In this document: in pieces, positions 1-64,000 of the stretch
Layout of the letters: every line of letters begins with the position of its first letter
Numbering within the stretch: position 1 is the first letter of the stretch
Assembly: GCA_963707985.1 (NCBI GenBank)
Contig: CAVPRW010000010.1
Location: 240,303-304,302, forward strand
DNA length: 64,000 nucleotides
Reading direction: 5' to 3'
DNA from: an uncultured Nitrospinota bacterium
Lineage (GTDB): Bacteria > Tectomicrobia > Entotheonellia > J063 > CAVPRW01
The notes under the pieces: model-generated
Seen by the model: the letters and a program-made list of their open reading frames with translations, nothing else
Database searches by the model: none
What the model was told of the DNA's origin: nothing
Program-made: the position numbers and the translations under genes

Positions 1-90
1 AGGGGAGTGGTACCTCAAGACCCTTGGGGCCTTAGCGTTGTTCATCTAAGTGGGAACCGCTATAATGCAATGGTTAGGCGACCTAGGCAA

Positions 91-1236
91 CTACCGCTTC
101 TTGGCGCTCGGCCAATGTTCTACCGACGGCACGGGCTGTGCTCTAAGCTGCAGTCCCGTCTTGGCATTGATATGCTCAATCCACCCAGCCTGGAAGTCCA
201 CGATGTCGCCCTCCCTTGGGGGCACCATTGGAGAGTCGTAGTCAGCATAGGATCGTGTCTCAATGGTCTGCATGAATCCGAACTTCAATCCGACACGGAG
301 CCCCTGGTCAGCGACGACGAATTTCTGCCTAATACTGCCGTCTTCGTGTCCATACATTGGACCGTGGTGCAACTCGGGATCGATACTAGGTTTATTCTGC
401 TTTCGGAATGCGATAAGCCTATCCAGCTCCTCATCGGTCATATGATCAGGATGATAGTACAGGCACTGGTTCGCGCTGGCCGCCTGCAAAGCGTTGATGA
501 CCTGAACATCGTAGCCACTGGCCAGAACGACGCGCGACTGGGGGCTACCACACGTATAGGTTTGCGGATCATACATGACGATACAAACGCGGGGGGAGAC
601 TGGCATGATGAGTTGGATGCCCTTTACTAGGAGGCCCCCTGCCCCATAACAGTGCGATAGCCTCGGGTGATGCTCGACAAACTGGTTGGAGATCGCGACC
701 GGATGATCGGAGATCACAAACCCGACCTTTCTGTCGTGGAGCAGAAACTTCACCGGAAGGTCGGCAATGGTGCCTGCTGCGACTGCTGCTGACGCCAAAG
801 CGAAAAGCTGAGGGTCCTTCGGGCGGATCCGCACCGAGCGCAAGTCAATGCCGGCAGCTACTGCTCTTGGCTGCAAGAGCTCCTTGAGTACCGCTTCAGC
901 CATTCGCTCAATACCAGTGGCTGCCCTCAGCGTTCGCCTGTGCTGAAACAGAACATAGAGCCTGAGGTGAATTATCTCCACATCAGAGATGGATTGGAGC
1001 CGAGCGGCGCTCAGATCGCCGAGGGTATCCGCGAATTTTCCTTCGGCGTCGCTGAAGGCCTTCTCCATCACGAGGTCTTTACCATAGAAATAGTCTCGGC
1101 AGCACTGCTCTCGAATTCCGACATCGCGCCTCCTCTTACCCGTATCCAAGATCACCATACTCGTCCGCTTACCATCCCTGGAGAACTTACCCATCTGCAT
1201 TTGAGATACATAATGCTGTCGCTTGTTTTCGGCCAC
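91..1236 (-). CDS. DUF4238 family protein (N-terminal HYVSQ...F motif resembling the HYVPQFYL signature); GTG start with ACGGAG SD
   Basis: 381-aa ORF; N-terminus KRQHYVSQMQMGKFS matches my recollection of the DUF4238 signature; no other recognisable domain. Confidence 0.5.
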   Translation of the reverse strand: MAENKRQHYVSQMQMGKFSRDGKRTSMVILDTGKRRRDVGIREQCCRDYFYGKDLVMEKAFSDAEGKFADTLGDLSAARLQSISDVEIIHLRLYVLFQHRRTLRAATGIERMAEAVLKELLQPRAVAAGIDLRSVRIRPKDPQLFALASAAVAAGTIADLPVKFLLHDRKVGFVISDHPVAISNQFVEHHPRLSHCYGAGGLLVKGIQLIMPVSPRVCIVMYDPQTYTCGSPQSRVVLASGYDVQVINALQAASANQCLYYHPDHMTDEELDRLIAFRKQNKPSIDPELHHGPMYGHEDGSIRQKFVVADQGLRVGLKFGFMQTIETRSYADYDSPMVPPREGDIVDFQAGWIEHINAKTGLQLRAQPVPSVEHWPSAKKR

Positions 1237-1320
1237 TTTCTTGCTCCGTCACTGAAGTTTTGATCAGGTCTCGAGTTCTATATGCTTATGCTCCAGGATG
1301 CTCCAAATCCTTTCATACAG

Positions 1321-1390
1321 CCTAACCCGTCGGTGAGCAGACCCGCAAAAAGCTGTGCTTTTTGCGGGTCTGCTCGACCGACGGGTTAGG
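1321..1390. terminator. Long near-perfect inverted repeat (33/34-nt arms, 3-nt loop) overlapping the stop codon of the DUF4263 gene, 85 bp upstream of the DUF4238 start
   Basis: cctaacccgtcggtgagcagacccgcaaaaagc-tgt-gctttttgcgggtctgctcgaccgacgggttagg read directly; one extra base in the right arm. Confidence 0.6.
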
Positions 1391-2141
1391 CATCACACCG
1401 GCCAACAAGTGGAAGAACTTGATCCATAGCCAAAACCCTGAAGCCATCTAGATAGTGATGCCAGGTTGACCTATTTGCGAGCGCGTCGGCCCTGAGTTCG
1501 TCGGAGATTTTCAGATAGGAGGGGTCAACCCATGCGAAGATACTTTCGCTGACGAAGTACTTGGACACCAGTTCGAAGTGCTCATTCTTCCTGACGCCGA
1601 GATACAGCGGCGTCTTGGTGTGCAGTGATTCCGCAAGACTGTTATAGGAGACGATGTGGAAGTCATCATTCTCGCGCGAACGGATCAAGCCTGTGCGTAT
1701 TTCGTTGCCTTCAAATTCAGACCGACGGCCATGCACCAAGACGTATTTGACATGGCAGGGATTTCGCCGCAATGACTCGGGAACTCGTATGGGTGCGATG
1801 GTGCCATCTGTGAAACCCAAAGCGTTGGACGGGTTGTCAAACCACGCGCGCCATCTGGCAATCTGGTCTAGCCCTGCGTGGAAGTCTGGATGTAGGTCAT
1901 TGGAGCCGTCTTTGAAGTACCGTGACTGAGGCTTCTCGATTTCGACTAGGACGAGATGCCAATCTGCGGAACTCTTCGCCATGTAGAAGAAGTCCGGTGA
2001 ATAGTCTTTTGCAAGCGACAGCTTTCGGAACACCAAGTCGAAATGCACGCCGTGATTCTGTATGAATTCTCGCGGGATCAGGCTCGTGTTCTCTTCAAGG
2101 AAGTGCTGATACCGCTGTTCGGGATGCTCTCCATCCAACAA
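1386..2141 (-). CDS. DUF4263 (Shedu SduA-like) PD-(D/E)xK nuclease-domain protein; TTG start with AAGGGAG SD
   Basis: YQHFLEEN...PDFFY...LVLVEIEKP matches DUF4263 conserved N-terminal block and the D...E-x-K core; 251 aa. Confidence 0.5.
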   Translation of the reverse strand: MLDGEHPEQRYQHFLEENTSLIPREFIQNHGVHFDLVFRKLSLAKDYSPDFFYMAKSSADWHLVLVEIEKPQSRYFKDGSNDLHPDFHAGLDQIARWRAWFDNPSNALGFTDGTIAPIRVPESLRRNPCHVKYVLVHGRRSEFEGNEIRTGLIRSRENDDFHIVSYNSLAESLHTKTPLYLGVRKNEHFELVSKYFVSESIFAWVDPSYLKISDELRADALANRSTWHHYLDGFRVLAMDQVLPLVGRCDA

Positions 2142-2166
2142 CGCGAAGAACTCCCTTCTTAGGAGC

Positions 2167-3480
2167 CGTCTGGAAATAAATTTTACATTAATGCATTAGC
2201 TCCCCGTCTTGCTCTGGGACGCTTATGAGGAAGGATCGTGTAGTTCCACTCGCCGTGGAAGTCGGATCGCTCAAGGCGCATGGCCTCCATCTCGACAGCG
2301 CTCACCTTGAGGCCAATCGGATATTGCCCAGCATCGAGGGCCGCCTGGATGCGCAGCCCCGTGGAAGAGCGAGGACTGCCAATGAGGCTGACGATCACCT
2401 CGCGGCTCAGCAGGGGCTGTCCACGCCAGTTCGCGGTGATGTAGCAAAACATGCGATGTTCGATCTTGTTCCATGTGCTCGTGCCAGGCGGCCGATGGCT
2501 GACCGCCATACGCAGCCCCGTCTCATCGGCGAGCCGCTGCAGCTCGGCCTTCCATAGCCGCGCCCGGGCACTGTTGCTGCCGCCACCATCTGCCGTGATG
2601 AGCAGCTCCTTGGCCCGCGGATACATGGCCGAACCCATCTGGCGCCACCACGCCCGGATCGTCGCTACTGCGAACGCAGCGGTGTCATGGGCCACGCCCA
2701 CGCTGACCCACCCGAGGTTGGCGCCGACGTCGTAGACGCCGTCGGGGATGGCCTTGCCTCGCTCCCCATCGACGAAGTCATACACGCGGACCTCAGGAGG
2801 ATGCCCCGTGGGGTGCCACTCACGGCCAGCATTCTTGAAGTCTCCGAGGAGTTCCTTCTTCTTGGCATCGACAGAAATGACCGGCTGGCCGCGGCGCTGA
2901 AAGTCCTGCACCCGGACGTTGAGATGCTCGAATTGCGCGTGGCGGTCCGGGTGATGGCCCCCCTCGCGGGTCTTGCGCGCTCCCTGTAAGCTGTAGTCCG
3001 CCGCATGGAGCAACTCGCTCACGAGCTGGGGGCTGACCTGGTGCCCCTGCGTTTTGAGCTCGGCCGCGAGCTTGCGGACACTCTTGCACGTCCAGCGCAG
3101 CGGTGATGGCGGGTCGCCTCGGGTCGTGGGCTCGACCAAGGCTTCCAACGCGTGAAGCAGCGTTGGGTCGTGCCTGGTGCGCTTCTTGCGCCCGCCCCCA
3201 GGCCGTCGGACCCGCTCGTCACGCCCCCGAGGCGTCGCCACGGTGCCGGTGTGGATCTCCTCAATGCCAGCGTAGATCGTCGGGCGTGACAGTCCTGTCG
3301 CTCGCGCGGCGGCACTGATACCACCGCGCCCCAGCGCGAGCGCTTCGGTCGCGGCCCAGAGCCGTCGCGCGTGCTCGTTTAGCACCGGGCTCAGCGTCTT
3401 GAACTTCTCCGTCAATGCAGTGTATTCTCGCATGTGGCTTAGTCTAACCCTGGAAAACCATTTGTAAAGGTTATTTCCAG
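2167..3480 (-). mobile_element. ISAzo13-family insertion sequence with about 25-bp imperfect terminal inverted repeats (TCTGGAAATAAnnTTTACA...)
   Basis: Left end gtctggaaataaattttacattaatg (2167-2192) vs reverse complement of right end tgtctggaaataacctttacaaatgg (3455-3480); single transposase ORF inside. Confidence 0.7.
2183..3433 (-). CDS. ISAzo13 family DDE transposase
   Basis: 416 aa; HDTAAFAV...WW...YP.A.ELLITADGGGSN..R.RLWK.ELQ.LA..TG block typical of ISAzo13-like (Rhodopirellula-type DDE) transposases. Confidence 0.85.
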   Translation of the reverse strand: MREYTALTEKFKTLSPVLNEHARRLWAATEALALGRGGISAAARATGLSRPTIYAGIEEIHTGTVATPRGRDERVRRPGGGRKKRTRHDPTLLHALEALVEPTTRGDPPSPLRWTCKSVRKLAAELKTQGHQVSPQLVSELLHAADYSLQGARKTREGGHHPDRHAQFEHLNVRVQDFQRRGQPVISVDAKKKELLGDFKNAGREWHPTGHPPEVRVYDFVDGERGKAIPDGVYDVGANLGWVSVGVAHDTAAFAVATIRAWWRQMGSAMYPRAKELLITADGGGSNSARARLWKAELQRLADETGLRMAVSHRPPGTSTWNKIEHRMFCYITANWRGQPLLSREVIVSLIGSPRSSTGLRIQAALDAGQYPIGLKVSAVEMEAMRLERSDFHGEWNYTILPHKRPRARRGANALM

Positions 3481-3658
3481 ACAGCTACTTAGTGCCTCGA
3501 TGTCGTCGCCGCATAGTGCCACGGGTGTCTCCCGATGCCGAACGCGCAGGGTTCAGCGGCGGGGGCAGAACCACCACCGAGCTATGACTGGCCTACTAAG
3601 CCGCAAACCGCCGCTGTCCCCCCCGTCCGCTGGAACCCTTTGTTAGACCGCCGTGCGT

Positions 3659-3895
3659 CTACTTACGCATGTCTTTCGGGTATTGCGTAGGGTCAAAGCG
3701 GATCTTTCCATCTTTGCCCATGCGCCACGGATTGCTCAGTTCACACACGTGAGGAAAGATTTCGGCATCTAGCACTTGTTGAAGGACCACCCTCATTGTT
3801 CTCCGATACCTCCGGTGCGCCAATTGCTTGTCCTTTTTCTCGGACTCGGCTGTCGTGATGCCCCGGATCGGCGTCTTCCGTTTAGAACGTGCCAT
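3659..3895 (-). CDS. Hypothetical small basic (Lys/Arg-rich) protein
   Basis: 79-aa ORF from internal Met MARSKRKTPIRG...; no recognisable domain. Confidence 0.3.
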   Translation of the reverse strand: MARSKRKTPIRGITTAESEKKDKQLAHRRYRRTMRVVLQQVLDAEIFPHVCELSNPWRMGKDGKIRFDPTQYPKDMRK

Positions 3896-4157
3896 GCGAT
3901 AGCCTTTCGAACCAGTATTGATGCATCTCGGCGAGAAAGAGAGGTGAAATCGGAAAACCTGACGCGTCGCCGAGTACCGAATCAATCATACACTCAGGGC
4001 AGAGGGCCGTGCGTTCGTTTTCCAGGAAGCGAGTGACCTCGGTCGCTGGAAATACTGACGTGCAGTAGAAGCACCCGGCGACCTTGCTCTGACGTAATTC
4101 GGTCTCGTTTGCCGTGCAGTGCCGGTGTGCTACCTCCAACCTATTGTTGATGGACAT
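3882..4157 (-). CDS. Hypothetical Cys-rich zinc-ribbon protein (CxxC-x19-CxxC)
   Basis: 91 aa with CFYC...CPEC spacing typical of a 4-Cys zinc ribbon. Confidence 0.35.
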   Translation of the reverse strand: MSINNRLEVAHRHCTANETELRQSKVAGCFYCTSVFPATEVTRFLENERTALCPECMIDSVLGDASGFPISPLFLAEMHQYWFERLSHGTF

Positions 4158-4284
4158 GTCACACGTACCTCAGCGGTCTAACGCCAGGTTTCAGCCGCGC
4201 CCGGAAGCCGAAGCGAGGAACGAGCGTAGGCTGTAGGGCGTCGGCTGCAAACCCTTGTTCGGCGGTGCTACTGTCGACCCAGCA

Positions 4285-4692
4285 CTACGGCTCTTTGGTG
4301 AAACCTGCTTGGACAAAGTGCTGGTCGAAGGCAAAGGCCGTCCGGATACCCAGCTTCTGCATGACGAGAAAGGAGATACAATCTGTGAGGGAATAATCTT
4401 TGTCTTGATGGCGCTGGAAATATGCCCACCCTTCGTAAAATAACGCCGTTTCGACATGGATGAATTGTACGGATGGACTCTGCAACAGATTGTTCCCCAG
4501 TTGGAGGGCCTTCGCATGCTGTCCCCGACTGTTAAAGAACGTCACGACTTCATCGAAGACGTAGGAGGTCGTGACGAGACGTGGCAGCGCCGCCACGATA
4601 CTCTGCCAGTGTTGCATGGCCGCGTGATGATGCTGGTCATTGATAATTTCCAGCGCGAACAGATAGCCCGTGTCGGCAAACACCGTATTCAT
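4285..4692 (-). CDS. vapC: PIN-domain ribonuclease toxin VapC
   Basis: FADTGYLFAL N-terminus and four conserved acidic residues (D7, E48, D104, D124); overlaps upstream antitoxin gene by 4 nt. Confidence 0.8.
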   Translation of the reverse strand: MNTVFADTGYLFALEIINDQHHHAAMQHWQSIVAALPRLVTTSYVFDEVVTFFNSRGQHAKALQLGNNLLQSPSVQFIHVETALFYEGWAYFQRHQDKDYSLTDCISFLVMQKLGIRTAFAFDQHFVQAGFTKEP

Positions 4693-4946
4693 TGATTGTA
4701 GAGATACCGATCATGGTTGAGCGAGGCATCCTCCACATCGAGGAGGAGCGGCTGGTTGCCAAGGTTCAGGATGGGGTCATCCGCAGGCACCGGCATGACA
4801 ATGATCATGTTTTGCGTTTTCTGGATTTCTACCTCGTCAATGTCTTCGAGCCACCCTTTGGGGATGAGGACACCGTTTTCTGTCACTTTTGTTCTCATAG
4901 CACGCTCCTGGATCGGGGATTTCGAGGCATCAATAATACCATACAA
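4689..4946 (-). CDS. vapB: VapB-like antitoxin (AbrB/MazE swapped-hairpin fold); true start possibly internal Met at 4898
   Basis: TKVTENGVLIPKGWLE..IDEVEI resembles the SpoVT/AbrB DNA-binding hairpin; overlaps vapC in the ATGA arrangement. Confidence 0.6.
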   Translation of the reverse strand: MYGIIDASKSPIQERAMRTKVTENGVLIPKGWLEDIDEVEIQKTQNMIIVMPVPADDPILNLGNQPLLLDVEDASLNHDRYLYNQ

Positions 4947-5146
4947 AACAGTGGGGAGACGGCTGCTATCAGTGGGGCACCCTACAGGGTATGCGACATG
5001 ACCCCCTGGCTTCTGAGTATGCTGGTAGTTTTTCCTCCGCGCCTTTGGCGCCGGACGCTGGAGGCAGTCGGCTGACGCCCAGCGTTCGGCGCAGCGTACC
5101 GACTGCCATCGTGCCTCCCCTTTGTTTTTCCTCTGCCGGCAGCACG

Positions 5147-5905
5147 TCAGTGAGACACAGGTCCCAAAAACTTCGTGATGTACGGCAGCACGAGATTACT
5201 GCGTGCCATGGCCTCCGCGTGTGAGAGGTCAGGCAAGGAAAAGAACGTGACATTGGGCATCTGTTTCACACACTCCCTGACGGCAGGGTACACAGGGTCC
5301 GCTTCGCCAGCAAAGAACAGGCACGGCATGGTCATCGTCGGGAGGACCGCCTCCAGACTCGACCGGTCCTGCGCCACTGCCAGAAGAGCCTCCAGGTCGT
5401 TGGCGAGTGCCCGGGCTTTGCGCCGCGCAGTCATAGGCCCATACAGCTCCTCCAAGCCTGCCACAAAGGCTTCCTTCCCTTGTTCGAGGGCCTTCCGTAA
5501 GGCCTGACGTTGATGATCCATACTGCGTGCATAGGGGTGTGCACCACCGATGATCAAAGCATGGAACTGCTTGGGGGCGTACTGCGCCAGGCCAAACCCG
5601 ATCCATCCACCCATCGAATAGCCAAAGAAATAGGCGTGTGCGATGTGCAGATGATCCAGGACCGCGACAATGTCGCCCGCCCGGCATTGCAGCCCATAGG
5701 CTTCGGGATCATGGGGCTTATCGCTCGCACCGTGCCCCCGTGCATCGATGAGGATAAGCTGGTAGTCGTGCTGCAGCGCGTGTACATAGCCCGCATCGTA
5801 CCAGCTTTCCAGGCTATTGGAAAACCCATGCTGGAGCACCAGCGGGGGCCCCTCCCCTTCGATTTGGTAATGGATTCGGACGTTTTGATTGATGACATAG
5901 GGCAT
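5147..5905 (-). CDS. alpha/beta-fold hydrolase
   Basis: HGFSNS...GYSMGG nucleophile elbow...DLSH; start chosen at MPYVINQ with AAGGAGG SD. Confidence 0.8.
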   Translation of the reverse strand: MPYVINQNVRIHYQIEGEGPPLVLQHGFSNSLESWYDAGYVHALQHDYQLILIDARGHGASDKPHDPEAYGLQCRAGDIVAVLDHLHIAHAYFFGYSMGGWIGFGLAQYAPKQFHALIIGGAHPYARSMDHQRQALRKALEQGKEAFVAGLEELYGPMTARRKARALANDLEALLAVAQDRSSLEAVLPTMTMPCLFFAGEADPVYPAVRECVKQMPNVTFFSLPDLSHAEAMARSNLVLPYITKFLGPVSH

Positions 5906-6926
5906 GGCAGTTTCCTCCTTATTGAAGCAATATACACAGCAATGCTCGCTTCTCTTACCGCGAACACCAAACACGGAGCCGAACCAGTGATTCAACCGTT
6001 TTCTGTATAACACTCCGGATCACGGTTCGCGCATTGTTTGCGACAGTTTCTAATATTTGGGCAAAAATTTAAAAATACAGTACTTTTGAAGTTGGGCTGT
6101 CCGTCGGAATGTTGCTGGGCCGGAGCCGTTGACTTATTCCTCTGCCGGCGAGTTGCCGTGAGGCTGAACAAGAGTTCGTAAAATCGAGCAGTTAGAAGGA
6201 ATGTTTGAAACTGGATTAAAATGGGGTAACTAAAAGCTTAAATCTTGTACCATAGGTTAAACCTTTTGGGGTTCGCATTTCTTGGATGTCCCCTTTCGCT
6301 GTAACGCGTCACGATCAAGCTGTCACGATCGCGTCTCAATGGACAAGGCATTGATTTCGCAAGGTTTCAGAAAAACCCTCCCTGCGGGAAAGGGCAAAAA
6401 TGCAAAATTATAGTACACACAGATCAAAAAAAGCAGAACAATCGTTGACATCCAAAGTATGCTGTATGATATGCGTACTGTAAGAATATCCATCAGTTGG
6501 ATAAGGACGGCGGAGGCGTAGCCCATGAGCGCGTTTCCGGACACTGATACGAGAGACGCCGAGATCCTCGCGGCCAGGCGGGTTCCACGTAAACCATGGT
6601 GGAACGACCAAACATGGGTGCGGTTCTCCCTGCATTGTGGCCATACGTACCGCCACCATCCCGCCGATGCCACGAGCCTTCAGTTGTCTATAGGGAAAGC
6701 TGGCTTCGAAAGGCCAAACGGCCGAACAGCGGGCCCAGGCACCATGCGCGGTTGAATATGACTCCATGTGCTTGTCGCCGCAGTTGCGATCGGTGCGAGA
6801 CGACGACGCGGTCGCACCGACCGCGCCGAGAGGCGGAGCAGATGGTCTCGCGGCAAGGAAGCCGGAGCGTGTCATTGGGCCATCTCGCCTGCTGGAGGAG
6901 CACGCGCATGTCCTCGTTCAGGCCAA

Positions 6927-7805
6927 TCAGGCCAATGGTGCGAGTGAACAGACGAACGTGGCCTGGGGAGCGGTGGAAGCAAAGTTGAAAGACGACATCA
7001 TGCGTCGCCATTCTTCGCCTAAGACGCTACTTGCGTCTGCAGGATAGATGAAAAAGTACTGGGGTTTCATGCTCAAGACCCATGCTGTGGAGGTGACGGG
7101 TGCGGAGGCCAAGCGGTTGTTGGTCGATCTGGCCTTCAGGAGACGGGTGTCAGCTGCGGCGCAAAACGCCCGCGGTGAGCCGCGCCCAATGGCCGGAGCA
7201 AGGCATGAGCGGAGGCTCTTGGGCGTCGGCTCCACTACGATGTTAGCCGGCTTTTGTCGGTTCAAGTTGAAAACCGTTTTGAGAAAACTCTTCACCGACT
7301 CTGTAGCGGCATGAGCTGCGGGGGTATCTGCGCCCACATGGGGGTTCAGTTCCACGCAAGCGTCCTTATAGGTAAAGGGTAGCTTCGTAGCCGCATTGAT
7401 CAACCTCCCCGTTGACTCCTCACGAATTGTGTAGTGACGAACGGTCTGGGCGCTTTCGGCGATCGTTGGTGTCGGACTGCCAAGAGGACTGTCAAACCCG
7501 TGCGGCGCATTCGGATACTCCGTGAGTTGGACGTCGTGCCCGGCACCACGCAGTCGCTCGACATATGCCTTGCAGGGTGCTACTGGATCGTAGTCGTCTG
7601 GACTGCCATGGAATAGGCGGATCGGTCGGTCTGCGACATCCATCTCGGACAGATATGTGGTCATGCAGTCCGGGTAGAAAGGAATGTAGGCGGTAAAATC
7701 GATGGCTGATGCGTTCCAGGTCTGGTGGAATCTCCTTAAGCTAGCGTAGAGAGCCGCTTGCCCACCTCGAGAGAATCCCATGAGGACGATCCGTGATGTA
7801 TCCAC
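6927..7805 (-). pseudogene. Dienelactone-hydrolase family fragment (N-terminally truncated; begins at the GFSRGG nucleophile elbow, long non-conserved C-terminal tail)
   Basis: MGFSRGGQAALYAS...FHGSPDDYDPV...APHGF present but the first ~100 residues of the fold are missing and no upstream continuation exists. Confidence 0.45.
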
Positions 7806-7830
7806 CCGAGAGTGCTTAGCGATGGATCAC

Positions 7831-8410
7831 TCAAGCAGAGGGAGAGGCCGGTGGTGCGACCCCCAATAAAGCAGCTAAATTGATGACGAGGCTGGGAAAG
7901 AGTTGCGGCCGGAATTCCTCTCCCGCTGCGACGCTCGCCATGCGAAGATAGCCCTGTGGGGTGGCGTGATATTCCTCGATGGCTAGGGTATTCGAATCAA
8001 TGATCCAGTACCAGGTCACACTGTTGGCATAGTAGACCCGAAATTTATGCACTCGATCGCGCGCTGGCATACTGGAGGTCACTTCGACAACCAAGTCGGG
8101 GGAGCCGTGGATTTTGCGGTCTGTTGGATTCAGCAAGGGCAGATGCTCTGTGGCAAGATAGGCGAGATCGGGGATGTAGCCACGTCCATCAGGCAGAAAT
8201 ACATCTACTTCCATGACAACTCTCCCCAACTGGTGCTGTCGTACAAACTGCCGGAGTAGATGCGAGAGCTCACTGACGATATCCTGATGTTCGGGTGTGG
8301 GCAAGGCAACCAAGATCAATTCTCCTTCCTCGTACTCGTAATACGGCGGTCCTTCGGGGAGAGCACGAAACTCTTCCATGGTCATCTGCTGCATACCTGT
8401 CGTGGCCATT
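7831..8410 (-). CDS. Uma2 family (DUF820) putative restriction-endonuclease-like protein
   Basis: MTMEEFRALPE...YEYEEGELILV.LPTPEHQ...IPDLAY... pattern typical of Uma2; start at MATTG with GGAGGA SD. Confidence 0.7.
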
Positions 8411-8432
8411 GACTCGTCCTCCAAAAAATTTG

Positions 8433-9605
8433 CTATATCTGCGGATCGGAGATCAGATCACCGGTCGCAAAGCGTCCCAGGCGGTAGGGCGTGGCATCTA
8501 AAGTCTCATAGCGCCCTAGGCGGATCGCTTCCGAGAGTACTTTGCCGCTGGCCGGAGCTAGCATGACCCCATGTCCGCTGAAGCCTGTTGCCATATAGAG
8601 CCCTGGAAGCTCAGGGTGCGGCCCGAGAATGGGATTTTCATCGGGCGTCACGGCATAGTGGCCGGCCCAGCCGCGTTGTAACTGCACGTCGCCACTGCCT
8701 GGGAGCCGTCGTCGCAGGGTGGGTAAAATATGTGATTCAAACTGCGCCGCTTCCCAGTCGAAGTTGAAGCCTGGTGGCTCATCACGGATGATGTAGGACA
8801 GGAGCAGGTGATTCTCGGTTTCGGTATCATGGCGAAAATGCACATCGCTGCGATCGATGACCATCGGCAGCTTATAGCCGAGTGCCTTTGGCAGCGTTAC
8901 ATAACACGCTTGACGCCGCACCGGCTGCACTGGCAAGCTGATTCCGGCTAACCCGGCGACATGCTGAGCCCAGGCTCCCGATACGATCACCAACGCCTGG
9001 GTGGAGATCTCTCCGCTATCGCGTGTCTGCACCGCGAACGTTTGTCCAGTGGCCGGTGTGAAGCCGATCACCTCGTCCTGAAGCCAGGTGCAGTTCAGTT
9101 CCCGCGAGCGCTCAACAAACCCCTGCAATGCCCCACGCGGGTTGAGGTAGCCGTCACGCTGGCTGAACAGGGCATAGGATACATCCCCGACGTACAGGTC
9201 TGGGAATAACTCATGAACCTGCCCTGGCGGCAGCATCTCGACTTCCACCCCCAGTTGGCGCTGCACTTCATAGCGGCGGAACCAGGCGTCCCGGTTCTGG
9301 TCGTCCAGCAATAGCAAATAGCCGCGCTGGTGAAAATGTGCTTGCGCTCGTCCCCATGCTCCTGACATCACCGCATCGAAACGCTCGTAGAATTGCAGGC
9401 TATAGCGCGCTAGCTGAATGTTACAGGGAACGCCATACAGTTGTCGGACGCCGCCCAGGCTCATAGGGGTGGCGGCGCGGGCATAGGTGGTGTCGCGCTC
9501 AATGACCAGAATGCGGCCGGTGAAGCCATCCTGACGCAAGTGGTACGCGATGCTAGCCCCAATAATGCCGCCGCCGATCAACACCACATCTGCTGTTTGC
9601 ACCAT
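8433..9605 (-). CDS. FAD-dependent oxidoreductase (DAO/glycine-oxidase-like)
   Basis: VVLIGGGIIGASIAYHL dinucleotide-binding motif at N-terminus; 390 aa. Confidence 0.85.
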   Translation of the reverse strand: MVQTADVVLIGGGIIGASIAYHLRQDGFTGRILVIERDTTYARAATPMSLGGVRQLYGVPCNIQLARYSLQFYERFDAVMSGAWGRAQAHFHQRGYLLLLDDQNRDAWFRRYEVQRQLGVEVEMLPPGQVHELFPDLYVGDVSYALFSQRDGYLNPRGALQGFVERSRELNCTWLQDEVIGFTPATGQTFAVQTRDSGEISTQALVIVSGAWAQHVAGLAGISLPVQPVRRQACYVTLPKALGYKLPMVIDRSDVHFRHDTETENHLLLSYIIRDEPPGFNFDWEAAQFESHILPTLRRRLPGSGDVQLQRGWAGHYAVTPDENPILGPHPELPGLYMATGFSGHGVMLAPASGKVLSEAIRLGRYETLDATPYRLGRFATGDLISDPQI

Positions 9606-9712
9606 GGATGACGGTCTCCTCAATAGTCCACGTCTCCTTTCCCTGCCGACAGCCTCCGAGACTCAGCTATGGCTGGGGAGAACAAGAGAGAGCTGGAGAG
9701 TGCGACATTATA

Positions 9713-10675
9713 TCATGGATGCCGGACTGGCAATGGGGACGATGGCATGCAGGGTATAGAGCGGGCGTAGGCATGGAGGAAGGGCCCTTCCTGAGCCGCG
9801 AGTTGGCCAATGAAACGCTCTTCCGCCTGGACATTGAAATCCTTGGCGAGGGTTGCAGCGTTGGACATCTGGGTGCGGTAGAAGCCCCAGGCAAAGAACG
9901 CACCGATGCCAGCGGCGCCTTCCAGTCCGGCTCCGACGCCCCCGATGGTGCCCGCGATGAGCGCGCCATGGAGCCCCAGCCCGATCAAGCCGTCGAGTGT
10001 ATGGCCGGTATAGATTTGTCCGGTGCCGGGGAGTATCGTGGAGAGCATCCTGGCGACGGAGGGAGATCGATGCGGTAGTTCGGGAGGGATGACCAATGCG
10101 GCGGCCAAGCGTTCGCCGGATGCATGGTAAGGGCTGGCAGCGTCCACCTGTGCAAAGGCGTCGCGCGCCTCAGTCCATCGCCGTTGCCGCACGTAACTCC
10201 AGCCCATCAGGTAGGCGGCGCGCTGTGCGATGAGGCTTCCGGGGTACTGGCGCCTCAGCTCGTGGAACAGGCGAATGGCCTCCATTCGATCGCCCCCGCG
10301 GGCATGTGTCTCCGCCATCCACAGAGTGGCTTCTGCCCGCATCGCATCATCTGGCACCGTCTGCGCGATCCGGCGGAACACCTCAAATGCCTGCAGCCAA
10401 CGCTCCCCGCAGAAAAATGCTAGGCCAATCGCCAGTTGGGCCTCCAGAGCCAACGGATGTTCCGGTTGAAAAAAGAGGAAGCGCTGGAACTCACCGATGG
10501 CGCGATAATATTCCCCGGCGGCGAAGAGCGAGTGGGCAAACGCAAAGACCGGTGGCCGGGGAACAGTTGAGGTCGGGTGGGATAGAACGCGTGGTAAGGC
10601 GGGAACCAGCGCAGTGGGGAAGCTTAACCACAGCCCCCACAGACAGCAGAAGACGAGCCGCAACATATGCCCCAC
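9713..10675 (-). CDS. Secreted/membrane TPR-repeat protein with C-terminal Gly-zipper segment
   Basis: N-terminal hydrophobic signal, several TPR-like helical repeats (YYRAIGEFQRF..., EAIRLFHELRRQYP...), Gly-rich hydrophobic C-terminus. Confidence 0.55.
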   Translation of the reverse strand: MGHMLRLVFCCLWGLWLSFPTALVPALPRVLSHPTSTVPRPPVFAFAHSLFAAGEYYRAIGEFQRFLFFQPEHPLALEAQLAIGLAFFCGERWLQAFEVFRRIAQTVPDDAMRAEATLWMAETHARGGDRMEAIRLFHELRRQYPGSLIAQRAAYLMGWSYVRQRRWTEARDAFAQVDAASPYHASGERLAAALVIPPELPHRSPSVARMLSTILPGTGQIYTGHTLDGLIGLGLHGALIAGTIGGVGAGLEGAAGIGAFFAWGFYRTQMSNAATLAKDFNVQAEERFIGQLAAQEGPFLHAYARSIPCMPSSPLPVRHP

Positions 10676-10684
10676 GCCAGCTCC

Positions 10685-11122
10685 TCAGTCAGCGTCCTGG
10701 GCCCACCAGAAATCGTTGGCTTCAACCGGGTCGTAGGAACGCTGGATGCCATATTTGACGATGTGGGGGGCGCGCTGCTGCTCATCCCATTCGTGCAACA
10801 AGCGGTCGGTCGTCATCATGATGCCGATCAGCATACCGTGCTTAGCGACGGCTTGGCCGAGAAACCCTGAAGCCGTCGGATACATTACCGAGCGGGGTCC
10901 ATCGGCCCTGGTCAGCACCTGGTGCCAGGCCGTCAGCGCACCACGGACAGCCAGCCCCGGCACAGAGGTCTCGGGCTCGTTTGCACGCATAGCCTCTACC
11001 GTGGGCCGAGGCCATGGGCCGCGGAGCTTATCGGTGGCTGCTGCCAGGCCCACCAGGCCGCATGTTACCAGCACAGTGACCCAGATTGACACGACCCAAG
11101 CTGGCTTGGCGTTCTTCGGCAT
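10685..11122 (-). CDS. Hypothetical membrane-anchored protein
   Basis: N-terminal TM helix WVVSIWVTVLVTCGLVGLAAA; no recognisable domain; in-operon position. Confidence 0.4.
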   Translation of the reverse strand: MPKNAKPAWVVSIWVTVLVTCGLVGLAAATDKLRGPWPRPTVEAMRANEPETSVPGLAVRGALTAWHQVLTRADGPRSVMYPTASGFLGQAVAKHGMLIGIMMTTDRLLHEWDEQQRAPHIVKYGIQRSYDPVEANDFWWAQDAD

Positions 11123-11187
11123 GCGTCATCGACTCCGGCTCGCGCCTACCCGCCGCCACTCCGACGGGAAAGGGACTACCGCTTTTG

Positions 11188-13251
11188 CTACTTGAGCAAC
11201 TCCGCCAGAGCCACGGGAGTTGTGGTCGGCATGGAGCAGGCGAAATTGTGGCAGACGTAGGCGGTAGCCTTCCCCTCCACTTGCGTCATCTCGTCTACGG
11301 GCAAATGTGCGAAGGCGTCGGCAGGGCCTCCCGTGGGATCGATCGCCAGCAGGATCTTATTGGGCAGATACGATTCGTGCACCAGACGCAGCAACGACTG
11401 TGTATCGGCCTGATTGCCGCGACCGATGATGACGATTTCCTTGGGGGTCTCCAGGTAGAAGTCCAGGGCGCAGAGCATCTGGCCGAAACTGAACGGTTCG
11501 TCTTCCATCCTATCACGGAACAGACGCAAGGTCTGCTCTCCCTTCTGGAGCAACTCTTCTTCGCCGGTGTAATAATACAACCGCAAGAGGTTGAGAGTCG
11601 CGACCGAATTTCCACCGGGGACGGCATGATCGAAGGGGTCTTTGGGGCGATGGATGAGCGCTTCATGGTCAGGCCCGGTCAGGAAAAATCCGCCCTGCAC
11701 CTCATCCCAGAAATTGGCCAGCGTGGCGCGATTGAACTCCTCAGCCAGCGTCAAGAACCGTTGTTCACCGGTCGACTCGAAGGCGTCAAGCAGACAGGCA
11801 ACAAAGCAGGCATGATCGTCAAGGTAGCCAGCCAGCTTGGCCTGCCCATCCTTGAAGCTATGGAGCAGACGGCCATCGCGCACCAGATGCGACAGCAGGA
11901 ACTCGATCGACCGCACGGCATCCTGCTTCACCTGGTCATCTTCAAGCAGGTTGGCGGCATCGAAAAAGGCCGAGATCATCAACCCATTCCAGGCCACGAT
12001 CACCTTTTCATCCCGAAATGGCTTGATTCGTTCCTCGCGCGCGCTGAAGAGCCGCTGACGGGCCTCGTCGAGCAGGCGCTCGACGGCGGCTGCTTTCTCA
12101 CCGAATTCCTGCGCCACCCAATCGGCTGCTACAGCACGATGCAGAATGCTCTTGCCATGCTCGAAATTGCCCTGTTCATCCACGCCATAGGCTCGACAAA
12201 AGACCTCGCCGATCTCAGGCCCGACCACCGCCGCGACCTCTTCCGGGGTCCAGACGAAAAACTTCCCCTCCTCCCCCTCACTGTCGGCATCCTGAGTGGC
12301 GTAGAAGCCTCCCGCGGACTGGAGCATCTCGCGCTGGACGTACCCCACGGTTTCCTGCACCACGCGCCGGTAGAATGGATTCTTGGTGATACGGTATGCA
12401 TCAGCGTACAGGCGAATGAGCTGGGCATTGTCGTACAACATTTTCTCGAAATGTGGGACCAACCAGTGGGCATCGACTGAGTAGCGATGGAATCCGCCGC
12501 CGAGTTGATCGTAAATTCCCCCTTGTGCCATCTTCTCCAGGCCTAACAAGGCCATGCGCAGGTAGGGCTCGTTCCCTGTCGCCCGCCAATAGCGTAGGAA
12601 TACTGCCAGGAGCATGGGGTTGGGGAATTTGGGTTGCGTGCCGAAGCCACCATAGGTTTCATCGAAGGAATTGTTCAGTTTGCGCGCCGCGTTCTCGATG
12701 ACGGTCTTACCGAGGGGAAGGGCAGACGCACGGAACGTCGACAATCCGTCGAGTCCCTGCAACACCCGCTCCGTCGTCTGGCGGATCTCGGCTTTATGTT
12801 CACGATAGTATTGGGCCACCGCCTCGATGACCTTGGGGAACCCTGGACGGCCGAATCGATCATCGGGGGGATAATATGTTCCACCGTAAAAAGGCTCTCG
12901 GTCAGGTGTGAGGAACATCGTCAGCGGCCACCCGCCACCAACTCCAAACATCTGTACGACATACTGGTAGATCTGGTCCAGATCCGGGCGCTCCTCGCGG
13001 TCGACCTTGATATTCACAAAGTTCTGATTCATGAGCTCAGCGATGGGCGCGTTTTCAAACGATTCATGCTCCATGACATGGCACCAATGGCAGGCTGAAT
13101 AGCCGATGCTGAGCAAAATGGGTTTATCCTCTGCTTTGGCTTTCGCCAGGGCTTCTTCACCCCATCCATACCAATTCACCGGATTATGGGCATGTTGGAG
13201 GAGGTACGGGCTGGTCTCATGAATCAGGTGGTTGGTATAGCGATGGTCCAT
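11188..13251 (-). CDS. Thioredoxin-domain protein of the DUF255/YyaL (SPATA20-like) family
   Basis: [58 protein letters not shown]-terminal thioredoxin-like block followed by six-hairpin glycosidase-like domain. Confidence 0.85.
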
Positions 13252-13506
13252 TGGCTCGCTCACTTTCCGTCTGTACACGACCTTGGCGATGGGGGGAGAC
13301 GAGCGCAGTAGGAGCCTGCGCCTGTTGTCCTCATACTGTACAGTACCATACTGCCATGAGAACCTCAATCGTCTTTGGAAAATTAGTCATATATTTCAAA
13401 AATATACACGAATCAAAACCAATATGCAGGTGGGATCGGTGGTTGAGATGAAGAGGTGGCCGGAGGCGTGGCTTGGCCATATTTTCCAGACAGCCCGTGG
13501 CTGTGA

Positions 13507-14592
13507 CTATCGGCCTGCCCGAAATCGGTACCGCTCCTGCACATAACTTCCCAGTTCCTGACACCAGAGCGGCACATGGGACAGGGCCAACCCCAGTTGA
13601 AGGGGGAGTCTTGGAAATTCGTTCAAAGGTGCGCCCAGGGCCACTGTTGCGGCGATGGGCATATCCCAGCGTTCACGGGCTTCCCCAAGCATCTGCAGCG
13701 GATGACGCCAATGGCAGGCCATATAGTGTACGACTCTCCTGCGCTCACCGGCTCCGAGGCAGCGATCCCATTGCCGTAAGACGGCTGGGATGAGCCAGCG
13801 GGGTAAGTGGTTGGCGTGATCGGCAACCGGGGTGTTTTCGATATCGGCAGCCAGGAGCTGGTGCGCTAGCCCTAGTGTGCAGGCCACCCAACCGGCGTGG
13901 CGGCTATTCCCTCCCAGGCAACGGTCCCAATCGAAGTCCGGCGGCCGAGATTCCAGCGCCGCGGCGATATCACAGAGCCACAGCGGGCGCCAGGCATTGT
14001 GGCGCAGGAAATGGCGGATTAAGACGACCAGATGGTCCTCGGCGGCCAGGATACGGATATCGACGTCGTTGAGACGAGCGGTTTGTGAGCGTGCGTAGAG
14101 AACGTCGAGACTTTGGCCACACATCCACCTTAGGCCGCGATGCAGGTCCACGGGGCATTCGCCACCATTGCCCTCGTTGAGCACGGTCAGGGCCGCACCG
14201 TGTTGTTCGGGGCGCACGACGATATCAAGATCGCCAAACGGACGCAGGCCGGACTCCGGATAAAGCCGGGCCACGGCCCAGCCTTTGATCAAGAGCGGTT
14301 CCACCCCGGCGGCGCGCAGCGCGCCGAAAAGCTGTTGCAGCACCTGCTCACGTACGGTTGTGCGAATGGTGTGCAAACGATAGGCTTGCTGCAGGGTGCG
14401 GGCCGCGGCGGATGTCCGCAGACGGCTGTGTCGAACACGGTGCCAACCGAGCGCCCCTCCTCCCGATCGCAGCAGCAGCGGGGTAACCTGTTGTAACTCG
14501 CCCTCGGATGTAGCCAGGGGAGGAGGGTTATGACGCCAAATTCCCCTCAGCAGTGAGGCCAGGACACTACCGGGGGACGTTACTATACTCAT
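13507..14592 (-). CDS. Nucleotidyltransferase family protein (NTP_transf_5-like, the family that accompanies HPr-kinase homologues in lasso-peptide clusters)
   Basis: FGDLDIVVRP nucleotidyltransferase motif; 361 aa; overlaps upstream kinase gene by 26 nt. Confidence 0.6.
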   Translation of the reverse strand: MSIVTSPGSVLASLLRGIWRHNPPPLATSEGELQQVTPLLLRSGGGALGWHRVRHSRLRTSAAARTLQQAYRLHTIRTTVREQVLQQLFGALRAAGVEPLLIKGWAVARLYPESGLRPFGDLDIVVRPEQHGAALTVLNEGNGGECPVDLHRGLRWMCGQSLDVLYARSQTARLNDVDIRILAAEDHLVVLIRHFLRHNAWRPLWLCDIAAALESRPPDFDWDRCLGGNSRHAGWVACTLGLAHQLLAADIENTPVADHANHLPRWLIPAVLRQWDRCLGAGERRRVVHYMACHWRHPLQMLGEARERWDMPIAATVALGAPLNEFPRLPLQLGLALSHVPLWCQELGSYVQERYRFRAGR

Positions 14593-15418
14593 AGGACTTC
14601 TCCAGATATTTCAGGAGCCGTGGGGCGACTGCGCTGGCCTCGCCACGTCCACCCTTGAGGATGATGGCGTTGGCGGCGACCCGCTGCAGGATAACCAGAA
14701 CATCGGCGGGTTGGCGGCGCGCCGACACCGTATTCGCCAACAAGGCTAACACCCCGTGCCCAGGGGAGAGACGTCGCGGTCGCCAGCTGGCCCCAGCCTT
14801 GTAATGGCTAACCACTACAAGACCGATGGGCAGGGGCGTGGAGCCCGTACTGCCACTCAGCGTCTCTGCGGGGTGCCGAATCGCCCTCCCTCCGGGATCC
14901 GCACGCAGGGACAACGGCTTGAGATATGGATGTACTCGTCCCTGCTCATCCAACACGGCATATTCATCCGAATAATAGGTCGCACCGGCAGTTACCAAGG
15001 CTGCGACCAGTGTACTTTTGCCGCTGTGGCTCCGCCCTGGGATGAGGACGGCCTTCCCTCGCCAGCCGACCACACCGGCGTGTACGAACCGCCGACGGGG
15101 TGCGGCTTCAGCCACATGCAGATGGACATGCGCTTCAAGGGCGTCGAAAACCTCCTCAAGATCGAGTGATCGCGCCACACGCAGCGCATTCGCATACAGT
15201 AAGTGGAAACGACGCACTGCCGCCCTTGCTCCAGCTCCCCCTACGACCAACGAATAGAGGATATCCACCTGGGGGGAGGAGGCGGGTTTCCATGCCGGCG
15301 GCAGATAGATTCCAACTCGTTTCAGCACATCGGTCTCGCTCACTCGGATCCCGACGCGCACCCCATAGGCGGTAAAGGCCCGTCCAGCCGCCCAGCCCAG
15401 GCGGTCGATTTTCTCCAT
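14567..15418 (-). CDS. HPr kinase/phosphorylase-like P-loop kinase (HprK-related kinase)
   Basis: GRSHSGKSTL Walker A in the position and context of the HprK C-terminal domain (GxSGxGKS). Confidence 0.65.
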   Translation of the reverse strand: MEKIDRLGWAAGRAFTAYGVRVGIRVSETDVLKRVGIYLPPAWKPASSPQVDILYSLVVGGAGARAAVRRFHLLYANALRVARSLDLEEVFDALEAHVHLHVAEAAPRRRFVHAGVVGWRGKAVLIPGRSHSGKSTLVAALVTAGATYYSDEYAVLDEQGRVHPYLKPLSLRADPGGRAIRHPAETLSGSTGSTPLPIGLVVVSHYKAGASWRPRRLSPGHGVLALLANTVSARRQPADVLVILQRVAANAIILKGGRGEASAVAPRLLKYLEKSYEYSNVPR

Positions 15419-15921
15419 TCACGTCGACCCAGACTTGAGATAGGGGAGAATCGTTTCGGCCACTGCTCGTCACTCCCATGCGAATGGCATCATGTCCTGA
15501 ACCGCGTGCCTGACGACTCCCCATGGTGCAGAGGCGCCGACACACCCATCGCTGATACACGCACCACTGGTACAATAGGGTCAACTGGAGTCACTGATCT
15601 CGATCCTAACACGGAAGATAAAATTGATCAATAAAATTCATAAATATATGGAGAATAAGCCAATAACTGTACTCATAGTTGCTGACGCAGTTGATTCGAT
15701 ATTTGCATTAGCTTCCATAAGACTTATAGGGTTTGAAGAGCTGCACCCAGCACTGTGCCCTGGGCAGCAGGCGATGCGCAAATCTATGCAGCGATCGGGT
15801 GAATGCGTCTAGGCTGGGAAAGAATCGAACGAGGCAGGAAACGAGCCGTGGACTCAGCCACATCTTCCTTGACCCGGAATAGGAGACCACAAGCGTTTAG
15901 ACGGCACCGAGCGCAACGCGC

Positions 15922-16254
15922 TTACGGCAGTTTTCGGATAGCGACAATGCGAGATTTTTTCTCCTCACTGACCCGAAAATGGATACGATCTCCGGCTTTG
16001 AGGCCATTGAGCAGGGCTGGATCCGACACGCTGAATGGCATTTCCATTGGTCCCATGAAATACCCAGGCGCTCGAATGGGCTCGTGATCCAGCAGAATCT
16101 GCCCTTGATCTGCCATAATGCCGACCACCGTTCCTTCTGATTCGTACGGACCCCACTCGCCAGCCTGGAGCCCTGGGATGGCACAAACCGTCCAGAACGT
16201 GATAGCCAGCATGATTGTAGTCAATCGAACCACTCGGCATTGGCACAGGCGCAT
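15922..16254 (-). CDS. cusF: CusF-like periplasmic copper-binding protein
   Basis: Signal peptide then ILLDHEPI...FMGPMEMPFSV...LKAGDRIHF matches the CusF H-x-M-x-M metal site and beta-barrel motif. Confidence 0.55.
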   Translation of the reverse strand: MRLCQCRVVRLTTIMLAITFWTVCAIPGLQAGEWGPYESEGTVVGIMADQGQILLDHEPIRAPGYFMGPMEMPFSVSDPALLNGLKAGDRIHFRVSEEKKSRIVAIRKLP

Positions 16255-16834
16255 GGCGGGGGTCGCGCTCTGACCGGTATTCGGCGAGACAGAATATTTC
16301 AATCTTGTGTGGACTGATTGAGATGTTGTGCGACGTTGTGTCATAACTGAGTTCCCTCTCGACCCTGGATTGCCAGATATCAGACGACGGCACGTCTGCT
16401 GCTCAGGTGCGAGCCAATCCGGAGGGCGTTGCACTCATCCTCTCGAGGAGGTAACCCATCGGATTGGCGGCCTTCGGTGGGGAGAAGGCCAGCCTCCGCG
16501 ACGTTAGTGGGATTATAACATGCTCCCCAAGCCGGGTAACATGATAGTAACCGCTTAAGCCTAGGCTCGTTGACACCGGGCGACAGCACGCTAGAATATC
16601 ATGCTGACATGGCAACGGGATCGATTCAGGCAACGAATGGCACAGTCCCGGCGGATAGCCTCCATAGAATCCGAGGGTTTATGGCTTGAAGTACGGCCGG
16701 ATCACCTCACATGCCACGCGTTCCATCCTGGATGGCTACAAGTTATCACGCAAGTATTTCCCCGGTTAGATCTACATTGTGCCCCGTCGGGTCGGGTGCC
16801 TCATGTCCCGATGCTCGGGTGCAGAGGGGGTGAT

Positions 16835-17200
16835 GTGCGCTTTCGCGTCCATCTTCGTGCCCCACCGCCGATTGTGATTCCAATAAACTATGCGCATCAG
16901 CTCGCCTCCGTCGTCTACCACCTTCTCGGCCGCTCTTCTTCAGCATATAGGGCGTTTCTGCATAGTCAGGGCTATGGCACAGGCGATCGTCGCTTCAAAC
17001 TGTTCACCTTCTCCCCTCTCTTTGGTCAGCCACGCCAGGTGGTGGCCGGGCATTTACGCTTCGAGACTACCGCAGTGACATGGTCCATCACCTCCCCAGT
17101 GGAAGCCTTCATCCGACATGTGGTCCAGGGCATTCTGAGCCTCGATCAGATCGAGATAGCCGGCGTTACTTTCATAGAAAAGAGGAGACTTATGGCATGC
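16835..17200 (+). pseudogene. cas6: Cas6 endoribonuclease N-terminal fragment (C-terminal half incl. Gly-rich loop missing; reading frame runs into the HEPN gene)
   Basis: VRFRVHLR...PINYAHQLASVVYHLLG...AFLHSQGYG...FKLFTFSPLFGQPR...HLRF aligns to Pyrococcus-type Cas6 (RFLIRL..PYNHQYYLQGLIY...KLHD..KPFVFSLLFGNPR); GTG start with GAGGGGG SD. Confidence 0.55.
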
Positions 17201-17655
17201 CTGGCCGCTACGAAGATTGGTTACGGCAGGCGCGACGAGATATCAGCCACGCGCAAAACGCCTTGGAGGATGGCGATTACGATTGGGCCTGCTTTGCAGC
17301 CCAGCAAGCGGCCGAGAAAGCCGTTAAAGCCCTCTTCCGATTCCTCGCTGCAGACGCTTGGGGTCATTCCGTGAGCTTGTTACTCGGCAGGCTCCCCGAG
17401 ACATACAGACCTCTCGAAGCCATGATCGATGGCGCCAAGGAACTAGATAAGCATTACATCCCTTCGCGTTATCCCTATGGCTTTGACGAGGGTGCCCCAC
17501 TTGATTACTACACCAAAGATGAAGCCACACGGAGCATAGGCCATGCGCGAGTCATCATCACCTTCTGTGAAGGTCACATTTACCAACCGAGAACAAATCC
17601 TCACAGCCCTGAAGAATCTGATCCAGGAGTGGGCCCAACAACACCCGGAGCTTGA
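17197..17655 (+). CDS. HEPN-domain protein (HepT-like toxin of HEPN/MNT pair)
   Basis: DYDWACFAAQQAAEKAVKA...LDKHYIPSRYP typical HEPN; AGAGGAG SD 9 nt upstream of ATG. Confidence 0.7.
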   Translation: MPGRYEDWLRQARRDISHAQNALEDGDYDWACFAAQQAAEKAVKALFRFLAADAWGHSVSLLLGRLPETYRPLEAMIDGAKELDKHYIPSRYPYGFDEGAPLDYYTKDEATRSIGHARVIITFCEGHIYQPRTNPHSPEESDPGVGPTTPGA

Positions 17656-17920
17656 GCAGGTCATCCTGTTTGGCTCATTTGCGCGTGGCGATTATTTCCC
17701 CGGAAGTGATGTGGACGTGCTTCTCATCCTTGAGAACTCAGACCAACCGCTTCTATACCGTAGCCGAAAATTTCTTCCAACCCATTTTCCGGTTGACATC
17801 GATGTATTTCCTTACACTAGAGATGAAATCGAGCGCTTCATGAATGATCCTCAGAGCCTCGTGGTGCAGGCGCTGTCCGAGGGCAAACAGATGTACCCTT
17901 TAACTGGTTGCGAGTTTTAG
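17543..17920 (+). CDS. Minimal nucleotidyltransferase (MntA-like antitoxin)
   Basis: ILFGSFARGD....SDVDVLL = GS-x9-DxD Pol-beta superfamily motif; overlaps HEPN gene. Confidence 0.65.
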   Translation: MRESSSPSVKVTFTNREQILTALKNLIQEWAQQHPELEQVILFGSFARGDYFPGSDVDVLLILENSDQPLLYRSRKFLPTHFPVDIDVFPYTRDEIERFMNDPQSLVVQALSEGKQMYPLTGCEF

Positions 17921-18112
17921 ACACCGCAGAACGCTCGCAGGTAGATCAACACATACGCTAACAACTTCATCCCCGTATAGTCAAAATATTCGAACTCGCC
18001 TTCCCCCTGGAGGTTAGGCCTTTACCACCGTCTGTGCTTCAGCTTGTCTTCTGCTCCACTTTCACCCATACTCAGCATCAATTATGGATAGCAAAAGCTG
18101 AGAGGTGCGGCG

Positions 18113-19066
18113 ATGGACTGGAAACACCTGCTCGCATACATCACGGCGACTGTCGATCAGGAACTGCTGGTGTGCAACGAATATCTGGTCACGGAGAATC
18201 GCATCCTCCGCACCCAAATCAAGGGGCGCCTCCGGTTGAGTGACGGCGAACGTCAGACCTTGGCGGAGATTGGCCAGAAGCTAGGGAAGCAAGCCTTGGA
18301 GGAAGTGGCCACGATCGTCAAACCCGAGACCGTCCTTGGCTGGCACCGGAAACTGGTCGCCCGGAAGTTTGACGGTTCCCAACAGCGCAAGGCTCCCGGC
18401 CGTCCCACGATCGACCAGGAGGTGGAGGCCCTGGTGGCGCGTATGGCCAAGGAGAACCGCTCCTGGGGTTATGACCGGATCGTCGGCGCACTGGCCAACC
18501 TGGGCTATACGATCAGTGATCAAACCGTGGGCAATATCCTCAAGCGCCACGGTATCCCACCGGCACCAGAGCGTAAAACCACGACAACCTGGAAGGAGTT
18601 TATCCTCACGCACATGGATGTGCTCGTCGCCACTGACTTTTTCACCGCTGAGGTCTGGACAACGGCAGGGTTAGTGACATACTACGTGCTCTTTTTCATC
18701 CACCTCGCCAGTCGGCAAGTCCATCTGGCCGGCGTGACGCCCCATCCTGATGAGCGATGGATGGTGCAGAGCGGCCGTAACGTCACCATGACTGACTGGG
18801 GCTTCCTGTCTCCCGGGCAGTACCTCATCCATGACCGGGATGGGAAATATTGCCCCGTGTTTCAGCACATTATTGATGAGGCTGGCGTGAAGCGCGTTCC
18901 ATTACCGCCGCGGTCGCCGAATCTGAATGCCTACGCGGAGCGGTGGGTGCGCTCAGTGAAGGAGGAGTGTCTGTCGCGACTGATCCTGTTTGGGGAAGCG
19001 TCGCTCTGGTATGCGCTTCAAGAGTATGTGGAGCACTACCGTCACGAGCGGAATCATCAGGGTTAG
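18113..19066 (+). CDS. DDE (rve integrase-core) transposase of the IS3/IS481 superfamily, possibly 3'-truncated
   Basis: Leucine-zipper N-terminus, HTH ([19 protein letters not shown]), LIHDRDGKY and ...[10 protein letters not shown] ending abruptly within the conserved Y-x-ERPHQ motif. Confidence 0.7.
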
Positions 19067-19541
19067 GACAATGTGCTGCTCTTTCCTATCTCAAGAGGAG
19101 ACGGAAGGCGTACAGGCCCGGTTCACTGTCGAGAACGGCTCGGCGGACTCCTGAAATACTACGAGTGTGAGGCCGCATGAGTTTTTTGACCAAACGACCA
19201 GCAAAGTCTTCCAATCCATGCGTCTGTCCCCCTCCGTTTGCTCCGCCCTCCATGGGCGTCGAGTATACGTAATGGGGTGGACAGGAGGCGAGCCGAAGCG
19301 TGAGCCATGGCAGGGCCGTAAACGCTGCCGTCAAGCCGGTTTCGAGTTTTTTGACCATACGCGATTATTCCGATGAGACGAAGCGATTTGCGATCGCGCC
19401 GAGGTCACGATTCTTTGTCTCGAGCTCCCTCCGTCGCTCAGAATACTCTGACGTTAGGCGTTCTGACTCGTCGAACGTTCCGTCTTCGTTGTATCGGACA
19501 GCTGATAGGAATCGAGTATCTCCCTCGAATGCCTGCGCGGC

Positions 19542-20288
19542 CTACTCTGTGAGGGTTTGGAAGGTTCGCTCAGCCGTTTCCAGAGGTGCCTTGAGTTGGG
19601 TCCGTACCTCACGATGAACCGCCCCGAGGCCTTCGCTGTACTGCCTGAGGAGCGGCATAAGGGCAATGAGGCCATTCCCATTGGCACGCTGTTTGAGTTC
19701 CTCGAGTATTGGAGGTTTGAACTTCTTATCCTGAGCAAGTTCCCTTACACCAATGGCAGGGACGACGCTGAATCTCGAGCGGGCTGGCTGGAATCGCTCC
19801 TCATGGACGATAGGGAACGAAATAGCATTAACCGGAAGTCCTCGATGCTGAGCATGATTTCGCAACGCCTCCATTGCCCTGTACCCAAAGCGGTCATCGT
19901 ACTGCGCATTCATAACCTTTCTTATGCGCGCCACCACACGGCCACCATCTTGAAGGGCCTCTGAAATGTCGTGCTTTACTTGGTCCACGTATAGCCGCGC
20001 CGTCGCAAGGTAGTTGGTAAGTCTGCGATTCGTGCTACGCCGTGCGTGATTTAGGAGCTCGTCAATCCGACCAGGAAAGAGTGAGTACTCAAGCGCCATG
20101 TCGAGGAGATGACGTTCGAGATCCGCGTGATTCTCCAGTGCGATGTCGAACTTTTCCTCGACACCCAACCCAACGCTGAGCGTGACCCGCGCCCGTTGTG
20201 CGGCAGCGAACTCCTCCGCCGAGATTGGCACGTCTTTGTCGAAACCGATGTATGCGCAGGTAACGCCGTACCTTACTGCATCAGTCAT
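19542..20288 (-). CDS. Hypothetical protein with HEPN-like R-N-x3-H motif (ALRNHAQH)
   Basis: 249 aa, start MTDAV with GGAG SD; no known domain recognised beyond the motif. Confidence 0.4.
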   Translation of the reverse strand: MTDAVRYGVTCAYIGFDKDVPISAEEFAAAQRARVTLSVGLGVEEKFDIALENHADLERHLLDMALEYSLFPGRIDELLNHARRSTNRRLTNYLATARLYVDQVKHDISEALQDGGRVVARIRKVMNAQYDDRFGYRAMEALRNHAQHRGLPVNAISFPIVHEERFQPARSRFSVVPAIGVRELAQDKKFKPPILEELKQRANGNGLIALMPLLRQYSEGLGAVHREVRTQLKAPLETAERTFQTLTE

Positions 20289-20429
20289 GTGTCGCTCCTG
20301 AGCGCTCCCGTCGCCCAACTATTGAGTATCTGGCCATGTTTGCGTCAACGCCTCCTTGAACTAGTGCGAAGTCAAGCCGGCCCCACCCGTGCGTGATCAG
20401 TACAGCACATAATGGACCAAATGGCTGAG

Positions 20430-20910
20430 TCACTTCCGCGCCAGTGGCGCTCTGATGGGATCGCCGAACACGTCGATGATGAAGCGGTCCACGCCTTTGA
20501 AAAAGGCTTCCGCTAATCCTGCGATTGAGACGAACACCTGATCTGGAGCCGCTTGTGGGTTGTAGATGACTTCTGGGTCCGATTGATCGACATACCCGAT
20601 CTCCCGGCATTTGCCTTCGCGGCTCAGCCGTGACATGACGCTATAGTTGTGGAGCATGCCGCACCGTGCCCCATAGAGATCAAGCCCTGTGAGCTGTTCC
20701 TGACAGGGGAAATGCAGATATTGCTCAGCCCAGCGGATGAAGGCAGCACGGGTGACATCCTGCTGGCCCTCCGGCAGACTGAGGAAGGCCATGGCATCGA
20801 TCCACGCGTAAATCAGGATGACGGCAGAGCGATAACATTGCTGCTCAAGTAGCACCTCTATGCCCTGCTTGATCCCGACATGAATGACGTTTGAGATCGA
20901 TGCCTGCGGA
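20430..20910 (-). CDS. Hypothetical protein (160 aa)
   Basis: Start MSEVPQ with AGGAG SD; contains ARCGMLHN (R-x4-H); otherwise unassignable. Confidence 0.35.
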
Positions 20911-21087
20911 ACCTCGCTCATGAGCCATACACTCCTGGGAATGCTCCTCGCTCCACTGTGGTCGGCTGCACTCCACACCGAAGTCCGGTTGTGGTAACGC
21001 GGTTTGGAAGGGCTGTGCTGGACCACGTTCGCGCCCATTCGTGACGCCTGCCGCGAGACGGGGCGCTGACCCACCTCTGTGTAACGT

Positions 21088-21516
21088 TTATGGGGCCTCG
21101 CTGGCTGCCCGGCGAGGATTAGGGACCGCGTCGATGATCTGGTCAAACGTGCAGGCCCGCCCTTGAAACCCGTATATTTCGTTCACAAAGTGGTGGTAGG
21201 CAGGGTCCCTGGCCTCCAGACTCTTGAAGGCTTCGGCGACGGTGTGGAGCACGAGATAAGCGTCCTGCCGCCAAATCCGTAAGGGAAGCAGATTGAGCTT
21301 GAGGTGGGTGGACTGTCTGGTCTGAGGATCGAGCACCTGGTGAAATTTCAGATCGCCGTAGCCTGCCTGGAGAGCCGGTGGGGACACAAACTGCAGCGTC
21401 TCGAGCGTCTCCTGAACAATCTGGCCTTCCCAGAGATGGCTATGAGCAAGGACATCACGGATGACAAAGACCTCTCTGATCGCCTGGGTGAGTGGAGACT
21501 CCGGGGTCACCTCCAA
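21088..21516 (-). CDS. Hypothetical protein with HEPN-like R-D-x-x-A-H motif (IRDVLAHSH); TTG start
   Basis: 142 aa; motif resembles the Abi_2/HEPN R-[ND]-x-x-A-H signature. Confidence 0.35.
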   Translation of the reverse strand: MEVTPESPLTQAIREVFVIRDVLAHSHLWEGQIVQETLETLQFVSPPALQAGYGDLKFHQVLDPQTRQSTHLKLNLLPLRIWRQDAYLVLHTVAEAFKSLEARDPAYHHFVNEIYGFQGRACTFDQIIDAVPNPRRAASEAP

Positions 21517-21869
21517 GAAATACCCCAGCGCAGACTTCCGGCCCTGTCGCGTTCATGGTAACGGACCCAGGCAATCCCTGACTCGAACACCAGCGCGGCC
21601 AGGACGATGATCGCAGCCGAATACCCGTTCTCGTTCCGGCTGGTTTGTACGTCATTTGGAGCTTTGGCGGGCTCAGCCATCAAGGTTTCGACAACCCTCA
21701 CCAAGGGTTGGATCAAGGCAGGGCCAATCGGTGAAATATAGCCGAACGGCGTCTCGACCATACGATTCGTCTCCTCCTCCAGGCTTTGCTGATCAATCAC
21801 CGGCCACGGGCGGCGCAGGGGTAGGGGCACGGGAGCCCCGCTCGACGGCCTCATGGCAGGGTCGGACAC
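21507..21869 (-). CDS. Hypothetical protein with one hydrophobic (TM-like) segment; may be the frameshifted N-terminal part of the downstream gene
   Basis: 120 aa; NENGYSAAIIVLAALVFESGIAWV segment; 10-nt overlap with next ORF in a different frame. Confidence 0.3.
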   Translation of the reverse strand: MSDPAMRPSSGAPVPLPLRRPWPVIDQQSLEEETNRMVETPFGYISPIGPALIQPLVRVVETLMAEPAKAPNDVQTSRNENGYSAAIIVLAALVFESGIAWVRYHERDRAGSLRWGISWR

Positions 21870-22045
21870 CCCGCTCCTCCGCCTATAGGCGCACCTCCAC
21901 CCCAGCGCGCACCGGCATCTCGAAACACCAGCGGAGATGTCAGGGTCGCCAGCGCGTTCGGCGTTCTCGCCGGGCCGGTTCCTGATTGACGTAGATGCGA
22001 AGCTTTTCCGTGGGCGGCACGGATCAGTCGATCAGCTGAGTTGCC

Positions 22046-23261
22046 TCACTCGCACAAACACCACACGTGGAAGATATCAATAGGCGTCGCTTGGCCCTTG
22101 CGATCGGGCCACTGAAAGGTCCGCTCATGACGGCTCAGAAAAACAGCTTCGGCGGCCGGTGTTGAGCAGGCCCCTTTCATGGTTGTCCGTGCCGGTAGCT
22201 GCTGGGTCTGGAGAGTGGACATGCGCGGAGCTTCGGACATCGCAGGCAGCAAAGACTGTTCGATGGTGCGGCCGTTGCGGGCGTAAGCGAGCATCATGGC
22301 CTCCTGCATGGCCCACGCGTAGTCGCCGCGTACGAAGCGGATGAGGCCATCGTCACAGTATTTGCTGCCTGCAGGGTGCGCAGCGTCCACTGGCTTGGCT
22401 TCGATGAACAGGCCCTCGTGTTCGGAGAGCACCGAGCGTGGCTCGGTCTCGTCGTTTCGGAGTTTGAAAAAGAGGTCGGGGGCTTTGTTGAGGCTCTTGC
22501 CGTCGTAGTTGGCCCACTGGGCTTGACGGCTGACGAATTCGAAGTTGCGCTTGTCGAAACCCGGCACCTCGCCGCTCTGGCGGAGGTTGTTCTCAATCGT
22601 GCTGCGGAGTGCGGCGGTGACTCGGTCTTCGTGAGCGGCGGCGAGGTTGAATTGCTGTTCGCGCAGCAGCTCGAATGCGCGGAGCACCACGCGGCGGATG
22701 AGGAGCAGGACCGGAAGGCCAAGGCGCGGATGAGGGAGGTGATAACGCTCCGGCTGGAACGCCGAGCGTGAAGAAGCCCGCTGTGTCCGACGTGCTCATG
22801 CGTGCTCCGGCGAGACCACACTCGCCCAGTCGTTCGCGGATGATGTGTTGTGCGCAGAGCCGAGCACGCGTGACAGTCCACCACCGGCGCTGATTGAGCA
22901 GGCCGAGCAGCAGGCCGCGCTTGCGCGGCGCGTGCACAATGATGCGGCTGCAGCCGCGCTGGTTGGCCGCTTCCATCGCTTTTCGCATCAGGCTGGGATT
23001 GACCGACACCGAGTCCGCCTCGCGCGAGACGGCCAGGAAGAACCACGGTTCCCGCCATGTGTCGGGCTGAAACTCCGCCTCGCGCACCGCGACGTGTTCG
23101 CCGCAGACATCGAAATACGGTTCCAAGTGCTTCGCGCAGCGTTTGCACGAAATCGGCGCGTGTGTCGCGAGTCGTGCGGTCGAGCGCGGCCTTGCCGGCT
23201 TTGCGATACGAGGCGGCGGCGAAGAGCGTGTCCTCGGCGACCTGCACCGCATCCGCATCAA
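22046..23261 (-). pseudogene. PD-(D/E)xK nuclease-like gene, split across two frames (frameshift near 22.6-22.7 kb)
   Basis: ...KAPDLFFKLRNDETEPRSVLSEHEGLFIEAKP = PD...(D/E)xK core in frame ending 22690; protein-like N-terminal part in frame ending 23261. Confidence 0.4.
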
Positions 23262-25990
23262 GCCCGTAGAGTCGGAAGATGAACTCGTTTATTTCTCGCC
23301 ACGGCTTGCTCGCGTCGTGCTGAAGTCGCTGCGCAAGGCTGCGGATGGTGGTCTTGGTCTTGGTGGGAATCTTGGCAATGTGCGGGGAACGGCAGGGCGT
23401 CGAAGTCCTGCTTTGTGAACATCATGCGGTCGGCTCCCTGCGACACACTGACCATCAGGGCAAAGTATCGGAAGAGAGTGCTGTGCGCCAAAAGGAAGAT
23501 GAGCGAGGCAAGCGTCTGCTCTTCGGGATGCCCGGCGCACGAGTAGCCATAGTAGCTTTGCGAAAATGCCACAGCTTGAGTCGGATAGATAGGCCTTTGG
23601 GGAGCATGGGTCGTCGCCTGGGGCCTGTGGAATGATGACGAGCGGCGGTTGATAGAGTTCCTCGCGACGCGGCATGTGAGCGCTACTTTGGCCTCTGGCG
23701 TTCTTGCCGAATAACTCCCCGTATGTCGTCGTGGCCGCGGTGAATCCGAACAAGACGGCTCACGTCGGTGCCTCGAAAGACTGGTAGACTCGCCAAGGAA
23801 ATCTACGAACTTCTGAGCCAGATTGGGAGAGCGATTGTACCCTTGCCCAGTCTTGGCACCGTCCGCGTCCCACTCAGCCCAGCGGGCTCCAAGGGTCTTG
23901 TGGTCGATGTTCGACAGTGCCTCCATCACCTCCACATCCAGCCACGTCCCGAGCGATAGTGTCTTGAGCAGCCACGGCTGTTTCTCGACACGAGCGACGC
24001 TGATAGGATGTCGCGGCTTCGTAATCAATGCGGAAGCGTCCGTCGTCCGTTGAGTTCGGGTTCGTGAATGGGCGCAGCGTAGTGGAAGCGATGTTCTGGC
24101 GCGGGCTTTGCGTTGCGTGCAAAGAACACGCAGAAGGGCATCTTCACGTCCTTCCAGACCGACGACCACCGCAGATCCGCTCCGTTGATAAGTCCCGTCA
24201 CTTCGACGCTACGCAGCACGGCACGCCATGCCTCGAAGCCTTTACCAGAGGTGCGCCCGAAAAGCCGCGCGGGCATGGCAAGAGCGATGACGCCGCCGTC
24301 TTTCGCCCACTCCATCGCTCGCCAGAGGAATGGCAGGTCGGGATTCTTGTCGGGATTCTGGAAGCGCTTTGCCAAGTCATCCAAGCCGCGCGCAGTCAGC
24401 ACTCGGCGGCCAATCGCGGTGAACGCTTTGTTCAGTGCATCGGTGGCGGACTTGCTCGCCTTTGTATCCGCAGCATTGCCGTCTTTATCCTTGTCGTCGC
24501 GCAGTCGCGTCCACGGCGGATTGCCGATGACGATGTCGAACGTCTTGTCGAAGTCCGGCGAGACTTCTGGGCCGAGACTGCCCAGCGGGAATGCCTGCTT
24601 CCCTTGAGACTCTGCGCCACCAAAACGGTAGAGCACTTCGCCGCGGAGATTGCGCGGGAACTTGAGTGCCTGCGGCGGACGTGGGCTGGCATTGAGTTCG
24701 ATGGCAGTGATGTAGAGCGCGAGCGCCGCGAGTCGCAGAGCGGACTCGCTGATGTCGAAGCCACGCACCTGCTTGTAGAGAATGTTCTGTATGACCGCCG
24801 TCTTGGGTCGTTCGTCGTCTTGCAGCCAACGCTCGCGGACGAGGCGACGGAACGCGAGCACGAGGAAAATCCCCGCGCCGCACGAGCTATCGAGCACCTG
24901 TGCGCCAGCCTTGTCTTTCGTGGCGGCGAAGGCCTCCTCGACCATCAGTCCGGCGATGGTGCGCGGCGTGTAGTGGACACTGGTGTCCCGAGCCGTGCGC
25001 GGGTCGGCACGATGACTGAAGCTCTCATACACCTGACTGAGCACGCCAACTGGGATGTGCGCGAAATCGAGGTCGCCCCAATCGAGTTCGGTTTGGACAG
25101 TATCTCCAACGGCACTCCAGCCATGGAGAATCGCCTGGAGATGGGTGAAGATTTTCTTTCCCGACCAGATGCTCGGTGCGCTTGAAGAAACGAAGATACG
25201 CTGCCTCACGCGCATCGCGGCTATCGGCAGGAATGGATTCGTCGATGAGCGGGAGGAAGTCACCGTTGAAGGTCACGTCGAGCCACGCGGAGGTCTGCGC
25301 AGCTTTCTCCGCTGTGGAGAAGGCGTCTTTGAGTTCGTTCGCAGCCGAGCAGATGTCGTCGCGCTCGTGTTCCAGCACGATGCGCCGGTCTATGAGGAAG
25401 CGGAAGAATAGCGCGCGGCCCGCCATCGACAGGACTTCGAGCGCGTCCAACCGTCCCTTGCCGTCTTTGGGGACGAACTCGTTCGTCGTTTGTGTGAGTA
25501 GGTCGAAGATTTTGTGGAAGACGTAGTCCGTGCCGCGAAGCCGATGATTTTCCTCAAAGGTGCCATGCACAAGGCTCTGGAAGAACAACGGCGCCGTCGG
25601 GCTACGTTCATCGATCGTCTTCACAGGCCGCTGTATCGGCAGCCTCGTGGAACCCGATGGGGAAGATTTCCAACGAACCGGGCGCACGACACCCAGCCAC
25701 GCTGGGTCGCTGCGGTTTGCGAGCCGACGCCGCACAACGGCGAGCGAGGTTGCGTCGCTCTTCACATCGCCACTCGCGTCCACGAGATAGAGTAGCGCGG
25801 TCCCTTGATGCTCGGCGACTGCCGTGAGAGCGGGCGCGTGGTTGCTCTGCTTGGGCAACAGGTCGAGGTAATCGAGCTGCACAGGGGCAGAGAGCTTTTC
25901 GTCGAGCCGTATGACGCTCGTGCAGCCATAGGCAAGCAGCCGGTCAGCGAATGGACGATCCTCAACCATGTTGGGGTCTGTCATATTCAT
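23258..25990 (-). pseudogene. MmeI-like Type IIG restriction-modification enzyme (N-terminal nuclease-like domain + gamma-class N6-adenine MTase with NPPW) disrupted by at least three frameshifts and a stop
   Basis: Frames: 25990-25025 (LLYLVDASGDVK nuclease-like), 25263-24025 (SLDWGDLDFAHIPVGVLSQVYESF...HYTP...DSSCGAGIFL...IVIGNPPW), 24169-23258 and 23753-23289 carry further protein-like segments. Confidence 0.5.
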
Positions 25991-26332
25991 TTGCTGCCAG
26001 TCAAAGGTGCCTCATTCAGCCGAGTGGTTTCGGCAGTTTGATCGGCGACATACCTCTCCGCTGCGTCACGCACGACCCACGCCAATGAGACCTTTTTCTG
26101 TTTGGCGATCTCTTCCAGAATCCTATACAGCTCCGGCGGAAAGCTGACGGACGCACGTAGCGAGGCCGCGCTCGGTGTCTTGCTGTCGTTTTCCTGTTTT
26201 CTTCTCGCCTTCATGTGCAGTGCCCCCGGCTTTCAACTGTGCACCACCTTACACCATATTGGTGTACTTGCAAACTATATATTTTGGCGCACTCGTAGTG
26301 TCACGCGCTCCGTGGGCTCCGGCGTCCACTTT

Positions 26333-27162
26333 GGTTCTGTCGCAATTTTTATTTAAGGCGATTTGAGGTATGATCTCCCGCTGTCATCGAGGGTGCCATG
26401 AGAGGGGGAGAGGCAATGCCGGTGAGCTTCAAAGGGGCCCATTTCCCGCAGGATATCATTCTGATGGGTGTACGGTGGTATGTGGCGTACCCGTTGAGCG
26501 ATCGGCATGTGGAGGAACTCATGGAAGAGCGCGGGGTGCTGCTCGACCATGCAACCATCCAGCGCTGGGTCGTGAAGTACAGTGCTCAGTTGGAAGAGGC
26601 ATTCCACCGCCGCAAGCGCCCGGTCGGGCGCCGCTGGCGCATGGACGAGACCTACATTCGGGTCAAAGGCGAGTGGCGGTATTTGTATCGAGCGGTGGAT
26701 AAGTCCGGGCAAACCATTGACTTTCTCCTCACGGAGCACCGAGATACCGAGGCCGCGCTACGCTTTCTGATGCAAGCGATCCACCGTCACGGGGTCCCCG
26801 AGACAATCACCATTGATGGGAGCGGGGCGAATGAAGCGGCCATCAAGCGCTACAATGAGGAGCACGGCACCCACATCATCATCCGGCAGGTGAAATATTT
26901 GAATAATATCGTGGAACAGGACCATCGAGCGGTCAAACGGGTGACGCGTCCCATGCTGGGGTTCAAAGCGTTCGAGGCCGCACAGGCGACGTTGTCCGGG
27001 ATCGAGCTCATGCCCATGCTCAAGAAACGGCAGCTGATGGTTGAGGCAGGAGACGAGGGCCTCACGGCGGCCGAACAGTTCTACTCCCTCGCAGCATAAT
27101 CCCCACACGGACGGGGGCCACTGCCCCTGCACAGCCCCCTGAGCAAAATTTGCGACAGAGCC
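26333..27162 (+). mobile_element. IS6-family insertion sequence with 17-bp terminal inverted repeats GG(T/C)TCTGTCGCAA(A)TTTT; no flanking direct repeat
   Basis: ggttctgtcgcaatttt (26333-26349) vs reverse complement of aaaatttgcgacagagcc (27145-27162). Confidence 0.8.
26416..27099 (+). CDS. IS6 family (IS26-like) transposase
   Basis: MPVSFKGAHFPQDIIL..VRWY...MDETYIRVKGEWRYLYRAVD..G.TIDF closely parallels Tnp26. Confidence 0.85.
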   Translation: MPVSFKGAHFPQDIILMGVRWYVAYPLSDRHVEELMEERGVLLDHATIQRWVVKYSAQLEEAFHRRKRPVGRRWRMDETYIRVKGEWRYLYRAVDKSGQTIDFLLTEHRDTEAALRFLMQAIHRHGVPETITIDGSGANEAAIKRYNEEHGTHIIIRQVKYLNNIVEQDHRAVKRVTRPMLGFKAFEAAQATLSGIELMPMLKKRQLMVEAGDEGLTAAEQFYSLAA

Positions 27163-27247
27163 CTCCGATTTGTCCGCCCAGATGGACATGTTATAATAAA
27201 AGTTTCGACGTCGTTGACGGGCATATTATCTCTCTGACAGGTGACCT

Positions 27248-29227
27248 ATGAGTACGTACGATATCGGCGGCAAGCCTCCATATACCGCGTGGGAGAACCA
27301 GCAACACCGACCTGTGTCGTTTGACGTTTCCCTATTAACGCAGGACGACCTCTATCTCTTCAATGAGGGCACCCATTATCGGTTATACAACAAGCTCGGA
27401 GCCCATCCGCTCACCGCCAACGGTGCCGACGGCACCTATTTCGCCGTGTGGGCCCCAAACGCTACCCAGGTTTCTGTGATGGGGGAGTTCAATCGCTGGG
27501 ACAAAGCCAGCCATACCTTGCGTTCGCGAGGTGAATCGGGGATTTGGGAGGGTTTCATTCCAGGCGTTGGTCGGGGGACCATCTACAAGTATCACCTGAT
27601 CTCCCGGTACCAGGGGTATCAAGTCGACAAGAGCGACCCCGTGGCGTTTTACTACGAGGTGCCACCCAGAACCGCGTCCATAGTGTGGGACCTGAGTTAC
27701 ACGTGGGGGGATCAGCCGTGGATGGCCACGCGCCATGCCAGAAACGCACTCGCCGCTCCGATGGCCATCTATGAGATGCACCTGGGATCATGGATGCGCG
27801 TGCCCGAAGAGGGAAATCGCTCTTTGACCTACCGTGAGCTAGCGCCCAAACTGGCCGAACACGTCAAGCGCCTGGGCTTTACCCATGTCGAATTTCTGCC
27901 GGTGATGGAACATCCCTTCTATGGTTCCTGGGGCTATCAAACCACCGGCTACTATGCTCCTACCAGCCGCTATGGCACCCCTCAAGACTTGATGTATCTC
28001 ATAGATTATCTGCATCAGCATGAGATTGGGGTGATCCTGGATTGGGTTCCCTCACATTTTCCGACCGACGAGCACGGACTGGGATTTTTCGACGGCACGC
28101 ATCTCTACGAGCATGCCGATATGCGGCAAGGGCTACACCCCGATTGGAATAGCTTCATTTTCAACTACGGACGTAATGAGGTGCAAAGCTTTTTACTGAG
28201 CAGTGGGCTGTTCTGGCTCGAAAAGTATCATGTCGATGGCTTGCGGGTCGATGCCGTTGCCTCCATGCTGTATCTCGACTATTCGCGCCAAGCCGGGGAG
28301 TGGATCCCCAATCCACACGGCGGCCGTGAGAATCTTGGCGCCATCGCCTTTCTGCGTCGCTTCAACGAGTTTGTCTACAAGGATTTCCCCGCCGTGCAGA
28401 CATTTGCCGAGGAATCAACAGCCTGGCCAATGGTGTCAAGACCAACCTACGTTGGCGGCCTGGGATTCGGCGTTAAGTGGGATATGGGGTGGATGCATGA
28501 CACTCTCTCTTATATGACGAAGGACCCTATCTTTCGTCCCTATCATCACAATCTCCTCACCTTCCGCATGCTCTATGCGTTCACAGAGAACTTTATCCTG
28601 CCGTTGTCTCACGATGAAGTTGTGCACGGGAAAGGCTCCCTGCTGGGCAAGATGCCTGGCGATGACTGGCAAAAGTTCGCCAATCTGCGGCTGATGTATG
28701 GCTACATGTACACCCAACCGGGGAAAAAGTTGCTCTTTATGGGGAGCGAGTTCGGCCAGCGGCAGGAATGGAATCACGACGTCAGCCTCGATTGGCACCT
28801 CGGTCAGTACGCCCCACACGCAGGTCTGCAGCGCTGGGTGGAAGACTTGAATCGGCTCTATCGCAGCGAGCCTGCGCTCTACGAGCTCGATAACCACCCG
28901 TCCGGCTTCGAATGGATCGATTGCAATGATGCGCCCGCAAGCGTGGTCAGTTGCCTACGCAAGGGACACTTGACGGATGACCTGATACTCGTCGTCTGTA
29001 ATTTCACCCCCGTCCCCCGCCTCAATTATCGTGTCGGCGCGCCACGTGGCGGGTTCTGGCACGAGGTGCGCAATAGTGATGCGCACGACTACGGCGGCTC
29101 TGGCTATGGCAATATGGGGGGCGTTGAGGCCGCACCGGTCCCCTGCCATGGCCGACCCTATTCGTTGAATCTCACCCTTCCCCCTCTGTCGGTGGTGTTC
29201 TTCAAGCATGAGGAGTCCGGCGCATGA
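27248..29227 (+). CDS. glgB: 1,4-alpha-glucan branching enzyme (GH13), short form
   Basis: [21 protein letters not shown]..., GH13 catalytic blocks (GFDGFRVDAV equivalents), 659 aa. Confidence 0.9.
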
Positions 29228-31105
29228 GAGAGGCCGCTCAGGACGCCCCGGCGACGCGGTATCTGCCATCGACCATCGGCGCCTGGACGGTCGGGGAGGG
29301 GCGCTGCCGATTTCGCGTATGGGCGCCGACAGCACAGTCGGTTGAGGTCCATCTGTTACCTCCAGCCGAGCGCTTCGTCCCCATGGCCGGGCGAAGGCGC
29401 GGCTATTATGAGGTGGTCCTCGACGGTGTTGAGCCTGGAACGTTGTATCGGTATCGCCTCGACGGCACGCTGGAGCGCCCCGATCCGGCGTCGCGCTGCC
29501 AGCCGGAAGATGTCCATGGTCCCTCGCAGGTGGTCGACTCGGATTTCGACTGGGATGACGACGCTTGGTGCGGGATCCCGCTGCGAGACTACATTGTCTA
29601 TGAGCTGCATGTCGGGACCTTTACCCCGGAAGGGACGTTCGAGGCCATCATTCCCTACCTCCCTGAGCTCAGAGCGCTGGGGATCACCGCGGTCGAGCTC
29701 ATGCCCATCGCCCAGTTCCCTGGGCAGCGCAACTGGGGGTATGATGGTGTCTATCCGTTCGCGGTGCAGCACTCGTATGGTGGTCCCGATGGCTTGAAAC
29801 GGCTGGTGCAAGCCTGCCATCAGCACAGTTTAGCAGTGGTCCTCGACGTGGTCTATAACCATCTCGGACCAGACGGGAACTATCTGGGGGACTACGGCCC
29901 CTACTTTACCGAGCGCTACAAAACCCCATGGGGAGGCGCCCTCAACCTCGATGGGCCGTACAGCGATGAAGTGCGTCGTTTTTTCATCGACAATGCCCTC
30001 TTCTGGGTCACCGAGTTCCGCATCGATGCCCTGCGGGTCGACGCCGTCCATGCCATCCTGGACCACTCGGCGCAGCCGTTTCTCCAGGAGCTCGGCTTGG
30101 CGTTGCAGGCACGCGCTGAACACATGAATCGGCGCATTTATGCCATCGCCGAGAGTGCCCTGAACGATACCCGCATCATTCGCCCACGGGAGCTTGGTGG
30201 CTATGGGCTCGACGCCCAATGGAATGATGATTTTCACCACGCCCTGCGCGTATTGCTTACTGGAGATCAGGGTGGCTATTATCAGGATTTCGGGGAGCTC
30301 GGACATCTGGCCAAGGCGTTTCGCGAAGGGTTCGTGTATGCCGGCGATTACTCGACGTATCGGCGGCGGCGGCATGGTAATTCCTCCCAGCACATGCCAG
30401 CGCAGCAGTTCGTGGTCTTCACGCAGAATCACGATCAAGTGGGTAATCGCATGCTCGGTGAGCGCCTGAGTCAGTTGGTCTCTCTGGAAGCGCTCAAGCT
30501 GGCTGCCAGCGCCGTACTGTTGTCCCCTTTCATCCCGCTGCTGTTCATGGGAGAGGAATACGGCGAGGTCGCGCCGTTTCAGTATTTCATCAGCCATCTC
30601 GATGCGCAACTTGTCGACGCGGTGCGTCGGGGCCGGCGCGAGGAGTTCGCCAGCCTTCGCCTGGCACGCTGAACCACCCGATCCACAGGATATCGCAACG
30701 TTCCACCGCTCCAAGCTCAATCATCGCCTGCGCTCTGAGGGGCATCATCGGGCCCTGTTCGAGTTCTATCAGGAGCTGATCCGCCTTCGAAAAGAGCTTC
30801 CTGCTCTGGCACAGTTGAGCAAAGAGCACATGCACGTGGTCGGCTTCGAACGCGAAAAAACCCTCTGCATCCAACGTCGGTGCGATGTGCAGCAGGTATG
30901 GCTGATCCTCCACTTCGGAGGCTCCCCCATGTCGCTTCAACTGCTCTGGGATGCGGGGTTGTGGTACAAGCAGCTTGATTCTGCGGAGGAGCGCTGGGGT
31001 GGGTCGGGGAGCCCTGTCGATCCAGCGCTCGCGTCCGAGGGCGAGGTCACCCTGCATTTAGCTCCCGAAAGCTGCCTGGTGTTTGCGCAGATGACCGAGA
31101 GTTGA
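29224..31105 (+). CDS. treZ: Malto-oligosyltrehalose trehalohydrolase TreZ, interrupted by a +1-bp frameshift near 30651 (EEFAS|[12 protein letters not shown])
   Basis: [11 protein letters not shown]...GTFTPEGTF...[17 protein letters not shown]; C-terminal domain ([17 protein letters not shown]) continues in the +1 frame; ATGA-coupled to glgB. Confidence 0.8.
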
Positions 31106-31207
31106 TTGCGGACCAGTGCTAGTGTATGTTTGAAACCTGCAGCAAAGCCCGACACGGATATCTTTCCACCGCGAACATGGTGATGGCAGAAGAGGAGTGC
31201 AAGCCTC

Positions 31208-31594
31208 ATGGCGGGAAGCAGTGACACCTATCACGAATCGCTCGATAAACTTTCTTCCACAACCCAAGACATGCACCGGGCGCTCGTCTCTCTGCAGGAA
31301 GAATTGGAGGCCGTCGACTGGTATCAACAGCGCGCGGATGCCACAGAAGACGCCGAGCTCAAAGCCATCCTGGTGCATAACATGCGTGAGGAGATCGAAC
31401 ACGCCTCGATGGTCCTGGAGTGGTTGCGACGCAACCATCCGGACTTTTCAACACATCTACGCACCTATCTCTTTCAGGAAAAACCGATTCTTGACATTGA
31501 AGCGGTAGACCGTGCAGCCAATGGCAATGGTGCAGCGAATCCGGGACGACCACAGCGCATGGGACTGACAATCGGGACGATGAAAGGGGAGTAA
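31208..31594 (+). CDS. Encapsulated ferritin-like protein (EncFtn/Flp) with C-terminal encapsulin targeting peptide (GLTIGTMKGE)
   Basis: HESLDKLS...ALVSLQEELEAVDWYQQR...EIEHASMVLEWLRRNHPDF matches EncFtn; GAGGAG SD. Confidence 0.75.
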   Translation: MAGSSDTYHESLDKLSSTTQDMHRALVSLQEELEAVDWYQQRADATEDAELKAILVHNMREEIEHASMVLEWLRRNHPDFSTHLRTYLFQEKPILDIEAVDRAANGNGAANPGRPQRMGLTIGTMKGE

Positions 31595-31598
31595 ATGT

Positions 31599-32402
31599 AT
31601 GGATTATCTGAATCGGCGGATGGCGCCGTTCGGCGAAGACATCTGGAAACGCATCGACGAGGCAGCTGCGAACGCGGCACGCGACCTATTGACCGGACGC
31701 CGATTTTTAGAAGTCGACGGCCCCTATGGCGTCGGCCTGACCTCGGTTGAGGTGGGGCATGATGATTTCTGTCGGCAGCCAACCCCTGAGGAAGCCGGCG
31801 CAGTTATGGGCCGGGCCATCTCGGTACCGATGCTACGCAAAGACCTCCGCCTCAGCATCCGCCGCGTGGCCGCTTTTAGCGATATGGGCCAGCCGCTCAA
31901 CCTCACGCCGGTGGAGGATGCGGGGGAAGCGGTGGCGCGGCGAGAGGAAGAGTTTATCTATTATGGCCAGGCCGACTTCCGTTTGCAGGGGTTACTGACG
32001 GCCGAGGGCCGGGCCCACCACGACGGAGGGGATTGGGGAAACATCGATCAGGCCCTGGAAGATGTCCTAGCGGCGGTCAACGCCCTGGATGCATGGAACT
32101 TTCGAGGCCCCTATGCCCTGGCCCTAGCACCTGCTCTCTATAATGGCCTGTTTCGACGCTATGCCGGCACCGATATGTTGCAGCTCGAGCACCTCCGTCG
32201 CCTCTGTCAGCGTGGGGTGTATAAAGCTGCCATCCAGGGCGGCGTGCTGGTTGACCCACGGGTCGGCAAGCTCATTATCGGCCAGGATCTTATGGCGGGC
32301 TATATCGGCCAGGACGGCGTGCATTACCAGTTATATGTGACCGAAAGCGTGGTACTGCGGCTGGATGAGCCACGAGCTATATGCACTATCACCACTCGGT
32401 AG
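31599..32402 (+). CDS. Family 1 encapsulin nanocompartment shell protein
   Basis: MDYLNRRMAPFGEDIWKRIDEAAANAARDLLTGRRFLEVDGPYG parallels T. maritima encapsulin N-terminus; 267 aa. Confidence 0.8.
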   Translation: MDYLNRRMAPFGEDIWKRIDEAAANAARDLLTGRRFLEVDGPYGVGLTSVEVGHDDFCRQPTPEEAGAVMGRAISVPMLRKDLRLSIRRVAAFSDMGQPLNLTPVEDAGEAVARREEEFIYYGQADFRLQGLLTAEGRAHHDGGDWGNIDQALEDVLAAVNALDAWNFRGPYALALAPALYNGLFRRYAGTDMLQLEHLRRLCQRGVYKAAIQGGVLVDPRVGKLIIGQDLMAGYIGQDGVHYQLYVTESVVLRLDEPRAICTITTR

Positions 32403-32589
32403 ATCACACCTCCCCCTGCACGACTGGAGATGCAGACAGAATAGTCCGGCACAACGCCGCCATGTTCCCCGTCACGTCAGACCCCTTGGCGAAGGGGTCG
32501 GGTGCCGACGATGACGTCACATCATCTCTCCCGCTCTCTGGTCCCCTCCCAGTGGGAGACCGAGAAAGACGCTGCTCAAGGGGAAATCC

Positions 32590-35500
32590 ATGACCATGTT
32601 CCGCATCCCGGTGTCAACATACCGCGTGCAACTCAACGGCGATCTTCGCTTCGCGGATGTCCAGGCGCTGGTACCGTACTTCCATCGCCTGGGCATCACT
32701 GACCTCTACACCTCACCGTTTCTGAAGGCGCGGCGTGGTAGTCGGCATGGCTACGATATCATTGACCACACGTCGGTCAACCCCGAGATCGGTAGCGACG
32801 AAGACCTGGCGGCGCTCACCGCAGCGCTTGCCGGTTATGGGATGGGACTCATCGCCGATGTGGTGCCCAATCATATGGGCATCGATGATGAAGCGAATCG
32901 CTGGTGGTGGGATGTGCTCGAAAACGGTCCCAGTTCGCCCTATGCGAAATTTTTCGATATCGATTGGGCGCCGCCCAAGGAAGGCCTGGCGAACAAGGTG
33001 CTGTTGCCGATTCTCGGCGATCAGTATGGCAAGGTCCTTGAAAATGGCGAGATACAGCTGCTCTTCGAGGCCGGAGCTTTCGTGATTGCCTACTATGAGC
33101 GGCGCTTCCCCGTCGCTCCACGATCCTCCATCGCTATCCTCGAACCCTCCTGTGAGCGGGTCCGCGTCCAGCTCGATGCTGGAGATCCACACCTGGTTGA
33201 GCTGGAGAGCATCATCACCTCCCTCAAGGTCCTACCCCCACGGACCGAAACCGATCTGGAACAGGTGCGCGTGCGCCTCCGGGAGAAAGAGGTCGCAAAG
33301 CGGCGTCTGTCGGCCTTAATCGAGACGAGCGATTCGGTGTGCCAAGCGATCGAGCAGACCGTCGCGGACATGAACGGCCGACGTGGCGAGCCGCACAGCT
33401 TCGACCAACTCGAGGCGCTGCTGGCCCATCAGGCGTATCGCCTCAGCTATTGGCGGGTGGCGACGGATGAGATAAACTATCGGCGGTTTTTCGACGTCAA
33501 CCATCTGGCGGCGATCCGAGTCGAGGAACCCGAAGTCTTCGAGGCCGTGCATGGAGTTGTTCTCCGATTGTTGGGCGCCGGCCAGGTGACTGGTCTGCGC
33601 ATCGACCATCCGGACGGGTTATTCGATCCTGCACAGTATTTTCTCGACCTGCAGGCCGCATGCCGCCGCAACCTGGCAAATTCACCAACCACCGCTGTTG
33701 AGCTGTCTGAGGGCACGACCGAACGCGCTTGTTACGTGGTCGTCGAGAAGATCCTCGTGCGTGATGAGCGGCTCCGCCCAGATTGGGCGGTGCATGGTAC
33801 GACGGGATACGAGTTCCTAAATCTGCTGAACGGCCTGTTCGTCGATTCTGCAGCTGAGCGCCATTTCCACCAGCTGTATGCACGCATGACCGGCCAGCCG
33901 TTTCGGTTTGGTGACACCGCCTACGAGAGTAAGAATCTCATTCTCGATTCGACAATGTCGGCTGAGCTGCATGTCCTCGCCCGCCGCCTTGACCGTATCT
34001 CGGAGCAACATCGTTGGTCACGGGACTTTACCCTGTTTAGCCTGCAGGAAGCCCTGGCGGAGGTAATCGCTTGCTTCCCGGTGTATCGCACCTACATATG
34101 CGGCGTCAAGAGCATGGTCGGAGATGAGGACCACCATTACATCCTTTCTGCCCTGCGCACCGCCAAACGCCGGAACCCTGCGGTGAGCGAATCCATCTTT
34201 GACTTCGTCGCCTCTGTCCTGCTGCTCCAGGACCCGGAAGGTATCAGTGAGGCGGACCGGGCCGCACGCCGCGACTTCGTGATGCGTTTCCAACAAATCA
34301 CTGGGCCGATCATGGCTAAAGGGATCGAGGACACCACCTTTTATCGCGTTTTTCCCCTCGCCTCACTCAACGAGGTAGGGGGGAATCCCGAGCGCTTCGG
34401 GCTGCCTATCGATGCGTTTCACCGGCAGAATGCCGAGCGGCTGGCCAACTGGCCGCACGCCCTGCTGACCACCTCCAGCCACGACACCAAGCGCAGCGAA
34501 GATGTGCGGGCGCGGATCAATGTACTCTCGGAAATGCCTCGCGACTGGGAGCGGGCCATCCAGCGCTGGCAATCGATGAATCGCGCCAAGAAGGTTGAAC
34601 TCGATGGTGCCGAGGTGCCCGATCCTCAGGAAGAGTACCTGCTCTATCAGACGCTCATCGGCGCCTGGCTGCTGCAACCGATAGACGAGGAAGCGGCTGG
34701 GCAATTCGTCCAGCGTATCGAGCGTTACATGCAGACGCTCATCGGCGCCTGGCCACTGCGACCGATGGACGAAGAGACGCATGAGCAATTCGTCCAGCGT
34801 ATCGAGCGCTACATGGAGAAGGCGCTCAAGGAAGCCAAGTTACATACAAGCTGGATCAACCCGAACGAAGCCTATGATCAGGCCGTCAGGCAATTCGTCC
34901 GCGAAATCCTCAGTCCCGATGACGACAACCGGTTCCTCGCCGATTTCCGACGCTTTCAGGCTCGTATAGCCCAGGCTGGCATGTGGAACTCCCTGTCACA
35001 GACGCTTCTCAAGATCACTTCGCCAGGTGTGCCCGACTTTTTTCAGGGAACCGAGCTTTGGGACTTTAGCCTTGTCGATCCGGATAATCGCCGTCCGGTG
35101 GATTTTCGCAGACGTGTGACTATGCTCGATGAACTTCAACAGCGGGAGTCGAAGGACCTCATCTCGTTAGTCCGCGAACTCGTCGCCCGGCACACCGATG
35201 GGCGCATCAAGCTCTATATCACATATAAAGCGCTAAATTTCCGCCGTGCGCACCGGGATCTCTTCGAGCAGGGAGACTACCATCCTCTGACGGTCTCTGG
35301 TGCGAAGGAGGATCATGTGCTGGCCTTTGTGCGGCATCTAGGGAGTTGCTGGGCGCTGGTGGCGGTTCCTCGGTTCCTGGTCAAACTTTCTCCCTCTGCC
35401 CTGCCCCCATTGGGCAAACGGCTCTGGAAAGAGACCGTGCTTCATCTCCCCGAGGGAGTCCCGACTGGTTGGCAGAATGTCTTCACTGGCGAGGCCCTCG

Positions 35501-35595
35501 CCGTCTTCGATGGCAACTCGACCGAGCGAGGGCTCTTGGCGCACGAGGTGTTTCACCGTTTGCCTGTCGCTTTGCTGGTGGGCTCGTCGAGTTGA
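32590..35595 (+). CDS. treY: Malto-oligosyltrehalose synthase TreY
   Basis: STYRVQLNGDLRFADVQALVPYFHRLGITDLYTSPFLKARRGSRHGYDIIDH; about 1000 aa GH13. Confidence 0.9.
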   Translation: MTMFRIPVSTYRVQLNGDLRFADVQALVPYFHRLGITDLYTSPFLKARRGSRHGYDIIDHTSVNPEIGSDEDLAALTAALAGYGMGLIADVVPNHMGIDDEANRWWWDVLENGPSSPYAKFFDIDWAPPKEGLANKVLLPILGDQYGKVLENGEIQLLFEAGAFVIAYYERRFPVAPRSSIAILEPSCERVRVQLDAGDPHLVELESIITSLKVLPPRTETDLEQVRVRLREKEVAKRRLSALIETSDSVCQAIEQTVADMNGRRGEPHSFDQLEALLAHQAYRLSYWRVATDEINYRRFFDVNHLAAIRVEEPEVFEAVHGVVLRLLGAGQVTGLRIDHPDGLFDPAQYFLDLQAACRRNLANSPTTAVELSEGTTERACYVVVEKILVRDERLRPDWAVHGTTGYEFLNLLNGLFVDSAAERHFHQLYARMTGQPFRFGDTAYESKNLILDSTMSAELHVLARRLDRISEQHRWSRDFTLFSLQEALAEVIACFPVYRTYICGVKSMVGDEDHHYILSALRTAKRRNPAVSESIFDFVASVLLLQDPEGISEADRAARRDFVMRFQQITGPIMAKGIEDTTFYRVFPLASLNEVGGNPERFGLPIDAFHRQNAERLANWPHALLTTSSHDTKRSEDVRARINVLSEMPRDWERAIQRWQSMNRAKKVELDGAEVPDPQEEYLLYQTLIGAWLLQPIDEEAAGQFVQRIERYMQTLIGAWPLRPMDEETHEQFVQRIERYMEKALKEAKLHTSWINPNEAYDQAVRQFVREILSPDDDNRFLADFRRFQARIAQAGMWNSLSQTLLKITSPGVPDFFQGTELWDFSLVDPDNRRPVDFRRRVTMLDELQQRESKDLISLVRELVARHTDGRIKLYITYKALNFRRAHRDLFEQGDYHPLTVSGAKEDHVLAFVRHLGSCWALVAVPRFLVKLSPSALPPLGKRLWKETVLHLPEGVPTGWQNVFTGEALAVFDGNSTERGLLAHEVFHRLPVALLVGSSS
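34648..34815 (+). repeat. In-frame tandem duplication, 2 x 84 bp (about 88% identical), inside treY encoding QTLIGAWLLQPIDEEAAGQFVQRIERYM twice
   Basis: cagacgctcatcggcgcctgg...cgttacatg repeated head-to-tail at 34648-34731 and 34732-34815. Confidence 0.8.
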
Positions 35596-35679
35596 CAATC
35601 CCTCGATGAATCCATAACACTTAAAGGGTCCCCTGGACACACTGTCCATGTCATCTCCACGCCTGAAGGAGTATGTGTG

Positions 35680-37674
35680 ATGCTGGAATCAGAGGGCCGC
35701 AGACGGGTCGTCATCGAAGGGGTCACACCGGCGGTCGACGGCGGCCGCTTCCCCATCAAACGGGTCTGTGGCGAAACGGTCAGCGTCGAGGCCGATGCTT
35801 TCTGCGATGGCCACGACGTCCTGAGCTGCGTCCTGCGCTTTCGTCAGGCGGACTCAGCTGAGTGGGACGAAGCTCCCATGGCAGCCCTCGGCAACGACCG
35901 CTGGGGCGGGATGTTCACAGTGTCGCGAACCGGCATCTATCACTACACGGTCATGGCCTGGATCGATCGTTTCACGACCTGGTGGCACGCCCTGGCCAAG
36001 AAGGTCGAGGCCGCTCAGGACGTGGCGATCGACCTACTCATCGGTGCGGAGCTTGTACAACGGGCCAGCATGCGGGCGTCTGGTGCAGCAGCCCAACAGC
36101 TCAGGGCGTGGGCCACCATGATGCAGGACGATCGCCGTCCAGTCGAGGAACGGGAGCAGATCGCCTTCGATGAGGCTCTGCAGCTTGCCATGCAGGAATA
36201 CCCCGAAAGGGCCTTAGCGACCACGTACAGCCCAGAGCTCACCGTGGTGGTCGACCGCCACAAGGCCCGCTTCAGCGCCTGGTATGAGATGTTTCCACGT
36301 TCCTGTGCGTCCTCCCCAGGGCAACATGGCACCTTCAAAGATTGTGAAGCACAACTGCCCTACGTCGCCGCGATGGGCTTCGATGTGATCTACTTACCTC
36401 CCATCCATCCCATTGGCGTCACCCATCGTAAGGGGCGAAACAACACCACCGCTACCGGCCCCAATGATCCGGGGAGCCCATGGGCGATTGGCTCCCCACA
36501 GGGGGGTCACCAGGCCATTCATCCGCAGCTCGGCACGTTGGAGGACTTTCGTCGCTTCCTCGCCAAGACGCGAGAGCGTGACATCGACGTGGCGCTGGAT
36601 CTCGCCTTCCAATGCTCTCCTGACCATCCGTATGTGTCGCAACATCCCGAATGGTTTCGGCAGCGCCCTGATGGCACTGTGCAATACGCCGAGAATCCGC
36701 CCAAGCAGTATCAAGATATCTACCCACTAGAGTTTGAAACCGATCATTGGCAGGCACTCTGGGATGAGTTGAAAAGCGTTGTCCTGTTTTGGGTCGAGCA
36801 GGGCGTACGCATCTTCCGCGTCGACAACCCACACACCAAGCCCTTCCGTTTCTGGGAATGGCTCATTCGCGAAGTGAAGCAGGCATACCCCGACGTGCTC
36901 TTCCTGGCCGAAGCCTTCACTCGCCCAAAGGTGATGTATAACCTTGCCAAACGGGGGTTCACGCAATCGTACACCTATTTTGCCTGGCGCAATTCCAAGG
37001 AAGAAATCATCGAGTATTTTACCACTCTCACCCACACCGAAGTGCGGGAATTTTTTCGCCCCAACCTGTGGCCGAACACTCCGGACATCCTCACCGAATA
37101 CTTACAATTCGGTGGGCGACCAGCGTTCATGGCACGGTTGGTGCTGGCGGCCACGCTCGGGGCAAGTTATGGTATCTACGGTCCCGCCTTCGAGCTCTGC
37201 GAGAATCGCCCTCGCGAGCCCGGTAGCGAGGAGTATCTCAACTCCGAAAAATATGAAATCAAGGTGTGGGATCGTGATCGTCCGGATAGCCTCAAAGACT
37301 TCATCGCCCGCGTCAACCGCATCCGGTGTGAGAACCCCGCCCTACACAGCGACCGGGGTTTGCACTTTCACGCCGTCACCAACGACCAACTTCTGTGTTA
37401 CAGTAAGCATGGCGAGGATCCTACGGACGTCATTCTCGTCGTCGTCAACCTCGACCCTCATCATACCCAGTCGGGCTGGATAGAATTGTCACCGGAAGCC
37501 CTCGATGTCGTCCGTGAGCGCCATTACCAGGTTCATGACTTGCTCAGTGACAGTCGGTATCTGTGGCAGGGGCAACGTAATTTCGTTGAACTGAACCCCA
37601 ACGTCGTACCGGCGCATATTTTCCGGCTACGTCGGCGCGTCCGCACTGAGCGTGATTTTGAGTATTATCTGTAA
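35680..37674 (+). CDS. glgE: alpha-1,4-glucan:maltose-1-phosphate maltosyltransferase GlgE
   Basis: VIEGVTPAVDGGRFPIKRVCGETVSVEADAFCDGHD... GlgE N-terminus; GH13_3; GAAGGAG SD. Confidence 0.9.
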   Translation: MLESEGRRRVVIEGVTPAVDGGRFPIKRVCGETVSVEADAFCDGHDVLSCVLRFRQADSAEWDEAPMAALGNDRWGGMFTVSRTGIYHYTVMAWIDRFTTWWHALAKKVEAAQDVAIDLLIGAELVQRASMRASGAAAQQLRAWATMMQDDRRPVEEREQIAFDEALQLAMQEYPERALATTYSPELTVVVDRHKARFSAWYEMFPRSCASSPGQHGTFKDCEAQLPYVAAMGFDVIYLPPIHPIGVTHRKGRNNTTATGPNDPGSPWAIGSPQGGHQAIHPQLGTLEDFRRFLAKTRERDIDVALDLAFQCSPDHPYVSQHPEWFRQRPDGTVQYAENPPKQYQDIYPLEFETDHWQALWDELKSVVLFWVEQGVRIFRVDNPHTKPFRFWEWLIREVKQAYPDVLFLAEAFTRPKVMYNLAKRGFTQSYTYFAWRNSKEEIIEYFTTLTHTEVREFFRPNLWPNTPDILTEYLQFGGRPAFMARLVLAATLGASYGIYGPAFELCENRPREPGSEEYLNSEKYEIKVWDRDRPDSLKDFIARVNRIRCENPALHSDRGLHFHAVTNDQLLCYSKHGEDPTDVILVVVNLDPHHTQSGWIELSPEALDVVRERHYQVHDLLSDSRYLWQGQRNFVELNPNVVPAHIFRLRRRVRTERDFEYYL

Positions 37675-37693
37675 CCTGTGAAGGAAGGAGTGT

Positions 37694-40600
37694 ATGCGCC
37701 ACCCCCAGGAATCTTTCATGTTAGCGGACGATCCCTTGTGGTACAAGGATGCCGTCATCTATGAGCTCCACCCGCGTGCTTTCTTCGATAGCAATGGCGA
37801 CGGGATTGGCGACTTCGAGGGGCTAGCGCAGAAGCTCGACTACCTCCAGGATCTCGGAGTCACGGCGATCTGGTTGCTGCCATTCTATCCCTCCCCCTTG
37901 AAAGACGACGGCTACGACATCGCAGACTATACCGATGTGCATCCATCCTACGGCACCTTGAACGACTTCAGAGAGTTTCTGCGCGAGGCGCATGCGCGGG
38001 GCTTACGTATCATCACCGAGCTGATCGTCAATCACACCTCCGACCAGCACCCCTGGTTCCAGCGCGCTCGTCGTGCCAAAGCCGGCAGTCGCTGGCGCAA
38101 TTTCTACGTATGGAGCGATACGCCGGAAGAATACAAGGACGCGCGCATCATTTTCAAGGATTTCGAACCCTCTAATTGGGCCTGGGACTCCGTCGCCAAG
38201 GCCTATTACTGGCACCGCTTCTACGCTCATCAGCCCGACCTCAACTACGATAACCCTGAAGTCCGGCGTGCCATCCTGCATGTGGTCGATTTCTGGCTCA
38301 ACATGGGGATCGACGGCCTGCGTCTCGACGCCGTGCCCTATCTCTACGAGCGCGATGGGACGAACTGCGAGAATCTCGCCGAGACACACGCCTTCTTGAA
38401 GGCGCTGCGGCAACATGTGGACCGTAAATTTAAGAATCGTATGCTGTTGGCCGAGGCCAACCAATGGCCGGAAGACGCCGTCGCCTACTTGGGAGATGGG
38501 GATGAATGCCACATGGCCTTTCACTTCCCGAGTATGCCACGGCTGTTTATGGCCATCCGCATGGAAAGCCGCTTTCCTATCATCGACATTCTGACCCAAA
38601 CCCCGACCATCCCGGACACCTGTCAATGGGCGCTCTTCTTGCGCAATCACGATGAGCTGACGCTGGAGATGGTGACCGATGAGGAACGTGACTACATGTA
38701 CCGGGTGTATGCTCACGATCCCCATGCGCGTATCAACCTGGGGATTCGGCGTCGATTGGCGCCGCTGTTGGGCAATGATCGTCGACGCATCGAGCTGATG
38801 AACGCGTTGCTGTTCGCCTTGCCGGGTACTCCGGTGATATACTACGGCGATGAACTGCGCATGGGCGACAATTTTTACCTGGGCGATCGCAATGGCGTGC
38901 GCACTCCTATGCAGTGGAGCGCCGATCGCAACGCCGGCTTCTCCCGTGCCAATCCGCAACGGTTATACCTGCCGATCATAATCGACCCGGAATATCACTA
39001 CGAGGCGGTCAATGTTGAGGCCCAGCAGAACAATCCCCATTCGCTGCTGTGGTGGATGAAGCGTTTGATTGCCCTGCGCAAACGCTTCAAGGCATTTGGG
39101 CGCGGCACTTTAGAGTTCTTACATCCGGACAATCACAAAGTCCTGGCGTTCGTGCGGCGATATCAGGACGAGTGTGTGTTGGTGCTCGCCAATTTGTCGC
39201 GCTTTGTGCAAGGTGTCGAATTAGACCTGGCTCCATATAAAGGTCTGGTGCCGGTCGAGATCTTCGGACGTACCGAATTCCCGATAGTGGGCGAGGCGCC
39301 CTATTTCGTCACCATCGGTCCCCATGCGTTCTATTGGTTTGCTCTCGAGCCCCAGCGTCTCCCGGCAATAGCGCTGACGCCTCAGGAGGTGCGGCTGCCC
39401 ATGCTGCAGATCACCGGTGCGTTGGAAAGTCTCTTTATTGGAGAGAGCAAGGTGGCGCTGGAGGCCATTTTGCCCACTTACCTCAAAGAGCGCCGCTGGT
39501 TTGGTGGCAAGGCCAGAAAGATGAAATCGGTGCAGCTGCTGGAGGCGATCCCGGTACCTTTAGAGCCCGCAGAAGCTTATATCACGCTGGTGCAGGTCGA
39601 TTACGCCGAAGGTGACCCCGACCTCTATGTGCTGCCGCTCACTGCCGCCTTCGGCGAGGACGCGGAGCGCATGCGAGAAGGCTTCCCCCATCCCTTACTG
39701 GCTAATCTGCAAGTGACCGGGAGAAGTGGGCACCCGCCGGAGGTAGGGATTCTCTACGATGCCCTCTACGAAAAAAGCTTCAGTTCGCTCTTGCTGGACC
39801 TTATCTTGCGGCACCGCCGACTGCGTGGCATCAACGGTGATATCCAGGCCTCTTCAACACACGCCTTGCGTCACTTGTCTCATGACCCGGCAGTGCCACT
39901 CGACCCGAGCGTGATGAAGGTGGAGCAAAGTAATACCTCCGTGGTCTATGGGGGACAGGTGATCCTCAAAATGTTCAGACGCACCGATGAAGGGGTCAAT
40001 CCCGAACTCGAGATCGGACGGTTTTTGACGGAGACAGCGAAATTTGGCAATGTCCCTCTGGTGGTTGGCGCCATTGAATATCGGCGCAAGGGTGAGGCAT
40101 CGATGTCCCTGGGGATCCTGCAACAATTTGTGCCAAACGTCGGGGATGCCTGGAACTACACTCTCGATAGTCTTAGCCACTACTTCGAGCGTGCCTTGGC
40201 ACAGCCAGAGGCTCAAGTCCCAGGGACCACACAACCTCCCGTGCTTGACCTCTTGAACAATGAGATTCCAGTGATAGCCCGAGAACTGATCGATGCCTAT
40301 CTGGAATCAGCTCGTCTGCTTGGGCAACGCACGGCCGAGTTGCATAAGGCGCTGGCCTCGTCGACTGATGACCCGAGTTTTGCGCCAGAGCCTTTTTCGA
40401 TGCTCCTCCAGCGCTCCATCTATCAATCCATGCAAAGTCACGTGAGTCAAGTCTTCCCATGGCTCCGCGCCCGCCTCAAGCAACTATCCGACGGCCTGCG
40501 AGAGGACGCCCAGCGGGTCCTCGACCTGGAAGGAGAAATTCGCCGCCGCTACCGCTCCCTGCTGCAACGCAAGCTCAACACCATGCGCATACGTGTGCAC

Positions 40601-41050
40601 GGCGACTATCATCTGGGGCAAGTGCTCTATACAGGCAGGGATTTCGTCATCATCGACTTCGAAGGAGAGCCCGCCCGGCCGTTGAGTGAACGTCGCATCA
40701 AGCGCTCACCGCTGCGCGACGTGGCGGGAATGCTGCGGTCGTTTCACTACGCTTCCTACATGGCCCTCTTCGGCCAGGTCCGCGGTATTCGCCCAGAGGA
40801 CTTTCCGGCCCTCGAGCCATGGGCGCATTTCTGGTATACCTGGGTCAGTGTCGCCTTTCTCAAAGCCTATCTCGCGGTCGCGAAGGATGAGCCCTTCTTG
40901 CCCAAAGATCCCATTGAGCTTCAGGTGCTGATGGATGCCTATCTGCTGGCGAAGGCCGTGTACGAGTTGGGGTATGAGCTCAACACCCGTCCAGAATGGC
41001 TGAAAGTCCCCCTGCAAGGGCTTTTACAGCTAGTGGTGGCTGCCCGATGA
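37694..41050 (+). CDS. treS: Trehalose synthase fused to maltokinase (TreS-Pep2/Mak fusion)
   Basis: N-terminal GH13 TreS (WYKDAVIYELHPRAFFDSNGDGIGD...) plus C-terminal kinase (GDYHLGQVLYTGRDFVIIDFEGEP); 1118 aa. Confidence 0.85.
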   Translation: MRHPQESFMLADDPLWYKDAVIYELHPRAFFDSNGDGIGDFEGLAQKLDYLQDLGVTAIWLLPFYPSPLKDDGYDIADYTDVHPSYGTLNDFREFLREAHARGLRIITELIVNHTSDQHPWFQRARRAKAGSRWRNFYVWSDTPEEYKDARIIFKDFEPSNWAWDSVAKAYYWHRFYAHQPDLNYDNPEVRRAILHVVDFWLNMGIDGLRLDAVPYLYERDGTNCENLAETHAFLKALRQHVDRKFKNRMLLAEANQWPEDAVAYLGDGDECHMAFHFPSMPRLFMAIRMESRFPIIDILTQTPTIPDTCQWALFLRNHDELTLEMVTDEERDYMYRVYAHDPHARINLGIRRRLAPLLGNDRRRIELMNALLFALPGTPVIYYGDELRMGDNFYLGDRNGVRTPMQWSADRNAGFSRANPQRLYLPIIIDPEYHYEAVNVEAQQNNPHSLLWWMKRLIALRKRFKAFGRGTLEFLHPDNHKVLAFVRRYQDECVLVLANLSRFVQGVELDLAPYKGLVPVEIFGRTEFPIVGEAPYFVTIGPHAFYWFALEPQRLPAIALTPQEVRLPMLQITGALESLFIGESKVALEAILPTYLKERRWFGGKARKMKSVQLLEAIPVPLEPAEAYITLVQVDYAEGDPDLYVLPLTAAFGEDAERMREGFPHPLLANLQVTGRSGHPPEVGILYDALYEKSFSSLLLDLILRHRRLRGINGDIQASSTHALRHLSHDPAVPLDPSVMKVEQSNTSVVYGGQVILKMFRRTDEGVNPELEIGRFLTETAKFGNVPLVVGAIEYRRKGEASMSLGILQQFVPNVGDAWNYTLDSLSHYFERALAQPEAQVPGTTQPPVLDLLNNEIPVIARELIDAYLESARLLGQRTAELHKALASSTDDPSFAPEPFSMLLQRSIYQSMQSHVSQVFPWLRARLKQLSDGLREDAQRVLDLEGEIRRRYRSLLQRKLNTMRIRVHGDYHLGQVLYTGRDFVIIDFEGEPARPLSERRIKRSPLRDVAGMLRSFHYASYMALFGQVRGIRPEDFPALEPWAHFWYTWVSVAFLKAYLAVAKDEPFLPKDPIELQVLMDAYLLAKAVYELGYELNTRPEWLKVPLQGLLQLVVAAR

Positions 41051-41157
41051 GTGGGGATTTCCTTGGGACATTGTCGCTCGCAGGGGGCATGAAGGGATGT
41101 GCTGAAAGCTGCTCCGCTGTGCGATGCAGGTTCATAGATGTTAGCGCCTGGCGGCAG

Positions 41158-42600
41158 ATGATGCCCTATTTGGAAAGACTGCAATCTGTAGTGACACCGT
41201 GGCTACAGCGATTGGTGCGACCATTTGTGCACCTCGTGATCTGGATGGCTGTGCTCGAGGCTGGGGCAGCCATGGCGATGGAGCCTATAACGCTCCACAT
41301 TCCATCGACCACCGTGGGCTTGTCGAACGGCTTGAGAGTGGTAGTATCCGCCAAACACAAGCTGCCGATGGTGTCAATCAGTGTCCGTGTTAGGGTGGGC
41401 TCAGCCGACGACCCCGAGGAGGAGTCAGGGCTTGCCGCAATGACGGTTCGCCTTATGGATAAAGGCACGACCCATCGGACAGCCTCGGCTATCGCCGATG
41501 AAATCGATTTTCTGGGAGCGCATCTGGATGCCAGTGCAGGAGGGACGGGGAGCACTGTAGCGCTCTCGGTGTTGGCCAAGGATGTCGAGCACGGCCTCGA
41601 TCTATTGGCCGATCTCCTGCAACACTCCCGCTTCGATGGCGCTGAATTGGAGCGGGAGCGGACCCAGACGCTGTCGGAGATTCACCAACAACGGTCGGAG
41701 CCGGACGAGGTGGTCTCGCAGGTCTTTCGGGAAACATTGTATGCCGGCCATCCCCTGCATCGACCTGTCTCCGGGTACGCCCATACTGTATCCCGGATCA
41801 CACGCGAGGATGTCGTGTCTTTTCATCAGCGTTTTTACGTCCCGAACAATACGATCGTGGTCATGGTGGGTGCTCTCCCAGAGGAGCACATGCTGGAGCT
41901 GATCCAGCGTTATTTCAGCACCTGGCCAACGCAGCCACTGGCACCCTCATTGCTACCACAACCGACCCCAACCTCAGGGAAACAGGTGCGCGTGGTCGAT
42001 ATGGATGTGAACCAGTGTTATATCCAGTGGGGACACCTATCGGTCCGCCGGGACGATCCCGAGTTTGCGGCCATCCGTGGGATGAACTACATCCTCGGCG
42101 GTGGAGAGTTAGTGTCGCGCTTGATGGGCGTGATTCGCGAGCAACAAGGGCTGGCCTACGCGGTGAGCTCGGAGTTCGTCGGTGGGGGCCAATATCCGGG
42201 TTTCTTTGTCGCAGAGTTACAGACCGCCATCCCGACCACGGCGCAGGCACTGACGAACTTGATTGCGGTGATCGAGGGTCTGCAGCACACCCCCATAACT
42301 CCTGAAGAATTATCCGATATGCAGCGCTATTACGAAGGCAGTCTCCCGGCGCGGGCCGAGACGTATGAACAGGTGACGGAACTGCTCATCGATCGAGAAT
42401 TTTTTGGGCTTGCCGATGGCTACTGGGAGGCGGAGATCCGCCAGATTCAGCAATTGACGGCCGAGGCTATACAACAACTCGCCCTGCGCTACCTCGACAT
42501 TAACAACTTTGTCCTTGCCCTCGTGACTAAACGATCCGACCTCAATCTTGCCGATGCTCCCATCCCCGCCGAGGCGATCCGCGAGGTCCTCGTGCCTTGA
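41158..42600 (+). CDS. M16 (pitrilysin) family peptidase-like protein lacking the HxxEH zinc motif; signal-anchored
   Basis: M16 fold blocks (GLRVVV..., R..VVMVGALPEEHMLELIQRYFS...) but GLAAMTVRLMDKGT replaces HxxEH. Confidence 0.55.
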   Translation: MMPYLERLQSVVTPWLQRLVRPFVHLVIWMAVLEAGAAMAMEPITLHIPSTTVGLSNGLRVVVSAKHKLPMVSISVRVRVGSADDPEEESGLAAMTVRLMDKGTTHRTASAIADEIDFLGAHLDASAGGTGSTVALSVLAKDVEHGLDLLADLLQHSRFDGAELERERTQTLSEIHQQRSEPDEVVSQVFRETLYAGHPLHRPVSGYAHTVSRITREDVVSFHQRFYVPNNTIVVMVGALPEEHMLELIQRYFSTWPTQPLAPSLLPQPTPTSGKQVRVVDMDVNQCYIQWGHLSVRRDDPEFAAIRGMNYILGGGELVSRLMGVIREQQGLAYAVSSEFVGGGQYPGFFVAELQTAIPTTAQALTNLIAVIEGLQHTPITPEELSDMQRYYEGSLPARAETYEQVTELLIDREFFGLADGYWEAEIRQIQQLTAEAIQQLALRYLDINNFVLALVTKRSDLNLADAPIPAEAIREVLVP

Positions 42601-42833
42601 TCGAAAAATCAATCGCTTGCGACCGGTAACCTTCCTGTTTTCAGTCGTTTTCGACAAAGCTCTATCGGGAGCTCCCCACGTGGCTCCGTTACCGACACAT
42701 GTACGGCCCTCATGGGGAACGCCCGATAGAAGCCTTCTGCGATATGCAGTGCACCGCCTCTTCGCGGGGGTCCATAATCCCCATTCAGCAGAGCTGCATA
42801 TCGCTCATCTTGCCTGGTGCCGGGACCCGGGGA

Positions 42834-43700
42834 TTAACGGGGCACCATGTTGGGGGTGGGTTCTGCTGGGAGCGGTTGTGCGTCCATTTCTCGCGCCCGC
42901 TTTTCCAACGCTGGTATGAGGGCATTCACGACGTCCTGGTCATAGTCTGCGGCCACGCCCGGGTAGCCAGCCCGCTGGATCATGTCCCGGAGCTTCCCGC
43001 TCTTGAACTGCTCCAGCGTCCACCCCAGTGGGTCGGGCACCAACGTCTTGTCCCAGAAGATGCGGTGGTTCTTGTTCCTGGGTCCGTAGTGATAGTGTGG
43101 AGCTTGGCGGAAGCAGTCGAAGGCCAGCAATTCGGTTTCTTCCATGTACGTGCGACCAGGCGTTCCCGCCAGGTCGGCTAACACGTGGATCGCCAGACCG
43201 CCGTCTCCGCCAGCCTGCTTCCGCATCTCCAGGCCAAACCGGAAGTTCCCTGCCTCGAACATGTCAGTACCGCGATTGTGCTTGACGGTATTTCTGCCGG
43301 TGGCAAAGATTTCACGGGCGTTGGATTCGACCTCAGGGAGTTTTTGCGAGACCGCTTGAGCATCAACTTTGTTCGCAACGTCCTCGTATCCGGAGGCCCG
43401 AAGCATGTCAGGAAGCTTGTGTTTCAGCTGCTTCACCGACCAGCCGATGGGGTTGCCGTCTACCGTGGGATCCATGCGGCAGAGTTTGTTCATCGTCTCG
43501 GGACCATACACATAGCTGCGCTCGAGGTCGAAACAGTTGAATCGCAGCAACTCCGTCTCTTCCCCCCCAACCTCTCCTGTGACCAGAATAGCCACGCCCT
43601 GGTCGGAGTGGTCGTCGACGTTACCGTCCCAAAGCTCGTGCTGGACTACGAGACTCACAGCGCCTGCATCAAACGTGGTTCGACGAGTGAATTGTGCCAT
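42834..43700 (-). CDS. Hypothetical protein built from two homologous about 140-aa repeats (EETELLxFxCF...YxYGP...GW(S/T)xxQ(L/F)K)
   Basis: Internal duplication seen directly; start at MAQF with GGAGG SD. Confidence 0.5.
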   Translation of the reverse strand: MAQFTRRTTFDAGAVSLVVQHELWDGNVDDHSDQGVAILVTGEVGGEETELLRFNCFDLERSYVYGPETMNKLCRMDPTVDGNPIGWSVKQLKHKLPDMLRASGYEDVANKVDAQAVSQKLPEVESNAREIFATGRNTVKHNRGTDMFEAGNFRFGLEMRKQAGGDGGLAIHVLADLAGTPGRTYMEETELLAFDCFRQAPHYHYGPRNKNHRIFWDKTLVPDPLGWTLEQFKSGKLRDMIQRAGYPGVAADYDQDVVNALIPALEKRAREMDAQPLPAEPTPNMVPR

Positions 43701-44276
43701 GGGCAAACCTCCATAATGTCAGCTGCATTTGTTGGGACCAGTGGCACTATACCAGACAGCGACTTCTCTAGCGAACACGCCGACCCCCAGGGTAATCGCT
43801 TAAGCAGAACCTCCCCGAGCGTTCATCGGTAGCAGTGTAGTTGCTGTAGGGTGCCCTTGTCCCTGAACTTCCCTCCCTATAGGGATGAGAGCTATTATAT
43901 CACGAATGTTGTCAGCAGCTCAGTTCAAATTGAGGACGAAAAGGCTTTACTCCGGTATGAGGGGAAACTCGTTGAATCGCCTCGCTGGTGTCACAGAGCC
44001 AGAGCAGGAGCACATGCGCCTGGCTTTTCTCCATTCGACGCAAGACGTATACCCCATATGGTCACACAACTCATGCGGCTTCACGCGCGTAGTATTTCAG
44101 CAGCCCGCCCAGCCGTTCGCGACACCGGCTCGGGCCTTCACGCCCCCCGTATAGGCTGGACGAAGGAAAAAGCAGGACATTCCCTGCCCTTGATGGTTTC
44201 TCTCGCGATGATACTGCTCCACATACTCGAGAAGCGCGTGGTGGAGAGACGCTTCACCGCGGAGCCGGAGGAAAAA

Positions 44277-46137
44277 TTAGGGCACGAGGTTGATATACGG
44301 CTTGGTGAAAACCTCCCAGGAATCGTTAGCAGCCTGGTATCGGGAGTTCACGAACACGCGCCAGTTCGTATCGTCGAGTTCGGGGTAATCGGCGCGATAG
44401 TAATACCCTGGCCAGCGGGTTTCCTGACGGTGGAGCAGATGCCGCAGATGAATTTCCCCAACCCAGGTACGATGCCACAGCTCCCAGCAGCGCAGGAGCT
44501 CGTGCAGGCTCCGCGCTCCCAGGTGTTGGAGATCAGCACGTAACAGTTGAATGAGCTCGATCCCCCGTTGCAACAGCGGAGCATTGGTGGTGTACCAGGC
44601 GGATGTCCCCGCAGCATACTCGTCCATGATTTTCTGTAAGCGCACCAGCCCTTGTTTGGGGGTGATGTAATGCGGGTTCACCGCCTCGGCGGTCGACGCC
44701 CCATGATGGGCCGCAAACGTCTCCAGTGGCGCCCAGATTGCCGCCTGGAGTTGGCGAATTGCACGGTCGCTGAGCGTGGGAGCAGTGGAGTGGTCCAGGA
44801 CATAGCGCACCGCTGCTTTCGCGGCTAACCGGCCCTCGGTAAAGGAGCCCGAGGAGAACTTGTGCGGGGCAGCGCCCACGCCGTCCCCAGCGGCGAAGAG
44901 CCCCTGGATGCTGGTCATCTTGTTATAACCCCAGAAGTATGCAGGCGGGGATAAGTCCTCCGGGCCACTCACCCAGGCACCTGCCTCGCCGGAGTGCGAT
45001 CCCATGATGTAGGGCTCGGCTAGGACGATTTCCGACGGGGTGACCTCTGGGGCAATATTCTGTGCCGCCCAAGTCAACGCCTGCGCGATCGTCATGTCGA
45101 GGAAATCCTCCCAGGCTTCCGCACGCACCTGGTCCATCTTGGCAGGGTCCCCTTGTGACAGCTTTTGCATGGCCTCTTCGGTGCGCATATAGATCGGGCC
45201 ACGTCCCCCACGCACATCCATGAACATCTGGTGATTCCGCAAGGGCGTCGGGGTCGGGATGGCCGATCCGTACGGTTCATATTTCTTTAACTCGTCGGCG
45301 TGTGTGACAGTGTAGTCCTCACCATAGGCATTGGTCGCCCGAGCATGGAAATACTGAAACCACATACCTACCGGCCCGTAGCCGTCTTTGAATCGCGTTG
45401 GCACGAAGCGATGTTCCATTTGCGTCATTTCCGTACCGATCGGGATCATCAGACCATAGGCGGAACCGGTGGCAAACACCGAGTACCAGGTACGCCCCAG
45501 GCCTTCTTCGGTCGAGCGCGGTCGGAAGACGTTGGAAGAACCGCCACTGGCGATGATGACCGCCTTAGCCTTGAACACGTAGAAGGTGTTTTCCCGTACC
45601 GCAAAGCCAACCGCCCCGGCGATGCGCCCGGCATCATTGGCATCGGTCACCAAGTGGGTGATGGCGATACGCTCATAGAGATTCCCTTCTCCCAGGGCTT
45701 TGCGGGCCGGTTCCGCGGTAATGGGCTTGATCGACTCACCATGAATCGGAATTTGCCATCGACCGATACGTTCGTACTGACCGTTGTCCTTCTTCCAGAT
45801 GGGTAAGCCCCACTCTTCCAGCAGGTGCACCGACGAATCGACATGGCGGCCCACATCATAGACTAGATCTTCCCGCGCCAGCCCCATCATATCGTTGACC
45901 ACATATTTCACAAAGTCTTCCGGCGTGTTCCAGCCGTAGCGCTGCCCCATGTAGCAGTTAATGGCGGAAAGGCCCTCGCCAGTGGCGCCGCTACGCTCGA
46001 TGACGGCCTTTTCGACCATTACAACGCGCAAGTCCTTCCCCCAGTACTTGCGCCTCGAACGCTGCACCACAACCGGCCATACCACCGCCAATGATGAGGA
46101 TGTCACACTCTACCGTTTGCGTATTTGGTGCTGCCAT
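44277..46137 (-). CDS. aprA: Adenylylsulfate (APS) reductase alpha subunit AprA; N-terminal FAD-binding segment is in a different frame (single-base indel near 46045)
   Basis: MAAPNTQTVECDILIIGGGMAGCGAAFEA (frame ending 46179) then KYWGKDLRVVMVEKAVIERSGATGEGLSAINCY... (frame ending 46106). Confidence 0.8.
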
Positions 46138-46188
46138 GTCGCCTGTGTCCTCCAATCTTCGCTCTCTGTGTTCTCCCAACTGAGGAGC

Positions 46189-46641
46189 CTAGCGGGGGTT
46201 AAGAGTCGGTAATCTGTCAACGCCGAGCCAACGAGATTCACCCGCCAGCGTCTGATTTCGCAAGTCTTGCGCCGGGTCTTCATTGAAGTTCCGATAAGGC
46301 TCGCTGGAGCCGACCGGGGTGGACCGGGACGGATAAGTAAAACGTAATTCACGGCCATCTCGAAACTTCACTGTCCAGGTGAGCCCTTGTTCCACTCGTT
46401 TGGGTTGGACGCTCGCTCCGAGAGGGACAAAATCGGCATAACCTCGCACAAAGATGGCTTCCTGGGGACAGAGCTTGACGCAGGCGTAGCACTCGGAGCA
46501 CATCTCAGGCTCCTGATTGAAACCCTTCTCGGTGTCCGAGCTGAGGACCATCAGGTCATTGGGACAGATGTACACACACAATGGTCCCTGATCGACGCCT
46601 GCGCAAGCATTGCAGGCGTGTGGATCGACATAGGTTGGCAT
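46189..46641 (-). CDS. aprB: APS reductase beta subunit AprB (2x[4Fe-4S])
   Basis: MPTYVDPHACNACAG...CVYICPNDLM...CSECYACVKLCPQEAI...FVPLG. Confidence 0.85.
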   Translation of the reverse strand: MPTYVDPHACNACAGVDQGPLCVYICPNDLMVLSSDTEKGFNQEPEMCSECYACVKLCPQEAIFVRGYADFVPLGASVQPKRVEQGLTWTVKFRDGRELRFTYPSRSTPVGSSEPYRNFNEDPAQDLRNQTLAGESRWLGVDRLPTLNPR

Positions 46642-47245
46642 GTGTTCCTCCATCATCGGCTTGTCAGATTGGGCACACAGGCCACAACCGTGATCCTGTG
46701 CACGAAGATGTCGAGTGATCGTGCCCTCCTCCGGACGCCCTCCAGGTTATCCTGGCTCCGTCGGGTGGCCCACCTCACCCAGCCTTTCCCCTCAGTGGGT
46801 GAAGGTTCGGGAGGGGGGTGAAACCGCGACGTACAATACCAAGTCAGCGGACATGTCAGCCAAGGGGTAAGGTCACTGCACAGGTATAACACAGATTGTG
46901 TCATACCTCCACCGCTGGAGGGCTTCTCAGCAGGAGTGGCAAGAGCGATCTGGTGTCCCCTATTCGGACGCTCAGGTCTGTTGCTGTTGATAAGTAATGG
47001 AGCTTGATGGTTTCTCTTCTCGGCCCTGCCCTTTCTAGGGTAGAATGATCAATGTCTACAGGCTTCCTCCCAGATCTTTACTGAGGGGAACTGGTTGTCG
47101 TCGGCTGCCATGGACCTCTACTCCAGCTGAGCTAGCGTCTGAGGATAGGGTTCGTGTGTGGAAGCAGATAGCATCGGGGACGCCGAGATACATGTCGTGA
47201 GATGATCAGAACGGGTCACGACCAGTCTTCAGGAGGAATTCGCAC

Positions 47246-47920
47246 ATGACACAGCATACTCCGGAGCGACCGCCGTGGGATGAGACACTTCGCCAGGCTT
47301 TCGCCCATCCACGCCACGCTGCAGGGCAATTCGCCCAGTGTACACGGACTCCAGCCGACGCGTGGGAGTTCCTGGCGCAACTTGATGGCGCCGCCGACGA
47401 TGCTGCGCAGCACTGGCCGCGACGGACAGAACATGCCTGTATCCCAGGATGTTTCTTTTGCTGCTTTCTGTGGATAGACGCCATGCCGCTGGAGGTGCTC
47501 CGCATTGCTGCCTACCTCCAACGAACCGCGTCCCCGGGCGACCTTGCCGAGGTGCGCCGACGCCTGCTCGATCGCCTTTCCGCTCCCATCGGGGAACGCC
47601 CGTGTGGGTTGCTCACTGCCGAGGGTCGCTGCGCCGTGTATGCCATACGGCCGATGACCTGCCGCGGGTTCCATTCCTTCTCCAAATCCGCCTGCCAGGC
47701 CTCCTATGAGGGGCGCAGCAGTGGCCCTACGGCCGGCCTCGATGAGCCCCTCCACATGCTCGTAGCGGCGATGCAAGGGGGCATCGAGCGTGGCCTGGCC
47801 GAGCATGGGTTCGAAAGTGGCTGGGTGGAACTGAATGAGGCGCTCTTGCACGTCCTCGATCTCCCCACCCCGTTACTATCCTGGCTCAACCGGGAGCCGA
47901 TCTTCGCTTCGCTCGCATAG
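47246..47920 (+). CDS. YkgJ-family cysteine-cluster (putative Zn/Fe-chelating) protein
   Basis: CIPGCFFCC...C...C spacing characteristic of UPF0153/YkgJ. Confidence 0.55.
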   Translation: MTQHTPERPPWDETLRQAFAHPRHAAGQFAQCTRTPADAWEFLAQLDGAADDAAQHWPRRTEHACIPGCFFCCFLWIDAMPLEVLRIAAYLQRTASPGDLAEVRRRLLDRLSAPIGERPCGLLTAEGRCAVYAIRPMTCRGFHSFSKSACQASYEGRSSGPTAGLDEPLHMLVAAMQGGIERGLAEHGFESGWVELNEALLHVLDLPTPLLSWLNREPIFASLA

Positions 47921-48412
47921 CCGAAATGCTGTCGTGAGTCACATGGCCTTGGTGTACCTGAGGAAGGATGACTCGGCATGGAGAGGGCGGGTGGGTGTAT
48001 CTCTCGTCCTTACTCAACTATGGATTCCGTTATATGTGATACGCTACAGGCACCGTTGCGTCAGGTCGCGGGGACTGATGTAGGCGCCCAGATCGCGCTT
48101 ATAGGTTATGGGGTCGTCTTTGTACAGCGCGATGTCGAGTGGGCGCGGAGCGCCGATGCGCACCATCACTACGCCCATCTTCCGGCCCGTGGCGAGGTTG
48201 CCGCCCATATGCCGTTCCTGACCGCTCGCGTCACGGACATCCATGACTTGGGAGCGGAACATTTAGCGTTGTCGCTGATCACATGGATGTGTATGATGGC
48301 ACCCAGTCTCGCCCATTATTTCTCAGAGAACACGTACCCGAGAATAGACGATTCATCAGGTGCCCCCTCTAGTTGCCCAGCATACCACTGAAGGGGATTG
48401 ATATAAGGAGAC

Positions 48413-49306
48413 ATGGTGATGGCTGTTCTGCGTGTTATGGCTTCACGGCATTCGGCCTTCTATAGTCCACTCATTGGCGCCATCGCCGGCGGATTTCTCC
48501 AGGAGGAGGGGTTTGAAGCAGTTTATTCGCCCCTGCCTGCGGGGAAGGCAGTGGCGCAGCTGCTGACGGCAGGTGAGATCGATGTGGCGCAGTCGGCGGT
48601 ATCTTCGAGTTGGAGCTTCCTGGAGCAGGGTCAACAGCCCCCGACGGTGCACTTCGCTCAGATCAATGAGCGCGACGGGTTCCTGATCGCCGCTCGCCGT
48701 CCCGATGCGGCATTTTCGTGGGACAAACTGCTGTCAGGTGGATTTATGTTCGTACATGGAGGGCAGCCGCAGGCGATGCTGGCGTATGCGATGCACAAGC
48801 GTGGCGTCGACCTGAAGCAGGTCCAGGGGGTGAACGCTGGCAGTTCGGAGTCGATGATGGCAGCGTGGCGTCGAGGCCAGGGCGAGTATTTTCACGAGCA
48901 GGGGCCATATCCACAACAACTCGAGCACGAGCAGGTAGCGCACATTGTGGCCTCCGTCGGGGAGGTCATCGGTCCTGTGGCGTTCAGTAGCCTGACGGCG
49001 ACTCGTGAGTGGTTGCAGCGGCCGGAGGCCACCCGCTTCATGCGGGCATATCGGAAGGCGCGGGAGTGGGTGAACACGGCGCCTGCAGCGGAGATCGCCA
49101 AGGCGGAGCAGTCCTTCTTCCCGCAGGTGGATCAGCGCGCGCTGGCGACCACCATTGCATTCTATCAGCAACTGGGCAACTGGAGCCCACCGGTGACGAT
49201 ATCACGCGCCACATACGAGACGGCGCTGGATGTGTTTCAGCACTCGCAGCTGATCACGCGGCGGTACCCGTATGAGCAAGTGGTGGTTGAACCGCCGGAT
49301 GCCTGA
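48413..49306 (+). CDS. NMT1/THI5/SsuA-like periplasmic-binding-fold protein without signal peptide
   Basis: Type II PBP fold blocks; N-terminus MVMAVLRVMASRHSAFYSPLIGAIAGGF lacks a secretion signal. Confidence 0.55.
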   Translation: MVMAVLRVMASRHSAFYSPLIGAIAGGFLQEEGFEAVYSPLPAGKAVAQLLTAGEIDVAQSAVSSSWSFLEQGQQPPTVHFAQINERDGFLIAARRPDAAFSWDKLLSGGFMFVHGGQPQAMLAYAMHKRGVDLKQVQGVNAGSSESMMAAWRRGQGEYFHEQGPYPQQLEHEQVAHIVASVGEVIGPVAFSSLTATREWLQRPEATRFMRAYRKAREWVNTAPAAEIAKAEQSFFPQVDQRALATTIAFYQQLGNWSPPVTISRATYETALDVFQHSQLITRRYPYEQVVVEPPDA

Positions 49307-49399
49307 GAAGGTACAGGTCAGAGTATGCCTCAAGGCATTTTCGCCTCGCCAGCTCGGCGCAAATCCGGTCATGTACCCTTGAGGGACGGAGAAGTGCGT

Positions 49400-50221
49400 A
49401 TGTCAGCCATAGAAGTCTGGAAGCAGCGCGTGGCTGCGCATCGTGTGCAATCGCAGAAGATCAGGACAGCCCAGGGCATCACCGAGCTGGACCGCTGGGA
49501 GGTTGTCTCCTCTCTCTTCAAGGCTAACCCGCGACGGGAAGACGACGTTGAAGTCAACCGTCTGGTACGGGAGGTCACTCCTGGCACGACCGTCCTAGAC
49601 GTCGGAGGAGGTGCCGGGAGGTTCGCCCTGCCCTTAGCGCTGCGCTGCCAGCATGTTACGGTGGTAGAGCCGTCACCAAGCATGGGGGAGAACCTCCGTC
49701 AAATCGCAACGGAGGCGCAGATCGATAATGTCAGCCTGGTGCCGAAGCGGTGGGAAGAGGCTGAAGCAGAACCAGCCGATGTTGTGCTCTCGGCCCACGT
49801 TATCTACATGATCGAGGATATCCGGGCCTTTGTCGAGAGGCTGGTTGCCCACGCGCGCCAAAAGCTACTCTTGCTCATGTTCATGCGACCTCCCCTAGCC
49901 CGCTATGCGCCCTTCTGGCGCTTGGTGCACGGTGAGGATAAACACGAGCTGCCCGGGGCCGGGGAATTGATGCAGGTGCTTTGGGAAATGGGCATCTATC
50001 CAGACCTCGAGATGTTCGAGCCCAGCCCCTCCAGAGCTTTTAAGGATTGGCAAGAGGCGCTGGATACCACCAGACGACGCATCCACGTCATGCCGGATAC
50101 CGCAGAGGATGCACGGCTTCAGCAGGCCCTGTGCGAGTTACTCACCGCAACACCTGGCGGTCATGGCATACAGGGAGCTACACCCGAGCAACTGGCATTG
50201 ATCTCATGGCGGCCAGCATAG
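49400..50221 (+). CDS. Class I SAM-dependent methyltransferase
   Basis: VLDVGGGAGRFALPLA motif I; GGAGAAG SD upstream of MSAIEV. Confidence 0.7.
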   Translation: MSAIEVWKQRVAAHRVQSQKIRTAQGITELDRWEVVSSLFKANPRREDDVEVNRLVREVTPGTTVLDVGGGAGRFALPLALRCQHVTVVEPSPSMGENLRQIATEAQIDNVSLVPKRWEEAEAEPADVVLSAHVIYMIEDIRAFVERLVAHARQKLLLLMFMRPPLARYAPFWRLVHGEDKHELPGAGELMQVLWEMGIYPDLEMFEPSPSRAFKDWQEALDTTRRRIHVMPDTAEDARLQQALCELLTATPGGHGIQGATPEQLALISWRPA

Positions 50222-50355
50222 TTGGCCCTGCGGCGAACCAGCGTCTGGAGAGTGCACGCAGACCACCAATGGCGCTGCGCGCCAGCCATGATGGTCGACG
50301 CATCTTGTACCGGTATGCACTAAGGTGTGATTGAGGCAAGCGCCTCTTCCCACAG

Positions 50356-50856
50356 TTACAGAAACAACACGTTGGAGGCCTCGTCCGCTGTTGGTATTTC
50401 AACAGATGCTCCGAGCTTATGACGAATCCGCCAGTATTCTTCTTCACTGCAACCTCGTTCCTGCAACCAGCGCGATGGAGAGTCCCAGGCACCAGTACAC
50501 CATACAATGGTGACGCGTATGCCAGGTACAACTGAATGCGCGACATCCTGCCAAAACAAACGTCGAGCTTTCGTCAAGTTTGTTGCATCAATTGCCAGGC
50601 TGTGTCCTGCTTGCAATAACATGATCACTGCTTGCTGCACCAATGACCATACAATAGGCTCGAGTATGGCGTAGTCGCCGTTTTGATCATCCCGAGGATA
50701 AATGCCTGCATTCAATGCCAGGCGCATCGTATCCGAGGAGACCACAAAGGTACCCCGGTCCGCTTTGAGCCGTTTCGCATAGGTAGACTTTCCACTCCCA
50801 GGAAGCCCAGCTAAGATAAACAATTCTTGCCGACCACACTTCTCTAACACCTGCAC
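50356..50856 (-). CDS. P-loop kinase-like ATP-binding protein (AAA_33/zeta-toxin-like fold)
   Basis: LFILAGLPGSGKSTYAKRL Walker A; 166 aa. Confidence 0.55.
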   Translation of the reverse strand: MQVLEKCGRQELFILAGLPGSGKSTYAKRLKADRGTFVVSSDTMRLALNAGIYPRDDQNGDYAILEPIVWSLVQQAVIMLLQAGHSLAIDATNLTKARRLFWQDVAHSVVPGIRVTIVWCTGAWDSPSRWLQERGCSEEEYWRIRHKLGASVEIPTADEASNVLFL

Positions 50857-50969
50857 CCCTCACGTCGCGGTAGCGTGCGGACAGAGCCTTGACCCAGCAG
50901 ATAACAGACCTGACCCCTATGACCTGGAGCGACAAGTAACCGCCGAACGCGCAAGCTAAGCGGCACGGG

Positions 50970-51275
50970 TTACCGCGTCCGCTTGAGCGCTTTGTTAGCC
51001 GTAAGCCTTGACACTTGCCTTTGAGGCCGATTTACCGAAAGGTCATGATTGATTTGGAGGTTCAACCAAAACTCAGGGGTGGTACCCAATGCCTGAGACA
51101 ACAACCACGACGTTTCGGGGGAAACCCCACGCTTACCCCGCACGATTTCGTTAATACGCTGCACCGGCACGCCGATATGCTCGGCCAGCGCACGCTGCGT
51201 TTGGCCGAGTGGCTCGAGAAACTCCTTTAACAGAATTATGCCTGGATGGGTGGCAATACGGTTCTGAGACAACAT
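50970..51275 (-). CDS. higA: HigA-family antitoxin (XRE HTH)
   Basis: THPGIILLKEFLEPLGQTQRALAEHIGVPVQRINEIVRGKRGVSPETSWLLSQALGTTPEFWLNLQ is canonical HigA/VapI. Confidence 0.8.
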   Translation of the reverse strand: MLSQNRIATHPGIILLKEFLEPLGQTQRALAEHIGVPVQRINEIVRGKRGVSPETSWLLSQALGTTPEFWLNLQINHDLSVNRPQRQVSRLTANKALKRTR

Positions 51276-51295
51276 AAGACTTCTCCACGACCAAA

Positions 51296-51586
51296 CTAAT
51301 GGTAATCGGCAATTCTTACTTCATGCGCTTCCGAGGCATGCCAACGGAAAATAATACGCCACTGATTGTTGATGCGGATGCTGTAAAAGCCACGAAGATC
51401 GCCACGCAATGCCTCAAGGCGATTACCTGGCGGAGAACGCAAATCTTCGAGCACGTGGGCAGCGTTGAGCACGTCCTGCTTCACAAGCGCTGCCTCCACG
51501 ATATTCGCTGGAAACCGCCTTACGCGGCTACTTCAAACACCATGGAAGAGATCTTCCGTCGCACGATCTCCAAAGGATATGATCAT
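51296..51586 (-). pseudogene. higB: HigB toxin (RelE/ParE fold) with an in-frame TGA at 51533-51535 (codon 18)
   Basis: [36 protein letters not shown]...[31 protein letters not shown] aligns with HigB MIRSFKDKQTELLFNGGRSRRFPADL... Confidence 0.7.
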
Positions 51587-51740
51587 GCACGGATTTTAGT
51601 GCATTTACGGATACCGTGCAATCGAGATGGAAGCGGCTAACCATTGATAGACAGGCAGTTTTGCCCTGATAATGGCTCTTGGCCACTTTTGGTGACGAAT
51701 TTCGCTGTGGCCACTCACGGTGTCTATTGAGTGAAAAACA

Positions 51741-53162
51741 ATGGTTGCTCAGGCATGGAGGCGATGGTCATCGGTGACATTTTTGACTCGTTGGCTGCCC
51801 AATACTCCCCTCCTCCACCTCGACGCCTGGCACATGGACGACACCGCCACCCAGCTCACGTTGCAGCTGACCTCGACCCAGGCCCTGGTGCATGGTCCGC
51901 TCTGCCGGTTTCCGACGCGGCGGGTCCAGCGTCGCGAGGGCCGCAGGGTGCTGGATCGGCCTTGGGGCCCATGGCGCGTTGTGCTCCACCTGCAGGTGCG
52001 AACGGTCTTCTGCGCCAATGGCCGCTGCCCCCGGCGCATCTTGACCGAGCGGCTGGCTCCGTTGATCGCGCCGGGGGCTCGACGCACGCCGCGGCTCGTG
52101 CAGGGGTTCGTGCACATCGCCGTGGCGCGGGCGGGCTCGGCCGGGGCCCGCCGAAGCCGTGGCTTGGGCCTCCCCGTCAGTCGCACCACCCTCCTGCGCC
52201 TGCGGCGTCGTGTGCCCCTCCCGGATGTGGCCACCCCCCGGGGGCTTGGTGTCGACGACTGGGCCATGCGGAAGGGTCGGACCTCGGGGACCATCATGAG
52301 TGATCTCGAGCGGCATCGAGCCCTCGCCCTTCTGCCCGATCGGGAGGCCCAGACGGTGGCCTGATGGTGGCCGGCGCCTCCTGGCGTCCGCGTGATCGCC
52401 CGGGATCGGTCCAGCGCCTCTGCGGATGGAGCCCGACACGGTGCTCCCGACGCGATCCGGGTCGCGGACCGCGTTCACCGCTGGCAGCACCTGGCCGAAG
52501 CCCTCGACCAGGTGTTTCACGCGCCTGGTCCATTCCTCGAGGCCGTCCATGAGACCCTCCGCCAGGCGCCGGTCACGCTGCCCGACGGCACGCGGGCGGT
52601 GCCGGTCCCCCCCCAGCGCCGCCAAGGAACGCCCAGGAGCTCGCGAACCAACGGCCGGCGCAGCGGCTGGCGCGCCGGCCGCAGATCGGGGCCGACCACC
52701 GTCAGGGGTGGCCGGGGTGGGCCATGGCCCCGCCGCTGGGGGTTGGCAAGCATACCGTGGTGCGTGATCTCCGGACGGAGACCTGCCCCGCGCGTCAGCG
52801 TCGGACGGACCGCGGCCGCCCTCTCCTCACGCCCTCCACCTTCTCGCTCCTCGACCGCTGGAACGCCGGTTGTCGTGACGCCTGGCGACGGTTTCGCGAG
52901 TGCCAACAGCGGGGTGATCCCGGAGCTCGGCCACGGTCGCCCGCGAGGCGCCGCGTCTGCGCCACGCCCAAGGGTGGACATCCCGGCAACGGCGACCACG
53001 CCATCCCCTGCCGGTCGTGACCACACGCCGCCCCGCGCCTTGACCCCGCGCCGGGCCACCTGGCTGGTCCGGCGGCGGCCGGAGACGCAGGACGCACACG
53101 ACGCGGCGCAGATCGCCCAGCTGCAAGCCCAGCATCCCGAGCTGGCCGCCGCCATTATCTGA
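51741..53162 (+). pseudogene. ISL3-family transposase remnant (frameshift at about 52.37 kb, degenerate zinc finger, truncated C-terminus); GC about 75%
   Basis: GVDDWAMRKGRTSGTIMSDLERHRALALLPDRE (frame 1) then VIARDRSSASADGARHGAPDAIRVADRVHRWQHLAEALDQVF (frame 2) and LVRRRPETQDAHDAAQIAQLQAQHPELA. Confidence 0.7.
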
Positions 53163-53519
53163 GCCCAGGATTTTGCCCGATGCCCAGCCCCAGAATTCCC
53201 CCCGCCACGACGACGAGCGGGAGCGGCTGGCGATCAAGCCATGTGGCAGCCTTGGATGCGAACCGGGGTGATTTTGGCATGGCTCTGTCAGCTCGGGACT
53301 TCTCGCCCAATCCTCGACTATGTCGTACTGCGGGGCATGGTATAATACAGATCGATGATCCATTTAGGGGGTGCGCAATCTCGCGCCTGTAATCCCTCAG
53401 CCACAGCGAGAGAAGTCCTCCCCTGAGATCGCCTGCCACACACCAGGGCGAAGGCGAGACATGCGGCCAGCGGCGCTCCATGAACCAGCACCACGGATAA
53501 TTGCCAGAGGGAGGTTTGT

Positions 53520-54104
53520 ATGGCAGATAATCCCGACACCATCACGACGCCCCAAGCGGCCATGACCCCGGTGGGGATTAACCACCTTGTCTTGAACGTT
53601 CGCAATATGGACGAGTCGCACACATTCTGGACGGAGATTATGGGCTTCAAGCAGGTCGGCGAGCTCCACCCGCGTCCGGACGTGCAGCGGCCCAACATGC
53701 GCTTTTACAGTGGCGACCACAACGGCAAGCTCAACCACCATGACCTTGCACTCGTGGAAATGCCCACCCTGCCCCCGCCGCCGCCATGGAGTATGTCCGA
53801 CAGCCCCCTGGCGATCAACCACATTGCCATTGCCTTGCCGAGCCGTGAAGCCTGGCTCCAGCAGTTGGCATTCCTGCAAAGCAGAGGAGTCCCATTCCAC
53901 AGGCGCGTCAACCACGGCATGACGCACAGCGTCTACATCAACGACCCGAACGGCTATGGCATCGAGGTGCTGTACGAGCTGCCGCGCGAGGTGTGGGAAG
54001 GTGACATCGACGCCGCGTTGAACTATGCCGAGCGTCTTCCCACCGAAGGCGAGGCAGCCTTGGTGGACGACCCGCAAAGCGTGCCGGTGTTCGGCAAGCC
54101 CTAA
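53520..54104 (+). CDS. VOC-family (glyoxalase/extradiol-dioxygenase fold) protein
   Basis: GINHLVLNVRNMDESHTFWTEIMGF...AINHIAIAL...GIEVLYE; GGGAGG SD. Confidence 0.75.
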   Translation: MADNPDTITTPQAAMTPVGINHLVLNVRNMDESHTFWTEIMGFKQVGELHPRPDVQRPNMRFYSGDHNGKLNHHDLALVEMPTLPPPPPWSMSDSPLAINHIAIALPSREAWLQQLAFLQSRGVPFHRRVNHGMTHSVYINDPNGYGIEVLYELPREVWEGDIDAALNYAERLPTEGEAALVDDPQSVPVFGKP

Positions 54105-54176
54105 TCATGGGGTCATTCCGGCGGCGCGTCGATCGTGCAAATCGTCGGCGCGCCGTGTTTCTCCTCTGCAATATCC

Positions 54177-54988
54177 CTAGTAATACACCGAGCGCCCCGC
54201 CCCACCGGTGGCAACGATGAGCTCACCGCTGATCGCCCAGGCCTTGTCGGACGCCAGGAACGCCGTCACGGTGGCGATTTCCGACGCATCCACCATACGG
54301 CAGATGGCATTGCCACGTGGAGAGTCAGGGGCGAAGTCGCGCCGTTCGACCTCCTCGGGAGAGATGCCCAGCTCGGCGGCACGGGTGGCCAGCAAGCTTG
54401 GGGTGCGCTCGGTGCGGGTAGTGCCGGGGTGCACGCAGTTGACCGTGATCCCATAGCGGCCCAACTGCACCGCCAGCGTCTTGGTGAAGTGCACGAGGGA
54501 CACATTGCGCGCCCCACCGCTGAGGTTTCCGGCGTTGCGGGCGTTGGTGCCGCTGATGTTGACGATGCGACCCCAGCCCTGCTCCTTCAAGTAGGGGATA
54601 GCGGCGCGGGCGCAGCGTAACGCCCCCATATATTTCACGTCGAAATCGGTGAGCAAATCCTCGTCTTTGAGGGTGTCGATGGGTCCAGTGGCCGTACCTC
54701 CAGGGTAGGAACCGCTGTTCACCAGAATGTGCAGGCCGCCTAACTGTTGGGCCGCCTCAGCGACCATACGATCCACCTGCTCCCGGCTGCTCACATCGGC
54801 CGGCAGCGGGATCACGCGCCGTCCGGTCTCTGCTGCCAATTCCTGAGCGGCCTGCTCCAAGGTCTCTTTGGTGCGCGCCGCAATGACCACGTCAGCCCCT
54901 TCACGAGCCAACTCCTGGGCGATGGCCTTGCCAATTCCCCGGCTCCCCCCGACGACGATCGCATGCTTGCCCTGCAGTCCAAGGTCCA
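54177..54988 (-). CDS. SDR-family oxidoreductase
   Basis: GKHAIVVGGSRGIGKAIA Rossmann motif, NSGS..., YxxxK; GGAGGG SD. Confidence 0.85.
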
Positions 54989-55526
54989 TGATGTTCCCTC
55001 CGTGTGTTGTCATGTATGAAAGGCGGCGTAGCTCTCACCTAACCCTCCTCCACAAGGGTAGATGGCCAGAGTGATGGTGAAATCTTGGCGCACAACCCTA
55101 TGCGTGTACCCCCGCACCGGCATGTGTTGCGAAAAAGTCAAGAATGCGATCGCGTATGTGGTCTGGGGCTTGCGATTCGAGATGCACGTCCCAGTAGTCA
55201 GCACCAGGGATCCACTCTTCCAGGTACCGGGCGCATGAGGTCGCATGAGAATCGGTATGGCCCGGGAGAATCAGGGTCGGGAGGTTGCCAGCGCGTCCAT
55301 GCTATCACAATTGCGTCTTGCGGCATAGACCGGACTAGAAAGACCTAGATCGAGAAGCCCGCCGGTCATGGCCAGCTCAGGGCCCTCGGCCGATGGCAAG
55401 ATTTTGCGGCCCATGGAGTAGAGGGACGGCAGGTTTTGGAGTATGATAGCTGGCGATCGAGGGAATTTTGGTCCTCACCGGCGTCGCGCTAACATCCTTC
55501 TCGATGCGAAAGCATGAAAGGCGAGC

Positions 55527-56861
55527 ATGAAGCAGGCACAGGTAGAAGAGGCGCCCGTTCGTAAACATACACGTCTGTTCTATGGCTGGTGGATCGTTAT
55601 TGTAGGCTGTATCCTGGATGCCGTGAAGGGTGGTACATTCAACTCTGGGTTCTCCCTGTATTTCCTGCCTGTCCTCACCGAGCTGAATCTCAGTCGGGCC
55701 GCCACCTCCCTCCCGTTCTCCCTGGCAAAGCTCGAGTCCGCCCTGCAAGGCCCACTCATTGGGTATCTCATCGATCGCTTTGATTTGCGGGTCATGCTGG
55801 TCTCGGGGACCATTTTGGCCGGAGGGGGGTTTATCCTGCTGTCCTTCACACACAGCTATCTCACCTTCCTCCTGGTGTTTATGGGTCTTCTCAGTCTGGG
55901 GTTTCAGGCTGGCTTCAACCATGCCACGATGGCGGCTGTGAACCATTGGTTCCTGCGCAAGCGGGGAGTGGCCATGTCCATCGTCCAGACCGGCCAGGCG
56001 CTCGGTGGGGTCCTGATCTTCCCCCTGGTGGCCCTCGCCGTCCTGAAACTCGGCTGGCGTTCCGCCGCGTTCCTCTCCGGCATCGGCGTGCTGGCGATGG
56101 TGCCTCTGGTCCTGGTGGTCCGTCGCTCCCCAGAGAGTATGGGCTTGCTGCCGGACGGCGAACCGCGAGCCAGGCGCGATCCATCAGCCGTCGTGACCAG
56201 TCGCGTGCGGCGGCTCCGAGAGCCGGAGGAGTTTACCGCCAGGGAGGCCTTCAGGACGCCGGCTTTCTGGCTAGTGGCCGCCTTCCACGGCTTGCGCAAC
56301 ATTCCTTACGCAGGGGTGTCGGTGCACCTGGTGCCACTGCTCGTCTGGAAGGGGTTGGACGAGCATACGGCGGCGTTCTTCGTGGGATTGACAGCTTTCT
56401 GCGCTGTCATCGTCCGGCCCCTGACCGGGTGGATGGGAGACCGCTGGTCGAAGCAGAACATCGGTGCTATGGGGGTGATGCTGGGCGGACTGGGGCTTGT
56501 CGTGCTCGTGTGCAGCAATGGCGCACTCTGGACCATCGTTCTCTTCGCATTCTTGTCTTCATTTGCTGATGGCGTCAATTCTGTGACCTGGGCATTGGTC
56601 GGAGACTTTTTCGGCCGCAACCATTTCGCCTCGATCCGTGGTTGGATGGGCACGATTCAAAGCGTTGTGGCGATGCCAGGAGCAGTATTCACCGGCTGGA
56701 TCTATGACCAGACACATAGCTATACCTATGCGGTGATTCCATTTATCTTTATCTACGCGCTGGCTGGCCTGGCATTGTGGCAGGCGCCTCGACCTAGAAA
56801 GCCACAGGGTGTGGACATCCCTGTAGGACAAGCGATGGACATCCAACCATCCCGGCCTTGA
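55527..56861 (+). CDS. MFS transporter (OFA-like)
   Basis: 12 predicted hydrophobic segments, 444 aa, MFS signature loops. Confidence 0.8.
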   Translation: MKQAQVEEAPVRKHTRLFYGWWIVIVGCILDAVKGGTFNSGFSLYFLPVLTELNLSRAATSLPFSLAKLESALQGPLIGYLIDRFDLRVMLVSGTILAGGGFILLSFTHSYLTFLLVFMGLLSLGFQAGFNHATMAAVNHWFLRKRGVAMSIVQTGQALGGVLIFPLVALAVLKLGWRSAAFLSGIGVLAMVPLVLVVRRSPESMGLLPDGEPRARRDPSAVVTSRVRRLREPEEFTAREAFRTPAFWLVAAFHGLRNIPYAGVSVHLVPLLVWKGLDEHTAAFFVGLTAFCAVIVRPLTGWMGDRWSKQNIGAMGVMLGGLGLVVLVCSNGALWTIVLFAFLSSFADGVNSVTWALVGDFFGRNHFASIRGWMGTIQSVVAMPGAVFTGWIYDQTHSYTYAVIPFIFIYALAGLALWQAPRPRKPQGVDIPVGQAMDIQPSRP

Positions 56862-57116
56862 ACCCATACGGGGATGCTGGCCATTCTGGAGGAGGTCGCG
56901 GCCCCAGATGGCGCTGCTGGCACCTCAGCGTCGTCATCGCGGCGGGTGCAGCTCCAAGTTGGTGCCCCGTTGGCCGGAGGCACATAGGAAGGAGAAAGAC
57001 AGACACTGCTGACGATACGGGACGCGTTCATGGTACCATACTGCCGGTAACCCCGAGACGTGCAGTGGTCCCACTACCGGGCTTCATCGAGAACTTTCAC
57101 AACTGGAACCTAGAGC

Positions 57117-58043
57117 ATGAACCTACATGTGTTTGCAGGCAATCCGCTTGACCGTAGTGATGTCCAACGCCGAGATCAGCAATGGCTCGAGGCCCAAGCG
57201 AAAAACCCTCAGAGCCGTTTCCTGCCCCTCTGGCAGCTGAACGTGTTGCTCTGCTCTGAGCCGGAGACCCGCCTTGGCTGGCTGAGCCCTGCCGATATCG
57301 AGCGCCTGGAGATCGACGTCCCTCCGGTGTTCCTCGGCCAGCACGACGGCGTGGCGCACTTCGCCATCGATATTTCTCAGCTTGGCGACCCGCCACACGA
57401 ATTGGACCTCGATCAGGCCTGGCGGTTCGAAGAGGCGAGGGCTGCGGCCACACAGCTGAGCTCCGCCGAAACCGGCATCCTGGCGCAGAGCCGAGCGCAG
57501 ATCGACTGGCACCGACGCCACCAATTTTGCAGCGTGTGCGGCCAGCGGACGGTCCAAGGTCGTGGCGGGCACGTGCGCCAGTGCTCGGGCTGCAAAGCGG
57601 AGCATTTTCCTCGTACCGACCCGGTCGCCATCATGGTCGTGTCCGACGGGGCTCGGTGCCTGTTGGGTCAGAGTCGCGGAAGGCTGTCGCGAACGGGGAC
57701 GTATTCCGCGTTGGCGGGCTTCATCGACCAGGGCGAGTCGATCGAAGAAGCGGTCCGCCGCGAAGTAAAGGAGGAGGCTGGCATCAAGGTGGGGCAGGTC
57801 CGTTACCATTCATCACAGCCCTGGCCCTTTCCCTCATCGCTGATGATCGGCTGTCATGGCAAGGCCCTGAGCACCGACATCCACATCGATGCCGGAGAGA
57901 TGACCGACGTCCGGTGGTTCAGCCGCGATGAGGTTCTGGCCGCGCTCACGGGCGAACACCCGGACCTGCGGGTGCCGGCGCCGATTGCTATCGCGCACCA
58001 CCTGATCAAGGCCTGGGCCGAAGGCGACGTCCGCCTGGACTAA
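57117..58043 (+). CDS. nudC: NAD+ diphosphatase NudC (Nudix with zinc ribbon)
   Basis: CSVCGQRT...CSGCKAEHFPRTDPVAI zinc ribbon then Nudix box GFIDQGESIEEAVRREVKEEAGI. Confidence 0.8.
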   Translation: MNLHVFAGNPLDRSDVQRRDQQWLEAQAKNPQSRFLPLWQLNVLLCSEPETRLGWLSPADIERLEIDVPPVFLGQHDGVAHFAIDISQLGDPPHELDLDQAWRFEEARAAATQLSSAETGILAQSRAQIDWHRRHQFCSVCGQRTVQGRGGHVRQCSGCKAEHFPRTDPVAIMVVSDGARCLLGQSRGRLSRTGTYSALAGFIDQGESIEEAVRREVKEEAGIKVGQVRYHSSQPWPFPSSLMIGCHGKALSTDIHIDAGEMTDVRWFSRDEVLAALTGEHPDLRVPAPIAIAHHLIKAWAEGDVRLD

Positions 58044-58055
58044 TCCAGGCGACAG

Positions 58056-58982
58056 ATGCGGCCGCCCCCCGCTTGCATCCTACCAGGTGCAGTGCTAAGG
58101 TGGAAAGCCTCATCTACTCGCCATCGACGAGCACCAGGGGCCGAATTCCCGAGTGGAGGGCAGCGTGTGACTGCAGGCACAGCAGGACCGCTTCAGGCAT
58201 CATGGAGCTGGCTTATCACGGTCACGGTGGTCGGTCTGGCGCTGCTGGCAACTCCTTTAGCGTTGATGGGACAACCGTTGCCAACACCGCAGCCGGAAGC
58301 AAAGATTCCGGTGGTGGTGCTGGACCCCGGGCGGGGAGGTGCCAATGTCGGGAGCAGCGGAGCGACTGGGCTGTTGGAAAAGGATGTCACATTGCAGCTG
58401 GCCATTGAGGCCGGACGTCTCATCGAGGATTTGCTTGGAGCCCACGTCGTCCTCACCCGTACCGATGACACCGACGTGCCTCTCGATGCGCGCGCCGCGA
58501 CGGCCAATCAGGCTGGTGGGGATCTCTTCATCAGCCTCCATGCCAGTGGCTCACTCGCAACGGCGCGACGGGAATTTCAGACCTTTTACTTCAATGATCT
58601 CCAGGAGAAATCGCCTGCTGGACGCGAGCCGGAGAACGAGCGCGAGGTCACCGGTGAAGGAGGACCGCGGCGCCGCGGAGCGGCGGCGACGCCACCAGCC
58701 ATCCTGTGGGATCAGGCACAGGTCGATTTTCTCGAGACCAGCCAGATGCTGGCACGCCTGCTGGATAAAAATCTACGGGCGCAGGTCGCAGAAGAGGGGC
58801 GAGGAGTCTTCGGTTTGCCTATCCTGTTGCTCCGCTGGCTGCGCATGCCGGCTGTGCTGCTGGATATCGGGACACCAAGCGATCCGGGCTTCGAAGCCAA
58901 ACTGCGTGATGATGCCTATGTGCAGCGCGCTGCCTTGGGCATTGCGCAAGCCGTGAACGACTTTCAAGCGCTACAGCACTAA
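58056..58982 (+). CDS. N-acetylmuramoyl-L-alanine amidase (Amidase_3), membrane-anchored; true start probably internal (GTG about 58169)
   Basis: VVLDPGRGGANVG...EKDVTLQLA...ISLHASG Amidase_3 blocks. Confidence 0.75.
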   Translation: MRPPPACILPGAVLRWKASSTRHRRAPGAEFPSGGQRVTAGTAGPLQASWSWLITVTVVGLALLATPLALMGQPLPTPQPEAKIPVVVLDPGRGGANVGSSGATGLLEKDVTLQLAIEAGRLIEDLLGAHVVLTRTDDTDVPLDARAATANQAGGDLFISLHASGSLATARREFQTFYFNDLQEKSPAGREPENEREVTGEGGPRRRGAAATPPAILWDQAQVDFLETSQMLARLLDKNLRAQVAEEGRGVFGLPILLLRWLRMPAVLLDIGTPSDPGFEAKLRDDAYVQRAALGIAQAVNDFQALQH

Positions 58983-58991
58983 GGCATCGCC

Positions 58992-59594
58992 ATGAGGGGA
59001 GGTTACAGGGTCAGATCAATTCGGGCGAAGTCGAGGGCGAGTTCCTGGGGCTGGATTGGCGCGGGGATTCTGCTAGTGCTGAGCGTGGGAGCGCTATGGT
59101 GGTTGCTGGGGTTGCCTGGCATGAATCGTATGCCGCTCGATATCACCGAGCGTGGGAGCAATACCCCCCCTGGAGAGGATCTCAGTCTCTGGTTTGCTTC
59201 TCGACAGGAAGATGCGCTGGTCTTGGAGAGACGCCGCGTGCCTCCAAACCAGACTCCGATTGACCGGGTGAAGGCCAGCCTTGCGGAGTTGATTGCCGGA
59301 CCCAAAAGCGCTGCTTTGCGAACGGTACCCGCCGAGGTGAAATTCCGTGAAGTCTTTATCGATGACCAGGGGACGGCCTACATCGATTTTAGCGAGGCGC
59401 TGAGGCAGACCCACCCAGGCGGGCCGTGGGCAGAAATGCTGACGCTGCGATCGATCATGCAAACCCTCGTGGCCAACGTCCCAGAGATTAAACGGGTGCA
59501 GATTCTGATCGAAGGACACGAGGTGGAGACCCTCGCCGGCCATATCGATATCCGTAGACCCCTTGACACGACCTGGATCATCAATCAACGCTGA
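58992..59594 (+). CDS. GerMN-domain protein
   Basis: N-terminal TM then GerMN-like domain; classical pairing with upstream amidase. Confidence 0.65.
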
Positions 59595-59614
59595 GTCAGG
59601 TAGAGGAGAGATGT

Positions 59615-60412
59615 GTGAGAGCTGATGGGCGACAACCCGACGAGTTACGACCGGTACGTTTCACACGTCACTTCAATAAATACGCTGAAGGCTCGGTTCT
59701 CATCGAGGTTGGGGATACGAAGGTCATCTGTACGGCGAGCGTTGAAGAGGGGGTCCCGCCATTTCGTCGGGACAGCGGCGAGGGCTGGCTGACGGCGGAG
59801 TACGCGATGTTGCCACGGTCCACGGGCACACGCAACCCGCGCGAATCGGCGCGTGGACGTATTGGCGGACGAACGCATGAAATCCAGCGGCTGATCGGCC
59901 GTTCGCTGCGAGCGGTAGTGGATTTCCAGAGGTTGGGGCAGCGCACTGTCTGGATCGATTGCGATGTCATCCAAGCTGACGGGGGGACGCGCACAGCATC
60001 GATCACCGGGAGCTTTATCGCCGTCTTCGATGCCCTGGAGCACCTGCATGCGCAGGGCGTCATTCCGGAGGTTCCGCTGTGGGATTATGTGGCAGCGACC
60101 AGTGTGGGCATCGTTGCCGAACAACCCCTCCTTGATCTGAGCTATGAGGAGGATTCAGCCTGTGAGGTCGACATGAACGTCGTCATGACCGGTGCTGGAC
60201 GGTTGATCGAGGTACAGGGGACGGCCGAGCACCAACCGTTTGCACGAGAGGATCTGGACCAGTTGCTGGATTTGGCGACGCACGGTGTGGATCAACTGGT
60301 TGCCCTGCAACGCGGTCTCATTGGGGAGGATGGTTTTGCGCTTAACGCTCCTCGTCGGAACCACGAATTCGGGAAAGCTCGTCGAGATCCAGAGAATCTT
60401 GTCGGGGCTTGA
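59615..60412 (+). CDS. rph: Ribonuclease PH
   Basis: [14 protein letters not shown]...[16 protein letters not shown]...[20 protein letters not shown]; GTG start with GAGGAG SD. Confidence 0.85.
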
Positions 60413-60956
60413 CCTCGACCTCCGCCCGTTGGCTGATTTCGAGCCAGCACCCGAGGTGGTCGAGGACGGTCTGACCTATCATGACAACGCCGTCAAGAAG
60501 GCACAGACGATCGCTGCCTGGAGCGGTCAGCTGACCCTGGCGGACGATTCTGGCCTGGAAGTGGCGGCCCTAGGGGGCGAGCCTGGCGTCCGTACGGCAC
60601 GGTTTGGCGGCCCTGGGCTGAGCTCCCGTGAGCGCTGCCTGTATCTGCTGGAACGTCTGCACGGTGTCCCGGACCGCCAGCGGCAAGCGGTCTTTCGCTG
60701 TGTGGTAGTGCTGATGGAGCCCGCCGGGCGGATGATCGTGCGTGAGGGGCAGTGTCCAGGGGTGATCGGGCATGACCTGCGAGGTGAAGGCGGCTTTGGG
60801 TATGATCCGCTCTTCTGGTTGCCGGAGCACGGATGCACGTTTGCCGAGCTGTCATCGGAGCAAAAGGACGCGAGCAGCCACCGCGCCAAGGCGCTGCGAG
60901 CCTTGATTCCGGTGCTCACCGTGCTGGCTCAGGGCGGTCCATGGCCGGAAGAATGA
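60329..60956 (+). CDS. rdgB: Non-canonical purine NTP pyrophosphatase RdgB/HAM1
   Basis: [18 protein letters not shown]...[12 protein letters not shown]...SHRAKAL. Confidence 0.85.
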
Positions 60957-61032
60957 GCCTTGCGGTTTTTGCCGCGGTGTGCTAGATATACTGCACCTTC
61001 TTGAAGGTGCCGGGAAGTGGTTGCAAGTCAGT

Positions 61033-61111
<79 letters not shown>

Positions 61112-61123
61112 TATGACGCACAA

Positions 61124-61197
61124 GCGCCCGTAGCTCAAACGGATAGAGCACGAGCCTTCTAAGCTTGGGGTTGCAGGTTCGATTCCTGCCGGGCGCG
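61124..61197 (+). tRNA. tRNA-Arg (anticodon TCT)
   Basis: Acceptor gcgcccg/cgggcgc, anticodon loop ctTCTaa, T-loop ttcgatt. Confidence 0.85.
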
Positions 61198-61238
61198 CTG
61201 GCTCGGGCGCTCTCCCTACGGACGACCGAACGGTTGAT

Positions 61239-61311
61239 GGTGGGCGTAGCTCAGCGGCAGAGCACTGGGTTGTGGCCCCAGGGGTCGCGGGTTCAAATCC
61301 CGTCGCTCACC
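61239..61311 (+). tRNA. tRNA-His (anticodon GTG) with encoded G-1
   Basis: G-1 pairs with discriminator C; anticodon loop ttGTGgc; T-loop ttcaaat. Confidence 0.85.
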
Positions 61312-61321
61312 CTTTGTACAA

Positions 61322-61678
61322 TTAGCCATTAGCGCGCTCCTGATCGGACGGTTGAGAGCCAACTATGAGTGAACTTTGGGTTTCGAGCTTCTGAGAGGCT
61401 TCCAAGAGGTCACCATCGCTCACAATCGCATACCGACGGTAGACGCTCTCGGAGCGATGGCCTGACACTTTGGTCGCCTCCGAAAGGGGAACTCCCACAC
61501 GCTCCACGTTCCGAATGGCAGTACGTCGAAAATCGTGCCGCAGCATTCCAGGGCATCCGTCCTTCTTACATGCGGTTTTCCAGGCTTTCTTGAAGCCCTT
61601 AATTCTCGCCCCCTTGAATCTTCCCTCTAAGCTCGACTTTCGCCCTTTGTACGGTCAAGAGTCGGAAATTTGCACGGT
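61322..61678 (-). pseudogene. Tyrosine recombinase/phage integrase C-terminal fragment (box II and catalytic Tyr only), 10 bp from tRNA-His 3' end
   Basis: ...IKGFKKAWKTACKKDGCPGMLRHDFRRTAIRNVERVGVPLSEATKVSGHRSESVYRRYA = F.K.W..A...AG...HDLRHT...GH.S...T.RY; upstream in-frame stop at 61679. Confidence 0.65.
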
Positions 61679-62406
61679 CCTACCGGCAAGAGTCGGAAGC
61701 CGGCAGGGAAGAACAGGCTTTCATGGTGAAATAGTCGCAAGCCTCTGTCTCCCTCGGACAACCCACGCTCTGGAAGCGGTTTGAGCATGAAGGTTCCTAA
61801 TGTTGCCTTGCCCATCCTGACAAGGCTTCGGCCGACGTGTTCCCCTCCCCCCTCCCATCGATGCCTTGGCCTCCTGGTTAGCGCTCTGCTGACGACGGGG
61901 AGACGGACTGTCGATCATCGCCTGTTTGGCTTCAACCGAATCAGGCAGCTTTTTTTTCTACCGTTGTAAACTAGCTCAACATAGTGAGTTGTAAGATTGA
62001 AACATCGTAGCAGGTGATAATCCTTTAGAATCAGGTGGTGCCACGGTGGTGACTAGCGCAAAATGCGATCGAGAAGCTCGTAACTGGCTGAAATGACTAG
62101 GGCTGCCCCAGGCCCAGTCACGTCTCAAGAGTGAGTTTTACACCGGTAGTTTTGTTCAGCCACGCTAGGTCCATCGTGAGGCGGCCGATGGCTGTAGAGT
62201 GCTTCCTCTCGTTCGCGGCCACGGTGGTGACTGGCCGCAGCCGGCTGAATGGCGGGCTCCACCACGAGCCGCGGCCGTTTTCACTCCCGGCCTGTGAGCC
62301 AGGCCCGTATGGTTGTTTCCTGCGGCTCTCGGCGGCGTGGGCTGAGCCCCACCAAGCGACGCAAGCGTGGCACGCCTGTCTGCACCCGTGCCTGCGACCA
62401 CGTCCC

Positions 62407-63606
62407 CTAGACATGCTGCCGCAGGGTATCGAGGCCGAGGCCGGTCAGCACCCAACGACTGACCGGCCGAGGCGCCCTGGGCGTGTCGGTGGGCAAGTGC
62501 GCCCGGCTCATGGCCATCGCCTCTTCTGGCAAGGCCCAGGCCATGAGCCACGCCCGGACCGTGGCTTCCACACTGGTGGGGGGGGTACTCCGGATGTGAT
62601 GGAGCTGGAGCAACGGTTTCATTCGTTGACACACGAGTTCCACGGGCCAGCGTGCCCGATACAGGCGCAGGACGTCGCCCAGCGACCACGCAGTGGCGGC
62701 CAGCGTGGGGACGAGTCGCACCCACGCCGCCAGGCGTCACGCCGTCGCGCTCGGCGTCCGCCCCTGCGTTTGGGCCTGGTGCCGCACCCGTCGCCGGGCG
62801 ATGGCCGCGGCCGCGGGCGGGAGCTCAGCGGCCAACAGCCGGACGGCATCGCGCTGGTGCTGCCAGGCGCACCACCCATGCCATGCCCGCGTGGCCGGGC
62901 CTGGCGGCTGCAGCCATGGCACGACCTCGAAGGCCTCCCCCGCCACCGTGTCCAGCGGGAAGGTGGCGGGTGTGCCCCGCAGCACACTGTGCGCCTGCGG
63001 GTGGGTCGCGCTGGCGACGCTCGCACGGTCGCCAGCGCCGTGGTCGGCGACCGCGAGGTCACCGGGCTGCAGGGCAACGGGCACCAGACGTTCGCCCCCG
63101 TACCGATCCGTCACACGGACCTGGGCGAGCCGGCCCGCGGTGCAGTCATACGCCACAGGCAGCCGCCAGTCGTCCCCCGTGCCGCCCGGCTGCCGGAGCG
63201 TGCTCGCCTCCACGCGCAGCACACGGCCCCGAGGGCAGGAGGACTGCGGGGCGACCGCCCGTGGGGTGGCCCCCAAGGCGCTCAGGCGCCAGAGCCACCA
63301 GGGATGACAGGCCCGCAACCGTTTGCGCCAGGCGGTCTCTGCGAGATCCGCGAGCCCGATCAGCACGGCCCAAGCGCCGAGACGCCGGGTCGACAGGGCG
63401 CCTAGGACATCGGCCAGCACCGCCCGCAAGAGGTCGACCGGGGTGGCGAGGCCGCGCACCCGTTGGAAGGCTTGATGCGTGCGGGCCTGGGCGGCGAGAT
63501 CCGCAGGCAACCGTGGCACCACCTCATGGGCCCACGTCTCCTCCACGAGCGCCAGTGGTGCCTCACCGGGACGATCGGTCTGATGGGTCAAGACCCGCAG
63601 AGACAC
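62407..63606 (-). pseudogene. IS4-family DDE transposase with an in-frame stop (62734-62736); GC about 75%
   Basis: [43 protein letters not shown]...[12 protein letters not shown] and downstream LYRARWPVELVCQRMKPLLQL in same frame after the stop. Confidence 0.6.
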
Positions 63607-63687
63607 CTCCGGAAGATGGTCATGGTCTGGCCACCATCATCTGAGCGGAAGGCCTGTGCTGGCCCTAGTCTCCATTGTTGAGGCGCT

Positions 63688-63816
63688 TCAGTTCGCGCCT
63701 ATGGGATGTACCCCCTGCTCGCTGGCCAGTTCATGGATCATTTTCAACCCCTTCTCGGCTTCCGGGGCCAGTTGAAACTTCAACTGCGCACTATACTGAT
63801 GGCGTTGCTTCGACAT
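63688..63816 (-). pseudogene. IS3-family OrfA N-terminal fragment (HTH), truncated
   Basis: MSKQRHQYSAQLKFQLAPEAEKGLKMIHELASEQGVHP matches IS3 OrfA M.K.R..YS.EFK...V....G...I.E.A.E.GV.P; ends after about 40 aa. Confidence 0.5.
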
Positions 63817-64000
63817 TGATTTGACCCTCCACTGGCTGGGTTGTGTAGCGTTTCTTTCCACCTTCACCACTGGTCCAGTTTTTGGGGTCAATTATAGGAG
63901 TACCCGTTGAGCCATACTCCGCGGTGCTGCCGTGCTCCCCTTTGCTGCGCTCTGGTGGTCGCTTAGCAACGCGGCTGGCCTCTATGCGATAGATCCTTCC

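What the first reader, a model, noticed from the sequence alone, without database searches (positions are those of the whole stretch)
91..2141. Tandem DUF4238 plus DUF4263 (Shedu-like nuclease domain) genes sharing a 34-bp-arm hairpin
Two adjacent minus-strand genes of unknown function have family signatures that recur in phage-defense islands (DUF4263 is the SduA nuclease domain). A near-perfect 33/34-nt inverted repeat overlaps the stop codon of the DUF4263 gene and sits 85 bp upstream of the DUF4238 start. That geometry fits an intrinsic terminator or processing site partitioning expression of the two genes. The DUF4263 protein is short (251 aa) and has no large N-terminal sensor domain.
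Basis: partly seen in the sequence, partly recalled or inferred. Interest (0 to 1): 0.6.

Follow-up and report, generated by a model that had tools for sequence, protein, structure and literature searches.

The report
Two defence cassettes, attC hairpin
The two genes are separate mobile integron gene cassettes, a Shedu nuclease now broken by a jumping gene and a DUF4238 defence protein, and the long hairpin between them is the Shedu cassette's attC recombination site rather than a terminator, so this is an ordinary example of a recently described kind.

Summary
ORF 91-1236(-) is a full-length DUF4238 protein. ORF 1386-2141(-) carries the Shedu nuclease domain. A 34-bp hairpin with one bulged base lies at 1320-1391.

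The hairpin is an integron attC site:
- It ends in GCCTAAC and GTTAGGC, the RYYYAAC and GTTRRRY core sites.
- The SduA stop codon lies inside R''.
- The extra base is on the bottom-strand 3' arm.
- No T-run follows it.
- At least three more attC sites lie on the same strand (3537-3648, 4176-4263, 7161-7248).

A near-identical metagenome contig has the same DUF4238 cassette joined to a different attC, exactly at the G|TT crossover, and lacks SduA. Another contig has the SduA cassette followed by a different gene. SduA homologues in Vibrio, Xanthomonas and Salinispirillum are also flanked by attC sites. The pair is therefore two independent cassettes, not an operon.

The 251-aa SduA ORF is a remnant. 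An ISAzo13-family element (2163-3487, 5-bp duplication CTAAG) split a 268-aa Type 2 Shedu gene. An intact allele exists elsewhere.

No integron integrase was found in the window or in the related contig L001. Shedu in integron cassettes is already published, so this is a new member of a known kind.

The parts
91..1236 (-). DUF4238 gene (381 aa, GTG start). It is the only ORF of its own cassette and is a candidate single-gene anti-phage protein.
   Evidence: PF14022 at 98.6 bits over the full profile. The family has 2527 representatives at E<=1e-3 with typical lengths of 370-390 aa. The AF2 model has pLDDT 93.6. An identical protein occurs in L001 in a different upstream context.
1..79 (-). 5' part of the DUF4238 cassette's own attC. 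R'' GCCTAAC lies at 79->73, 12 nt after the stop codon. The rest lies beyond the window start.
   Evidence: Sequence. Window 1-86 is identical to L001 13844-13759. R'' is exactly complementary to the cassette's first bases, G+TTAGGC. The L001 continuation reaches GTTAGGC at 13943-13949, and the 184-nt stretch folds with z = -3.6.
1320..1391 (-). attC site of the SduA cassette, which is the reported hairpin. R'' GCCTAAC is at 1391->1385 and contains the SduA TAA stop. R' G|TTAGGC is at 1326->1320. The inferred crossover lies between 1326 and 1325. The extrahelical G is at 1376 on the + (bottom) strand.
   Evidence: The homology break with L001 falls exactly at GCCTAA|C. The L003 allele has the same site with a compensatory A-T to G-C change in the stem and an unpaired spacer.
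1386..2157 (-). 3' fragment of the Type 2 Shedu nuclease gene sduA. The mechanical ORF 1386-2141 starts at a TTG.
   Evidence: PF14082 and PADLOC SduA hits. In-frame homology continues upstream of the TTG as far as the IS boundary.
2158..2162 (.). Target-site duplication CTAAG as read on the minus strand, first of two copies.
2163..3487 (-). ISAzo13-family insertion sequence of 1325 bp. The transposase is at 2183-3433, and the terminal inverted repeats are about 25 bp. It is inserted into codon 12 of sduA.
   Evidence: NCBIfam ISAzo13 transposase at 556 bits and PF07592 at 442.7 bits.
3488..3522 (-). 5' fragment of sduA: GTG start at 3522, preceded by GGGAG, plus the first 11 codons. Positions 3488-3492 are the second CTAAG copy.
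   Evidence: Joining 3522..3488 to 2157..1386 gives an open 268-aa frame. That frame matches PADLOC SduA from model position 5 at 304.8 bits, against position 20 and 293.8 bits for the 251-aa ORF. The intact 268-aa allele P0121 has the same N-terminus. The modal family length is 267 aa.
3537..3648 (-). attC site upstream of the SduA cassette. R'' GTCTAAC is at 3648->3642 and R' G|TTCGGC at 3543->3537. It ends the cassette holding the small ORFs 3882-4157 and 3659-3985.
   Evidence: It aligns with two further attC sites in L001 (A4). L003 has the same GTTCGGC 15 nt before the GTG of sduA.
4176..4263 (-). attC site after the VapBC-like toxin-antitoxin cassette (PIN toxin 4285-4692, antitoxin 4689-4946).
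   Evidence: The bottom strand folds into an R stem, an unpaired spacer and an L stem with two single-base bulges on the 3' arm.
7161..7248 (-). attC site after a truncated dienelactone-hydrolase-like gene. In L001 this same attC is joined directly to the DUF4238 cassette and is itself interrupted by an IS110-family element.

Best explanation
Window 1-7248, read on the minus strand, is part of an integron-type gene-cassette array. [quoted passage not shown]

The hairpin at 1320-1391 is the attC site of the cassette that carries sduA. When the + strand, which is the bottom strand, is single-stranded, it folds into a stem whose base is the R''/R' pair GCCTAAC/GTTAGGC. The unpaired G1376 marks the recombinogenic strand. 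An integron integrase would cut between G1326 and T1325. Everything from 1325 downwards is the next, independent cassette, which carries the DUF4238 gene.

SduA is a Type 2 (nuclease-only) Shedu PD-(D/E)xK nuclease. It would attack invading DNA. Here an ISAzo13-family element has split it after codon 11. What remains is a 251-aa remnant that lacks most of helix 1, the native start codon and its ribosome-binding site. This copy is probably inactive or crippled.

The DUF4238 protein is an intact, stand-alone member of a family in which one member gives single-gene protection against phage T7. Its chemistry is unknown. The 13 invariant polar residues, which include H8, D159, D177, D223, N184 and R101, suggest an enzyme.

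Shown here: the sequence anatomy, the cassette-level polymorphism, the IS disruption and the fold assignments. Inferred: recombination by an integrase, anti-phage activity of either protein, and loss of function of the split sduA.
For: attC anatomy:
- The exact RYYYAAC and GTTRRRY ends make this the only strict match with a paired stem in 64 kb.
- The site is 72 nt long. The single extrahelical base lies on the bottom-strand 3' arm, 16 nt from the end, which is the position of the first bulge in the neighbouring attC at 4176-4263.
- The stop TAA lies inside R''. No Rfam family matches, no terminator is called, and no T-run follows.

Array:
- Three further attC sites lie in the same orientation. 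Each has an R stem, an unpaired spacer and an L stem with two bulges.
- They fall into two conserved sequence types with compensatory arm changes.
- More sites occur in the continuation seen in L001.

Cassette logic:
- The R'' of a cassette is complementary to that cassette's own first six bases. This is exact for the DUF4238 cassette, the two-small-ORF cassette and the HicAB cassette.

Mobility:
- L001 carries the same DUF4238 cassette, 99.8% identical, joined at GCCTAA|C to the attC that sits at 7161-7248 in the window. It lacks window 1327-7164 altogether.
- L003 has the sduA cassette followed by a different cassette.

Homologues as cassettes:
- SduA homologues in V. parahaemolyticus and Salinispirillum have GTTAGGC 17-20 nt before the start codon. 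The Xanthomonas copy has the variant GTTTTAGAC at that position.
- The Vibrio and Xanthomonas copies carry R'' (GCCTAAC or GTCTAAC) over the stop codon. In Salinispirillum the variant GCCTAAT lies just after the stop.
- All are followed by attC sites, which are species-typical in Vibrio and Xanthomonas.

IS disruption.

Shedu fold:
- The AF2 model has pLDDT 90. Its best PDB matches are Shedu structures 8TI9, 8PS4 and 8TI8, followed by FokI and BamHI.
- D67, E84, E86, K87 and Q110 are invariant.

Literature:
- Shedu is the second most frequent defence system in chromosomal-integron cassettes (Darracq et al., 10.1101/2024.07.02.601686).
- Type 2 Shedu is defined in Gu et al..
- DUF4238 defence is reported in Rousset 2022.
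Against: - No integron integrase, attI or Pc promoter was found in the window or in L001. The tblastn used an IntI1 sequence written from memory. The Pfam scan covered neighbouring ORFs only.
- This attC copy has a fully paired stem with no unpaired central spacer and only one extrahelical base, which is atypical. The L003 allele looks more canonical.
- The DUF4238 cassette's own attC is unusually long (about 184 nt), folds less cleanly, and is mostly outside the window.
- Close DUF4238 homologues in L007, L008 and L009 are not in cassettes.
- The dedicated attC covariance model of IntegronFinder could not be run. Detection rests on my own pattern-and-fold scan, with known Xanthomonas and Vibrio attC sites as positive controls.
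- As RNA, such a stem could still affect expression of the downstream gene.
Confidence: 0.85

Rival explanations
1. The hairpin is an intrinsic terminator or RNA-processing site that partitions expression of a two-gene transcription unit.
For: It sits between two co-oriented genes and overlaps the upstream stop codon. It would be a very stable RNA stem, -67.9 kcal/mol with RNA parameters. From my own knowledge, attC stems have been reported to affect translation of downstream cassettes, so a secondary RNA-level effect is plausible.
Against: No T-run follows the stem on the coding strand, and the terminator scan does not report it. A 34-bp stem is far longer than typical terminators. The exact core-site ends, the strand-specific bulge, the other attC sites and the cassette polymorphism are not explained by a terminator. 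The two genes are not linked in any other locus.
Confidence: 0.05
2. DUF4238 and the short SduA form a two-component defence system in which DUF4238 supplies the missing sensor, analogous to the two-gene KELShedu system.
For: Two-component Shedu systems exist (10.1101/2025.09.13.674623). This SduA has no sensor domain. The genes are adjacent and co-oriented.
Against: An attC site separates them. L001 has DUF4238 without SduA, and L003 has SduA without DUF4238. None of L002 and L004-L006 has a DUF4238 neighbour. None of L007-L009 has an SduA neighbour. The SduA family is a self-contained, single-ORF cassette of about 267 aa in many genera. A DUF4238 protein protects on its own in E. coli.
Confidence: 0.04
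3. The hairpin is a palindromic repeat unrelated to integrons, such as a REP-like element, a MITE end or an IS-associated structure.
For: The region is rich in insertion sequences: ISAzo13 in the window, and IS110 and IS630 in L001. This copy is an almost perfect palindrome. No integrase is nearby.
Against: It is a single-copy sequence in the window. Its ends match both attC core consensus sequences. It conserves position relative to the stop codon with bona fide attC sites of SduA homologues in Vibrio and Xanthomonas. The rearrangement junction with L001 falls exactly in the core site.
Confidence: 0.05

Closest known systems
Shedu-encoding cassettes of sedentary chromosomal integrons (Darracq et al., bioRxiv 10.1101/2024.07.02.601686)
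   Same: A single-gene, compact Shedu nuclease forms the only ORF of an attC-bounded cassette. Toxin-antitoxin cassettes (VapBC, HicAB) and other defence genes lie beside it. Homologues 65-72% identical sit in Vibrio and Xanthomonas cassette arrays.
   Different: No integrase is in reach. The array is interrupted by insertion sequences, this copy of the gene is split by ISAzo13, and its attC is an unusually perfect stem. The host is an unnamed metagenome-assembled genome.
Type 2 Shedu, the DUF4263-only SduA class (Gu et al., 10.1101/2023.08.10.552793)
   Same: The protein has only the nuclease domain. The best structural matches are B. cereus and E. coli SduA. The acidic, lysine and glutamine motif residues are conserved.
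   Different: Sequence identity to the solved Shedu proteins is only 12-15%. No sequence-level PDB hit was found. Motif III reads E-I-E-K rather than E-x-K. Activity is untested.
Rst_DUF4238, the single-gene defence from the P2-like prophage hotspot (Rousset et al. 2022, PMC9122126)
   Same: It is a stand-alone protein made of one DUF4238 domain and carried on mobile DNA. The only viral structural neighbour of the model is a protein of Stenotrophomonas phage Smp131, which I recall to be a P2-like phage.
   Different: Here it is carried as an integron cassette rather than in a prophage hotspot. It gives no PADLOC hit. Its similarity to the validated E. coli protein was not measured.
Canonical attC sites, such as the Xanthomonas 59-60-nt sites and the Vibrio parahaemolyticus ~125-nt repeats
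   Same: It has the R'' and R' core sites, an imperfect palindrome, the extra base on the bottom-strand 3' arm, a position just after the ORF, and the stop codon inside R''.
   Different: The stem has 34 contiguous pairs, no unpaired central spacer and a single extrahelical base. Typical sites have two or three.
KELShedu, a two-component Shedu system (10.1101/2025.09.13.674623)
   Same: A DUF4263 nuclease lies next to a second gene.
   Different: There is no conserved partnership here. The neighbour is a separate cassette.

Membership tests
Integron attC site / gene cassette | Inverse core sites R'' (RYYYAAC) and R' (GTTRRRY) at the two ends | tested here: met
   GCCTAAC at 1391->1385 and GTTAGGC at 1326->1320 on the coding strand.
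Integron attC site / gene cassette | Imperfect palindrome of roughly 55-150 nt that folds as a single strand | tested here: met
   72 nt, -44.7 kcal/mol as DNA, z = -15.7.
Integron attC site / gene cassette | Extrahelical base or bases on the bottom strand (3' arm), which mark the recombined strand | tested here: met
   One unpaired G at 1376 on the + strand. The position and strand match the bulges of the attC sites at 3537-3648, 4176-4263 and 7161-7248, which have two each. Only one base is unpaired here, where canonical sites have two or three.
Integron attC site / gene cassette | Unpaired central spacer between the R and L stems | tested here: not met
   The stem is fully paired in the window copy. 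The spacer is present in the allele in L003 and in the three other window sites. The feature is typical rather than obligatory.
Integron attC site / gene cassette | Lies directly 3' of a promoterless ORF, in the same orientation, within an array of co-oriented attC sites | tested here: met
   The stop codon is inside R''. Four sites lie on one strand in window 1-7248, and more occur in L001.
Integron attC site / gene cassette | Cassette presence/absence differences between genomes, with junctions at the G|TT crossover | tested here: met
   Window versus L001: the junction is at GCCTAA|C and 5.8 kb is absent from L001. Window versus L003: the downstream cassette is different.
Complete integron | Integron integrase gene (intI) with attI and Pc next to the array | tested here: not met
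   tblastn with an IntI1 sequence written from memory gave no hit in the window, L001 or L002. ORFs upstream of the array are ordinary genes. The left flank of the source contig could not be read.
Integron attC site / gene cassette | Recombined by an integron integrase | not testable with these tools
   This needs a recombination assay.
Shedu (SduA), Type 2 | DUF4263 / SduA_C domain above the curated threshold, with no other domain | tested here: met
   PF14082 at 74.2 bits against a cut-off of 27. PADLOC SduA at 293.8 bits, or 304.8 bits for the rejoined gene.
Shedu (SduA), Type 2 | PD-(D/E)xK nuclease fold and conserved active-site residues | tested here: met
   The top Foldseek hits are 8TI9, 8PS4 and 8TI8. 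D67, E84, E86, K87 and Q110 are invariant in 24 homologues. Assigning these residues to motifs II-IV is my inference.
Shedu (SduA), Type 2 | Intact open reading frame | tested here: not met
   An ISAzo13 element at 2163-3487 splits the gene after codon 11.
Shedu (SduA), Type 2 | Protects against phage | not testable with these tools
Rst_DUF4238 single-gene defence | Protein consisting of a DUF4238 domain | tested here: met
   PF14022 at 98.6 bits, covering profile positions 1-280 of 281.
Rst_DUF4238 single-gene defence | Stand-alone gene with no conserved partner, on mobile DNA | tested here: met
   Neighbours differ in the window, L001, L007, L008 and L009. The contexts are cassette, plasmid-like and prophage-like.
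Rst_DUF4238 single-gene defence | Close similarity to the experimentally validated E. coli protein | tested here: inconclusive
   PADLOC v2 gave no hit. tblastn against phage records gave one weak hit at 27% identity.
Two-component Shedu operon | Conserved co-occurrence of the nuclease with a partner gene | tested here: not met
   None of 6 other SduA loci has DUF4238, and none of 4 other DUF4238 loci has SduA.
Intrinsic terminator | Short G+C-rich stem followed by a T/U run | tested here: not met
   The stem is followed by TGTATGAAAGG on the coding strand. The scan does not report it.
ISAzo13-family insertion sequence | ISAzo13 transposase, terminal inverted repeats and a target-site duplication | tested here: met
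   NF033519 at 556 bits. Inverted repeats of about 25 bp and a 5-bp CTAAG duplication.

The most novel reading that the evidence does not exclude
The DUF4238 protein may be an enzyme of a new structural type that acts as a self-sufficient anti-phage effector. The evidence does not exclude this.
- Its model is very confident (pLDDT 93.6, pTM 0.91).
- The family keeps 13 invariant polar residues (H8, Q44, R101, D159, D177, N184, D223, Y227, N248, Q251, R341 and others), which looks like a catalytic site.
- No mechanism has been published for this defence family.

Its capture here as a compact 1.3-kb integron cassette would make it a convenient natural unit for testing.

A smaller open point is whether the near-perfect 34-bp attC stem is a functional variant. 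It lacks the spacer and has one bulge. It could recombine differently, or also insulate the downstream cassette at the RNA level.
Probability: 0.3. Interest if true: 0.55.

Novelty: new member of a known kind. Interest (0 to 1): 0.3.

Why it matters
This adds one more case to the recent finding that integron cassette arrays store small anti-phage genes. Here the stock includes Shedu, DUF4238, toxin-antitoxin pairs and, just beyond the window, a PARIS-like pair, all in an uncultured bacterium.

It also carries two practical lessons for genome scans:
- A long hairpin that overlaps a stop codon and ends in GCCTAAC and GTTAGGC is a recombination site, not a terminator.
- Adjacency inside a cassette array does not imply a functional gene pair.

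The IS-split sduA shows that such stores decay. The one open scientific point is the unknown mechanism and unmatched fold of DUF4238.

Tried and rejected
- **Terminator reading.** The scan of 1-2400 found nothing at the hairpin.
- **Known RNA family.** Rfam with permissive thresholds on 1-7400 gave no match.
- **Integrase search.** tblastn with IntI1, written from memory, against the window, L001 and L002 gave nothing. A Pfam scan of ten ORFs to the right of the array found no tyrosine recombinase.
- **Sequence search of the PDB.** A single SduA sequence and a profile of 24 homologues gave no hits. A DUF4238 profile gave only chance hits.
- **Source contig.** An exact look-up of the 251-aa SduA product failed twice. 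I therefore could not read the left flank and used L001 as a proxy.
- **Taxon of the source.** The last homology search and a cluster look-up returned no organism names.
- **AlphaFold-database fold libraries.** They were unavailable.
- **Covariance model.** I considered building an attC model from the sites found. I dropped it because their lengths (60-125 nt) align poorly and the test would be circular. Instead I checked that my pattern-and-fold scan recovers textbook attC sites in Xanthomonas and Vibrio loci.
- **Missing boundary.** I looked for an attC between 4946 and 7160 to delimit the hydrolase cassette. I found only a degenerate GCCGAAC remnant near 5087-5093 and made no confident call.
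Full report
**1. Observation**

The two minus-strand ORFs exist as described.
- ORF 91-1236 (381 aa) matches Pfam DUF4238 over the whole profile, at 98.6 bits.
- ORF 1386-2141 (251 aa) matches Pfam SduA_C at 74.2 bits and PADLOC SduA model PDLC00378 at 293.8 bits.
- The inverted repeat spans 1320-1391. It has 34 base pairs, a 3-nt loop and one unpaired G at 1376 on the + strand.
- Folded as DNA it gives -44.7 kcal/mol, z = -15.7, and none of 200 shuffles folds as well.
- It overlaps the stop codon of the upstream ORF and ends 83 nt before the DUF4238 start codon.

**2. What the hairpin is**

On the coding (minus) strand the element reads GCCTAAC ... GTTAGGC. These are exact matches to the integron attC core sites R'' (RYYYAAC) and R' (GTTRRRY).
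- The TAA stop of the upstream gene lies inside R''.
- No T-run follows the stem, the terminator scan does not call it, and no Rfam family matches.
- A strict search for RYYYAAC ... GTTRRRY with paired flanks finds only this site in 64 kb.
- The single unpaired base lies on the 3' arm of the + strand. That makes the + strand the attC bottom strand and the minus strand the top strand. This is the canonical orientation, with the cassette ORF on the top strand and R'' next to its stop codon. The Xanthomonas attC in L006 shows the same polarity.

**3. It is one of several**

A looser scan combined core-site matches with a fold in which the AAC and GTT triplets pair. Together with reading the sequence, it found three more sites on the same strand:
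- 3537-3648;
- 4176-4263, just after a PIN/VapBC pair;
- 7161-7248, after a truncated hydrolase gene.

In each, the bottom strand shows the textbook layout. That layout is an R stem, an unpaired central spacer, and an L stem with two single-base bulges five or six pairs apart on the 3' arm.

The sites fall into two conserved sequence types. Differences in the L-box arms are compensatory (A4 and A5). The same scan recovers classical attC sites in the Xanthomonas sacchari, Vibrio parahaemolyticus and Salinispirillum loci, which serves as a positive control.

**4. Cassette logic**

A cassette starts with the last six bases of the preceding R' and ends with its own R''. In a genuine cassette the two are complementary.
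- DUF4238 cassette: it starts with TTAGGC at 1325->1320, and GCCTAAC lies at 79->73, 12 nt after its stop. The match is exact.
- The cassette with two small ORFs: TTAGAC and GTCTAAC. Exact.
- The HicAB cassette in L001: exact.
- The sduA cassette: one mismatch, TTCGGC against GCCTAAC.

**5. Comparative proof of independent mobility**

An ENA metagenome contig (L001) encodes the identical DUF4238 protein.
- Window 87-1338 is 99.8% identical to it. The true break is right after GCCTAAC.
- Upstream of that point L001 carries the attC that sits at 7161-7248 in the window. Window 1327-7164 is therefore absent from L001. That stretch holds sduA, the IS, the small-ORF cassette, VapBC and a hydrolase.
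- The junction is GCCTAA|C, which is the G|TT crossover of R'.
- A Logan contig (L003) holds a 96%-identical sduA cassette with the same upstream GTTCGGC and the same attC. It is followed by an unrelated sequence, not by DUF4238.
- The L003 attC differs from the window copy by a compensatory A-T to G-C change in the stem. It also has an unpaired spacer and a second irregularity, so it looks more canonical than the window copy.

**6. The SduA family is a cassette gene**

The search found 166 homologues, with a modal length of 267 aa. They include proteins from Xanthomonas, Vibrio, Stenotrophomonas, Pseudomonas, Aeromonas, Burkholderia and Salinispirillum.
- In V. parahaemolyticus (L004, L005) and Salinispirillum marinum (L002), GTTAGGC lies 17-20 nt before the start codon. 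In X. sacchari (L006) that position holds the variant GTTTTAGAC.
- In the Vibrio and Xanthomonas copies, R'' (GCCTAAC or GTCTAAC) overlaps the stop codon. In Salinispirillum the variant GCCTAAT lies just after the stop.
- Each gene is followed by an attC site, species-typical in Vibrio and Xanthomonas.
- None of these loci has a DUF4238 neighbour.
- Published work already reports Shedu as the second most frequent defence system in chromosomal-integron cassettes (10.1101/2024.07.02.601686).

**7. The 251-aa ORF is a remnant**

In-frame similarity to homologues continues upstream of the TTG start as far as position 2157.
- A 1325-bp element occupies 2163-3487. It has an ISAzo13-family transposase (NF033519, 556 bits) and inverted repeats of about 25 bp. 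It is flanked by a 5-bp direct repeat, CTAAG.
- Removing the element and one repeat copy joins 3522..3488 to 2157..1386. This gives an open 268-aa frame with a GTG start preceded by GGGAG, 15 nt after the R' of the upstream attC.
- The rejoined protein matches the PADLOC model from position 5 rather than position 20, at 304.8 bits against 293.8.
- An intact 268-aa allele with the same N-terminus (MALRGDDIEALRSEFFALL...) exists in another sample (P0121).
- In the predicted structure (pLDDT 90), residues 5-20 form the first helix. The remnant lacks residues 1-17.

**8. What the proteins are**

SduA:
- The model's best PDB matches are the Bacillus cereus and E. coli Shedu structures 8TI9, 8PS4, 8PS5 and 8TI8, followed by FokI and BamHI.
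- D67, E84, E86, K87 and Q110 (numbering of the 268-aa protein) are invariant in 24 homologues and present in the window copy.
- By position these fit motifs II, III and IV of the PD-(D/E)xK site described for B. cereus Shedu. That assignment is my inference.
- Proteins made of the nuclease domain alone are the Type 2 class of Gu et al. Those authors suggest the class is constitutively active and distinguishes foreign DNA by sequence or modification.

DUF4238:
- The protein belongs to a large family, with 2527 representatives at E<=1e-3 and typical lengths of 370-390 aa.
- One member, a single gene from a P2-like prophage hotspot, protects E. coli against T7 (PMC9122126).
- The family is listed among defence systems with no assignable mechanism.
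- Close homologues (70-73% identical) lie in three unrelated mobile contexts. None has an SduA neighbour or a clear attC.
- The only viral neighbour is a protein of Stenotrophomonas phage Smp131.
- Thirteen polar residues are invariant in 70 homologues.

**9. What is missing or odd**

- No integron integrase was found in the window or in L001. The element is therefore formally a cluster of attC sites without an integrase, or the far end of a larger integron.
- The upstream end of the array is rearranged. There is a truncated hydrolase, and the match with L001 ends inside a Uma2 gene at 8064.
- The window's attC copy is unusually perfect. It has no spacer and only one bulge.
- No confident attC was found between 4946 and 7160.
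- The source organism could not be named.

**10. Verdict**

The two genes are neighbouring but independent integron cassettes that carry single-gene defence candidates. The hairpin is the recombination site that bounds them. The Shedu gene is broken by an insertion sequence. All of this fits a published pattern, so this is a new member of a known kind and of modest interest. The one open question it touches is the mechanism of DUF4238.

Noticed in passing
window 2163-3487: An ISAzo13-family insertion sequence of 1325 bp, with inverted repeats of about 25 bp and a 5-bp CTAAG duplication, is inserted into codon 12 of sduA. The transposase belongs to a 90%-identity cluster of 329 sequences, so the element is common in related metagenomes.
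   Followed up: yes
window 3537-3648, 4176-4263, 7161-7248: Three further attC sites lie on the same strand. They fall into two conserved sequence types whose L-box arms show compensatory changes. They bound a VapBC-like cassette (4285-4946) and a cassette with two small unknown ORFs (3659-4157).
   Followed up: yes
L001 8690-9862 and L001 11151-13758: In the related contig, an IS110-family element sits inside the attC that corresponds to window 7161-7248. From memory, a subgroup of IS110/IS1111 elements targets attC sites. A separate 2.6-kb insertion with an IS630-family transposase sits 4 nt after the DUF4238 stop, at window 86/87.
   Followed up: partly
L001 15315-17101 (continuation of the array to the left of the window): A compact two-gene pair of 288 and 299 aa matches PADLOC AriA and AriB (PARIS-like ATPase plus TOPRIM). 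It lies in the same cassette array, after HicAB and small-ORF cassettes. This fits the picture of a store of defence genes.
   Followed up: partly
[not shown]
   Followed up: partly
window 7831-8424: A Uma2-family putative endonuclease next to the array matches the PADLOC candidate system PDC-S03 at 88 bits. The match with L001 ends inside this gene at 8064, so there is another rearrangement point here.
   Followed up: no
window 16601-17374: A Cas6-like ORF (PADLOC Cas6b, 93.7 bits) has no CRISPR array or other cas genes detected nearby.
   Followed up: partly
window 6927-7805: [quoted passage not shown] The mechanical ORF reads through the attC.
   Followed up: no
window 5087-5093 and 6000-6500: A GCCGAAC motif followed by attC-like sequence has no pairing partner and may be a decayed attC. 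An AT-rich, gene-poor stretch lies upstream of the hydrolase cassette.
   Followed up: no
window 27248-35595 and 61033-61311: These are ordinary chromosomal content: a glycogen branching enzyme, an encapsulin-like protein (31599-32402), a maltooligosyl-trehalose synthase-like protein, and a cluster of three tRNA genes.
   Followed up: no

Follow-up and report, generated by a model that had tools for sequence, protein, structure and literature searches.

An HprK-fold kinase-like protein and an NTP_transf_5 nucleotidyltransferase as a putative peptide-tailoring pair

Two overlapping genes on the minus strand of a 64-kb stretch of bacterial DNA (hereafter the window) encode a kinase-like P-loop protein of the HprK/PEPCK fold and a nucleotidyltransferase, whose nearest named relatives are found in a Candidatus Entotheonellia MAG. 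We interpret the pair as a two-enzyme peptide-tailoring module from a widespread, uncharacterised cassette, that most likely works on a trans-encoded substrate. In our judgement, this interpretation has about an even chance of being right. The gene identities and folds, the catalytic motifs, the cassette of the relatives, a relic of a deleted cassette gene and the selection on both enzymes are shown, whereas the reactions, the substrate and its location in trans are inferred. Until now, the only characterised HprK-like/NTP_transf_5 pairs were accessory enzymes that tailor a few lasso peptides, and the family described here is far larger. The pair is not a lasso offshoot and its family is separate from lasso peptides. 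A non-lasso peptide substrate, already envisaged in the first-pass annotation of this DNA, is the best-supported reading.

The two enzymes

The kinase-like protein (14567..15418, minus strand, 283 aa) carries the P-loop GRSHSGKST at residues 128-136. Its best match among NCBIfam models is HprK_rel_A (TIGR04352; E = 8e-17, 61.2 bits against a cutoff of 200); TIGR00679 reaches 15.9 bits (cutoff 240) over residues 99-153 only, the N-terminal domain of HprK being absent. None of the Pfam HPr-kinase models, the C-terminal model included, is matched, and homologues of the protein gave weak matches to ScmC (PF27840). In Foldseek searches, its AlphaFold (AF2) model (pLDDT 86) matched the HprK/P structures 1kkl, 1jb1 and 2qmh as well as structures of ATP-PEPCK. 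The first-pass description as a P-loop HPr-kinase homologue thus holds for motif and fold, but not for membership in the Pfam HPr-kinase families, of which this family is, by sequence, a distant sister. The family comprises ~1,540 representatives at 50% identity (E<=1e-30) and His113, the P-loop G128-S135 with Lys134, and Asp151-Glu152 are invariant across its alignment, so that none of the catalytic residues is missing in the window. We take the spacing His-15-GxSxxGKS-16-DD, with residues 113, 128-135 and 151-152 in the kinase, to equal that of L. casei HprK/P (140, 155-162 and 178-179).

The nucleotidyltransferase gene (13507..14592, minus strand, 361 aa) starts over the kinase stop, with an overlap of 26 nt. 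Its product matches Pfam PF14907 (NTP_transf_5) with 91.9 bits against a cutoff of 31.2, bearing out its earlier assignment to this family, and the polymerase-β-type acidic residues G120-D121-x-D123 and D149 are invariant in the alignment. Foldseek matches of its AF2 model (pLDDT 85) were weak, the best having E = 4e-3, and included ANT(2''), LnuA, TM1012, 5uvd and FKRP. Searches with the kinase and nucleotidyltransferase profiles against PDB sequences gave no meaningful matches, leaving fold searches as the only informative ones. Orthologues of both proteins are full length (kinase 52-87% identity, nucleotidyltransferase 46-83%).

The cassette in relatives and its remnant in the window

Comparison of ~82 non-redundant kinase loci showed the genes of the kinase, a PqqD protein and the nucleotidyltransferase to occur together in most, usually in this order. 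PorU-like C25 peptidases are present in ~25 of these loci. The family occurs in Acidobacteriota, Gemmatimonadota, Methylomirabilota, Chloroflexota and Entotheonellia from soil and sediment. The cassette is found alone between rpoBC and fusA and also within arginine-biosynthesis genes, and therefore looks self-contained. Searches of the literature on ScmC, HprK-related kinases, HPr-rel-A, TIGR04352, PF14907 and PqqD/twin-arginine proteins yielded no paper on this cassette, and to our knowledge no member of the family has been tested biochemically.

The PqqD proteins of the relatives (~160 aa) combine three parts: an RRE domain, an internal segment that resembles a twin-arginine signal and ends in AxA, and, at the C-terminus, a peptide containing 6-10 cysteines. 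They share an invariant RR, a hydrophobic region, the AxA and conserved cysteines, and gave weak matches to TAT-target and ScmD/PqqD models. Their tails end in varied residues, without a conserved C-terminal Ser, and the chemistry known from lasso peptides is therefore not simply transferable. Stand-alone precursor ORFs were sought with an HMM of the signal and Cys-tail region, and neither the window nor any of the loci had one. Homologues of the PqqD-tail proteins number 1,743 in total; as weak evidence against our interpretation, none of the best 120 of these 1,743 lies on a contig as long as the source contig. Orphan PqqD-tail genes exist elsewhere. Many loci combine PqqD, nucleotidyltransferase and C25 genes without a kinase, so the two enzymes need not act in sequence. 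Together with the orphan genes, these loci indicate that the components combine and can be unlinked.

The window's pair fits this family as adjacent, full-length orthologues of the kinase and the nucleotidyltransferase, with the PqqD-signal-Cys-rich gene missing. In an Entotheonellia relative (locus L002), a C25-C25-PqqD block sits between the gene of a CusF-like periplasmic copper-binding protein and the kinase. In the clade to which the window belongs this block is gone, and all relatives with the 283-aa kinase have the order CusF-kinase-nucleotidyltransferase-DUF255 without PqqD. The window's CusF gene (15922..16215, minus strand) marks the upstream edge of the deletion. Between it and the kinase, a non-coding segment of 66 nt (15523..15588, minus strand) aligns collinearly with L002 and matches the 3' end of its PqqD gene, translating to PYCTSGACISDGCVGASAP versus LPCCVGCACISGMCMGACAP and the stop codon in the relative. 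The segment has no start codon and is preceded by a stop codon, and its local alignment score was reached by 2 of 2000 shuffles. In tblastn searches with PqqD and C25 queries, neither gene was found in the 64 kb, and the window contains no PqqD-tail or stand-alone signal-plus-Cys-tail ORF. One PqqD match (45672-45929, E = 0.013) was spurious, lying inside an FAD-binding/succinate-dehydrogenase-like ORF. A PqqD/Tat-signal/Cys-rich gene, which encoded the probable substrate or recruiter of the pair, was deleted here long ago and left the 66-nt relic.

A conserved leader (15419..15522, minus strand) directly precedes the kinase ATG. A 189-nt block containing it is 91% identical to L001, a locus of the same clade, and an 81-nt stretch that runs from its last 43 nt into the kinase gene by 38 nt is 84% identical to L002. 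We considered an RNA element in this leader and rejected it: the fold was no stabler than shuffles (z = −0.2), a four-sequence alifold was weak, and Rfam gave no match in the leader or anywhere else between positions 9 and 17 kb of the window. Some 185 nt before the ATG of the kinase, the hexamers TTGATC-17 nt-TAGGAT (15603..15631, minus strand), read from the sequences and scoring below the threshold of the scan tool, recur with the same spacing in locus L091 and may represent a promoter of the pair region. The promoter and terminator scan, which did not report them, returned site numbers no higher than in shuffles and none at gene junctions.

For the window against L001, dN/dS comes to 0.22 (kinase) and 0.29 (nucleotidyltransferase). 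In PqqD-containing pairs of comparable dS the respective values are 0.11-0.18 and 0.17-0.32, and in a second PqqD-less clade they are 0.06-0.15. Judged from these substitution rates, both enzymes are kept by purifying selection after the loss of the cis-encoded PqqD protein. The window is thus a natural experiment in which an enzyme pair outlived its partner, implying either trans-encoded substrates or a wider client set. Since the C25-C25-PqqD block was lost while the enzymes remained under selection, the substrate is most likely encoded elsewhere. In the kinase tree, cis-PqqD was lost independently at least three times, which, together with the orphan PqqD-tail genes, makes a tailoring module with trans-encoded substrates most likely.

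Known systems and a proposed mechanism

Characterised pairs of an HprK-like kinase and a nucleotidyltransferase come from lasso clusters only, and for PsmK/PsmN it has been described that the C-terminal Ser is phosphorylated and a hexose then added to the phosphate (PMC8498205). The enzymes of paeninodin and pseudomycoidin (PadeK/PsmK and PsmN) represent the same pairing of an HprK-fold P-loop kinase with a nucleotidyltransferase-family enzyme, and are the only biochemical precedent for the window's pair. As in the lasso kinases, P-loop and catalytic acidic residues are intact in the HprK-fold protein of the window, and a peptide-binding domain of the PqqD/RRE type is likewise present in its relatives. 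The differences are substantial: lasso A, B1, B2, C and D genes are absent from the window and from annotated related loci, the relatives have putative substrates in which a Cys-rich peptide follows a Tat-like signal and a conserved C-terminal Ser is missing, and many relatives of the cassette lack the kinase but have the nucleotidyltransferase.

Among named families, the one that the kinase matches best belongs to HPr-rel-A, a computationally defined system that combines TIGR04352 with a peptide chaperone of the PqqD family (TIGR04353) and also includes a nucleotidyltransferase. The window's relatives share its logic of HprK-like and PqqD proteins; yet the kinase scores 61 bits against 200 and a relative's PqqD protein 18 against 35 (TIGR04353), the relatives' PqqD proteins have a Tat-like signal and a Cys-rich tail, and the window has no PqqD gene. 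In SynChlorMet, which comprises an HprK-like ScmC, a PqqD-like ScmD and the radical SAM proteins ScmE/F, ScmC is weakly matched by homologues of the kinase and ScmD is the best match of the relatives' PqqD proteins. All of these scores are well under the cutoffs, however, and radical-SAM/SPASM genes are absent, the Pfam survey of ORFs finding none in the window. HprK/P and ATP-dependent PEP carboxykinase have the same P-loop fold as the window's kinase, which differs from them in lacking the HprK N-terminal domain, in an identity of only 13-20% and in the absence of an HPr/PTS context. The C25 proteins by the relatives' cassette match PorU, the C-terminal sortase of type IX secretion (peptidase C25), at 252 bits, under the cutoff of 420, and the window lacks a C25 gene.

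Guided by these precedents, we propose that the HprK-fold protein would transfer phosphate from ATP to a hydroxyl of its peptide or protein substrate, and that the polymerase-β-fold NTP_transf_5 enzyme may then add a nucleotidyl or glycosyl-type group, by analogy with PsmK/PsmN. In most relatives, the substrate or recruiter would be the PqqD-signal-Cys-rich protein encoded between or beside the two genes. The window's lineage lost C25-C25-PqqD and retained the enzymes, with the substrate most likely elsewhere in the genome. A further-reaching idea, which we put forward only tentatively and consider somewhat doubtful, is that the cassette represents an undescribed RiPP-like class. Here the RRE/PqqD domain would be fused to the precursor, upstream of an internal export signal of the twin-arginine type and a knottin-like disulfide-rich core, with PorU-like C25 peptidases for processing or attachment; the enzymes of the window's clade would act in trans or on a second, non-RiPP client. 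If so, this clade would exemplify tailoring in trans of unlinked precursors, or such a second client. Should the Cys-rich peptides be modified and exported, they would be ribosomal natural products, or surface peptides, of a new type.

Competing explanations and the downstream genes

It is conceivable, though unlikely, that the pair modifies a cell-envelope glycan, an exopolysaccharide or a lipid-linked intermediate, with PqqD-tail proteins as occasional accessories. The pair of Acidobacteriota lies directly downstream of WecA-like GT4, Wzy_C, TPR/CBM and FecR-like secreted proteins, a 20-genome PqqD-less Blastocatellia clade keeps exactly this adjacency under strong purifying selection, and the nucleotidyltransferase fold resembles the small-molecule and glycan transferases ANT, LnuA and FKRP. 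Much of the acidobacterial adjacency, however, is synteny shared inside one clade; the commonest partner of the enzymes is a PqqD/RRE domain, which binds peptides, the cassette also occurs without glycan genes (at rpoBC-fusA and among arginine genes), and the Pfam survey of the window's ORFs found no EPS genes near the pair. That the pair is instead a non-functional, decaying leftover of a cassette without its substrate gene is quite improbable: the PqqD and C25 genes are deleted down to a relic, mobile elements and damaged genes are close by, and the dN/dS values lie near the top of what the family shows, but they are far below 1 and no higher than PqqD-containing lineages reach, both full-length ORFs keep every invariant catalytic residue, and the PqqD-less arrangement persists in a clade diverged to 70% kinase identity. 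We see hardly any room for an ordinary lasso cluster with its A, B and C genes outside the window, as would be suggested by the origin of the characterised pairs. The first-pass annotation had noted that lasso maturases are absent nearby, and this was confirmed by tblastn of the 64 kb with PqqD and C25 queries and by a Pfam survey (~45 of the 69 ORFs with 90 aa or more), which found no Asn-synthetase-like cyclase, transglutaminase-like B2, PqqD/B1, C25 peptidase or ABC exporter. The Pfam-annotated related loci are also without lasso genes, and the recurrent clusters of neighbouring genes, part of which were Pfam-annotated, included no recognisable lasso-cyclase-like family. Further, the kinase is only weakly HprK_rel_A and finds no match in Pfam's model of the HPr-kinase C-terminus, and its conserved partner is the PqqD-signal-Cys-rich fusion rather than a lasso precursor.

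Five minus-strand ORFs had been called in the first pass and all are present, but the view that the pair heads a functional operon with the three downstream genes, with the DUF255 or secreted TPR protein as partner or target, appears improbable to us. The five genes share one strand, L001 and L090 keep their order, and the nucleotidyltransferase also lies next to DUF255 in L091 and the Entotheonellia sister loci L002/L004. Outside the window's clade and this sister group, however, none of the other ~80 non-redundant kinase loci scanned has DUF255 beside the pair. A gap of 255 nt separates it from the nucleotidyltransferase, so that a single operon is not established, and it evolves like a housekeeping gene (dN/dS 0.07; 89-95% identity within the clade versus 72-87% for the kinase). 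The DUF255, YidD-like and TPR proteins are therefore lineage-specific syntenic neighbours, probably outside the tailoring module that we favour.

The longest ORF of the DUF255/Thioredox_DsbH protein (11188-13368; Pfam 252 bits) opens at a TTG; homology supports an ATG at 13251 (11188..13251, minus strand, 687 aa). It is followed by a membrane-anchored protein of 145 aa (10685..11122, minus strand), which carries a transmembrane segment at its N-terminus and a Cys-less domain that weakly matches YidD. PADLOC defence models matched neither the five proteins nor nearby unknowns, and there is no CRISPR array near a Cas6 fragment. Transposases and broken defence genes form an island that the locus adjoins. 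The last of the five genes (9713..10675, minus strand) encodes a YbgF-like TPR protein of 320 aa, whose N-terminus resembles a signal and whose C-terminal region is hydrophobic.

The kinase–nucleotidyltransferase pair

The pair of genes at 13507-15418 (minus strand), encoding an HprK-like kinase and an NTP_transf_5 nucleotidyltransferase, belongs to a large HprK-like/PqqD/NTP_transf_5 cassette family that is uncharacterised, and is a reduced version of it in which PqqD is missing. Relatives of this family are the lasso tailoring pair, the HPr-rel-A system and the SynChlorMet cassette, none of which includes it.

The kinase-like protein (283 aa; 14567-15418, minus strand; P-loop GRSHSGKST) was not assigned to any family in a Pfam search. 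Its top NCBIfam match was HprK-related kinase A (E = 8e-17, 61 bits, below the cutoff of 200), with faint matches to HprK_rel_B and the true HPr kinase model. An AlphaFold model built with 15 homologues as input (pLDDT 86, pTM 0.83) resembles the catalytic domains of HprK/P (1kkl, 1jb1, 2qmh; TM 0.5-0.63 on the target) and also matches ATP-dependent PEP carboxykinases, which have one common P-loop fold with HprK/P. The sub-cutoff profile match and the fold match together bear out the HprK-like identity proposed in the first-pass annotation. The reservation made there, that the kinase might lack catalytic residues, does not hold, since all residues invariant in the family alignment are present (His113, G128/S130/G133/K134, D151/E152, D157, H163/P164, R172). 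The spacing of histidine, P-loop and acidic pair is one that we take to be the same in L. casei HprK/P, a lead rather than a test. Relatives of the kinase are numerous, with > 6,800 matches in a word-indexed search and 1,540 cluster representatives in an exhaustive one (50% identity clusters, E<=1e-30).

The start of the nucleotidyltransferase gene (361 aa; 13507-14592, minus strand) overlaps the kinase stop by 26 nt, and its product matches PF14907 at 91.9 bits, confirming the earlier assignment. Its predicted model (pLDDT 85) has weak matches to pol-beta-fold transferases (5uvd, ANT(2''), LnuA, TM1012, FKRP), and residues G120-D121-x-D123 and D149 are invariant in the family alignment.

All five minus-strand ORFs of the 9713-15418 run lie where they had first been placed, and Pfam and NCBIfam agree with the calls. 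The remaining three encode a DUF255/Thioredox_DsbH protein (ORF 11188-13368; 687 aa from a homology-placed ATG at 13251), a 145-aa protein with an N-terminal transmembrane helix and a weak YidD-like domain without the usual cysteines, and, last in the run, a YbgF-like TPR protein of 320 aa.

Cassettes in related genomes

In the neighbourhoods of diverse kinase members, three genes recur as a cassette (kinase, PqqD-domain protein, NTP_transf_5 nucleotidyltransferase), with large Peptidase_C25 proteins as frequent companions. With HMMs built from seed proteins we searched 80 loci of species-representative genomes (Acidobacteriota, Gemmatimonadota, Methylomirabilis, Abditibacteria and Chloroflexota), and found the kinase-PqqD-nucleotidyltransferase combination in most of them and C25 genes in about 25. 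The cassette sits between rpoBC and fusA in Gemmatimonadota, within arginine-biosynthesis genes in one locus (L008), and next to WecA-like GT4, Wzy_C, TPR/CBM and FecR-like genes in many Acidobacteriota; because these contexts are unrelated, it looks self-contained. The C25 proteins (L002:2401-9343 in a Candidatus Entotheonellia relative, L005:12556-16752 and L009:1-9884 in two further loci) resemble the T9SS sortase PorU, at 252 bits and thus under the cutoff of 420. To our knowledge, the phyla that carry them are not known for T9SS.

The striking component of the family, a fusion of an RRE domain, an export signal and a knottin-like peptide, occurs in relatives but is absent from the window. 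These PqqD-tail proteins of about 160 aa (L002:9414-9902, L005:10940-11413, L009:10926-11405 and about 60 other loci) begin with a PqqD/RRE domain. The segment after it combines a twin arginine that never varies, a hydrophobic stretch and an AxA motif (SRRELVRRLGLAAAVALPVVTSIVAPTAAQA is one example), and the C-terminus is a peptide of 25-45 residues in which 6-10 cysteines are conserved, usually spaced C-x6-C-x5-CC-x3-C-x4-C. The TAT-target model weakly matched two of them. They have at least 1,743 homologues, whose sole annotation is PqqD family protein, and our literature search found no paper on this architecture or on the kinase/PqqD/nucleotidyltransferase cassette.

A metagenome scan seeded with PqqD-tail proteins yielded 13 loci flanked on both sides by 3 kb or more. 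In six of these (L105, L111, L114, L150, L151, L164) the PqqD-tail gene occurs with the nucleotidyltransferase and C25 and no kinase; the kinase is present in four, C25 is the sole partner in one, and in two (L127, L135) the PqqD-tail gene is an orphan, all partners being absent within 10 kb. The most constant partner of the PqqD protein is the nucleotidyltransferase, not the kinase, and the scan shows that the four cassette components combine freely.

Origin, retention and possible role of the reduced locus

In the closest named relative, the Candidatus Entotheonellia MAG (L002; kinase 72% identical), the gene order is GlgB ... CusF - C25 - C25 - PqqD-tail - kinase - nucleotidyltransferase - DUF255. 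In the window and all members of its 283-aa kinase clade (L001, L090, L091 and the P0007 contig; kinase identity 70-89%), CusF is directly followed by kinase, nucleotidyltransferase and DUF255. The 500-nt CusF-kinase spacer of the window contains a 66-nt relic of a PqqD-tail 3' end (15523-15588), collinear with the last codons of the Entotheonellia gene (translations ..PYCTSGACISDGCVGASAP.. in the window vs ..LPCCVGCACISGMCMGACAP up to the stop in Entotheonellia). The relic has no start codon and is preceded by an upstream stop codon; its alignment score was attained by only 2 of 2000 shuffles, and L001 and L091 show a weaker signal. Together with the clade-wide adjacency of CusF and kinase, it leads us to conclude that the C25-C25-PqqD block was lost by deletion in the ancestor of the window clade.

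The 104 nt between the relic and the kinase ATG are well conserved: identity to L001 is 91% over a 189-nt block running from 15569 into the kinase gene, and identity to L002 is 84% over 81 nt spanning the kinase start. The leader yielded no stable fold and no Rfam match. Farther upstream, about 185 nt from the kinase ATG, an AT-rich patch contains a promoter-like TTGATC-17 nt-TAGGAT (15603-15631, minus strand), which scores under the threshold of the promoter scan tool and recurs with identical hexamers and spacing in L091 (kinase identity 70%). We regard it as a candidate promoter that may have been formed or retained at the deletion junction.

Lasso peptides are the sole biochemical precedent for a pair of HprK-like kinase and nucleotidyltransferase. 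In paeninodin-type clusters an HPr-kinase homologue phosphorylates the C-terminal serine of the precursor, and in pseudomycoidin the phosphate is then extended by one or two hexoses through a nucleotidyltransferase-family enzyme (PMC8498205). By analogy with these enzymes, the window kinase would most likely phosphorylate a peptide hydroxyl group and the nucleotidyltransferase would most likely attach a group of nucleotidyl or glycosyl type. Across the wider family, the Cys-rich peptide of the PqqD fusion is the probable client; its own RRE domain would recruit it, and export and then release at the AxA site would follow. As caveats, PqqD-tail peptides have no conserved C-terminal serine, which limits the lasso analogy, and many loci have the nucleotidyltransferase without the kinase.

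Of the alternatives to this peptide-directed chemistry, we give most weight to a role of the pair in envelope glycans, to which the EPS-type neighbours in Acidobacteria point; the unrelated contexts of the cassette elsewhere speak for a self-contained system. Next comes the five-gene operon of the first-pass annotation, headed by the pair. In L001 and L090 the 145-aa and TPR genes do come after DUF255. Among the loci scanned, though, DUF255 adjoins the nucleotidyltransferase solely in the window clade and the Entotheonellia relative, at a gap of 255 nt, and its identity of 89-95% compares with 72-87% for the kinase. A functional unit of five genes is not supported, although the genes may be co-transcribed, and we regard the DUF255, 145-aa and TPR genes as neighbours through conserved synteny that do not belong to the system.

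Third in weight is that the pair is a decaying remnant, as the deletion might suggest. Both ORFs are full length in the window and keep every invariant residue. Between the window and L001, dN/dS is 0.22 for the kinase and 0.29 for the nucleotidyltransferase, with 0.07 for DUF255 and 0.13-0.20 for other neighbouring genes; the values for the pair are 0.11-0.18 and 0.17-0.32 among PqqD-containing pairs at similar dS, and 0.06-0.08 and 0.08-0.15 in the PqqD-less Blastocatellia clade. In a neighbour-joining kinase tree, at least three separate lineages without PqqD are nested among PqqD-containing ones, namely the window clade, L022 and a Blastocatellia clade of 20 genomes.

Judging from the intact ORFs, the dN/dS values and these nested lineages, the pair is kept by selection without a cis-encoded PqqD gene. 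Since orphan PqqD-tail genes exist elsewhere, the simplest reading of this retention is that partners can be encoded in trans. Among the best 120 of at least 1,743 PqqD-tail homologues, none lies on a contig as long as the source contig (373,986 bp), which is weak negative evidence for the window's genome.

Among the alternatives, least weight falls to a lasso cluster whose core genes lie at a distance: the 64 kb analysed of the source contig yielded no gene for a lasso cyclase, B1/B2, an ABC exporter, PqqD or C25, no Pfam-annotated related locus has lasso genes, and none were recognised among the recurrent neighbour clusters. The earlier interpretation is partly supported, in the pair and the lack of lasso genes but not in the five-gene unit.

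Other features of the window

CusF and GlgB, which adjoin in relatives, are separated in the window by a mobile/defence debris island of about 10.5 kb (16595-27100). It contains a Cas6 fragment that a HEPN ORF overlaps and that has no CRISPR array, two transposases (rve-type and IS6/IS240) and, at 22.0-26.0 kb, overlapping frameshifted Eco57I/N6_Mtase-like ORFs; in L001 a complete type I cas operon occupies this position. The adjoining GlgB/GlgE/TreS-Mak alpha-glucan cluster (27.2-41.0 kb) encloses, as in two relatives, an encapsulin shell gene (Linocin_M18; 31184-32399) after a small ORF in the position that EncFtn has in relatives.

At 94-2195 (minus strand), a DUF4238 protein adjoins an SduA_C-domain protein, a probable Shedu-type defence gene, and an ISAZ013-family transposase follows at 2186-3484. 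A dienelactone-hydrolase/esterase-like ORF at 6927-7805 (minus strand) matches only the C-terminal half of the family models, has a long unmatched tail and is probably a truncated or frameshifted gene. The segment 51771-54104 has a GC content of 0.68, vs about 0.58 elsewhere in the window, and contains ORFs of 352 aa and 235 aa with no Pfam match.

Follow-up and report, generated by a model that had tools for sequence, protein, structure and literature searches.

A cas6 pseudogene remnant beside a HEPN-MNT cassette, very probably left by the decay of a type I-B CRISPR-Cas locus

We analysed a 64,000-nucleotide stretch of DNA from an uncultured Nitrospinota bacterium (hereafter the window) and found that its positions 16835-17173 very probably represent the non-functional 5' remnant of a cas6 gene from a decayed type I-B CRISPR-Cas locus, into which a HEPN-MNT cassette was inserted earlier and in which cas6 was truncated later. 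The locus is a case of ordinary gene decay combined with a common mobile cassette, and not a new system. The features discussed below are located as follows.

16570-16597, + strand: sigma-70-like promoter match, TTGACA-16-TAGAAT, 11/12 positions, with the cas6 start ~240 bp downstream
16835-17173, + strand: cas6 pseudogene remnant, codons 1-113 of 264, N-terminal RAMP/ferredoxin-like domain
17167-17173, no strand: junction of a 500-bp deletion, microhomology TACTTTC in the window
17174-17374, + strand: tail of 66 out-of-frame codons plus stop that continues the cas6 remnant by read-through and overlaps the HEPN 5' part, which is in a different frame
17180-17189, + strand: Shine-Dalgarno-like AAGAGGAGAC within the shared cassette block, its end 7 nt from the HEPN ATG
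17197-17655, + strand: HEPN-domain gene, 152 aa, intact, COG2250 / TM0613 / TT1696 class
17543-17920, + strand: MNT (minimal nucleotidyltransferase) gene, 125 aa

The mechanically called open reading frame that contains the Cas6 domain spans 16601-17374 (+), and residues 93-192 of its translation match the Cas6 N-terminal domain in Pfam (PF21350, E=7.4e-12, 45.8 bits against a cut-off of 27). By tblastn, window 16835-17173 corresponds to residues 1-113 of an intact metagenomic Cas6 (P0005, 264 aa) with 93% identity, and no second region matching this protein is found in the whole 64 kb. The homology to the N-terminal half of Cas6 proposed in the initial annotation is thus borne out, as is the absence of the C-terminal half: the C-terminal RAMP domain (PF01881) has no Pfam match in the window, and Cas6 residues 114-264 have no tblastn match anywhere in it. 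The window lacks both the second RAMP domain and the Gly-rich loop GxGxxxxxGxG (GFGDRNSQGFG in relatives). Relocation of the C-terminal half within the window, split off by an insertion, was considered and discarded, as tblastn did not find it. The remnant starts with GTG where its relatives have ATG, and scores 29.3 bits with TIGR01877 in NCBIfam, below the cut-off of 58.65, while intact P0005 reaches 115.2 bits. Divergence from every aligned Cas6 begins after GVTF, and the read-through tail has no Cas6 homology.

Cas6 proteins consist of two RAMP domains, with the Gly-rich loop in the C-terminal one; their active site is located between this loop and helix alpha1, and the catalytic triad of PfuCas6 and TtCas6 is His/Tyr/Lys (PMC3727216). 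Tyr28, His43 and Lys55 are invariant columns of our Cas6 clade alignment and are all present in the window, where they may by analogy represent a PfuCas6-type triad; the active site would also need the missing Gly-rich loop. When compared with type I-B (Tneap/Cst-type) Cas6 (TIGR01877, PF21350 + PF01881), the N-terminal RAMP domain is homologous and the clade-invariant Tyr, His and Lys are retained, whereas only 113 of 264 codons are left, without C-terminal RAMP domain and Gly-rich loop, and array and effector genes are missing from the window. Because of these losses, the remnant is predicted to be incapable of processing crRNA. The stub is a pseudogene remnant, not a family member able to perform Cas6 function.

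We compared the locus to related contigs from ENA, JGI and Logan metagenome assemblies (L001 and so on). A Cas6 query derived from the window returned only four short fragments, and intact relatives surfaced with a full-length sequence reconstructed from L002; a search of genome contigs gave Cas6 matches with at most 44% identity, in Bipolaricaulia, Poribacteria and Fraserbacteria. In more distant relatives, the cusF-flanked site is occupied by cas6-cas8b1-cas7-cas5b-cas3-cas4-cas1b-cas2 and a CRISPR array, and this complete type I-B locus is carried by L006-L009, L011 and the P0007 contig. NCBIfam matches above cut-off were obtained for Cas8b1/Cst1, Cas7/Cst2, Cas5b, Cas3'/Cas3'', Cas4 and Cas1b, and the L006 array contains 26 repeats of GTTTTAATCGCACCAATGTGGAATTGAAAC. 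In these relatives, a canonical I-B operon opens with cas6, and the repeat ends in ATTGAAAC. Two small genes between cas3 and cas4 (88 and 133 aa) were examined as a source of HEPN-MNT and rejected, having neither a Pfam or NCBIfam match nor similarity to the window.

The window itself contains no CRISPR array detectable by tandem-repeat, direct-repeat or periodic-repeat scans, and the 30-nt repeat of the relatives has no match in it at up to 3 or up to 7 mismatches. Cas8b, Cas7, Cas5, Cas3, Cas4, Cas1 and Cas2 of the related locus gave a best tblastn E of 0.15 against the window, in line with the earlier statement that CRISPR repeats and other cas genes are absent, and no cas10, csm or cmr genes were found. 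No Rfam match at E up to 0.1 was obtained for a structured RNA between 15.5 and 19.5 kb. As the parts of the locus are absent from the window and present at the syntenic site, we regard the window as carrying a relic and not a member of the type I-B systems. The initial annotation had suggested a link to type III systems and named an intact cas6/type III locus at the syntenic position as something to look for in related genomes; an intact cas6 locus does exist there, but it is of type I-B, not III. The functional link to type III is unsupported here, since the HEPN protein is of the 152-aa TM0613/TT1696 type and not a Csm6/Csx1 CARF-HEPN, and a cas gene lies near only 6/80 loci that encode its relatives.

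The cas6 truncation can be traced to a single junction. Alignment with L005 and L002 covers window 16547-17172 and resumes over 17172/17178-17900; between these two blocks, both relatives have ~500 additional bases, which code for the Cas6 C-terminal domain and the GFGDRNSQGFG loop. The missing bases are L005 10333-10832 (columns 68-567 of alignment A2), and the blastn breakpoints of the relatives agree with the alignment-derived junction. Intact relatives have TACCTTT at the left and TACCCTT at the right deletion end, which form imperfect 7-bp direct repeats. With the deletion, codons 114-264 of cas6 were lost together with the greater part of the spacer, and the remnant now abuts the cassette. 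Correction of a frameshift or sequencing indel, raised in the initial annotation as a way to recover an intact Cas6, is ruled out because 500 bp are gone, and the truncation is thus real. The shared cassette block has its left edge within ~2 bp of the right breakpoint, a coincidence that we treat as chance microhomology and that could reflect a recombination-prone cassette end.

Relatives at the same site show that cassette and intact cas6 can coexist. In both L005 and L010, cas6 is full-length, and the same cassette follows after a ~40-bp spacer; in L010 the intact cas6, HEPN and MNT are followed by Cas8b1 (72% identity to L011 Cas8b; TIGR01908 56 bits). A 60-aa N-terminal stub of Cas8b is left in L005, and in L001 the cas8b start is present after a 3' remnant of MNT. 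The earlier proposal of a relic locus overwritten by a toxin-antitoxin module therefore stands with regard to the relic CRISPR-Cas locus but not to the cassette having truncated cas6. Likewise, the notion of a HEPN/MNT cassette captured by cas6 is right in that a separate cassette is embedded in a cas operon, but its insertion did not bring about the truncation. As judged from the alignments, the window's lesion is very probably due to a later, window-specific deletion, not to the cassette insertion.

The lesions of cas6 differ from contig to contig: indels and fusion to the MNT 3' end in L001, R75* and a 1-nt frameshift in L002, frameshifts in L003 (where the HEPN N-terminus is also gone), homology that stops after codon 90 in L004, and Cas6 residues 233-264 only in L097-L099. 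Thus, cas6 decayed independently, lineage by lineage. Three steps of the reconstructed history are shown by the relatives: a complete type I-B operon with a CRISPR array occupied the cusF-adjacent site, the ~738-bp HEPN-MNT cassette then entered the short cas6-cas8b spacer in the window's clade, and cas8b, all downstream cas genes and the array were lost, with IS elements at the breakpoints. The window itself shows a fourth step, the 500-bp deletion in its lineage between the TACCTTT and TACCCTT repeats.

The cassette is made up of two overlapping genes preceded by a ribosome-binding site. As described in the initial annotation, a HEPN gene with a Shine-Dalgarno sequence starts inside the Cas6 frame (AAGAGGAGAC at 17180-17189, ATG at 17197, frame open to 17374), in a reading frame different from that of cas6, and the Shine-Dalgarno-like sequence is kept in every cassette copy. 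The HEPN protein is a single domain (Pfam PF05168, E=5e-35), with TM0613 (PDB 1o3u, E=2e-31) and TT1696 (1ufb, E=8e-31) as nearest structures; profile and structure comparison found no CARF domain in it, and it has no PADLOC match. In the Rx4-6H motif, the His is absent: the window has RYPYGF and close relatives RYPYGF or RYPNGF, and RYPNxH is present in 29/79 HEPN family members. HEPN codons 1-115 have dN/dS values of 0.06-0.13. The C-terminal ~26-37 residues, whose codons overlap MNT, are an extension free of constraint; there, pairs with more than 2 differences have dN/dS >1 or nonsynonymous changes only, and two pairs with two differences each have a dN/dS of 0.32. The overlapping MNT gene noted earlier was likewise confirmed; it is co-oriented with HEPN, at 17543-17920, with an overlap of 113 nt. 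MNT matches PF01909 (E=3e-12 in Pfam), contains the nucleotidyltransferase motif GSx(n)DxD as GS...DVDV (GSFARGDYFPGSDVDV), scores 31.5 bits with the MntA model NF047752 (cut-off 60) and has a dN/dS of 0.07-0.23. HEPN-MNT thus appears to be intact and under purifying selection.

The MNT protein ends with ...QMYP and a stop codon in relatives, while its last 6 residues (LTGCEF) and stop codon in the window derive from a downstream insertion.

17901-27166, no strand: window-specific 9.27-kb insertion, beginning at the native MNT stop codon
18113-19066, within the insertion: IS481/IS3-like transposase gene
~22.3-26.0 kb, - strand, within the insertion: type IIG restriction-modification/methyltransferase gene fragments
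26333-27162, within the insertion: IS6-family element

These assignments come from Pfam, NCBIfam and PADLOC matches for the insertion, which also holds genes of no known function. The IS6-family element is bounded by inverted repeats GGTTCTGTCGCAA... at 26333-26365 and 27130-27162, and in blastn of L002, L097, L098 and L099 against the window homology resumes at 27167. Because the insertion replaced this region, no cas8b or spacer sequence is left downstream of MNT to be tested.

We investigated whether the cassette occurs elsewhere. The same 738-bp block, with ~87% nucleotide identity, is found in L092-L096 beside a PIN/RHH toxin-antitoxin pair and without cas genes. MNT immediately follows HEPN in 79/80 loci encoding HEPN relatives, and any cas gene lies within 10 kb in 6/80. 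Homologous HEPN and nucleotidyltransferase pairs are carried by Thermus megaplasmids. Recent insertions and deletions of HEPN-MNT modules were described by Makarova et al. 2009 (PMC2701414), and our cassette resembles their COG2250 HEPN and COG1708 MNT modules in its HEPN subfamily, its small overlapping genes, its patchy mobile distribution and in that recent insertion and deletion are traceable between close relatives. It differs from them by its location in the cas6-cas8b interval of a cas operon, by a ~26-residue unconstrained C-terminal extension of HEPN and by a Phe replacing the His of RxxxxH. HEPN-MNT probably acts as a two-gene module of HEPN/MNT toxin-antitoxin type, selfish or addictive in character, with putative toxicity.

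Type VII HepT/MntA systems likewise pair a HEPN-domain protein with a minimal nucleotidyltransferase encoded by an adjacent gene. There, MntA precedes HepT, whereas here HEPN precedes MNT; our HEPN subfamily is PF05168/COG2250 and not DUF86/HepT, the window HEPN lacks the catalytic His, and the MntA model stays below its cut-off. By analogy, it is likely that HEPN is neutralised by MNT through nucleotidylation. CreTA is a toxin-antitoxin module in a cas operon that safeguards type I-B Cascade genes; its antitoxin function depends on Cascade, and it thereby protects cas genes. Both CreTA and our cassette are toxin-antitoxin-like modules within a type I-B cas operon, but no safeguarding is evident here, since the cassette has outlasted the cas genes that flanked it on either side.

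No own promoter was detectable for the HEPN-MNT cassette. The sigma-70-like site upstream of cas6 was matched by consensus only, and such matches are no more numerous in the region than in shuffled sequence. An identical match exists at the homologous position in L005, and homology with the window begins at 16547 in L001, L002, L003 and L005 and at 16546 in L010, so that all five include the promoter-like site. It is likely that 16570-16597 is the former cas-operon promoter, the sole candidate found for HEPN-MNT, and HEPN-MNT is most likely transcribed from it through the cas6 stub. The promoter block is kept in 4/4 syntenic lineages with intact HEPN-MNT (window, L002, L005, L010), and in the only lineage without it (L097-L099) HEPN is frameshifted; the sample is small. 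We consider it unlikely that the stub has been kept because of the apparent dependence of the cassette on this promoter, and not by accident. In that case, deletions of promoter and cas6 5' sequence would be tolerated only once HEPN is broken, and a toxin-antitoxin cassette would have parasitised a cas operon, outlived it and shaped which pseudogene fragments survive. The left edge of the cassette may also be a recombination hot spot, as the window's deletion ends within ~2 bp of it.

The same edge bears on a different origin of the truncation, namely that HEPN-MNT, in the lineage of the window, inserted independently and directly within cas6 at its middle and replaced the distal sequence. In favour of this, the right breakpoint is located ~30 nt before the HEPN ATG and within ~2 bp of the edge that the block has in the unrelated L093-L095, and with the region 3' of MNT replaced by the 9.27-kb insertion no cas8b or spacer sequence remains on that side. 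We nevertheless find such an insertion quite improbable, because the order cas6 3' end, ~40-bp spacer, cassette is found in every syntenic relative that still has this end (L002, L005, L010, L097-L099), the cassettes of the window and L010 share 94% identity, the 7-bp microhomology at both deletion ends accounts for the junction in one event, and the Cas6 C-terminal half is not found elsewhere in the window. That the window truncation merely reflects an assembly or sequencing artefact, with an intact cas6 in the real genome, is extremely improbable even for a sequence that, recorded on a 374-kb contig, apparently stems from a metagenome-style assembly: the 500 bp are gone at a clean, microhomology-flanked junction without collapsible repeats, frameshift correction cannot restore cas6, and in assemblies of other samples this locus carries real lesions of a different kind.

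The pairwise dN/dS of the cas6 stub is low (0.15-0.20), and the window's own branch has 10 synonymous vs 6 nonsynonymous changes, where neutrality predicts ~1 to 2.9. These values would be unexpected in a long-dead pseudogene; they fit a recent deletion and also residual constraint. They could be taken to indicate that the 113-residue Cas6 domain is a functional mini-protein, retained as an RNA-binding or regulatory partner or as a leader peptide in a three-gene module, and the retention of the clade-invariant Tyr28, His43 and Lys55, of the promoter-like site and of an open reading frame points the same way. This is very improbable, however, given that none of ~15 related loci examined shares the truncation and each lineage has a different lesion, that ATG has given way to GTG as the start codon, that 66 unrelated out-of-frame residues are appended, that Cas6 active site and RNA-binding surface require the C-terminal domain and Gly-rich loop (PMC3727216), and that only 6/80 loci with HEPN relatives have a cas gene within 10 kb. 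We favour a deletion in a cas6 gene that already had the cassette next to it.

For annotation pipelines, these findings mean that the cas6 fragment should be flagged as a pseudogene and not be counted as evidence of a CRISPR-Cas system, and the adjacency of HEPN and cas genes calls for caution in inferring a functional link. The related contigs together form a natural series, from an intact I-B locus to a cassette between cas6 and cas8b and on to the loss of cas genes on both sides with persistence of the cassette. The series exemplifies a selfish two-gene module that outlives its defence system, an outcome opposite to that of CreTA-type modules.

An ORF in the window matches the Pfam Cas6 N-terminal domain PF21350 (E=7.4e-12, 45.8 bits, cut-off 27) and scores 29.3 bits with the NCBIfam Cas6 equivalog TIGR01877, below its cut-off of 58.65. 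The homologous cas6 start is a GTG at 16835, where relatives use ATG. The HEPN gene is preceded by AAGAGGAGAC, uses a reading frame other than that of cas6, and overlaps the minimal nucleotidyltransferase (MNT) gene by 113 nt. We found neither a CRISPR array nor any cas gene other than the cas6 stub in the window. The initial annotation had described a Cas6 N-terminal fragment, a HEPN gene with upstream SD starting within the cas6 frame, an overlapping MNT gene and no CRISPR repeats or further cas genes; this observation is confirmed in every detail.

Genes at the cas6 remnant in the window
16601-17374, + strand, ORF with Cas6 N-terminal domain (PF21350)
17197-17655, + strand, intact HEPN gene (PF05168, E=5e-35)
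17543-17920, + strand, intact MNT gene (PF01909, E=3e-12)

Comparison with syntenic relatives, as the initial annotation had proposed, turned up an intact cas6 in the related contig L005 and a complete type I-B locus in more distant relatives. A Cas6 search with the 120-residue fragment returned only four short relatives; a full-length query reconstructed from a second contig, L002, recovered intact 264-residue proteins, among them P0005 (96% identical to the reconstruction) and P0006 (89%). Two blocks of L002 align, one to window 16547-17172 and one to 17172-17900; the ~498 extra bases that separate them in L002 code for the C-terminal domain of Cas6 together with the Gly-rich loop GFGDRNSQGFG, the half already recognized as missing. 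L005, which encodes P0005, shares the upstream Uma2, DAO, TPR, DsbH-like thioredoxin, NTP_transf_5 and cusF region with the window and continues with cas6, HEPN and MNT. In a three-way alignment exactly 500 bp (L005 10333-10832) are missing from the window. The deleted segment is bordered by TACCTTT on the left and TACCCTT on the right, and a single copy, TACTTTC, is left at 17167-17173. Judged from the aligned sequences, the cas6 truncation is a classical deletion with flanking microhomology. It took codons 114-264 and most of the ~67-bp spacer. The stub that is left has neither second RAMP domain nor Gly-rich loop, and past the junction the cas6 frame stays open for 66 unrelated codons until the stop at 17374. 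A full-length Cas6 hidden by a sequencing indel had been envisaged, but with 500 bp absent no correction restores the gene. The right end of the deletion falls within ~2 bp of the left edge of the cassette block shared with other loci, which may be chance or may reflect a recombination-prone cassette end. Helix alpha1 and the Gly-rich loop flank the active site of Cas6 (PMC3727216); the stub would be inactive.

The distant relatives, whose Cas6 proteins are 66-82% identical to the L002-based reconstruction, carry at the same cusF-flanked site cas6, cas8b1/Cst1, cas7/Cst2, cas5b, cas3 (HD + helicase), two small unknown genes, cas4, cas1b and cas2. NCBIfam scores in the relatives' loci exceed cut-off for Cas8b1, Cas7/Cst2, Cas5b, Cas3', Cas3'', Cas4 and Cas1b, and the related locus L006 contains an array of 26 repeats of GTTTTAATCGCACCAATGTGGAATTGAAAC. 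Because of this gene set, these matches and the array, we assign the ancestral system to type I-B and not to type III, the type to which the initial annotation had linked HEPN RNases. The two small genes between cas3 and cas4 overlap (88 and 133 residues; L006 15592-16247), are kept in L007-L009 and on the contig of the related Cas6 P0007, and match no Pfam or NCBIfam family; the pair could have an uncharacterised accessory role or be of a toxin-antitoxin-like kind.

The lesion at the cas6 locus differs in each lineage. The proposed relic CRISPR-Cas locus stands in outline; the truncation is owed to the 500-bp deletion and not to overwriting by a toxin-antitoxin module.

Lesions by lineage (L numbers, related contigs)
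Window: 500-bp deletion in cas6
L002: codon 75 CGA to TGA, plus a 1-nt deletion
L003: cas6 frameshifts; HEPN codons 1-51 lost
L001: cas6 indels; deletion joining cas6 to the MNT 3' end
L004: homology ends past cas6 codon 90
L097-L099: only Cas6 residues 233-264 remain; HEPN frameshifted

In relatives the cassette occupies the cas6-cas8b interval. The order in L010 is intact cas6, HEPN, MNT and Cas8b1, the last at least 224 residues long and running to the contig end (72% identical to L011 Cas8b; TIGR01908 56 bits). Of Cas8b in L005 only the N-terminal 60 residues remain, with an IS element behind them, and L001 retains the cas8b start behind a 3' remnant of MNT. The shared block of ~738 bp, which begins ~28 nt upstream of the HEPN ATG and reaches a few nt beyond the MNT stop, recurs at ~87% nucleotide identity in L092-L096, in unrelated context with a PIN/RHH toxin-antitoxin pair and a DUF29 gene alongside and no cas genes beside it. 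MNT directly follows HEPN in 79 of the 80 metagenomic loci encoding HEPN relatives, and only 6 of the 80 have any cas gene within 10 kb, which speaks against the functional link of HEPN to type III systems put forward earlier. These loci agree with the HEPN-MNT modules described as mobile two-gene units, whose recent insertions and deletions are traceable between close relatives (PMC2701414). We place the HEPN protein in the COG2250 class because its closest structures are TM0613 (1o3u) and TT1696 (1ufb). Its Rx4-6H motif reads RYPYGF and lacks the His (RYPNxH is present in 29/79 HEPN relatives), and the window MNT scores below cut-off with the MntA equivalog model; the pair is thus a putative toxin-antitoxin module by family membership.

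The window, L002, L005 and L010 each have both HEPN and MNT intact, and the dN/dS values of the two genes (0.06-0.13 and 0.07-0.23, respectively) indicate purifying selection. The cas6 stub gives pairwise values of 0.15-0.20, and of the changes on the branch of the window itself 10 are synonymous and 6 nonsynonymous, an imperfect fit to a dead gene. Residual constraint on the stub is possible; most simply, the low ratio means that the deletion is young compared with this branch. In the window's clade the HEPN ORF continues ~26 residues past the domain end into MNT (overlap ~17542-17655). In the MNT frame the substitutions there show constraint (dN/dS 0.3-0.65). For the HEPN frame the ratio is 0.32 in each of two pairs that have two differences; in pairs that differ more than twice, it exceeds 1 or all changes are nonsynonymous. 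More distant HEPN homologues match the query only up to ~residue 128, and the C-terminal tail is probably a read-through extension. MNT, compared over 17657-17899 with L005, L002 and L010, falls into two divergent allele classes, with dS ~0.14 within window and L010 and within L005 and L002, and 0.6-0.84 between classes. HEPN and cas6 lack this split, which suggests recombination inside the cassette.

Downstream of MNT, the window has a 9.27-kb insertion (17901-27166) that none of the syntenic relatives shares. Its left end coincides exactly with the native stop codon of MNT, adding LTGCEF to the protein, and it ends 4 nt past an IS6-family element; homology to relatives resumes at 27167. The segment has the appearance of an insertion or rearrangement mediated by IS6.

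Features of the insertion
18113-19066, + strand, IS481/IS3-like transposase ORF (HTH_32 + rve_3)
22294-25990, - strand, overlapping ORF run, in which one ORF matches the methyltransferase domains Eco57I, N6_Mtase and MmeI as well as type IIG restriction-modification models of PADLOC
26333-27162, IS6-family element, inverted repeats GGTTCTGTCGCAA.../...TTGCGACAGAGCC
26398-27099, DDE_Tnp_IS240 transposase within that element

The first transposase ORF stops inside the integrase core (...HERNHQG) and is therefore probably truncated or frameshifted; no clear terminal inverted repeats were found for it. The ORF run probably represents a type IIG restriction-modification gene in decay, broken by frameshifts, and the neighbouring ORFs at 19542-21869 gave no family match.

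Elsewhere in the window, a second defence/mobile patch occupies the left end (91-3433, - strand).

Features of the left-end patch
91-1236, - strand, DUF4238 protein
1386-2141, - strand, Shedu SduA_C-domain protein
2183-3433, - strand, ISAzo13-type DDE transposase

Upstream of cusF (13507-15418, - strand) lie an NTP_transf_5 nucleotidyltransferase and a P-loop protein, a pair that L011 (519-6308) combines with PqqD and a 1057-residue Peptidase_C25 protein; the group may be a peptide-modification (RiPP-like) cluster. An alpha-glucan/trehalose cluster (27248-41050, + strand) comprises GlgB, an isoamylase-like protein, a 1001-residue alpha-amylase-family protein, whose gene holds an 84-nt tandem duplication (34648-34815), GlgE and a TreS-maltokinase fusion, and encloses an encapsulin (Linocin_M18) and EncFtn pair (31208-32402).

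HEPN and MNT would be co-transcribed from the former cas promoter, because a promoter-like match (TTGACA-16-TAGAAT, 11/12) is conserved at 16570-16597, the cas6-HEPN interval of L005 holds no such site, and the block shared with the other context begins only ~28 nt before the HEPN ATG. The locus is a type I-B cas6 pseudogene remnant adjoining a common mobile HEPN-MNT cassette, and the comparative series of contigs that traces it is tidy yet unsurprising, adding little that is new.

What the first reader, a model, noticed from the sequence alone, without database searches (positions are those of the whole stretch)
19542..21869. Four-gene uncharacterised minus-strand cluster with HEPN-like R-x4-H motifs, between an IS transposase and a decayed R-M locus
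Four consecutive co-oriented ORFs (about 120, 142, 160 and 249 aa) have no recognisable family-level identity. Three carry R-[ND/x]-x-x-[A/Q/L]-H motifs (IRDVLAHSH, ALRNHAQH, ARCGMLHN), the HEPN/Abi_2 RNase signature. The first ORF has a TM-like segment and may be the frameshifted front half of the second. The cluster lies next to a Cas6 remnant, a HEPN/MNT pair, an IS3-like transposase and a broken MmeI-like R-M system, which is classic defense-island context. This is the best candidate in the window for an undescribed abortive-infection/defense module.
Basis: partly seen in the sequence, partly recalled or inferred. Interest (0 to 1): 0.7.

Follow-up and report, generated by a model that had tools for sequence, protein, structure and literature searches.

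The report
Three decayed solo HEPN-like genes
The "four-gene cluster" is three unrelated single genes, each with the conserved Arg-x4-His signature of HEPN-type RNA-cutting toxins, lying side by side in a decaying defence island; all three are broken in this genome and they do not travel together elsewhere, so it is a graveyard of uncatalogued stand-alone toxin-like genes and not a new multi-gene defence system.

Summary
The ORFs, their sizes, the three R-x4-H motifs and the neighbours (Cas6, HEPN/MNT, IS, broken type IIG R-M) are all there. The module reading fails.

- **ORF1 and ORF2 are one gene.** It is split by a 1-bp deletion at 21545/21544. Relatives at 90-95% DNA identity carry it intact (224-247 aa).
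- **ORF3 has lost its last 11 codons.** CGA became TGA at 20430-20432.
- **ORF4 has lost its last 58 codons.** CAG became TAG at 19542-19544. A sister genome shares this stop and adds a 2-bp insertion.

Each gene belongs to a separate, sizeable family with no Pfam, NCBIfam or PADLOC match:
- ORF1+2: 508 representatives.
- ORF3: at least 225 clusters.
- ORF4: 236 metagenome loci and one Marinobacter phage.

About 110 loci showed no conserved neighbour and no co-occurrence of the three families outside this lineage. ORF4 is absent in one 95%-identical relative.

Best reading: three independent, now dead, stand-alone HEPN-like RNase/Abi-type genes.

The parts
21088..21869 (-). The likely ancestral start is the ATG at 21761 (MVETPFGY...).
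   Evidence: P0027 (95% id, 247 aa) covers 97% of the fusion. The L121 alignment shows GCGACACGGGCC against window GCGACA-GGGCC. Intact 224-247 aa copies are in L011, L121 and L126. The family has 508 representatives at E<=1e-3.
21442..21459 (-). R-D-V-L-A-H motif of the ORF1+2 gene (family pattern xRDxIxHNHLWE).
   Evidence: R125 and H130 (P0027 numbering) are the only invariant columns in the 76-sequence alignment A5. D126, H132, W134, E67, N68, G69, E83 and S84 are at least 90% conserved.
20397..20921 (-). ORF3, a member of a ~175-185 aa solo HEPN-like family. A premature TGA at 20430-20432 removes the last 11 codons (the frame continues LSHLVHYVLY to the ancestral stop at 20397-20399).
20649..20666 (-). 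R-C-G-M-L-H motif of ORF3 (family pattern LYGARCxMLH).
   Evidence: Y83, A85, R86, C87 and H91 are invariant in 49 sequences. The motif lies at the C-terminal end of model helix 79-92.
19365..20288 (-). ORF4, a member of a ~305-315 aa solo HEPN-like family. A premature TAG at 19542-19544 (CAG in relatives) removes the last 58 codons; the ancestral stop is TAA at 19365-19367.
   Evidence: Homologues of 301-318 aa cover 98-100% of the read-through translation. P0002/L124 and P0302 have Q at the stop position. L126 shares the TAG and adds a 2-bp insertion at 20120/20121. AF2 model pLDDT 89.7.
19845..19862 (-). R-N-H-A-Q-H motif of ORF4 (family pattern YRxMEALRNHxQH).
   Evidence: Y136, R137, E140, R143, N144, Q147 and H148 are invariant in 25 sequences and in the Marinobacter phage PS3 homologue. 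The motif lies at the end of model helix 134-147.
19364..20343 (-). Gene-sized unit containing ORF4 whose presence and flanks vary between close relatives.
   Evidence: L121 (95% id) diverges from the window at about 20343, just upstream of the ORF4 start, and has no ORF4 in its remaining 535 bp. L124/L125 (92% id) match only 19364-20133, with unrelated flanks.
22046..22798 (-). Context: homologue of a 250-aa protein of unknown function that follows the type IIG enzyme in relatives and overlaps its stop by 4 nt. The N-terminus is disturbed in the window.
   Evidence: tblastn of L011 p250 gives residues 17-250 at 92% id in window 22049-22750. No Pfam or PADLOC hit.
22809..25990 (-). Context: decayed type IIG (MmeI/Eco57I-like) restriction-methyltransferase, spread over at least three reading frames.
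   Evidence: The 1057-aa L011 enzyme maps to the window in six pieces in frames -1, -2 and -3. PADLOC REase_MTase_IIG. It is intact in L011 and L126.
18113..19066 (+). Context: IS3/IS481-type transposase (HTH_32, rve_3) downstream of ORF4.
   Evidence: Pfam hits. The same gene is split into 147- and 135-aa pieces in L126.

Best explanation
The region holds three independent single-gene elements, not one system. Each encodes a different, uncatalogued, helical protein family whose only universally conserved feature is an R-x4-H pair, placed as in HEPN domains.

In intact form each most likely works as a stand-alone, metal-independent HEPN-type endoribonuclease of the toxin / abortive-infection kind. 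The expected mechanism is two protomers pairing their R-x4-H motifs into one active site, kept silent until a trigger such as phage infection, then cutting RNA.

The genes lie side by side because defence and toxin genes accumulate in the same island next to a type IIG R-M, a HEPN/MNT pair, Cas6 and, in a sister genome, Mokosh. In this genome the island is decaying, and all three genes (plus the R-M enzyme) carry inactivating lesions: a 1-bp deletion, a TGA and a TAG.

Shown: gene structure, lesions, family sizes, motif invariance, lack of synteny.

Inferred: the HEPN fold (moderate support for ORF3 and ORF4; by analogy only for ORF1+2), RNase activity, and a defence role.
For: **Lesions and intact relatives**
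- ORF1+2.
- ORF3.
- ORF4.
- An independent Logan assembly has the same 120/140/163/248-aa pieces, so the lesions are not errors of this one assembly.
- Progressive decay: L126 shares the ORF4 TAG and adds a frameshift. L124/L125 lack the 5' 185 bp.

**Family signatures**
- R and H are invariant in all three alignments.
- A conserved acidic residue lies in the preceding long helix: D42 in ORF3, D102 in ORF4, E83 in ORF1+2.

**Fold**
- The AF2 models (pLDDT 92 and 90) put the motif at the C-terminal end of the third core helix, before a loop or beta-hairpin. That is where Anantharaman et al. 2013 (PMC3710099) place it in HEPN domains.

**Independence**
- No conserved neighbours.
- No co-occurrence of the families.
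- ORF4 is absent in L121.

**Conflict-type associations**
- ORF4-family neighbours include MmeI, Type ISP, OLD-TOPRIM/AAA_15, HNH, methylases, resolvase and IS200.
- There is a homologue between the portal and scaffold genes of Marinobacter phage PS3.
- One ORF1+2-family member is fused to a GIY-YIG nuclease.
- Solo HEPN genes embedded beside R-M operons are a described theme (Table 1 of PMC3710099).
Against: - No sequence-profile link to any known HEPN family. Pfam scans of 25, 49 and 76 family members gave only noise. PDB profile searches were empty. hhalign between the three families gave E 0.25-0.6.
- No structure model could be made for ORF1+2.
- Among the highest-scoring Pfam matches listed, ORF3-family neighbours are mainly housekeeping enzymes rather than defence genes. 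ORF3 also has four conserved cysteines, which is not a HEPN feature.
- None of the families was found in IMG/VR viral contigs.
- No antitoxin partner is evident, which leaves self-toxicity control unexplained.
- No RNase activity or phage phenotype has been tested.
Confidence: 0.6

Rival explanations
1. One reading: the ORFs form one cooperative multi-gene abortive-infection/defence module (an operon of several HEPN effectors).
For: - The genes are co-oriented and tightly spaced.
- The order p250 / ORF1+2 / ORF3 is kept in L121 and L126, with p250 / ORF1+2 at the end of L011's contig; all three are at 90-95% DNA identity.
Against: - The shared order is seen only within this lineage, where it is expected by descent.
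- Profiles of the three families never hit the same locus among the fetched loci other than these relatives.
- No ORF1/2/3 homologue lies next to ORF4 homologues in L001-L004.
- Neighbours are unrelated in 29 genomes and about 80 metagenome loci.
- ORF4 is absent in L121.
- The ORF1+2 homologue P0151 sits in an unrelated context.
Confidence: 0.05
2. The ORF1+2 gene is an accessory of the adjacent type IIG R-M + p250 operon, like the Abi2/AbiU2/AbiJ HEPN genes embedded in R-M operons. ORF3 and ORF4 are unrelated passengers.
For: - In L011 and L126 the order is IIG enzyme, then p250 (its start overlaps the enzyme's stop), then ORF1+2.
- HEPN genes in R-M operons are described in PMC3710099 Table 1.
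Against: - A 258-bp gap separates p250 from the ORF1+2 gene in L011.
- The only other context obtained (L122/L123) has no R-M gene and no p250 relative.
- Too few contexts were available for this family to decide.
Confidence: 0.12
3. One or more of the families is not a HEPN RNase at all. It would be a helical protein in which the conserved R and H serve another role, for example ligand or metal binding, or regulation. ORF3, with four conserved Cys and housekeeping neighbours, is the prime suspect.
For: - No profile link to HEPN families.
- ORF3 has near-invariant C29, C73, C87 and C105, and the listed neighbour families are mainly housekeeping enzymes.
Against: - In all three families the R-x4-H pair is the most conserved feature. 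It sits at the end of the third core helix, with a conserved acidic residue in the preceding long helix. This is the HEPN arrangement.
- The sporadic distribution (29 of 185,579 species representatives for ORF3) fits accessory conflict genes.
Confidence: 0.2
4. They are toxins of two-gene toxin-antitoxin pairs whose antitoxins evolve too fast, or are RNAs, and so escape detection.
For: - Many ORF4- and ORF3-family loci have small co-oriented ORFs of unrelated sequence next to them.
- HTH_3/HTH_31 neighbours occur in 2 ORF3 loci.
Against: - No recurrent neighbour at BLASTP 1e-5.
- No MNT partner.
- No tandem repeats in the window region, only trivial short repeats upstream of ORF3 homologues, and no conserved flanking DNA, so no type III-like RNA antitoxin.
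- No Rfam hit in the window region.
Confidence: 0.1

Closest known systems
Stand-alone Abi-type HEPN proteins (Abi2/AbiD/AbiF, AbiU2, AbiV, AbiJ solos; Anantharaman et al. 2013, PMC3710099)
   Same: - Single-gene, antitoxin-less helical proteins with a conserved R-x4-6-H.
- Often placed beside R-M operons in defence islands.
- ORF4 matches Abi2-type proteins in size (~300 aa, from my own knowledge) and in having the motif near the middle.
   Different: - No Pfam hit to Abi_2, HEPN_AbiU2, HEPN_AbiV or any other HEPN model for any of 150 family members scanned.
- No PADLOC hit.
- The motif contexts are distinct (RDxIxHNHLWE, LYGARCxMLH, YRxMEALRNHxQH).
- A beta-hairpin or sheet insert follows the motif in the ORF3 and ORF4 models.
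HepT/MntA (HEPN-MNT) type II/VII toxin-antitoxin pairs
   Same: - HEPN-like bundle with R-x4-H.
- A genuine HEPN/MNT pair lies 1.5 kb away at 17080-17920.
   Different: - No nucleotidyltransferase partner next to any of the three families.
- The proteins are larger (175-310 aa, against about 130-150 aa for the matched HepT/HEPN chains).
- No PF05168 or PF01934 match above noise (one member at E 0.059).
Csx1/Csm6 HEPN domains
   Same: [quoted passage not shown] The ORF3 and ORF4 models show strands after the motif.
   Different: - No CARF domain.
- No CRISPR association outside this island.
- No sequence similarity.

Membership tests
HEPN superfamily | Conserved R-x4-6-H motif | tested here: met
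   The R and H are invariant in A2 (25 seqs), A3 (49 seqs) and A5 (76 seqs), and also in the phage PS3 homologue.
HEPN superfamily | Four-helix up-down bundle with the motif at the end of helix 3 / start of the helix 3-4 loop, and a conserved acidic residue in helix 2 (PMC3710099) | tested here: inconclusive
   - The ORF3 and ORF4 AF2 models place the motif at the end of helices 79-92 and 134-147, with D42 and D102 in the preceding long helix.
- ORF1+2 was not modelled.
HEPN superfamily | Significant profile match to a recognised HEPN family (Pfam clan CL0291 and later HEPN_* models) | tested here: not met
   hmmscan of the window ORFs and of 150 family members gave no HEPN model below E 0.05. 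HHpred-type profile-profile search against Pfam was not available.
HEPN superfamily | Metal-independent endoribonuclease activity dependent on R and H | not testable with these tools
   Needs biochemistry on intact homologues (P0027, P0031, P0302).
HEPN-MNT (HepT/MntA) toxin-antitoxin | Adjacent minimal nucleotidyltransferase gene | tested here: not met
   No recurrent neighbour in 29 + ~80 loci. NTP_transf_2 is not among the recurrent neighbour families.
Abi_2 (AbiD/AbiF) family PF07751 | Match to the Pfam model | tested here: not met
   No hit for ORF4 or 24 homologues at E<=0.1.
Known or candidate defence systems in PADLOC-DB v2 | Match to any PADLOC protein model | tested here: not met
   No hit for the window ORFs or for the intact homologues P0027, P0031, P0302, P0004, P0074, P0151, P0018.
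   The genes are found together only in relatives at 90-95% DNA identity. ORF4 is absent in L121.
Type III toxin-antitoxin (RNA repeat antitoxin) | Tandem repeat array upstream of the toxin gene | tested here: not met
   No tandem repeats in 18900-22300. No repeat arrays (only trivial 9-12 nt, two-copy repeats in 3 loci) and no conserved flanking DNA upstream of 26 ORF3 homologues.

The most novel reading that the evidence does not exclude
The three families are distant members of one undescribed HEPN clade. Its features would be helix 1-2, an insert helix, a motif helix ending in R-x4-H, then a beta-hairpin and a long C-terminal helix. Members would act as antitoxin-less, single-gene abortive-infection RNases. 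The ORF3 branch would be gated by a four-cysteine metal or redox site next to the catalytic Arg (C87 directly follows R86). That would add several hundred uncatalogued single-gene defence candidates, mostly in Nitrospirota, Desulfobacterota, Planctomycetota and Acidobacteriota.
Probability: 0.15. Interest if true: 0.55.

Novelty: new member of a known kind. Interest (0 to 1): 0.33.

Why it matters
If intact members of these families are R/H-dependent RNases that block phages, they would be three more single-gene HEPN defence or toxin families missing from Pfam, NCBIfam and PADLOC. They are common in environmental bacteria that are poorly covered by experimental defence screens.

The locus itself matters less. 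It documents stepwise decay of a whole defence island (R-M, Cas6, three HEPN-like genes) in one lineage, with different lesions in sister genomes. That pattern is expected turnover of costly defence genes.

It also shows that adjacency of several motif-bearing ORFs in a defence island should not be read as an operon.

Tried and rejected
- **Family libraries.** Pfam, NCBIfam, PADLOC and PHROGs on the window ORFs gave only weak unknown-function PHROG hits (phrog_12390 for ORF3, phrog_30874 for ORF4).
- **Pfam on family members.** Scans of 25, 49 and 76 members gave noise only.
- **PADLOC on intact homologues.** Nothing.
- **Profile searches against PDB sequences.** Nothing.
- **hhalign between the three families.** Not significant (E 0.25-0.6). 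The A5/A3 alignment is co-linear, with helix 2 and the R..H motif in register.
- **Foldseek of the ORF4 model against the PDB.** No significant hit. The low-TM matches to ClyA/NheA-type long bundles were rejected as noise.
- **afdb50 fold search.** Not available.
- **tblastn against plasmids.** None for ORF1+2 and ORF3; three marginal partial hits for ORF4.
- **tblastn against phages.** None for ORF3; one hit for ORF4, Marinobacter phage PS3.
- **IMG/VR viral contig scans for all three families.** None.
- **Other sequence features of the region.** No credible Rfam hit, no promoter- or terminator-like sites, no tandem repeats.
- **Flanks of ORF3 homologues.** No conserved DNA.
- **p250 against the 267-aa gene upstream of P0151.** Unrelated.
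- **Integron-cassette idea for the gene-sized ORF4 unit.** Considered, but no attC-like element was sought systematically. Left open.
- **Organism name.** Not obtained. The sources give no name for the window's proteins.
Full report
**1. What is in the sequence**

The four minus-strand ORFs exist as described:
- 21507-21869, 120 aa.
- 21088-21516, 142 aa.
- 20430-21146, of which the real gene is the 163-aa ATG version starting at 20921.
- 19542-20318, 248 aa from the ATG at 20288.

None matches Pfam, NCBIfam or PADLOC. PHROGs gives only weak hits to unknown-function families.

The three R-x4-H strings are present: RDVLAH, RCGMLH and RNHAQH. Such strings occur 0.39 times per 100 aa in window ORFs of at least 100 aa, so their mere presence is about what chance gives.

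The context claims hold:
- a Cas6 N-terminal domain remnant;
- a HEPN (1e-34) / nucleotidyltransferase pair;
- an rve_3/HTH_32 transposase;
- fragments of a type IIG restriction-methyltransferase.

**2. The genes are three, and all three are broken**

*ORF1 and ORF2 are one gene.* P0027 (95% identical, 247 aa) spans 97% of the fusion. The DNA alignment with L121 shows one missing C between 21545 and 21544.

*ORF3 is truncated.* Homologues run 11-20 residues further (...RLxxLVHxxPY). The window has TGA at 20430-20432 where L121 has CGA, and the frame continues LSHLVHYVLY.

*ORF4 is truncated.* The frame continues for 58 codons after the TAG at 19542-19544. Homologues of 301-318 aa cover 98-100% of that read-through. 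Close relatives have CAG at that codon.

*The lesions are not errors of this one assembly.* An independent Logan assembly shows the same 120/140/163/248-aa pieces.

*Sister genomes are broken differently.*
- L126 (93% identical over window 17178-26014) has intact R-M, ORF1+2 and ORF3. Its ORF4 carries the same TAG plus a 2-bp insertion, and its p250 gene and the transposase are split.
- L124/L125 match only window 19364-20133 of the ORF4 unit, so their copies lack the first ~155 bp of the gene.
- P0302 is an intact 307-aa copy at 90% identity or more.

The type IIG enzyme (1057 aa in L011) is spread over at least three frames in the window. This is an island in decay.

**3. Each gene belongs to its own sizeable, uncatalogued family**

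| Gene | Family size | Typical length | Conservation |
|---|---|---|---|
| ORF1+2 | 508 representatives at 50% clustering, 136 below 1e-30 | ~220 aa | R125 and H130 are the only invariant columns in 76 sequences; E67, N68, G69, E83, S84, E120, D126, H132, W134 at 90% or more |
| ORF3 | at least 225 clusters; 29 GTDB species representatives | ~180 aa | 50-60% identity across phyla; invariant Y83, A85, R86, C87, H91; four near-invariant cysteines |
| ORF4 | 26 clusters by word search; 236 metagenome loci; one homologue in Marinobacter phage PS3 | ~308 aa | Invariant N53, E58, N92, Y100, D102, Q103, Y136, R137, E140, R143, N144, Q147, H148, also kept in the phage copy |

The ORF3 species representatives span Nitrospirota, Desulfobacterota, Planctomycetota, Acidobacteriota, Chloroflexota, Omnitrophota and one Xenophilus. 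The phage PS3 homologue of ORF4 lies between the portal and scaffold genes.

**4. Fold**

*ORF3.* The AF2 model (pLDDT 92) has helices 9-26, 30-47, 58-68 and 79-92, a beta-hairpin, then helix 133-153. R86...H91 lies at the end of helix 79-92.

*ORF4.* The AF2 model (pLDDT 89.7) has long helices 24-70, 72-111, 115-132 and 134-147, a beta insert, then helix 210-247. R143...H148 lies at the end of helix 134-147.

*Comparison with HEPN domains.* Anantharaman et al. (PMC3710099) describe:
- an acidic residue in helix 2;
- frequent inserts between helices 2 and 3;
- in Csx1, a beta-hairpin right after the motif.

Both models fit this description, with D42 and D102 as the helix-2 acids.

*Negative results.*
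- Foldseek against the PDB is not significant for ORF4.
- No sequence profile connects any family to a known HEPN model.
- The three families are not significantly similar to each other, although the A5/A3 hhalign alignment is co-linear through helix 2 and the motif.

*Ratings.* HEPN membership is likely for ORF3, plausible for ORF4, and inferred by analogy for ORF1+2, for which no model could be run.

**5. Not a module**

- tblastn found no ORF1/2/3 relative near ORF4 homologues in L001-L004.
- Clustering of neighbours found no recurrent partner. This covered 29 genomes around ORF3 relatives and about 80 metagenome loci around ORF4 relatives. Near-duplicate loci were the only exception.
- HMM searches with all three profiles over every fetched locus found them together only in L011, L121 and L126, the close relatives of this genome.
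- Even there ORF4 is optional. L121 (95% identical) diverges from the window at about 20343, just before the ORF4 start.
- L124/L125 share only the ORF4 unit, with unrelated flanks.
- The one other context obtained for the ORF1+2 family (L122/L123) has unrelated neighbours.

*Neighbour content.*
- ORF4 relatives sit among MmeI, Type ISP, OLD-TOPRIM/AAA_15, HNH, DNA methylases, resolvase, IS200, RhuM and DEAD helicases.
- For ORF3 relatives, the 25 listed neighbour families (of 142) are mainly housekeeping enzymes.
- No tandem repeats in the window region and no conserved flanking DNA around ORF3 relatives suggest an RNA antitoxin. Rfam and the promoter/terminator scans add nothing.

**6. Mechanism proposed**

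Shown: three independent genes, motif invariance, HEPN-compatible topology, conflict-type associations (R-M adjacency, a phage copy placed like an accessory-gene insert between two head genes, a GIY-YIG fusion in P0211), and pseudogenisation here.

Inferred: in intact form each protein dimerises to build a composite R-x4-H active site and cleaves RNA without metal, acting as a stand-alone toxin or abortive-infection effector. This would resemble the solo Abi2/AbiU2/AbiJ/AbiV proteins, which are often found beside R-M operons (PMC3710099 Table 1).

How self-toxicity is restrained is unknown. The copies in this window cannot work as such:
- The frameshift separates helix 2 from the catalytic helix in ORF1+2.
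- ORF4 lacks its last strands and its last helix, including invariant R286.
- ORF3 lacks a conserved C-terminal tail and may be the least damaged.

**7. Comparison and novelty**

These are best filed as new, uncatalogued members of a known kind: stand-alone HEPN-superfamily toxin/Abi-like genes in defence islands. Formal HEPN membership is not fully proven. The motif feature is met, topology is compatible, profile match is not met, and activity is untested.

The claimed four-gene module is not real.

Interest is modest. A specialist would expect more divergent solo HEPN families and decaying defence islands. The useful output is three defined families with intact representatives to test.

Noticed in passing
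L126:850-4386 (-), sister genome; corresponds to the window just beyond 26014: A full-length Mokosh type II gene (PADLOC MkoC, E=0, 1352 bits) lies next to the intact type IIG R-M in the sister genome. The window has no such gene there. It has an RHH gene (25987-26214), an IS6-like transposase ORF (26398-27099; family name from my reading of the sequence, not tested) and glgB (27248-29227).
   Followed up: partly
window 22046-22798 (-); L011:3402-4154: A 250-aa protein with no Pfam or PADLOC match follows the type IIG enzyme, and its start overlaps the enzyme's stop by 4 nt in L011 and L126. It may be an unrecognised partner of this R-M type. It is N-terminally disturbed in the window and split (55 + 173 aa) in L126.
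   Followed up: partly
window 19179-19196 and 19344-19361 (+): An 18-nt direct repeat, GAGTTTTTTGACCA[A/T]ACG, occurs twice 165 bp apart and nowhere else in the window (0 expected). It lies between the transposase gene and the 3' end of the ORF4 unit, and the second copy abuts the point where L124 stops matching. It may be IS-end or insertion scars.
   Followed up: partly
window 19364-20343 versus L126:10560-11620: The ORF4 unit differs from the sister genome by only 4 substitutions and one 2-bp indel in about 1 kb. The island as a whole is 93% identical. This suggests uneven divergence or recent exchange of this segment.
   Followed up: no
alignment A3 (ORF3 family); window codons at C29, C73, C87, C105 of ORF3: Four (near-)invariant cysteines, one directly after the catalytic-type Arg (R86-C87). 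This hints at a metal or redox site that is not typical of HEPN domains.
   Followed up: no
P0211 (420 aa) and P0253 (374 aa), ORF1+2 family members: Domain fusions. P0211 has a GIY_YIG_2 nuclease domain (4.9e-18) N-terminal to the ORF1+2-type domain. P0253 has a weak GNAT-like N-terminal region. L123 also has a GIY-YIG ORF downstream of the family gene.
   Followed up: partly
L052 and L054 (metagenome loci): Two ORF4-family genes in tandem (308+327 aa and 308+311 aa).
   Followed up: no
L130:3965-4858 (Marinobacter phage PS3, MF959999.1 23429-24322): The only phage homologue of ORF4 (27% id, E 5e-20, all invariant residues kept) sits between the portal and capsid/scaffold genes of the head module. 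This looks like an accessory-gene insertion into the head module.
   Followed up: partly
window 16601-17374 (+) versus L126:13798-14592: The Cas6 ORF in the window matches only the N-terminal Cas6_I-A domain, while the sister genome's 264-aa Cas6 has both domains. No CRISPR array or other cas genes were looked for.
   Followed up: no
window 13507-15418 (-): An overlapping pair: an NTP_transf_5 'uncharacterised nucleotidyltransferase' (361 aa, 6e-26) and a 283-aa P-loop protein. It lies upstream of the island and was not examined.
   Followed up: no
window 52001-53000: A local G+C spike to 0.74, against about 0.58 for the window.
   Followed up: no
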